Notes: generated from the sequence alone by a model not told the origin. A stretch of 21,378 nt of DNA from Candidatus Heimdallarchaeota archaeon (GCA_021399395.1 JAAFKJ010000180.1:1-21378), one strand, 5' to 3'. Numbered from the stretch's first letter, positions 1 through 21,378 are shown. Numbers and translations are program-made.

Positions 1-402
1 CCAGCAGGTATAGAAGGTATACTAGTAAGTGACCCATCTCATCAAGAAATGGCCTTGAACTTGAGACACCCTGTCTTTGGTACCGGTGAATTGACACCCG
101 TAGGAACTCTCGAAGCTGCTAAAAACGTAAGAAAAGCTATTAGTCATGCTGTTCCACGTGATATCATCGTTTCACAAATCCTTGAAGGACTTGGTGCAGA
201 AGGTGTTACTGCATGTCCAAACGTAGCACTTGCCTATGATGAATCACTTGACCCATATGCATATGATCTTGATATAGCTATTGACTTTATGGAAGAAGCT
301 GGATTCGAAGTTCGTGCAGCAGGTTCTGGAATAGCCGGATTAGTATTCTTATCAATACTAGGTCTAGCTTCATTGATAGCATTCAGAAGATTTAGAAAAT
401 AA
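1..402 (+). CDS. C-terminal part of ABC-type peptide/nickel substrate-binding protein with C-terminal membrane anchor (5' truncated by window)
   Basis: Frame is open from base 1. Motifs VRKAISHAVPRDIIV and PYAYDLDIAIDFMEEAGF are typical of family-5 SBPs. Ends in a hydrophobic helix plus RRFRK. Confidence 0.8.
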   Translation, partial: PAGIEGILVSDPSHQEMALNLRHPVFGTGELTPVGTLEAAKNVRKAISHAVPRDIIVSQILEGLGAEGVTACPNVALAYDESLDPYAYDLDIAIDFMEEAGFEVRAAGSGIAGLVFLSILGLASLIAFRRFRK

Positions 403-432
403 AGAGTTTAACTCTTTACCCTTTTTTTCTTT
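401..432 (+). terminator. Hairpin plus oligo-T terminator
   Basis: AAAGAGTT-T-AACTCTTT palindrome (401-417) followed by T tracts, between convergent genes. Confidence 0.55.
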
Positions 433-469
433 TTATCAGATTAGATTAAAGGCGAGATTCTAGTATTTT

Positions 470-3400
470 TTATTCAAAAAGTCTGAGAACAGTTTTACAA
501 TATGGACACCGTTCATTATCTTTAATCCAAGCTACTAGATGATCAAAATGAAATAGATGTTCACACACTGGACATTCAATAGCGTTTTCATAAACGGGTT
601 GAAAGCAAACCATGCATTTTAATGCATCATCTTTTGAATCTACCATTTTCTTCCCCTTAATGATTACTTGTTTCATGAATTTCGCAGTTTTGGAAACACT
701 CTCTGCAACTATTGAAGTCTCCTTAGAAACAGGAGTTTGTTTTATCTCTTTTTCGGATATTACTTCTGCATTATTTTGTAAATAGTTTAAATATTTTCCA
801 AGTTCTTCCCTATCGATATGAGGGTCACCTATAACAACCAATTTCTTCTTTGCTCTTGTTATAGCAACATTTAATCTTCTTGCATCAGAGAATCCTCTTT
901 TGCCTTTTGAAAGGGTTTCAGTTAAGGAAAGTAGAATTAATTCTCTGTCACTCCCTTGAAAACGATCGACAGTATCGACAACAGTTTTTGGAGGTAAAGA
1001 ACGTCTTAGTTCTCCAACTTGCCCTCTATAAGGGCAGATGACACCAATTTGGTTAGGTTCTAAACCCAGTTCAAAGAATTTTTTAATGATTTCACTTGCT
1101 GTTTGGACTTCCTCTGAATTGACTTTATTTTCCGGATTGAAAATTCCATTAACAGGTACATAAACCAAAGGAGTCTTTGGATCGTAAATTGATGAATTTT
1201 TAAAGTCACTATAATCTCCTGAAAAACTTTTTAGTTCCATCAAATTCTGAAAACGAACTAAATCATCAAAGGATTCAAGTTTATTATTATAAAAAGTTTG
1301 ATTTGAAAACTCCATAAGTTTCTCATTCATCCTAAATTGGTGAGTGAGAAGATGTACTGATTCTGATGTGTTTTCAGCAAGTCTTTGAAATAAAGACACA
1401 CTCATTCCTTCTTTTTGGCCTTTAGGACTTTGAACAACAGGTGGAAGTTGTTTATGATCGCCAACTAGAATGAATCTATTTCCTTCCAGTAAAGCAGATA
1501 AAACAGTTGGTTCAGTCATTTGACTTGCTTCATCAATTATTATTGTTCGTATCCCTAAACGTTCGTAAACTGGATTTGAAATTGTGGATGTAGTAGCAAC
1601 GATTATTGAGAAATCGTTAATTATATCTTTTGCTGATCTCTCTGGATTTTGTTTCTTATAAGCTACTAAAGTATAATCTCTTATTTCAGGTTGAATTGCA
1701 TGAGTAGAGCCTAGTCTTATAAATTTGGTAAACTGATTCTCTAACAGATACTTACAGATATTATCCACTGCTCTATTTGTAAAAGCAGTTAGAAGTATTT
1801 TATCACCTTGCTTGGACAATTCAATTGCTGATTTAGCAATCACATATGTTTTTCCAGTTCCAGCTGGACCTTGAACTAAACTATAATTTTGAGTTCCCAA
1901 TATCTTACTCACTGCTTCATTTTGTACGGGATTTGTGGGGATGTATTTCCCTTGTATAGGATTAATAACCGATTTTTCGCCTTTTACGATTAACTCTCTA
2001 AAATTATTTCTTTTGAAAATGATGTTGAACAGACCCCTTTGCTGTCGCCTATACCCTACATCAATTGAATACACGTCTATTACCGAAACTGATCCGCTCA
2101 TAGTTCGGGTTTCAATCTCAACAGAAGTTTCTGAGATACTTGAAATCACTCCCGTACTAACGAGGCCTTGGACTAGTTTACCATCACTTAAAACAACAAT
2201 ATCTCCCTCTCTCAGTTCACTATTATTTTTGCACGAGAAGAGTAATTTGGTAGATACACCAGCTTTTATTTCATTCTCAAGTTTAAGATTTTTTATTGCC
2301 TTTCCTTTTGCTATTCTTTGTTCTATAGACAATTTCCATAAATCCGATAAAGTCCTAGAAGACTCAGCTTTCTCATATTTAATCCATTTTGAGTACTTTT
2401 TGAAGTAGTCTTGATGTCCAGCAGGTAGTGCATTTTTAGTACAAAGTTGATCATGCGGACAAGTTTGACATCTTCTTTCTTGATTTAATCCTGCACATAG
2501 TAATGCACAAAAATGCTTAACAAAACAACTTTTACATCTATTCAATTGGGATTCAGGTAAAATTGGTGGAACAAAACCTAGATGTGATATGCGATAAGCA
2601 ATGTTCCTTTGTTCCATTCCATAACGTAAAAGTCCCCAATTTGGACTAGCTTCTTTGAAAACAGCTTGATTAGTTCCAACATAAATAACAGTCCCATCAT
2701 GCTGTTTTGAATCATCTATATGGTCTTGAATACCATAATTGTATAAAGCGACTTGCAGTAAATCAGAAAAACGAATGTCACGCTCTTCAGACACTTTACC
2801 CGTTTTCAACTCATAAATACGGTCCTCATTGAAAAGATCGATTCTACCTCTAATACCAAAAAAGGGAGACAAAAATAGCATTTCGGGTAGAGCGTCAGGA
2901 CCAAGTGTTGAGACAAATGAATCTAGACTTTCTGTCATTTTTCTAACATCTTGATGAACTGACTCTTTCTTATAACCATGATACTCATATTGTAAAGAGA
3001 ATGAATCTAATATTTCAGGTAGCACATCTGAAGGCTTAGATTTACTTGCAACTGCCAATCCCAAACTGTCATGAACTATAGAACCCCTTATCGCAATATA
3101 AGGGGAAGGAGTATCACCGATAATTTCATTGATATAATAACTACGAGGACAAAAAGAAACACTGTTTATAGAAGTAGCATAAAGCAAGACATCAGGATCA
3201 ATAACCACAATTGATTTCTTGCTAGCAGAAAAATAAGTAGAACCATTCTCAGTAATTTGATCAATATTAAAGATTTTAATCGGAGTATAAGGAGCAAGAT
3301 AATCAGCAATCTCATGCCAAGGTGACCAGAGATTAACAATAAAATGCTTCTTTTTTACATCAACAAGAATAGAGGAAAGAGGATTGTCTCCACCTTTGGA

Positions 3401-3508
3401 AGAAAGAGCTTTGAGAAAAACACAGTCTAGATTTTGCATAGTCAACAAATTATCTGGAAAATGATATAAAGAGTTTTCCGACCAGTTCCAAGATGAAAAT
3501 GGAGACAA
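470..3508 (-). CDS. DNA2/Cas4-like PD-(D/E)XK nuclease + SF1 (Upf1/Dna2) helicase with C-terminal RING-like finger
   Basis: CPR...GRID...ELKTG...QVALY...CKSCFVKHFC (iron-staple nuclease). Helicase motifs GPAGTGKT, DEASQ, GDHKQLPP, FQGSDR, RLNVAITRAK. C-terminal CxxC...CPxCxHxFHxxH...W...CPxC. TTG start. Confidence 0.9.
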   Translation of the reverse strand: MSPFSSWNWSENSLYHFPDNLLTMQNLDCVFLKALSSKGGDNPLSSILVDVKKKHFIVNLWSPWHEIADYLAPYTPIKIFNIDQITENGSTYFSASKKSIVVIDPDVLLYATSINSVSFCPRSYYINEIIGDTPSPYIAIRGSIVHDSLGLAVASKSKPSDVLPEILDSFSLQYEYHGYKKESVHQDVRKMTESLDSFVSTLGPDALPEMLFLSPFFGIRGRIDLFNEDRIYELKTGKVSEERDIRFSDLLQVALYNYGIQDHIDDSKQHDGTVIYVGTNQAVFKEASPNWGLLRYGMEQRNIAYRISHLGFVPPILPESQLNRCKSCFVKHFCALLCAGLNQERRCQTCPHDQLCTKNALPAGHQDYFKKYSKWIKYEKAESSRTLSDLWKLSIEQRIAKGKAIKNLKLENEIKAGVSTKLLFSCKNNSELREGDIVVLSDGKLVQGLVSTGVISSISETSVEIETRTMSGSVSVIDVYSIDVGYRRQQRGLFNIIFKRNNFRELIVKGEKSVINPIQGKYIPTNPVQNEAVSKILGTQNYSLVQGPAGTGKTYVIAKSAIELSKQGDKILLTAFTNRAVDNICKYLLENQFTKFIRLGSTHAIQPEIRDYTLVAYKKQNPERSAKDIINDFSIIVATTSTISNPVYERLGIRTIIIDEASQMTEPTVLSALLEGNRFILVGDHKQLPPVVQSPKGQKEGMSVSLFQRLAENTSESVHLLTHQFRMNEKLMEFSNQTFYNNKLESFDDLVRFQNLMELKSFSGDYSDFKNSSIYDPKTPLVYVPVNGIFNPENKVNSEEVQTASEIIKKFFELGLEPNQIGVICPYRGQVGELRRSLPPKTVVDTVDRFQGSDRELILLSLTETLSKGKRGFSDARRLNVAITRAKKKLVVIGDPHIDREELGKYLNYLQNNAEVISEKEIKQTPVSKETSIVAESVSKTAKFMKQVIIKGKKMVDSKDDALKCMVCFQPVYENAIECPVCEHLFHFDHLVAWIKDNERCPYCKTVLRLFE

Positions 3509-3527
3509 TTAGATGAAAATTCAGGAG

Positions 3528-3535
3528 CTTAAATA
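3528..3535. promoter_or_regulatory. TATA box possibly shared by the divergent DNA2-like gene and tnpB
   Basis: CTTAAATA (+) / TATTTAAG (-) lies about 20 nt from both start codons (3508 and 3557), consistent with leaderless transcripts. Confidence 0.5.
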
Positions 3536-3556
3536 GCAAAAACCTACTAGAGTAGT

Positions 3557-4759
3557 ATGGTTATTGTCCTGCGGACTGAACGGATAAAACTGAACCCTTC
3601 CTTCACGCTTATGCAGTTAGCAAGACAAAGTAAGAACCTATACAACTATGGGAATTACATTATCAACAAACAATTGCAAACGAGCAACTATATGACCTCA
3701 GAGTATGAGTTAGTCAATATACTCAGATATCACCCGTGTTATACTTGTATGCCAGCGCATAGTGCGCAACAGACCATTAAATTTCTGGTAAAAGCATGGA
3801 AATCATTCTTTCAATCTAAAAAAGAGTTTAGAAAAAATCCAGAAAAATACATGTTCAAAGAACCACAGCCACCCCAGTATAAGAAGAAGAAGGGGTTTTA
3901 CACCATTTACTTCACCAAGAATCAAGTAAGAATAAAAGAAGAAGGATGGATGTATTTCCCAAAACGAGTGGGGTTGAAAATCAAGACAAAACGGGTGGAA
4001 GACAAGAACATCAATCATATCAGGATTCTGTTCAAAGGGACAAGTTTTATCGTAGAACTCATCTATAAGGAAGAACTAGAAGAATTTCAAGAACGAGAAA
4101 CTAACCACATTCTCGCTATTGATATAGGGGTTAACAATTTAGTAGCTGGAGTGAGTATTAGTATGCGCCCTTTCCTTATTCCTGGACGGAAACTCAAAGC
4201 CATCAACCAGTGGTACAATAAAGAGAAGGCGCGCATACAATCGGTCTATGATCTCCATGGATTAAAAGAGTACGGGGAAAAGATGAAGGAACTACAAGTC
4301 AAACGTTATTGGCAAGTGGAAGATTATTTGCATAAAACTTCAAGAATTGTGATTAATCTATGTCTCAAACACAATATTGACACGATTGTGATTGGGTACA
4401 ACCCTAGGTGGAAACAGAAGACTAAGATGGGGAAGCGTACCAACCAGACCTTCGCCTATATTCCTTTTTACAAACTCATCCAGAAACTTCGTTATAAAGG
4501 AGAAGCTGAGGGTATCCAGATTCTGCTGACTGAAGAATCTTATACTTCTAAGTGTTCTTTCATCGATAATGAGCATCTGGGAAAACATAAAAAATACGTT
4601 GGTAGGAGAGTTAAACGTGGTCTCTTCAAAAGCAAGGAAGGAGTTCTGTTGAATGCTGATCTTAACGCAGCAGGAAATATAGGACGTAAAGTATTCTCGG
4701 TGGTGTTCACCTACGGGACAGTGGATGCCGTGAGTCATCCTACCTGTTTGACTGTCTAG
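3557..4759 (+). CDS. tnpB: RNA-guided endonuclease TnpB (IS200/IS605/IS607 accessory), solo, rearranged RuvC
   Basis: SKNLYN N-terminal motif; AIDIG (D189); IVIGY (G280); EESYTSKCS (E326/E327); RVKRGLF; NADLNAAGNI (D368). No tnpA adjacent. Confidence 0.92.
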   Translation: MVIVLRTERIKLNPSFTLMQLARQSKNLYNYGNYIINKQLQTSNYMTSEYELVNILRYHPCYTCMPAHSAQQTIKFLVKAWKSFFQSKKEFRKNPEKYMFKEPQPPQYKKKKGFYTIYFTKNQVRIKEEGWMYFPKRVGLKIKTKRVEDKNINHIRILFKGTSFIVELIYKEELEEFQERETNHILAIDIGVNNLVAGVSISMRPFLIPGRKLKAINQWYNKEKARIQSVYDLHGLKEYGEKMKELQVKRYWQVEDYLHKTSRIVINLCLKHNIDTIVIGYNPRWKQKTKMGKRTNQTFAYIPFYKLIQKLRYKGEAEGIQILLTEESYTSKCSFIDNEHLGKHKKYVGRRVKRGLFKSKEGVLLNADLNAAGNIGRKVFSVVFTYGTVDAVSHPTCLTV

Positions 4760-4875
4760 GGTAACCGAAGCAGAGATGATAACAGGAGGAAGATTGACGT
4801 TCAGAAACGGACGGAAATTTAACTCATATATAAACATGTGGGTAAAAATATCCGAATAAATTTTTTTGTTCAAAC
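4721..4875 (+). ncRNA. Putative TnpB omega/reRNA scaffold overlapping the tnpB 3' end
   Basis: Hairpins GGATG/CATCC (4723-4740); CCTGTT/AACAGG (4743-4786) enclosing GG-GTAA-CC; CGGA/TCCG (4812-4854) enclosing ACTCATAT/ATGTGGGT. TTCAA at 4869-4873 resembles an IS605-type right end. Boundaries are approximate. Confidence 0.6.
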
Positions 4876-4926
4876 CAAATTTTAAAATCAAAGATTGAGA
4901 TAATTGAACATAATTAAGTGATTTAA

Positions 4927-5400
4927 ATGGCAGATGATGTTTTTATTTTTGACAGTAGCGGAATACCATACTATAGTAGGTGTTTCGGGGGAGAAACATG
5001 CAAGATGAGACCAGATCATACTTTACAGACAGGATTTTTAGCTGCACTATATGCATTTTCAAAAGAATCATATGGACAACAGGAGATTCAGACAGTAGTT
5101 TTTACAGACTTGAAACTACATTTCAAAGTAGATAATGAAAAAAATGTAATAGTAGTATTTACAACCCCCATGGAAGAGAAGGATGAAGAAGTAAAAAATC
5201 AATTAGAGATGACTTATGGAGCATTCTTAGAGAAGTACGAAGATAAGATAGGAAGAGGTTATGCTGAACCTGCGGTTTTTGATAGTTTTGATGAAGTGTT
5301 ATATAATTTAAATGTGGTCAAGTCTAAACCGATGGGAATGATAAACCTTGGGGAGAAAGTACGAGGATGGAAAAAGTTGTTTAGAAGATATAGACATTAA
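4927..5400 (+). CDS. Longin-like domain protein (Asgard eukaryotic-signature type)
   Basis: VFIFDSSGIPYYSRCF...LQTGFLAALYAFSKE pattern with beta-beta-alpha-beta-beta-beta-alpha layout. Confidence 0.65.
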   Translation: MADDVFIFDSSGIPYYSRCFGGETCKMRPDHTLQTGFLAALYAFSKESYGQQEIQTVVFTDLKLHFKVDNEKNVIVVFTTPMEEKDEEVKNQLEMTYGAFLEKYEDKIGRGYAEPAVFDSFDEVLYNLNVVKSKPMGMINLGEKVRGWKKLFRRYRH

Positions 5401-5445
5401 GAAAAACTATAGATAAATAATAAGGACAAAAAAAGAAAAAGTAAT

Positions 5446-6725
5446 TTAGAAGTTTCTTCTTCTTCGCAATAAGATTGCTATAGCTGGAAAAAGCAGTGTC
5501 ATTAGTGAGATATATGGGAAGAATATGGTAACTGTTCCAGGATCAGTTTCACTATTTGATGGCATTGTTGTTTCAAATGTTGAGTTAAGAGGATATAAAT
5601 CAACAGAACCAGCAGGACCATCTATACTATAAGTAGCTGTAGAAAAATCAGACCAATAATTACCAGTAAGTAGAATAGGTTCATACCAAAGGTTAGAAGC
5701 TTCAGAACAAAAAGCTTGAGAGCTACTACCTACATTATCAATGAAATTATTTGTATAGATTGTATTTGACATAGAAGAAGAATCGATTGTCACACCATAG
5801 TTACCATTTTGTTTAATGTCATTTAAGTGAATTATAGAGTTGTCTGACCATGAGAGAGAGAGATTCCAGCTCCCGTATTTTGATGAATTCTGTTTTTACG
5901 AATATCAGCATTGTCACAACCTTCAAAATTTAGACCTTCATTGTTGTAAACAAGTGTGTTATTTACTATATCCAAATTAGCAGCGAGAAGTGCAAAGATA
6001 CCATAGTTGTTGTATGCACAATAATTATCCATTATTAATGAATTATCACCTGAATCTGTTGCAATTCCCTCATAAGTGTTATGAAGTACTTGGTTGTTAG
6101 AAATTGTGACATAAGTGGAAAAAGCCACAAATATACCAAATTCATTATTAAAGCAAGTATTATCCAAGATTACACAAAAATCGCTTTCCTCAATGTAGAT
6201 ACCGTCACTAGCATTAGCAAAATAATTGCCTTTTATCTCAGAATAGTCACAATTGAACATATCCAAAGCAGTCCAAGCAGAAACAACAACGTTGTCTTTA
6301 ATGACCGATTCGTGACAACCATTCCAGATAGATATCCCACTGTTTTCTGAACTGGTTAGAAAATTATTGAGGATTGAGACAGTACCAGGAGTCACACTAT
6401 TGATGAAAATACATCTGTCTGTAGAATTTATTGAACAGTGTTGGATGATGAAATGCCTTGTTGTGTCTTTGATTTCAATACCAATGCCAGAAGTTTCTAT
6501 TAAGAGATTTTCAATTAGATAAGGATAAAATTCACTACCATTACCCGAAAAACCAAAGGAATCAAAAGTATCATCGTCATAAATAACGATAGGATCATGG
6601 GGGATAAGGGAGGTTGAAAGAATCTGAGGTTCCACAAAAGGAATATTAAAAAAAGTTTCAGAAGAAGAAGAGACAAAAATAGAAAACAATAAAACAAAAA
6701 TTAGGAGAGTATATTTTCTTTTCAT
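5446..6725 (-). pseudogene. NosD-like right-handed beta-helix surface protein split by a 2-nt frameshift in a (CT)6 tract
   Basis: ORFs 5832-6767 and 5446-5793 join into one ~425-aa protein (signal peptide MKRKYTLL..., beta-helix repeats, GNYWS...DLYPL, C-terminal TM + RRRR) if one CT unit at 5852-5863 is removed. Confidence 0.8.
5852..5863. repeat. (GA)6/(TC)6 dinucleotide microsatellite at the frameshift point
   Basis: GAGAGAGAGAGA read directly. Confidence 0.9.
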
Positions 6726-6817
6726 AAGACCACAAACCAAGAGTCTGTATACATTGCTCAAGAGCACTTATAAGAGTATTCAGAAAAAGAGTGAGGTGAG
6801 AGGGAAGGGATTTTAGT

Positions 6818-6890
6818 GGAGCTAACGCCTACTGCAGTGGTGCAATAAGAAAATCTCACGATATTAGAGATAATTAGTTAAGTTAGATCC
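6818..6890 (-). ncRNA. Unnamed structured small RNA/element, copy 1 (73 nt)
   Basis: Closing stem GGAUCUAAC/GUUAGCUCC (one mismatch), hairpin AUCUC/GAGAU, hairpin CUUAUUGCA-CCAC-UGCAGUAGG. TATA upstream and pyrimidine tract downstream. 64/73 identical to copy 2. Confidence 0.6.
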
Positions 6891-6911
6891 AATACTATAT
6901 TAGGTTTTGAC

Positions 6912-6919
6912 TTTTAAAA
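6912..6919 (-). promoter_or_regulatory. TATA box for small-RNA copy 1
   Basis: TTTTAAAA 21 nt before the closing stem, with the same spacing in all three copies. Confidence 0.55.
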
Positions 6920-7023
6920 CTACCAAGAAAAAAATTTAAAAAAAACTCTTTTTAGAGTTTTTTCCTTTCATAATCTACTTTTTGCTAAAGGTTTAATAAT
7001 TCTAATCCTAATATGATTAGAGG

Positions 7024-9021
7024 ATGAATTTGAGTAGAGAATCAAAAAAGTATCTAGTGATTTTGATATCTTTAATTATTGTAATCGGGGGACTAATGGA
7101 AGTAAATCTAAACACTATTGCACTTAATTCTGATAATGAACCACCTTCCTATTCTCATAGTGATCTGCTTGAGTTTGAAGGAATCACAATAAATAATGAA
7201 AATAACGCTCTCATTAAGATAAGTAATGATGAAAATTTCACTGATTATGGTTTTTCAGGAATTGGTACTGCGGAGGAACCATACAGAATTGAAAATCTCT
7301 CAATTGAAACAAATAATGATATAGGAATATTCATTGAAAATACAACAAAATTCTTTGTTATTGAGAACTGTACAATTGAAGCCATATATTGTGCAATTTA
7401 TATATTTAACATTGCAGAAGGAACAGCTCTCATAGAAAACAATACGCTTTCAGGTATCTTTTATCATGATATCTTTCTGGAATCCTCGTCAAGCTTAGAA
7501 GTTATAAACAATATATGTTATGGATCAGATTATTATAGTCCCGCACCTTTTGAAGTATTAAATAGTGGCATTAAATTAGAGAGATCTCACAATACAAAAG
7601 TATTGAACAATAACTGCAGTAGCAATATGTATGGGATTCATGTTTTTTCATCATTGAATGTAACGATAGAAAACTGTGCTTGTGTGGAAAATATCAAATG
7701 TGGTATAAGAAGTGACTATTCTGATGATTTAATTATATCTGATACTCACTGCTATTCAAACAACATTGGTATTTCTATTAAATCAAGTTCTTTTAACTTA
7801 ATCACTTTCAATTTCTGTTTTCACAATACTATAGGTATTGAAGTATACTATTCGCAAAATCTGAATATAGAGAATAATACATGTGAAAACAACGAGGTTT
7901 ATGGAATAGAAATAAGCCATTCTACAAGAACAAATTTGAGAAATAATGAGCTTTACAATGATAGTATTATATTAAATGAAGATTGGATAACTGAATATTT
8001 TACGTACGAACTTGAGAACAACTATGTTAACGATAAAATAGTAGGTTTCTTTATTTATGAAGAAGATTTGGATATCTCTACATCTATTTATGGACAAATA
8101 ATAATGATTGGTTGTAATAATATCACTATCCGTAACCAGAATGTAAGGAATATTAATGCATTCTTATTTTTCGAACACTGCTACGAAGTAACGATTACTG
8201 ATAATGAATTTGGATATAGTAGTGTTAGTGTGGTACATATAGACAATGGTTGCGAGATTTTAATAACTAACAATACTTTCATTAGTAATCTTTTTGGAAG
8301 TGAAGTGAAGAATTCATACTTTGTAACAATTGAAAATAATCTATTTGAGAACAATGTGTACAGTGGGATTTTCCTGAGAGGGTCTGAACATGTAAATATA
8401 CAGAATAATCAGATAAGCAATACTAGGGATTATGGAATTCTTATAGATGATGCTCAAAATATAGTAGTTAAGGACAATATGTGTAGAGAGAATGGTGCTG
8501 GGATAGTTTGTTGGGGTTCGGTTGATTTACATATAACTAACAATATATTAGATACAAATGTAATAGGAGTATCTACTCTTGATTGTTGTGGAGTTTTTAT
8601 TTCCGAAAATACCTGTATAAACAATAGAAGGGGGATAGTTTTATCGATTTCATGCTATTATTTTACTATAAGTTACAATCTCTTACAAAATAATTCTGAG
8701 TATGGAATAGAGATTAGTAGAAGTTCTCAATACAATACTATACATCATAATAGCTTTTTAGACAATAATATGGGAAGACAATCACAAGCTCTAGATGATG
8801 GAGAATATAATATTTGGTATGAAGTAGAAACAAAAGAAGGAAATTACTGGTCATCTTGGAACAGCAAAGAACCATATTTAATTGAGGGTGAAGCAGGTTC
8901 AGAAGATCTTTATCCATTGAATGAAGAACTGGACAAGATAAGCTATAGTTATTGGCTAGGATTACCGATTCTCATAATTTTGACAATAGGCATGAAGAGA
9001 TTGAAAAAGAAGAGAAAATGA
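7024..9021 (+). CDS. NosD-like parallel beta-helix surface protein
   Basis: N-terminal hydrophobic helix, many GIxIxxSxNxxIxNN repeats, G.GT.EEPY.IENL motif, GNYWS...GSEDLYPL, C-terminal TM + KRLKKKRK. Confidence 0.88.
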   Translation: MNLSRESKKYLVILISLIIVIGGLMEVNLNTIALNSDNEPPSYSHSDLLEFEGITINNENNALIKISNDENFTDYGFSGIGTAEEPYRIENLSIETNNDIGIFIENTTKFFVIENCTIEAIYCAIYIFNIAEGTALIENNTLSGIFYHDIFLESSSSLEVINNICYGSDYYSPAPFEVLNSGIKLERSHNTKVLNNNCSSNMYGIHVFSSLNVTIENCACVENIKCGIRSDYSDDLIISDTHCYSNNIGISIKSSSFNLITFNFCFHNTIGIEVYYSQNLNIENNTCENNEVYGIEISHSTRTNLRNNELYNDSIILNEDWITEYFTYELENNYVNDKIVGFFIYEEDLDISTSIYGQIIMIGCNNITIRNQNVRNINAFLFFEHCYEVTITDNEFGYSSVSVVHIDNGCEILITNNTFISNLFGSEVKNSYFVTIENNLFENNVYSGIFLRGSEHVNIQNNQISNTRDYGILIDDAQNIVVKDNMCRENGAGIVCWGSVDLHITNNILDTNVIGVSTLDCCGVFISENTCINNRRGIVLSISCYYFTISYNLLQNNSEYGIEISRSSQYNTIHHNSFLDNNMGRQSQALDDGEYNIWYEVETKEGNYWSSWNSKEPYLIEGEAGSEDLYPLNEELDKISYSYWLGLPILIILTIGMKRLKKKRK

Positions 9022-9058
9022 TAGGATAAAAAAGAGGGGGTGAGGGAAAGGAAATAGT

Positions 9059-9131
9059 GGAGCTAACACCTACTGTAGTGGTACAATAAGAAAATCTCAC
9101 GGGTTGAGAGATAATTGGTTAAGTTAGCTCC
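9059..9131 (-). ncRNA. Unnamed structured small RNA/element, copy 2 (73 nt)
   Basis: Perfect 9-bp stem GGAGCUAAC/GUUAGCUCC, AUCUC/GAGAU hairpin, CUUAUUGUA-CCAC-UACAGUAGG hairpin. Pyrimidine/U tract follows on the minus strand (9028-9054). Confidence 0.65.
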
Positions 9132-9209
9132 GACAATATAAAGGGTTTTGACTTTTAAAACTACAAAGAAAAAATTAGAAAAAGAAAAATGATGTCCGAA
9201 TGTTTACTC
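9123..9209. repeat. 87-bp direct repeat, left copy
   Basis: 86/87 identical to 11557-11643 (single G/A difference at 9150/11584). Confidence 0.95.
9153..9160 (-). promoter_or_regulatory. TATA box for small-RNA copy 2
   Basis: TTTTAAAA 21 nt upstream of GGAGCTAAC on the minus strand. Confidence 0.55.
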
Positions 9210-9388
9210 AAAATGAATAAGTAGGAACAAATTTGAGTTTTATTGCAAGTGATATCATCGAATATGGCAGTCCAAGTCGAAAAAGTTTATTGTATGGTAA
9301 ATTGATTGAATGAAAATTTGCTTTAAAAAGAGAGAAAAAGGATAGCTATACATATGTTATACTAAAGCTAGTTCCTTGATAGGTATTA

Positions 9389-10051
9389 TTAAGCTGTTTT
9401 TGTTCTTCTCCTATTTACTACTAGGATTGCGCATGAAATTAAGAGCGTGATAACTAATACGATAGATATTTCAGAACTTAATTCTGGAAGTGTATAAATT
9501 ACGAAGTCAGCATAGTATATATTCATAACACCAGATATGACAGTGATATTTGTGAGTAACACTTCTGCTGGAGCAACCCAACCAAGTGAGGACGCAGTAT
9601 TTATAGGTCGCCAAAGAGTATAGTTGCCATCAGGAAGCTGGGATAAACCTGATTGGTTAATATAAAACAAAATGGAACCATTTTCTTTAGTGATACCTGA
9701 TGGATAAATATAGCTTGCCCCCTCATCAATAACCATTCCTAGTTGTTCAAGTTCTAGTGATTGATTTACAAATGAAGCATTAATCTGAACTACATATTCG
9801 GGAATATCCAATTCGATTACTGTTTGGTTTTTATTATCTCTGTTTAAAATCTCCACTTCTAAACTCATTTCAAATAGGGTTTTGTTAGGATTATAATGAT
9901 CACCAGAAATGATTATATCTATGTTTTCATTGATTTTTGAAACCCTAGAAGCAATAACTGGTACTTCACCATTTACTGAGAAGATACTTGAAAAAAGAAG
10001 CAATGGTATCATGATTAGAACAATCAAATATTTTTCCATGGATTTATTCAT
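9389..10051 (-). CDS. Secreted, C-terminally anchored hypothetical (glyco)protein
   Basis: Signal peptide, multiple N-x-S/T sequons, C-terminal TM + RRRTK. Confidence 0.75.
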   Translation of the reverse strand: MNKSMEKYLIVLIMIPLLLFSSIFSVNGEVPVIASRVSKINENIDIIISGDHYNPNKTLFEMSLEVEILNRDNKNQTVIELDIPEYVVQINASFVNQSLELEQLGMVIDEGASYIYPSGITKENGSILFYINQSGLSQLPDGNYTLWRPINTASSLGWVAPAEVLLTNITVISGVMNIYYADFVIYTLPELSSEISIVLVITLLISCAILVVNRRRTKTA

Positions 10052-10132
10052 AATTTTTTTCTCTCCTTTTGATTTTACATCCGATTAATCTTTAATGTGT
10101 ATTTGAATACAAGATATTAATGTTCTTAGTTT

Positions 10133-11311
10133 TTAGGATGCTAATGTACCTTCAGTATAGGCCTTTCCATATGCAAGATAAGCATCCACGTACCCATATC
10201 CCATTTTTTGATCAAATGTGCTCCTAGAACTAGCATATAGTAGGATATCAACTACTTTTTGCAATGAAGGATCAGTAGAATCCCCAATACCATTGTGGTA
10301 TCCTGTAATTATTAAAGCAATGATAGCAGTTAAGTAAGGAGTGCTAAGACTTGTCCCATAAGCATAACGCCAATAGTAGTCTAGTTGAATGGGGCGATTC
10401 AACTTAGGGATACCATTTCCTGGTGCTAGCCAATTCACAATGTGATTTCCTGATACATTAGTTGTGAACCATGACGAAAAACTTGATCTTCCATTCTTTG
10501 TTGAGAGTGGTGTACCAGTAGTACGTGTTTCATGATCAATTGATCCAATACAATACCAGTGTGAGTAGTACTGTGGATATTTATACTCTATACTATTAGC
10601 TTGATTCATATAGTTTCCCTTATTACCTGCTGAAGCGACCATTATTACATCTTTGCTTAGTAAATCATCCCATTTCTGTAGAATTTGACTAGTTGCAAAA
10701 TCTTGCGACTTACTTAGAGAACAAGTGATAATGTCGATATCTTTTGATGCTTGGTTATCATCAAGCCATTCCCAAAGTTTGTAATCATCAAACTCAAATC
10801 CATAAGGATCGGTTTTAAATAGATTACTCATTTGTATATCTACAAAAATCACTTTTACATCCCTTGCTATAGCTGCAATTGCTGATATAACAGTAAGTCC
10901 GTGAATAAAAAAAACTTGATCATCCAAATAGGAATCTTCAGGATCAGTAATCCATTTAATATTACTTTCGTCATCTTCTGTTAGAAAACCAACAATGTCC
11001 ACGTTAGTTATAGAATTTTGTTCCAATTCCTTCCAATCTTCTTCAACAAGACCAGTATCAATCACAACTATTGTGACATAATCATCTATTTCTACACCAT
11101 AATCATAAACTACACAATCTGCTCCAGTGTATGTATATGATGTATCTTGAAGTTCTCCTACTTTTACGGATGGATTAGGTACAGTATATCCAGGAACTCC
11201 ATTGATTAAAATTTCTTCATGGATTATATTTAAGCTTAGAACAGGAGCTGTTCCTGCTAACATTATTATAGATAACGAGAGAATCTTTCCCATTATTCTA
11301 CATTTTTTCAT
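10133..11311 (-). CDS. Secreted S8 (subtilisin-like) serine peptidase
   Basis: VVIDTG (Asp), IHGLTV (His), SAGN (oxyanion Asn), GTSLSTP (Ser), GYGYVDA, and a signal peptide. Confidence 0.88.
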   Translation of the reverse strand: MKKCRIMGKILSLSIIMLAGTAPVLSLNIIHEEILINGVPGYTVPNPSVKVGELQDTSYTYTGADCVVYDYGVEIDDYVTIVVIDTGLVEEDWKELEQNSITNVDIVGFLTEDDESNIKWITDPEDSYLDDQVFFIHGLTVISAIAAIARDVKVIFVDIQMSNLFKTDPYGFEFDDYKLWEWLDDNQASKDIDIITCSLSKSQDFATSQILQKWDDLLSKDVIMVASAGNKGNYMNQANSIEYKYPQYYSHWYCIGSIDHETRTTGTPLSTKNGRSSFSSWFTTNVSGNHIVNWLAPGNGIPKLNRPIQLDYYWRYAYGTSLSTPYLTAIIALIITGYHNGIGDSTDPSLQKVVDILLYASSRSTFDQKMGYGYVDAYLAYGKAYTEGTLAS

Positions 11312-11512
11312 TTATAGTTCACTCATTTAATTCTGTTTAATTACAGTTTTGTATTTATTTAAATATTTTTCAAATTGGTCTAAAACTTGTAAAAAATCCT
11401 AAGCTTTTTACCATAAATTCTTTATGTTTAGGATTTGGAATAATATTATATTATGAACCAAATGAAAACTCAAAGACATTTATAAGAGAATTAAGAAAAA
11501 AGGAAATAAGAG

Positions 11513-11565
11513 TGGTGGAGCTAACTTTTACTATAGTGGTAGTAATGAGAAATAATGTTAGCTCC
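11513..11565 (-). ncRNA. Unnamed structured small RNA/element, copy 3 (short, ends UAGCUCCACCA)
   Basis: Perfect GGAGCUAAC/GUUAGCUCC stem, lacks the AUCUC/GAGAU hairpin, retains UUACUA-CCACUA-UAGUAA. TATA TTTTAAAA at 11587-11594. Confidence 0.55.
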
Positions 11566-11643
11566 GACAATATAAAGGGTTTTAACTTTTAAAACTACAA
11601 AGAAAAAATTAGAAAAAGAAAAATGATGTCCGAATGTTTACTC
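11557..11643. repeat. 87-bp direct repeat, right copy (includes last 6 nt of the ferredoxin gene)
   Basis: 86/87 identical to 9123-9209. Confidence 0.95.
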
Positions 11644-11811
11644 GTAATCTATACACTCACTAGGACATTCATCTATGCATAATCCGCAATCTGTACAATC
11701 GTCTTTTCTTGCTACGACGGCTACGTCTTCTAAATCATAAACGTTTTCTGGACAGATATCTACACAAGCTCCACAAGCAATACAGCATTCCGCATCTACT
11801 TTTGTTGGCAT
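11638..11811 (-). CDS. 2[4Fe-4S] ferredoxin, 57 aa (not in ORF track)
   Basis: MPTKVDAECCIACGACVDICPENVYDLEDVAVVARKDDCTDCGLCIDECPSECIDYE*, with two CxxCxxCxxxCP motifs and GGTGA RBS upstream. Confidence 0.95.
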   Translation of the reverse strand: MPTKVDAECCIACGACVDICPENVYDLEDVAVVARKDDCTDCGLCIDECPSECIDYE

Positions 11812-11940
11812 TTTTTATTTCACCTAAGTACTTAATTTTTCTTTTTCTACTTCTCTTTTTAAACTCTTCTCTCCCGACCTACTAATTAATGGAATTTCAG
11901 AATGAGTTTTAATAGAAAAGAGAAAAATAAGGAGAGAAGA

Positions 11941-14184
11941 TTATTTTATTTGAGTTGATCTTCCTCTTGCAAAATCAGCTATGACAATGTAGGAGACTAT
12001 TTTCGCAAATTCTGTCGAATTGCTCAATATTCCAACTACCTGTTGTGTTGCTTCATCGGTGGCTGCTATGAGTACCTCTTCATTCTCTCTCTCTACTCCT
12101 ATGAATTGTGGTAGACTCACACCTGTTCCCATATCTCTGAATTTTCTTACTTCTACATTTGCTTCTGCTGCATAAGCTGAATCTATCCATTCTCTATTTG
12201 TCTGTTCATCTAGATAAGTTACTATTGTAACTCTCACTGTTGTTGGTAGAGACTTCACAGCATCCAAGGGTATATACTCAGGTTTTGGAGACATAATTGT
12301 GACACTTCGTTTTGCAGCTCTCACTATTCTGTCAAGATGACTTATTGTAGCATCAAGTCCGATAATTGAAGTTGTCTCAACTCGAGGAACGGGAGAATCT
12401 TTAGTAGTTGCTTCTAAGGTTCTGAAATCGTTCTTAATCTTCATCGTCAAAGAAGATAGATGATTCGCTGTATCAGTATATTTACCACCTGTTTCTTCTA
12501 AGAAACTTGTAGCTGCGGTTACTTCTTCATTGAGCCCCCCTGCAATTAATTCCTTACTTTCTTTTATTTGTGTCTTTGAGGAATTAACCAAATCATTTGC
12601 TACTTTTAGTGATGATTCAAGAGTTTGATCCAAGTAGTTGCTCAAATCTGATGTGATGCTAGTTGTAGTTGCACCTATCATATTGATTGCTTCTTGATAT
12701 TTTGCATTGATTTTAGCTTCATTTTCTTGGGTTAAGGTTTCAATTTGAGAGGATAGTTCCATCCATTTTTCTTTTAAACCCTCAATTTCAGTTCCTAAGG
12801 ATTGCTGTACATTATTATTGAGTTGATTAGATACATCTCTGAACTGTTGAACGTGTTCATTCATGCTGTCGAAAATGGTTGAGGTTATCCCAGTGAATTG
12901 GTTGGTTAGAGTTTCTTTAAATGAACTCAATCTGGTTCTTGCAGTATCTTGAATCTCTGTTATCTTTGCATTATAACTTTGAATTGCTTCATTATAACGA
13001 GTGTCAAGTTTTTGTGCAAACATATCTCTTTCACTGATGAGATTATTTCTCTGGGTTTGTTCGCTATTCTGCAAATCTGTAAATTTCAGATTCATGTCTT
13101 CTTTTATCTGTGAGATAGTTCCCGATATTGTATTGTTTCTTTGCTGTTCAAACTCATTTGTTAAACTCTGTTTGATTTCTGACACTTTCTCATTCAGAGA
13201 TGAGATCGCTTCTTGGACTTGAAGAGAAAGTTCTTCCACTTTTCTGTTTAAAATCATTTCAAGTGAAGTATTTAAATCACCAAGTGAACCAGACACAGTT
13301 TCTGTTAGATTATCAATGGTTGCTTCAGTTTTTCTAACTGTTTCAGTTGAGAATCCTACATATTTCTCAGATTGGTCTCTATTGAATCCTCTAACATCAA
13401 TTTTTGTTATATCTATGTTTTGCTGTATAACTTCTGCAATTTCATTTAGATGATTTAGATAATTCTCTTCTAACATCTCAATTTTAGGTTCTAAAGTTTG
13501 AGAAATCTCGTCAATCTTTGCAGATTGTTGTTTAACATTTTGATCAACATTTGAAATCGAACTGGTAATGGCTTCTGAATTAGAACTTCGAATATTCTCC
13601 AAACTTGAATCAGCTGCAGTTTTAGCAGCGGATATTGTATCAACGTTATTTTGTAGAACTTCTTTTATTGACGCTCCAACAAACTGTTTTTCTTCTTCTT
13701 GTATGCTTGTGAGTTTTTCTTTTATTACATTCGATTTACTCTCAAGATTTTCTCTTCTTTGGTTAGTTAGAGATTGAAGATTAGCAGAAACGCTTGAATA
13801 TTGTTGGTCTAACTCTTCTTCTTTCTTAGCCAATGAAGAGTTGAGTTGATTTACCATATTTGATCTTAGTTGGTTGAACTCTGTCTGTTTGTTTTGGATA
13901 AATGTATTAGTATTCTCTAAATATCCCTTGATACTCGAATTAATTTTATCACTTGTTTCAGCCAGATATTCTAAAGGTATTCTAACAAAATATTTTTTCA
14001 CATAACCCTCCGAAACACCTACAGCCCCTTTATTAATGAGAGAACTCAAAGCAACCTCTACTTTGGAGAAGTGAAGTTTTCCATGCTCAGCAATTTCAAA
14101 TGCTGTTAATTGGCCTGTTCCCAGGAGTAATGTATATACTTGTTTTTCTTCTGGATTTAATTGTAATCTTTCTATAAATGACAT
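11941..14184 (-). CDS. TrmB-like wHTH + very long coiled-coil/helical insert + TrmB/PLD-like C-terminal domain
   Basis: LNPEEKQVYTLLLGTGQLTAFEIAE...LINKGAV (TrmB HTH), ~500 aa Q/E/N/S-rich amphipathic helices, IIG...AAKRSVTIMSP C-terminal domain. Confidence 0.7.
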   Translation of the reverse strand: MSFIERLQLNPEEKQVYTLLLGTGQLTAFEIAEHGKLHFSKVEVALSSLINKGAVGVSEGYVKKYFVRIPLEYLAETSDKINSSIKGYLENTNTFIQNKQTEFNQLRSNMVNQLNSSLAKKEEELDQQYSSVSANLQSLTNQRRENLESKSNVIKEKLTSIQEEEKQFVGASIKEVLQNNVDTISAAKTAADSSLENIRSSNSEAITSSISNVDQNVKQQSAKIDEISQTLEPKIEMLEENYLNHLNEIAEVIQQNIDITKIDVRGFNRDQSEKYVGFSTETVRKTEATIDNLTETVSGSLGDLNTSLEMILNRKVEELSLQVQEAISSLNEKVSEIKQSLTNEFEQQRNNTISGTISQIKEDMNLKFTDLQNSEQTQRNNLISERDMFAQKLDTRYNEAIQSYNAKITEIQDTARTRLSSFKETLTNQFTGITSTIFDSMNEHVQQFRDVSNQLNNNVQQSLGTEIEGLKEKWMELSSQIETLTQENEAKINAKYQEAINMIGATTTSITSDLSNYLDQTLESSLKVANDLVNSSKTQIKESKELIAGGLNEEVTAATSFLEETGGKYTDTANHLSSLTMKIKNDFRTLEATTKDSPVPRVETTSIIGLDATISHLDRIVRAAKRSVTIMSPKPEYIPLDAVKSLPTTVRVTIVTYLDEQTNREWIDSAYAAEANVEVRKFRDMGTGVSLPQFIGVERENEEVLIAATDEATQQVVGILSNSTEFAKIVSYIVIADFARGRSTQIK

Positions 14185-14315
14185 GATTGCACCTTTAATT
14201 CTTCAAAGTTCAATGTCTCAAACCAAGATATTAAGCTTTCTTATAATGCAACTAACAATCGTCCCCAGTGATAAGTTTTTTAACAAGCTACTAGTTGTAT
14301 TTTCTGTGGTTAAAG

Positions 14316-14930
14316 ATGGAAGATTATGAGATAGTCTCTTGGGATCAAAGCTACCAAATGACATTCTATCTGTTTGAAAAAATAACAGAGGATAGATTCT
14401 TTCCAGATATAATTGTAGGAATAGCAAGAGGTGGTTGGATTCCAGCTAGATTACTAGCTGATTTTTATGGAAATAGAAGAACAGCTAATATCAAGATAGA
14501 ATTTTATGATGATAATTCTAGAGCTACTGAAAATCCAATTATTACTCAGAAGATTTCTGAAGGCGTGGAAGGAAAAGTTATACTAATCGTAGATGACGTT
14601 GCAGATAGTGGAAAGAGTTTGGTTGCAGCTATCGAACATATTAAAGAAATGGGGGCAAAGGAAATCAGGACTGCAACTCTGTATTACAAGGAACACAGTA
14701 TAATCAAACCAGATTACTATATCAATGAAACAGAATCATGGATAGTTTATCCCTGGGAGTATGGAGAATATATTGCATTCCAATATAAAACAAATAAAGA
14801 CAAAATGTCTAGTAAGGATATAAGAAAGAAACTAAAAGACATAGGAATACCTCCTCCTTTAGTTGATGCGTATTTCTCCTTGGTACTTTCAAATGGAAAC
14901 TTGAATGAGATGAATAGAAATGAACAATAA
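14316..14930 (+). CDS. Purine (xanthine/guanine/hypoxanthine) phosphoribosyltransferase family
   Basis: IVGIARGG, VILIVDDVADSGKSL PRPP-binding motif, KPDYY, WIVYPWE. Likely start is ATG 14316. Confidence 0.88.
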   Translation: MEDYEIVSWDQSYQMTFYLFEKITEDRFFPDIIVGIARGGWIPARLLADFYGNRRTANIKIEFYDDNSRATENPIITQKISEGVEGKVILIVDDVADSGKSLVAAIEHIKEMGAKEIRTATLYYKEHSIIKPDYYINETESWIVYPWEYGEYIAFQYKTNKDKMSSKDIRKKLKDIGIPPPLVDAYFSLVLSNGNLNEMNRNEQ

Positions 14931-15243
14931 TGAGACAAATAACGAAGACCTTGAACTACCGGGTGATGTGATCGACCGAGTAAATGTTGGTGTGGTTGCA
15001 GTTTCTTTAAGCTTATACGAAGAAGGGATGAGCTTAGATGAATTAATAGAGGTTACCGGGATACGAAAAAAAGATGTATTGAAGAGTTTAGATTACCTAA
15101 TTCAAAATCGAATGGTTAGAAAGAAAACTGGTTCTGATGTTCATGTAGTCTCGAATTTCAAAAAAATGTTACAATTCCTTCTCTCATCTGGACTTATGTT
15201 TCCTTTAGGAGATCAAATCTCAAAAACAAAAGAAGAAAAATAA
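14920..15243 (+). CDS. Small winged-helix DNA-binding protein
   Basis: GMSLDELIEVTGIRKKDVLKSLDYLIQNRMVRK; overlaps the PRTase stop (translationally coupled). Confidence 0.65.
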   Translation: MNNNETNNEDLELPGDVIDRVNVGVVAVSLSLYEEGMSLDELIEVTGIRKKDVLKSLDYLIQNRMVRKKTGSDVHVVSNFKKMLQFLLSSGLMFPLGDQISKTKEEK

Positions 15244-15254
15244 AAATTACGCTT

Positions 15255-16790
15255 CTAATTAATGAAACTCTCCAAAGAGGTTTGAGCTTCTTTCTTTGAA
15301 TCTTTTTTCTTTTCTGAAACATCTTCTTCTGAAGAATCTTCCTTTTCGGTTTTTTTATCTGTAGATGCTTCCTCGGCTTGTTCTTGTTTTTCAACAGGTT
15401 TTTTAGGTTTTTTAGGTGTAGAAGTTTTTGGCTTCTTCCTCTCTGTTAAGTCATTGTAAAATAATAAACTCTTTTCTGTGCTTTTTGCCTTTTCTATCCA
15501 ATCTCCAGCCATATGTACGTAAGCTTCCTCAGCTTGTTCTTTTATCCTTTTTATCAATTTACTAGAACCTTCTGTAAGGAAATCTAAATCATCATCATTA
15601 TATTGGAACCAAGCAGCTAGTCCGCCTGCCATTTTAGTATCTGTATTGAAAATTATTCTGATATACGGATAATACTCGCTCTGAAACACTTTTTTTGAAC
15701 AATGAAGTTTCTTTGTACTTTTTTCCGCTAAACTTTTTATCTTAGCATTCTTTCCCCTTAGTCTTGCCATAAGCGACCAGTAACTAGGAAAACCATATTT
15801 TGTAGATTTAAAGGACGAAGATTTCACGAGACCAACCGAAGATATGAATGTAAAGAAATATTTCAGAAATTTCCAGTCTTGCTTGATATAACATTTAGAT
15901 AGGTAGAAATCAGCTACTGCTATCAGTTCATACATGTTAAATTGTTCTGTTGAAGTTTCTGATTGTTTCCACGCATGCTCATACACATATGTCAGCAATT
16001 CTCTGTAATCTACATCAACACCATCGAGTGCAGATTTCACATCTTTGAAATTATTCACTTTGAATATGTTGTTTAATGCATCATCTAGACTATGTTGTTG
16101 GTTTCTTGGAGCAAATATGATTTCTTTATCATAACTTCCAAAAGCTGCTCCTTCAAGGTCATTAATTGCCGATCTAGCATCTCCACCACAGTTTTTGGCA
16201 ATAGCGATAAGTGTTGTTTCATTTATTTTCACCCCTTCTTTGTCAGCAATCTTTTTAAGAAGGTGCAAAATCTCATCTTCTTTCAATCTGTGAAATTCTA
16301 TAACCTTCATGCTTCTCTTTGCTGATTTCAATGATTTTGCAGAGGGATCATTAGCTGTACAAATTATTGGAATTCGAGTTAAAGTTACCGCTTTTCCCAA
16401 AGCACTACCTCCACCTCTATCCTCGTTTCCAAATAAGCCATCAGCCTCATCGACCAATATCAACTTTCGAACTTTAGCACCTTGCAATACTGTTCCTTCT
16501 GTTGATGACTTACCCACTAACAGTTCTACTGATTTTTTGTTTCTGTTATCACTTGCATTAACTTCAACAAATTCATACTTATATTTCTTAATCAAATAGT
16601 GAACTACACTTGTCTTTCCTACACCCGCGGGTCCTGCAAGAAGGGCTACTTTCTTTTTTTGTTGATTCCAAGTTTTCAACCACTCCTCTAAAACCAGAAC
16701 TGAATCTCTGTTACCAACAAAATCAATTAGATACTCCGGACGGTATTTTTCTACCCAAGGAATTGCTAAAGTGTTAGTTTGACTAGCCAT
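15255..16790 (-). CDS. rfcL: Replication factor C large subunit
   Basis: PWVEKYRP, GPAGVGKT, EVNASD, DEADG, GDARSAINDL, charged tail ending in PIP-box QTSLESF. Likely start is ATG 16790. Confidence 0.93.
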   Translation of the reverse strand: MASQTNTLAIPWVEKYRPEYLIDFVGNRDSVLVLEEWLKTWNQQKKKVALLAGPAGVGKTSVVHYLIKKYKYEFVEVNASDNRNKKSVELLVGKSSTEGTVLQGAKVRKLILVDEADGLFGNEDRGGGSALGKAVTLTRIPIICTANDPSAKSLKSAKRSMKVIEFHRLKEDEILHLLKKIADKEGVKINETTLIAIAKNCGGDARSAINDLEGAAFGSYDKEIIFAPRNQQHSLDDALNNIFKVNNFKDVKSALDGVDVDYRELLTYVYEHAWKQSETSTEQFNMYELIAVADFYLSKCYIKQDWKFLKYFFTFISSVGLVKSSSFKSTKYGFPSYWSLMARLRGKNAKIKSLAEKSTKKLHCSKKVFQSEYYPYIRIIFNTDTKMAGGLAAWFQYNDDDLDFLTEGSSKLIKRIKEQAEEAYVHMAGDWIEKAKSTEKSLLFYNDLTERKKPKTSTPKKPKKPVEKQEQAEEASTDKKTEKEDSSEEDVSEKKKDSKKEAQTSLESFIN

Positions 16791-16876
16791 AAGGTTCAGA
16801 TGAAATGTAATCTTTTCAATATAAAAAATATGTGTATCAAGTACTAGAAATAACAAAAACAAAAGAGAAAGAGAAA

Positions 16877-17500
16877 TTAATCTTCACTTTCTTCTTTATC
16901 TGTAGTTTTATCTATATCGTCATCTTTTTTCTTTGATTTTGTAAAAAGCATTTTCCCTAATATCCCACCAACAATTCCACCCGCTATTCCAAGTACTGGA
17001 ATTACAAAGAAGGACCCAAGAACCATGGGAGCAAAGAGATTGATAATAAACACTAACAATCCTCCAGTTGAAAATCCTCCTAAAGATCCAGACAAAGTTG
17101 CAAACAGAAAACTTAGGAAAAGATAAGAGGTTACAGCTGACCATAATCCAGATCTTAATCCACCTCTGGATGCCAATCCACCTGCAAAAGAACCTACAAA
17201 CCAAAGTGCAAGAATAAGGATGAAGGCTCCAACACCAACCATGTCTTCCAAAGGTTGAGTAATACCGACAACAGGGCTGTCAAGATTAAGGAAGATACTT
17301 GGGTTCAAAAGCATCATTAATATTACCCAAAAGTGTCCTCCAGCACCATGATTATCTGTTAAAGTTGTATTTACTTCTATTAAAGCCAAGAAATCTGGAC
17401 TATCGAATGTTGGCCATAATAATAGCATTAGTACAACTACTACAACCGTACAAGTCACAAAACCAATTAATGTTTTATAGATACGTTTGAAGAATAACAT
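16877..17500 (-). CDS. Multi-pass membrane protein, GxxxG-rich
   Basis: About 5-6 hydrophobic segments, including GIAGGIVGGILG. Confidence 0.75.
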   Translation of the reverse strand: MLFFKRIYKTLIGFVTCTVVVVVLMLLLWPTFDSPDFLALIEVNTTLTDNHGAGGHFWVILMMLLNPSIFLNLDSPVVGITQPLEDMVGVGAFILILALWFVGSFAGGLASRGGLRSGLWSAVTSYLFLSFLFATLSGSLGGFSTGGLLVFIINLFAPMVLGSFFVIPVLGIAGGIVGGILGKMLFTKSKKKDDDIDKTTDKEESED

Positions 17501-17544
17501 ATCAATCAGAATATTATGGGTATGTAGTTATATTAAGGTAATCC

Positions 17545-18300
17545 TTAGAAAAGGATTGATAGACAAGTTAGAGACGCTTGACATTTTTCAAACTCACTCA
17601 TATTTAGTGAAATAACTTCAAAACCTGCTTTTCTCACAATTTGGTGTGCATTTTGGAATTTATCAGACATAATCACAGTATCATTTACAGATAAGCAGTT
17701 TATAGAATAATATTCTTCTTTTGGTATTATGAGCAGTTCTAAATTTTTTATCAGAGGATGAGTTTCATATTCCTTCGAAGTAATTAGTATATTATTGTCC
17801 AAATATTTCATATAACTTTTCAGATGAACAATATCTGGATTTTCAATAGTATCAACTTGGACATCTAGCCACTCTCTCATTTGATCAACTCCCAATTTGT
17901 TAGTCCTTTGAGATATTCCACAAATTAGTCTTGCTGGCAAATGTACTACATCTCCCCCTTCAATAGTTGCAGGTTCTTCAGCTTTTGCAACTTTGAAATG
18001 TTGTTTTAAAGCTGCTTCAACTTCATCCTCTTCTCCGCGACGACTTTCAACTCCCATTCTAGTAATAAACGCTCTATCTCTATAAACCACCGCATTATCT
18101 TCAACAAAACAGGCATCTGGGTAATCATGTTTAGGCGGTAATTCAATCAATTCAAGTCCAAGTTCTCGCAAAGTTTTACAATATTCTTTATGTTGTTCTT
18201 TAGCCAAATCCAAACTCACAGTGTGTCCTAAGGGGTGAGAGGTTACACAATTTGTATAACTCTTACTAGGTTCTCGAACCAATGCCTTATTCGCCTTCAT
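17545..18300 (-). CDS. Dimethylargininase (DDAH)/amidinotransferase family
   Basis: PDACFVEDNAV, SRRGE, EGGDV, QRTN, HLKS and LTCLS catalytic motifs. Confidence 0.88.
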   Translation of the reverse strand: MKANKALVREPSKSYTNCVTSHPLGHTVSLDLAKEQHKEYCKTLRELGLELIELPPKHDYPDACFVEDNAVVYRDRAFITRMGVESRRGEEDEVEAALKQHFKVAKAEEPATIEGGDVVHLPARLICGISQRTNKLGVDQMREWLDVQVDTIENPDIVHLKSYMKYLDNNILITSKEYETHPLIKNLELLIIPKEEYYSINCLSVNDTVIMSDKFQNAHQIVRKAGFEVISLNMSEFEKCQASLTCLSILF

Positions 18301-18359
18301 GTCTATCTATTGATAATGTGAAGGAATGAGTTTAAATATTTCGCCTTTCACATTGAATT

Positions 18360-19187
18360 ATGGTTTTGATTGGACAAACTATTCAGACGTACAAGGGACT
18401 TGAATGTGAACATGTCATCAAGTTTGCAAAAACACTAGGTATAGAGTCGGGAGAGATTAATCCACAGGGAGTTAATCTAAAGAATGTTAACAAAATCATC
18501 GAAACACTAGATGGAATGATAACAACTTTCCACCTTCCAGTTGCGGAACTTGATGGGTTTGATTTTGCCTATCCTGAAAAACAAAAAGAGATTGATGATA
18601 TTATTAAACTCCTTAATGATTTTGGAGATAAAATGAACATAATTCTAGGTGTTTTTCATCCTGTTGAAACCCACGGTGATTTTGATACTCTAGTGAACAA
18701 TCTCAAACAGTTGAAAATCCCATTGGTTGTTGAAAATGTCTATCATATTTCTGATGAGGAGTTTATGGAACTCTATAAGAAATTCAAAGAGGAACTAGGT
18801 TCTCAACTAAAAGGCTGGTTATTTGATGTAGCACACTCCTATCTACTAAATGGTCCTGACACATATATGGATCTATTAGATAAGATGCCTTTTGATGAAT
18901 TGGAAGAAATTCATCTTTCGGATTGCATGGAAGGAGAGGATTCACATTATGCTTTTGGTGCTGGAGTACTGCCTGTTAATAAGATTCTTAAAGAAATCAA
19001 GGATAGAGGTTTTAGAAAGATAATAGTCAATGAAATTAATGCCTACCCAAGCATTTGGAGTACTGTTGACTCTTACAAAAAAGTTGCAAAGTATTTCAAG
19101 AAAGGATTGTACATCAAAGTTGCGCTTCGAAAACTAATTATGAAACCTTTTATACAAAGCAAGCTTAAGAATACGGGGATAAAATAG
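18360..19187 (+). CDS. Sugar-phosphate isomerase/AP endonuclease 2-like TIM-barrel protein
   Basis: FHLP, VFHP, VVENV, FDVAH, EIHLSD...DSH...G.G and IVNE metal-binding pattern. Confidence 0.8.
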   Translation: MVLIGQTIQTYKGLECEHVIKFAKTLGIESGEINPQGVNLKNVNKIIETLDGMITTFHLPVAELDGFDFAYPEKQKEIDDIIKLLNDFGDKMNIILGVFHPVETHGDFDTLVNNLKQLKIPLVVENVYHISDEEFMELYKKFKEELGSQLKGWLFDVAHSYLLNGPDTYMDLLDKMPFDELEEIHLSDCMEGEDSHYAFGAGVLPVNKILKEIKDRGFRKIIVNEINAYPSIWSTVDSYKKVAKYFKKGLYIKVALRKLIMKPFIQSKLKNTGIK

Positions 19188-19201
19188 ATTATTTAATCAT
19201 C

Positions 19202-19480
19202 CTAAGATTCTTTAACCGAGTCAACATAACCAAGCAATTGTTCTGAAAGATTTATCCATTTTAAGAAAGAATTTGAGGCGGCTCTGGCAGAAACAGAGTC
19301 TGCAGCATCAATATTAACTAATAGAGCATTATTCTCAACGTCTATTGTAGTTGTTGCTCTTTCATTTGGATCATACTTGGATTCCAACATAAGTGTTTCA
19401 TAAATTCGTTGTGTAGTCTCTTCATCTTTGAATCTAAGTTTCATAGAGATGTTGATTCCATTGATAACCCTATCATCCAT
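19202..19480 (-). CDS. pcc1: KEOPS complex subunit Pcc1
   Basis: LLVNIDAADSVSARAASNSFLKWI motif, located after the Brix gene in the exosome cluster. Confidence 0.85.
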   Translation of the reverse strand: MDDRVINGINISMKLRFKDEETTQRIYETLMLESKYDPNERATTTIDVENNALLVNIDAADSVSARAASNSFLKWINLSEQLLGYVDSVKES

Positions 19481-19494
19481 TCAAATCATCCTGG

Positions 19495-20058
19495 TTAAAT
19501 TAATGTTTCCTCAACTTTTCTATCCACTATTCTCAGCTTTATTCTAGGTCCAACTTGACTGTTTTCTTTATCTAGAAATTCGATAAAAATAATTCCTTCA
19601 TCCTTATCCAAATAGTCAGCATAAACAGTAACATAGTTTTTTTTCTCTATCTCTTCTATAGAAGCATTAGATATTCCCAGAAATTTCTTTAGTATTTCTT
19701 CTTCTTTTGGATTGTTCAAAGTCGAAATCATTATAGAAAATGAGGGTCTTGTTTTCTTTTTATTTTCTTTGTTGTAATCACGAAAAAGCGTAACACCCCG
19801 GATTTTAATCGCATAAGGGAGTTCTGTTATCTTTGCTGATAAATCATAAAATCTAACAAAATTAGGGTTACCTTTGACAGAGTTTACTATTATTGCGGTT
19901 TCAACACCTTGATTTTTCATTGATGTCAATCCATATTTTAAGGATGCTGAACCTCTTACTACACGTTTAGATCTTGGAACCACTGCAATTATATCGTGAA
20001 TAAACGATCTTGTTTTCTTCGCAGGATCGCGAGAAGTAGTGTAACCTATTTTACTCAT
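19495..20058 (-). CDS. Brix/Imp4-domain ribosome biogenesis protein
   Basis: YTTSRDPAKKTRSF, VVRG, KGNP, VGPRIKL. Likely start is ATG 20058, with TATA TTTTAAAA ~21 nt upstream. Confidence 0.85.
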   Translation of the reverse strand: MSKIGYTTSRDPAKKTRSFIHDIIAVVPRSKRVVRGSASLKYGLTSMKNQGVETAIIVNSVKGNPNFVRFYDLSAKITELPYAIKIRGVTLFRDYNKENKKKTRPSFSIMISTLNNPKEEEILKKFLGISNASIEEIEKKNYVTVYADYLDKDEGIIFIEFLDKENSQVGPRIKLRIVDRKVEETLI

Positions 20059-20141
20059 TAAACAAAAATGATATGTGGATTTTAAAATGTAAGCATTCAA
20101 AACAAAATAAAAAATGAAAATGGAAATGGAAAAGGAAGAGG

Positions 20142-20423
20142 TTAAAATTCTTCTTTTAATCCTTCAGAAATACGAGTAACTCTTCTTGTTATACTTCTTC
20201 CAGCACTGGTGTTTGGTTCCCAAGCACCACCTGCGATTTTTTCACCACATTTAGTGCACTCCCAAATCCCTAATCCTGCTCTTTTCAAAGTTCTCATATA
20301 ACAAACGGGACATTTATAGACAGCTTTGCTTTTTTCTTCAATTTGCCTAACTCTTTTTCTAATTGTACTTCCATATCTGGCACCATATCGTCCTGTTGTT
20401 CCTACTTTTTTTGTACGTGGCAT
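20142..20423 (-). CDS. rpl37ae: 50S ribosomal protein L37Ae (eL43)
   Basis: RTKKVGTTGRYGARYG, CPVC...GIWECTKC, AGGAW. Confidence 0.97.
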   Translation of the reverse strand: MPRTKKVGTTGRYGARYGSTIRKRVRQIEEKSKAVYKCPVCYMRTLKRAGLGIWECTKCGEKIAGGAWEPNTSAGRSITRRVTRISEGLKEEF

Positions 20424-20438
20424 CACTTACACCTCTTC

Positions 20439-21257
20439 TTACTTCGGAATCGCTTTCATCAGCTCTTTCCTTAAAGTTTTCGATACATTCAAACATTCTC
20501 TTACTTGAGTTTTAATCTCTTCTGGAGTATATACACCCAATTTACCCTTTTGCATTGAAACAATACGATCTTGCTCATCAAATCCGAAGGTAATTCTTGC
20601 ATCACTAATTTTATCCTCTTTACTATTTGGATCAAAAATATTGAAGTTACCTATTTTGTAACTTGTGACCGATACAGTATGATGATCAATTTTTAGAGGT
20701 TCAAGCTCTTCCAATATTTCTTTTTCCAGAGGTTCTTCAGATACAATCTTGACTTTTCGTATTTTAGTGGTTGCTAAAGCAGCCATTGCACCTAGTGCTG
20801 CAGCATCAAATAAGTTACCACCATCATTTAACACATACATATCAATAAAGAGTATCCATACTAATTTACCAGGAACCATACAAAGTTTAGACAAATCAAT
20901 AGCATGTGATTCTCTAATTGCTCTATCAGTTACACGAGCTAATTCTATAGCAGCTACTGATGGAGGACCGGTCTCAAAATATGGTGAGGCTAGCGGTGAA
21001 AGCTCACAACTGGTTGTAATAACACCACTGTCAGGAGTATCAGGAAATGGAGTACCTAAAATTGCTTTTATACCAACAATTATTCGAGTATCTCCAATTG
21101 ATACTACAGCTGAACCCTCTGCTTTCTGAACATATCCAGTTTCGATTGTGACTTCCCTGAATTCAGATAAATCTCTTCCATCAGTTCTTTTCTTCTGTTC
21201 CAATAAAGATTGGATGTGGTTTCTTTCTATTTCACTTATAACGTAATCGTTACCCAT
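20439..21257 (-). CDS. rrp42: Exosome complex component Rrp42
   Basis: RTDGR...KAEGSA, PFPDTP, FETGPP, IELARVTDR, GNLFDA. Start MGNDY at 21257 with GGAG RBS, 1 nt after the upstream stop. Confidence 0.95.
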   Translation of the reverse strand: MGNDYVISEIERNHIQSLLEQKKRTDGRDLSEFREVTIETGYVQKAEGSAVVSIGDTRIIVGIKAILGTPFPDTPDSGVITTSCELSPLASPYFETGPPSVAAIELARVTDRAIRESHAIDLSKLCMVPGKLVWILFIDMYVLNDGGNLFDAAALGAMAALATTKIRKVKIVSEEPLEKEILEELEPLKIDHHTVSVTSYKIGNFNIFDPNSKEDKISDARITFGFDEQDRIVSMQKGKLGVYTPEEIKTQVRECLNVSKTLRKELMKAIPK

Positions 21258-21258
21258 T

Positions 21259-21378
21259 TTATTCAGCTCCTGTCTTTTCTTGAACATCTACTTTGGGTTC
21301 CTCTTTCTTAGGTTCCTCTTTCTTAGGTTCCTCTTTCTTAGGTTCCTCTTTCTTAGGTTCCTCTTTCTTAGGTTCCTC
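21259..21378 (-). CDS. C-terminal tail of upstream gene, probably exosome Rrp41 (truncated by window)
   Basis: Reads (EEPKK)5-EEPKVDVQEKTGAE*. Identity is inferred only from the conserved rrp41-rrp42 gene order. Confidence 0.55.
   Translation of the reverse strand, partial: EEPKKEEPKKEEPKKEEPKKEEPKKEEPKVDVQEKTGAE
21296..21378. repeat. Perfect 15-bp tandem repeat GGTTCCTCTTTCTTA, >=5.5 copies, running off the window end
   Basis: Read directly; encodes EEPKK on the minus strand. Confidence 0.95.

Follow-up and report, generated by a model that had tools for sequence, protein, structure and literature searches.

Predicted small RNA genes with a terminal clamp in one Heimdallarchaeota genus and their triplication within a block of surface-protein genes

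A 21,378-nucleotide stretch of DNA from a Candidatus Heimdallarchaeota archaeon (GCA_021399395.1 JAAFKJ010000180.1:1-21378; hereafter the window) carries a block of surface-protein genes punctuated by three similar short elements, which raises the question of whether these are small genes in their own right, leaders of the genes that follow, recombination sites, ends of mobile elements or scars. An Asgard origin of the DNA is supported by a protein encoded in the window, the homologs of which carry the name Candidatus Heimdallarchaeota. An earlier note on this DNA described minus-strand copies at 6818-6890, 9059-9131 and 11517-11565, and these positions hold when read from the sequence. In all three copies a TATA box (TTTTAAAA) is followed by exactly 21 nt and then by a closing stem, the clamp, made of GGAGCUAAC and GUUAGCUCC; the box and the exact spacing kept in every copy point to an archaeal promoter of its own at each. 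Copy 1 (73 nt) has its box at 6912-6919 and its spacer at 6891-6911, and its closing stem P1 is GGAUCUAAC/GUUAGCUCC, the 5' arm GGAUCUAAC giving one U.C mismatch. It runs on into a C/U-rich tail (6784-6817) that contains UCACCUCAC and ends in a T5 run (T5 at +29). Copy 2, also 73 nt, has its box at 9153-9160, its spacer at 9132-9152, a perfect 9-bp clamp and a C/U-rich tail (9028-9058) with a T6 run, which abuts the 3' end of a convergent gene for a 665-aa protein (stop at 9021). Copy 3 (box at 11587-11594, spacer at 11566-11586) lies at the ancestral site just after a ferredoxin gene and is only 49 nt long; its clamp is intact, about 24 nt of the interior are missing, and it is a deletion derivative. 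Its tail at 11496-11516 (ACCACUCUUAUUUCCUUUUUU) includes a T6 run. The first 20 nt of the three tails hold 15, 17 and 17 pyrimidines, respectively, as the description of a pyrimidine-rich tail had implied.

Homologs of the element exist elsewhere. The pattern GRRGCTARC-N25-85-GYTAGCYYC matches 24 of the 25 genomes of one Heimdallarchaeota genus, at 66 loci in relatives and five in the genome of the window, compared with a single locus for the reversed-pattern control. The family thus numbers at least 71 intergenic loci, and the set of 71 used below comprises, with flanking sequence, 65 of the 66 loci in relatives (G016:C323, a contig-end duplicate, was dropped) and six in the own genome, where they are spread over four contigs. 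Each genome has about one to six detected loci, and members of an ortholog group recur in up to 15 genomes. The form GARGCTAGC..GCTAGCYTC was found in 19 of 400 genomes of the phylum, all in this genus, with none among the 375 phylum genomes outside it; the GGAKCTARC form was likewise absent from 58 genomes of the class outside the genus. Judged from these searches, the family is restricted to one Heimdallarchaeota genus. It appears to be a new family of predicted small RNA genes that come with their own promoters, and the three copies represent one member of it, subfamily A.

The most constant part of the family is the terminal stem of 9 bp, in which G(A/G)(A/G)GCUA(A/G)C is paired with G(C/U)UAGC(U/C)(U/C)C. 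The collecting pattern made no demand on pairing between the arms, and the closing stem nevertheless covaries between A-U and G-C across the loci. At position 2 there are 55 A-U, 13 G-C, two G.U and one A.C pairs, at position 3 there are 58 A-U and 13 G.U, and at position 8 there are 61 G-C, five A-U, four G.U and one A.C. The G.U variants persist in up to 10 genomes, whereas both A.C variants are singletons, and the opposite strand would read every G.U of the clamp as A.C. This suggests that G.U in the stem is tolerated only on the strand implied by the promoter, with the independent events numbering only about five against two. Between the arms lies an interior of 31-70 nt that is specific to each ortholog group.

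The minus strand had been proposed as the transcribed one, and the flanks of the family agree with it. A BRE/TATA box of the form G-n-G-TTTWWAWR usually stands exactly 21 nt before the +1 G. With a regular expression composed after viewing the data, for which the opposite orientation served as control, a single orientation showed a TATA-like 8-mer 19-24 nt upstream at 61 of the 71 loci, both orientations did so at two and neither at eight; at 43 of 63 loci the spacer measures 21 nt. The position profile reads G(-32) n G(-30) TTTWWAWR, with a pyrimidine at -1 in 61 of 71 and a G at +1 in all 71 loci; boxes of a similar kind precede tRNA genes in the same genome, 24-36 nt ahead of the mature 5' end. 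On the other flank, the tail of the chosen side is more pyrimidine-rich than the opposite side at every locus, a comparison that is independent for 61 loci, the side having been picked by tail pyrimidines at the other 10 (eight with no TATA-like box, two with both). G occurs at each of the first 14 tail positions in no more than 0-2 of the 71 loci, and CTCC is present within 30 nt of tail at 36 of 71 loci, compared with 0 of 71 on the other side. T5 runs within 60 nt are limited to 34 of the 71 loci and therefore do not define the 3' ends.

The folding of the copies had been drawn as a three-way junction of P1, P2 (AUCUC/GAGAU with a 9-nt loop) and P3 (9 bp with a CCAC cap), and this is indeed the MFE structure of copy 1 and the centroid of copy 2. 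Folding energies of copies 1, 2 and 3 are -18.2, -23.1 and -13.7 kcal/mol (z-scores -3.7, -4.8 and -4.3; 0 of 200 shuffles fold as well), copy 2 being the best-folding of the three. Counted from the sequences, copies 1 and 2 differ at nine of 73 positions, four of them in the P2 loop, and both the compensatory change in P3 (C-G to U-A) and its two U.G pairs are real. The plus strand folds at least as well for copy 3 and for the orthologs in genomes G017 and G021, and the antisense fold is at least as good in 9 of 16 loci with an assigned strand; the strand is not fixed by folding energy alone. P2 and P3 are confined to subfamily A (five sequences from three genomes, two compensatory pairs), in which 97.2% of cells pair and double changes occur at two P3 pairs, while the alignment as read shows the P3 register to be shifted in G017, G021 and copy 3. 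These data weakly support both helices, as features that would be specific to subfamily A. The label of a structured RNA fits mainly the clamp, because RNAalifold found no conserved interior helix in four large ortholog groups. The earlier suggestion of a conserved scaffold with a variable, specificity-determining loop thus fails for the family as a whole, where conservation is limited to the spacing of the promoter, the 9-bp clamp and the lack of G in the tail.

Nor are the three copies independent paralogs, as had been thought. They are segmental duplicates at the DNA level: 6814-6945 and 9055-9186 share a repeat of 132 nt (85% identity), and 9123-9219 and 11557-11653 one of 97 nt (95% identity). 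Copy 2 is chimeric, with an upstream half like copy 3 and a body like copy 1. The repeat extends 75 nt or more ahead of the predicted start and takes in the end of the ferredoxin gene, its final codon and its stop codon, a relic of which lies at 9204-9209 within the duplicated upstream flank of copy 2 (9161-9209, minus strand, 95% to 11557-11653). The repeats are not an assembly artefact, since contigs from other sequencing runs bridge each copy to unique flanks. The ferredoxin itself (2x[4Fe-4S], 57 aa; 11638-11811, minus strand) lies upstream of subfamily A as a conserved neighbour in genomes G000, G017 and G021, and a Dna2-like nuclease-helicase with a RING finger (470-3508, minus strand) is the ancestral downstream neighbour in G017 and G021, where the orthologs occupy the same ferredoxin-helicase spacer. 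In the window about 8 kb of inserted genes separate the two. This block (3557-11311), which the copies punctuate and which the ferredoxin-helicase interval of G017 and G021 lacks, encodes TnpB (3557-4759, plus strand), a longin-domain protein (4927-5400, plus), a split beta-helix/NosD gene (5832-6767 and 5446-5793, minus), the 665-aa beta-helix protein (7024-9021, plus), a 220-aa membrane-anchored protein (9389-10051, minus) and a subtilase (10133-11311, minus). The subfamily-A gene was probably triplicated as DNA, together with its promoter, during the insertion of these surface-protein genes and the TnpB gene.

Such a history invites the reading that the family is real while the triplication is a by-product, that is, scars of unequal or illegitimate recombination at the 8-kb insertion, with at most one working copy and no function for the punctuation. 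At 95% identity, the repeat takes in non-functional passenger DNA (the stop-codon relic), about 24 nt are missing from copy 3, the clamp of copy 1 has a mismatch, a single copy and no inserted block are found in G017 and G021, and a TnpB gene lies within the block. Yet the TATA box, the exact 21-nt spacing and the +1 G are intact in all three copies, each of which also retains the pyrimidine tail and no fewer than 8 of the 9 clamp pairs, and P3 has been kept by a double change despite the differences between copies 1 and 2. We regard this as a possibility to be taken seriously, though not a probable one; it is compatible with, not opposed to, the stand-alone small-RNA reading. Given the mismatch in copy 1 and the deletion in copy 3, not all three copies may need to be functional.

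The same arrangement could be read as a set of DNA recombination sites, attC-like or other hairpin att sites that bound gene cassettes in a CALIN-like array and are recognised by a recombinase on folded ssDNA. The attC core is GTTRRRY, which the 3' arm GTTAGCT resembles, and like attC sites the elements lie between accessory genes as imperfect hairpins in which the ends are conserved and the centre varies, the arms of subfamily A ending AAC...GTT. The three sites, 2.2-2.4 kb apart, set off accessory surface-protein modules of one or two genes, and the chimeric copy 2 could be counted in favour as well. Integron attC sites have been reported in Asgard MAGs, and the same work describes integrons as enriched in Asgard genomes (PMC9668308). 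Against this, no recombinase was found among the 20 window ORFs scanned against Pfam, and AAC...GTT occurs only in the five subfamily-A loci of the 71, the others having AGC..GCT (61), AGC..GTT (four) or AAC..GCT (one). The clamp is a continuous 9-bp helix, the loci are mostly solitary (the own genome included), and members of ortholog groups recur across genomes, with conserved flanks where these were checked for some groups. The flanks of the elements are strongly asymmetric, a promoter preceding and a G-free tail following, an arrangement for which attC has no need. Genes on both strands, instead of a single orientation, make up the cassettes between the copies, and the DNA contigs of four other runs show no joint between copies. 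An integron attC was rejected on the AAC...GTT core and on the lack of a one-orientation array with IntI, and recombination sites in general are improbable to a high degree.

Still less probable, to the point of being very nearly dismissible, is a MITE or a remnant of an IS end. The 9-bp arms are terminal inverted repeats, subfamily A looks like an insertion of about 170 nt in only 3 of the 22 ferredoxin-helicase spacers that could be extracted, one per genus genome, and a TnpB gene is nearby. Nevertheless, interiors are wholly different from locus to locus, yet across species any given locus is conserved, no target-site duplication was seen at the subfamily-A insertion, the copy number is low, and the nearest TnpB end is more than 2 kb away. 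Phage and plasmid collections gave no match, and six pattern matches in viral contigs, without promoter or tail, look like chance.

In another reading the element would be a structured 5' UTR through which the translation or stability of the gene that follows (beta-helix protein or subtilase, helicase in relatives) is controlled, and the copies would be three duplicated promoter-plus-leader modules. For copies 1 and 3, and for the orthologs in G017 and G021, the following ORF runs in the same direction at 50-205 nt; 26 of the 71 loci overall are co-directional in this way, often at a fixed 59-76 nt. The family is, however, not one of 5' leaders (or riboswitches), because 39 of the 71 loci, like copy 2, face the 3' end of a convergent gene; at the remaining six no ORF lies within the flank. 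In 11 of 22 extracted genus spacers the helicase directly follows the ferredoxin gene with no element and keeps its own conserved upstream box TTTACCCACATGTTTATTTAT, group-B loci have a second TATA-like box before the next gene, and the C28-type locus shows no tie to its downstream gene in other genomes, being uncoupled from this neighbour in most of them. A leader is accordingly unlikely.

The absence of any recognised relative, noted earlier, was borne out. ARAGORN found no tRNA genes in the window, and Rfam 15 (4227 models; a match was counted at the gathering score, or at least at E≤1 at an element) gave none at the gathering score there. Four matches at E≤10 in 6700-11750 overlap no copy, and 12 loci of other ortholog groups gave no match at the elements. 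A tRNA or tRNA-like origin was rejected, as RF00005 matches no element and tRNA matches near other loci are separate neighbouring genes. Archaeal C/D box sRNAs, with a C box RUGAUGA and a D box CUGA, are similar in being a multigene family whose conserved terminal elements meet and whose interior varies by gene; C/D and H/ACA guides were rejected after inspection by eye of the 71 sequences, in which no boxes or k-turn were seen. The ANA rule was not seen in the tail, which begins with U, C or A, and no Rfam snoRNA match at E≤10 overlaps an element. Y RNAs and bacterial YrlA, bound by Ro60, have paired 5' and 3' ends, a variable interior, a pyrimidine/U-rich 3' tail and several paralogs per genome. 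The family shares with them the conserved end stem, variable interior, pyrimidine-rich tail and paralogs in one genome, but no element matches Rfam Y_RNA. This candidate was also set aside: TROVE/Ro60 (PF05731) is present in only two of the 25 genus genomes (G017 and G021), never beside an element, and is absent from the own genome (81.8% complete) and from 8 of the 10 other genus genomes in which the element was first found.

What the elements do show is the promoter geometry and the intergenic position expected of an archaeal sRNA gene, with no overlap with an ORF of at least 80 aa at 68 of the 71 loci. With moderate confidence, we take each copy for the predicted gene of a stand-alone small non-coding RNA, or for a recent DNA duplicate of such a gene. 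Transcription from the BRE/TATA promoter would begin at the element's first G, the terminal 9 nt at either end of the RNA would pair into the almost invariant clamp around an interior that differs by ortholog group, and the transcript would run on into the G-free, C/U-rich single-stranded tail and stop at the T-run where one is present.

Part of the family shows a likeness to anti-Shine-Dalgarno sequence: the 16S 3' end of the genus is GGAUCACCUCCU, and UCACCUCC is found in the loop of six of seven sequences, one cluster of the C28-type ortholog group. Searches for targets gave none: sites complementary to the group-B loop motif show no enrichment in the own genome, numbering 12 against 11 for the reversed word, and perfect Watson-Crick stretches in G014 showed no significant complementarity to 16S or 23S rRNA compared with shuffled controls.

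A review describes archaeal intergenic sRNAs that mask ribosome-binding sites, Methanosarcina mazei sRNA41 among them (PMC5867862). Such RNAs, for example sRNA41 and sRNA154 of M. mazei, resemble the family in being small stand-alone intergenic genes with their own promoters, and in having pyrimidine-rich single-stranded segments that could pair with purine-rich ribosome-binding sites, the mechanism being the one given in that review. They differ in that no sequence or Rfam relationship was found, and in that the elements form a multigene family with one common terminal clamp and a G-free tail, for which no targets were found. The most likely function, put forward tentatively, is that of putative trans-acting regulators: the clamp might shield both ends of the RNA, serve as a common handle for a protein, or both, and the C/U-rich, anti-Shine-Dalgarno-like segments of the loop motifs and the tail may pair with purine-rich sites such as ribosome-binding sites.

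The three minus-strand repeats at 6818-6890 (copy 1), 9059-9131 (copy 2) and 11517-11565 (copy 3, a 49-nt hairpin) share one architecture: read on the minus strand, TTTTAAAA is followed after exactly 21 nt by GGAGCUAAC...GUUAGCUCC and then by a pyrimidine-rich tail, the 3' arm of copy 1 being the variant GGAUCUAAC. The fold that an earlier note had claimed for copies 1 and 2, namely P1, P2 (AUCUC/GAGAU) and P3 of 9 bp capped by CCAC, was reproduced by folding, and the folding z-scores are -3.7, -4.8 and -4.3 for copies 1, 2 and 3, respectively. The same note had recognised no known RNA family, which also held: ARAGORN detected no tRNA in the window, and Rfam gave no match at the gathering score and none overlapping the copies at E<=10. 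As judged from comparative sequence analysis, the copies (subfamily A) belong to a family that is most likely a multigene set of independently transcribed small RNAs. Its 71 loci show a precise geometry from promoter to start, a 9-bp terminal stem that covaries (P1, here called the clamp) and conserved ortholog groups. No report of Asgard regulatory RNA families was found in the available portions of the literature on Asgard or Heimdallarchaeota sRNA, ncRNA and transcription starts.

A covariance model built from five sequences and searched in 31 genomes of the taxonomic family retrieved only the known copies and one weak match, in a genome of the same genus (G001); degenerate patterns were far more sensitive. 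The weak match has a homologous promoter but carries GGAGCUAGC...GCUAGCUUC and an unrelated interior, and it prompted the degenerate pattern searches. The pattern GGAKCTARC-N25-70-GYTAGCTYC occurs in 10 of 24 other genomes of the genus and in 0 of 58 class genomes outside it (reversed control 0), and GRRGCTARC-N25-85-GYTAGCYYC in 24 of 25 genus genomes, with 66 loci in the relatives and five in the own genome (reversed control one locus). The commonest form, GARGCTAGC...GCTAGCYTC, was found in 19 of 400 phylum genomes, all of them in this genus. Further loci of the own genome lie on other contigs, at C28:7360-7436, C50:13405-13463 and C132:13301-13386. The analysed set of 71 loci consists of 65 of the 66 loci of the relatives, with flanks, and six own loci, a contig-end duplicate (G016:C323:5-70) being left out. 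The family counts are lower bounds; they derive from MAGs throughout, with a completeness of 81.8% for the own genome. Degenerate members that the pattern misses were noticed by eye near G021:C136 and G022:C85, so the true family size exceeds the count. These clamp-like hairpins lie 100-250 nt downstream of a family member (extracted loci L278 and L226) and read GGAGCUAGC...ACUAGCUCC and GGAGCUA...UAGCUCC, both followed by a C/U tail.

Several other searches were set aside. A contig scan with GGAGCTAAC-N30-60-GTTAGCTCC gave 107 matches, of which the 80 listed were almost all bacterial, mostly unrelated Planctomycetaceae repeats. A relaxed scan of the own genome yielded 292 candidates, too noisy for use. 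Six pattern matches in viral contigs look like chance, and a plus-strand 22-nt match to a beta-helix gene in another genus genome (G008) was judged to be chance as well (E=0.004 per genome, 61 genomes). Phage and plasmid collections gave no match by blastn.

At 61 of the 71 loci a TATA-like 8-mer is present 19-24 nt upstream of the clamp in just one orientation; two loci have it in both and eight in neither, two of these eight lacking the flank at a contig end. Of 63 spacers, 43 measure 21 nt. The TATA expression was written after the data had been seen, and the opposite orientation (2/71) serves as an internal control. Column by column, 69 loci give the profile G(-32) n G(-30) T T T W W A W R; a pyrimidine occupies position -1 in 61/71, and all 71 have G at +1. 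Such BRE/TATA/initiator geometry is as expected for archaeal promoters, and the family boxes resemble those located 24-36 nt upstream of the tRNA genes of the own genome. The tail on the chosen side is richer in pyrimidines at every locus, the side itself having been chosen in this way at the 10 loci without an unambiguous TATA. G occurs in 0-2 of the 71 loci at each of tail positions 1-14, and CTCC is found within 30 nt at 36/71 loci and at 0/71 on the other side. A T5 run within 60 nt, which would define a 3' end, is present at only 34/71 loci.

Variation within the clamp bears on which strand is paired. Six of its nine pairs are invariant. Position 2 is A-U in 55 loci, G-C in 13, G.U in two and A.C in one; position 3 is A-U in 58 and G.U in 13; position 8 is G-C in 61, A-U in five, G.U in four and A.C in one; and position 4 has a single U.C, in copy 1. 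The near-absence of A.C is an observation, because the collecting pattern admitted every purine/pyrimidine combination. The loci are related, and counted as events there are approximately five G.U changes versus two A.C changes; G.U variants persist in as many as 10 genomes, whereas each of the two A.C variants occurs once. Every G.U would become an A.C mismatch if read on the opposite strand. The clamp variants thus support, albeit not conclusively, base pairing within an RNA read from the promoter strand; folding energies did not discriminate between the strands.

The 71 loci fall into ortholog groups recurring across genomes, named here after own-genome contigs or by a letter: group B (15 loci, with invariant ACAUAAUUCUC), the C50 type (12 loci, AUCCCC and UAUUUCU), the C28 type (11 loci, AUCUGCYWGGUG plus CAUCCCC or UCACCUCC), the C132 type (nine loci), subfamily A (five loci) and several small groups. 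RNAalifold on B, C50, C28 and C132 kept essentially the clamp alone, an analysis that may miss local hairpins limited to subgroups; what is conserved in these four interiors is sequence, much of it C/U-rich. The P2/P3 scaffold occurs in subfamily A alone. Within that subfamily, a tiny sample of five sequences, pairing holds in 97.2% of cells and double changes are seen at two P3 pairs, with 9 of 500 shuffles reaching the covariation score; the P3 register is shifted in G017, G021 (two genomes of the genus) and copy 3. A metagenome scan for the subfamily-A 3' half returned five loci, three identical to G017 or G021 and two in unrelated coding DNA, and so added no fresh variants of either P2 or P3. 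In this genus 16S rRNA terminates with GGAUCACCUCCU, and UCACCUCC, identical to its anti-Shine-Dalgarno stretch, occurs in six of the seven cluster-3 sequences of the C28 type. Compared with G009, several 16S genes (L283-L286, from G001, G014, G005 and G010) have extra sequence around helix 45, near the 3' end, and 16S model matches of 1511-1544 nt (G002, G004, G005, G014) versus 1480 nt suggest small insertions or introns.

The genomic setting of the loci allows rival explanations to be weighed. No overlap with an ORF of at least 80 aa is seen at 68/71 loci. The next ORF is co-directional at 26 loci, as it would be if the elements were 5' leaders of the genes that follow, but it is convergent at 39 and absent from the flank at six; the convergent loci exclude this reading for the family. 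The gene after the C28-type locus, whose product is, at a guess from its sequence, PNPOx-like, has the RNA upstream in a subclade only, and no clamp variants were found near it in four other genera. Some loci adjoin stable-RNA genes (tRNA or the 23S 3' end): a tRNA gene lies approximately 80-450 nt upstream on the same strand of the C132 type and G001:C14a, a sub-threshold tRNA-like match precedes the C28 types, and the group-4 locus is 88 nt from the 23S rRNA 3' end (loci beside stable RNAs: L218 1161-1234, L253 479-549, L204 1014-1086, L217 1148-2060). ARAGORN also reports a 'tRNA-Stop', with an anticodon reading a stop codon, at G000:C37:6458-6533 of the own genome.

Integrons have been reported in Asgard MAGs (PMC9668308), and hairpins between genes could be taken for attC-like sites. 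This is unlikely: only 5/71 loci have AAC/GTT, their flanks are asymmetric, they occur singly and reappear by group in different genomes, and the window contains no integrase, nor any recombinase among its 20 ORFs scanned. A MITE is likewise an unlikely identity, as interiors are unrelated between loci. A small-RNA gene family would explain a pattern that, where integrons are on record, might be taken for boundaries of cassettes or for attC sites.

The same note had described the copies as punctuating a surface-protein block. Three copies do stand there, but the pattern is a DNA-level triplication of one gene. On the minus strand lie a TrmB-like coiled-coil protein (11941-14184), a 57-aa di-cluster ferredoxin (11638-11811), after copy 3 a subtilase (10133-11311), a 220-aa membrane-anchored protein (9389-10051), a split beta-helix/NosD surface-protein gene (5832-6767 and 5446-5793) and a Dna2-like nuclease-helicase (470-3508). 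On the plus strand are a 665-aa beta-helix/NosD protein (7024-9021), the 3' end of which is faced by copy 2, and, between the split gene and the helicase, a longin-domain protein and a TnpB gene (3557-4759), the latter inside the inserted block. The split gene (5446-6767) is a paralog of the 665-aa protein, its 311-aa and 115-aa ORFs matching the N- and C-terminal parts with 31% and 46% identity. TnpB has 400 aa, with OrfB_IS605 and a Cas12f1-like TNB domain, and diverged copies of equal length occur in contigs of other runs across 3708-4611. Homologs of the longin protein carry the source name Candidatus Heimdallarchaeota, the taxon name being based on such homolog names alone. A tandem array of 15-nt units (TTAGGTTCCTCTTTC), at least five in number, lies at 21278-21378 and continues past the window end.

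In G017 and G021 one homolog each (82% and 79% identity) stands directly between the ferredoxin and helicase genes, and the 8 kb of genes that the window has there are missing. In 19 of the 22 genus genomes with an extractable region downstream of the ferredoxin gene, the spacer lacks the element and leads either directly to the promoter region of the helicase or to a convergent gene. Subfamily A is therefore confined to a small clade. From the G017/G021 arrangement and the element-free spacers it follows that copy 3 stands at the ancestral place and that the own genome gained the block between the ferredoxin and helicase genes by insertion. The repeats outreach the hairpins: 6814-6945 and 9055-9186 are 85% identical over 132 nt, and 9123-9219 and 11557-11653 have 95% in common over 97 nt. 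Upstream, the copy 2/copy 3 repeat takes in the T-rich spacer and also the final codon and the stop codon of the ferredoxin gene, left as a relic at 9204-9209; DNA rather than RNA was therefore duplicated. Copy 2 is a mosaic, with one difference from copy 3 upstream of the clamp and a copy-1-like body (9/73 differences). Copy 3 lacks approximately 24 nt of interior, from the P2 3' strand to the P3 5' strand by identity to G021 in a manual reading of the alignment. The triplication could have arisen as a by-product when the block was inserted, and copies 1 and 3 are possibly impaired. Of the sequencing runs listed as containing this DNA, six are DNA runs and none is an RNA run. Contigs of four other sequencing runs join each copy to its unique flanks; over 1-15000 they contain no joints between copies, at a low depth that does not establish absence. 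A second conserved box, TCTTATAAnTnTCTTTGAG with palindromic CTTATAAG, lies at 6757-6788 and 11469-11500 (minus strand) and in the G021 locus L190, approximately 30-45 nt past the 3' arm of copies 1 and 3 and of their G021 ortholog. A possible role of this box is as promoter for the protein gene that follows.

In the proposed mechanism, the clamp would join the 5'-triphosphate end to the 3' region, offering protection and/or a common protein handle. The single-stranded, G-poor loop motifs and the tail would be candidate partners of purine-rich sites such as ribosome-binding sites, a mode described for M. mazei sRNA41 in a review (PMC5867862). A target scan for the group-B loop showed no enrichment. 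An rRNA guide function was rejected, complementarity not exceeding that of shuffles and one 15-mer match being the overlapping flank of the locus itself. An RNase III-domain protein (PF14622, 82-89 bits; own copy G000:C134:4622-4993) is encoded in all five genus genomes tested, the control set having matches in bacteria only (0/4 archaea), and is a possible candidate for processing the clamp. A link to Argonaute was rejected, with Piwi in one of five genomes tested, as was a Ro/Y-RNA link, with TROVE in only two of 25 genus genomes. The TROVE/Ro60-like protein is found only in G017 (C29, L198 1342-2943) and G021 (C409), and beside its gene there is neither a family element nor an Rfam Y RNA.

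The family model can be used as a covariance model for annotation and is testable in metatranscriptomes or enrichment cultures. Asgard archaea, Heimdallarchaeota among them, are the closest archaeal relatives of eukaryotes. As a speculative and rather improbable extension, the genus might possess a regulon-like set of 'clamped' small RNAs, in which several genes in each genome would have one sequence-specific terminal stem in common as a handle for a protein or processing enzyme, while a conserved single-stranded seed particular to each RNA and an anti-Shine-Dalgarno-like tail would complete a modular scaffold-plus-seed form of post-transcriptional control. If true, such a system would be convergent with eukaryotic Y RNA-like or miRNA-precursor-like architectures.
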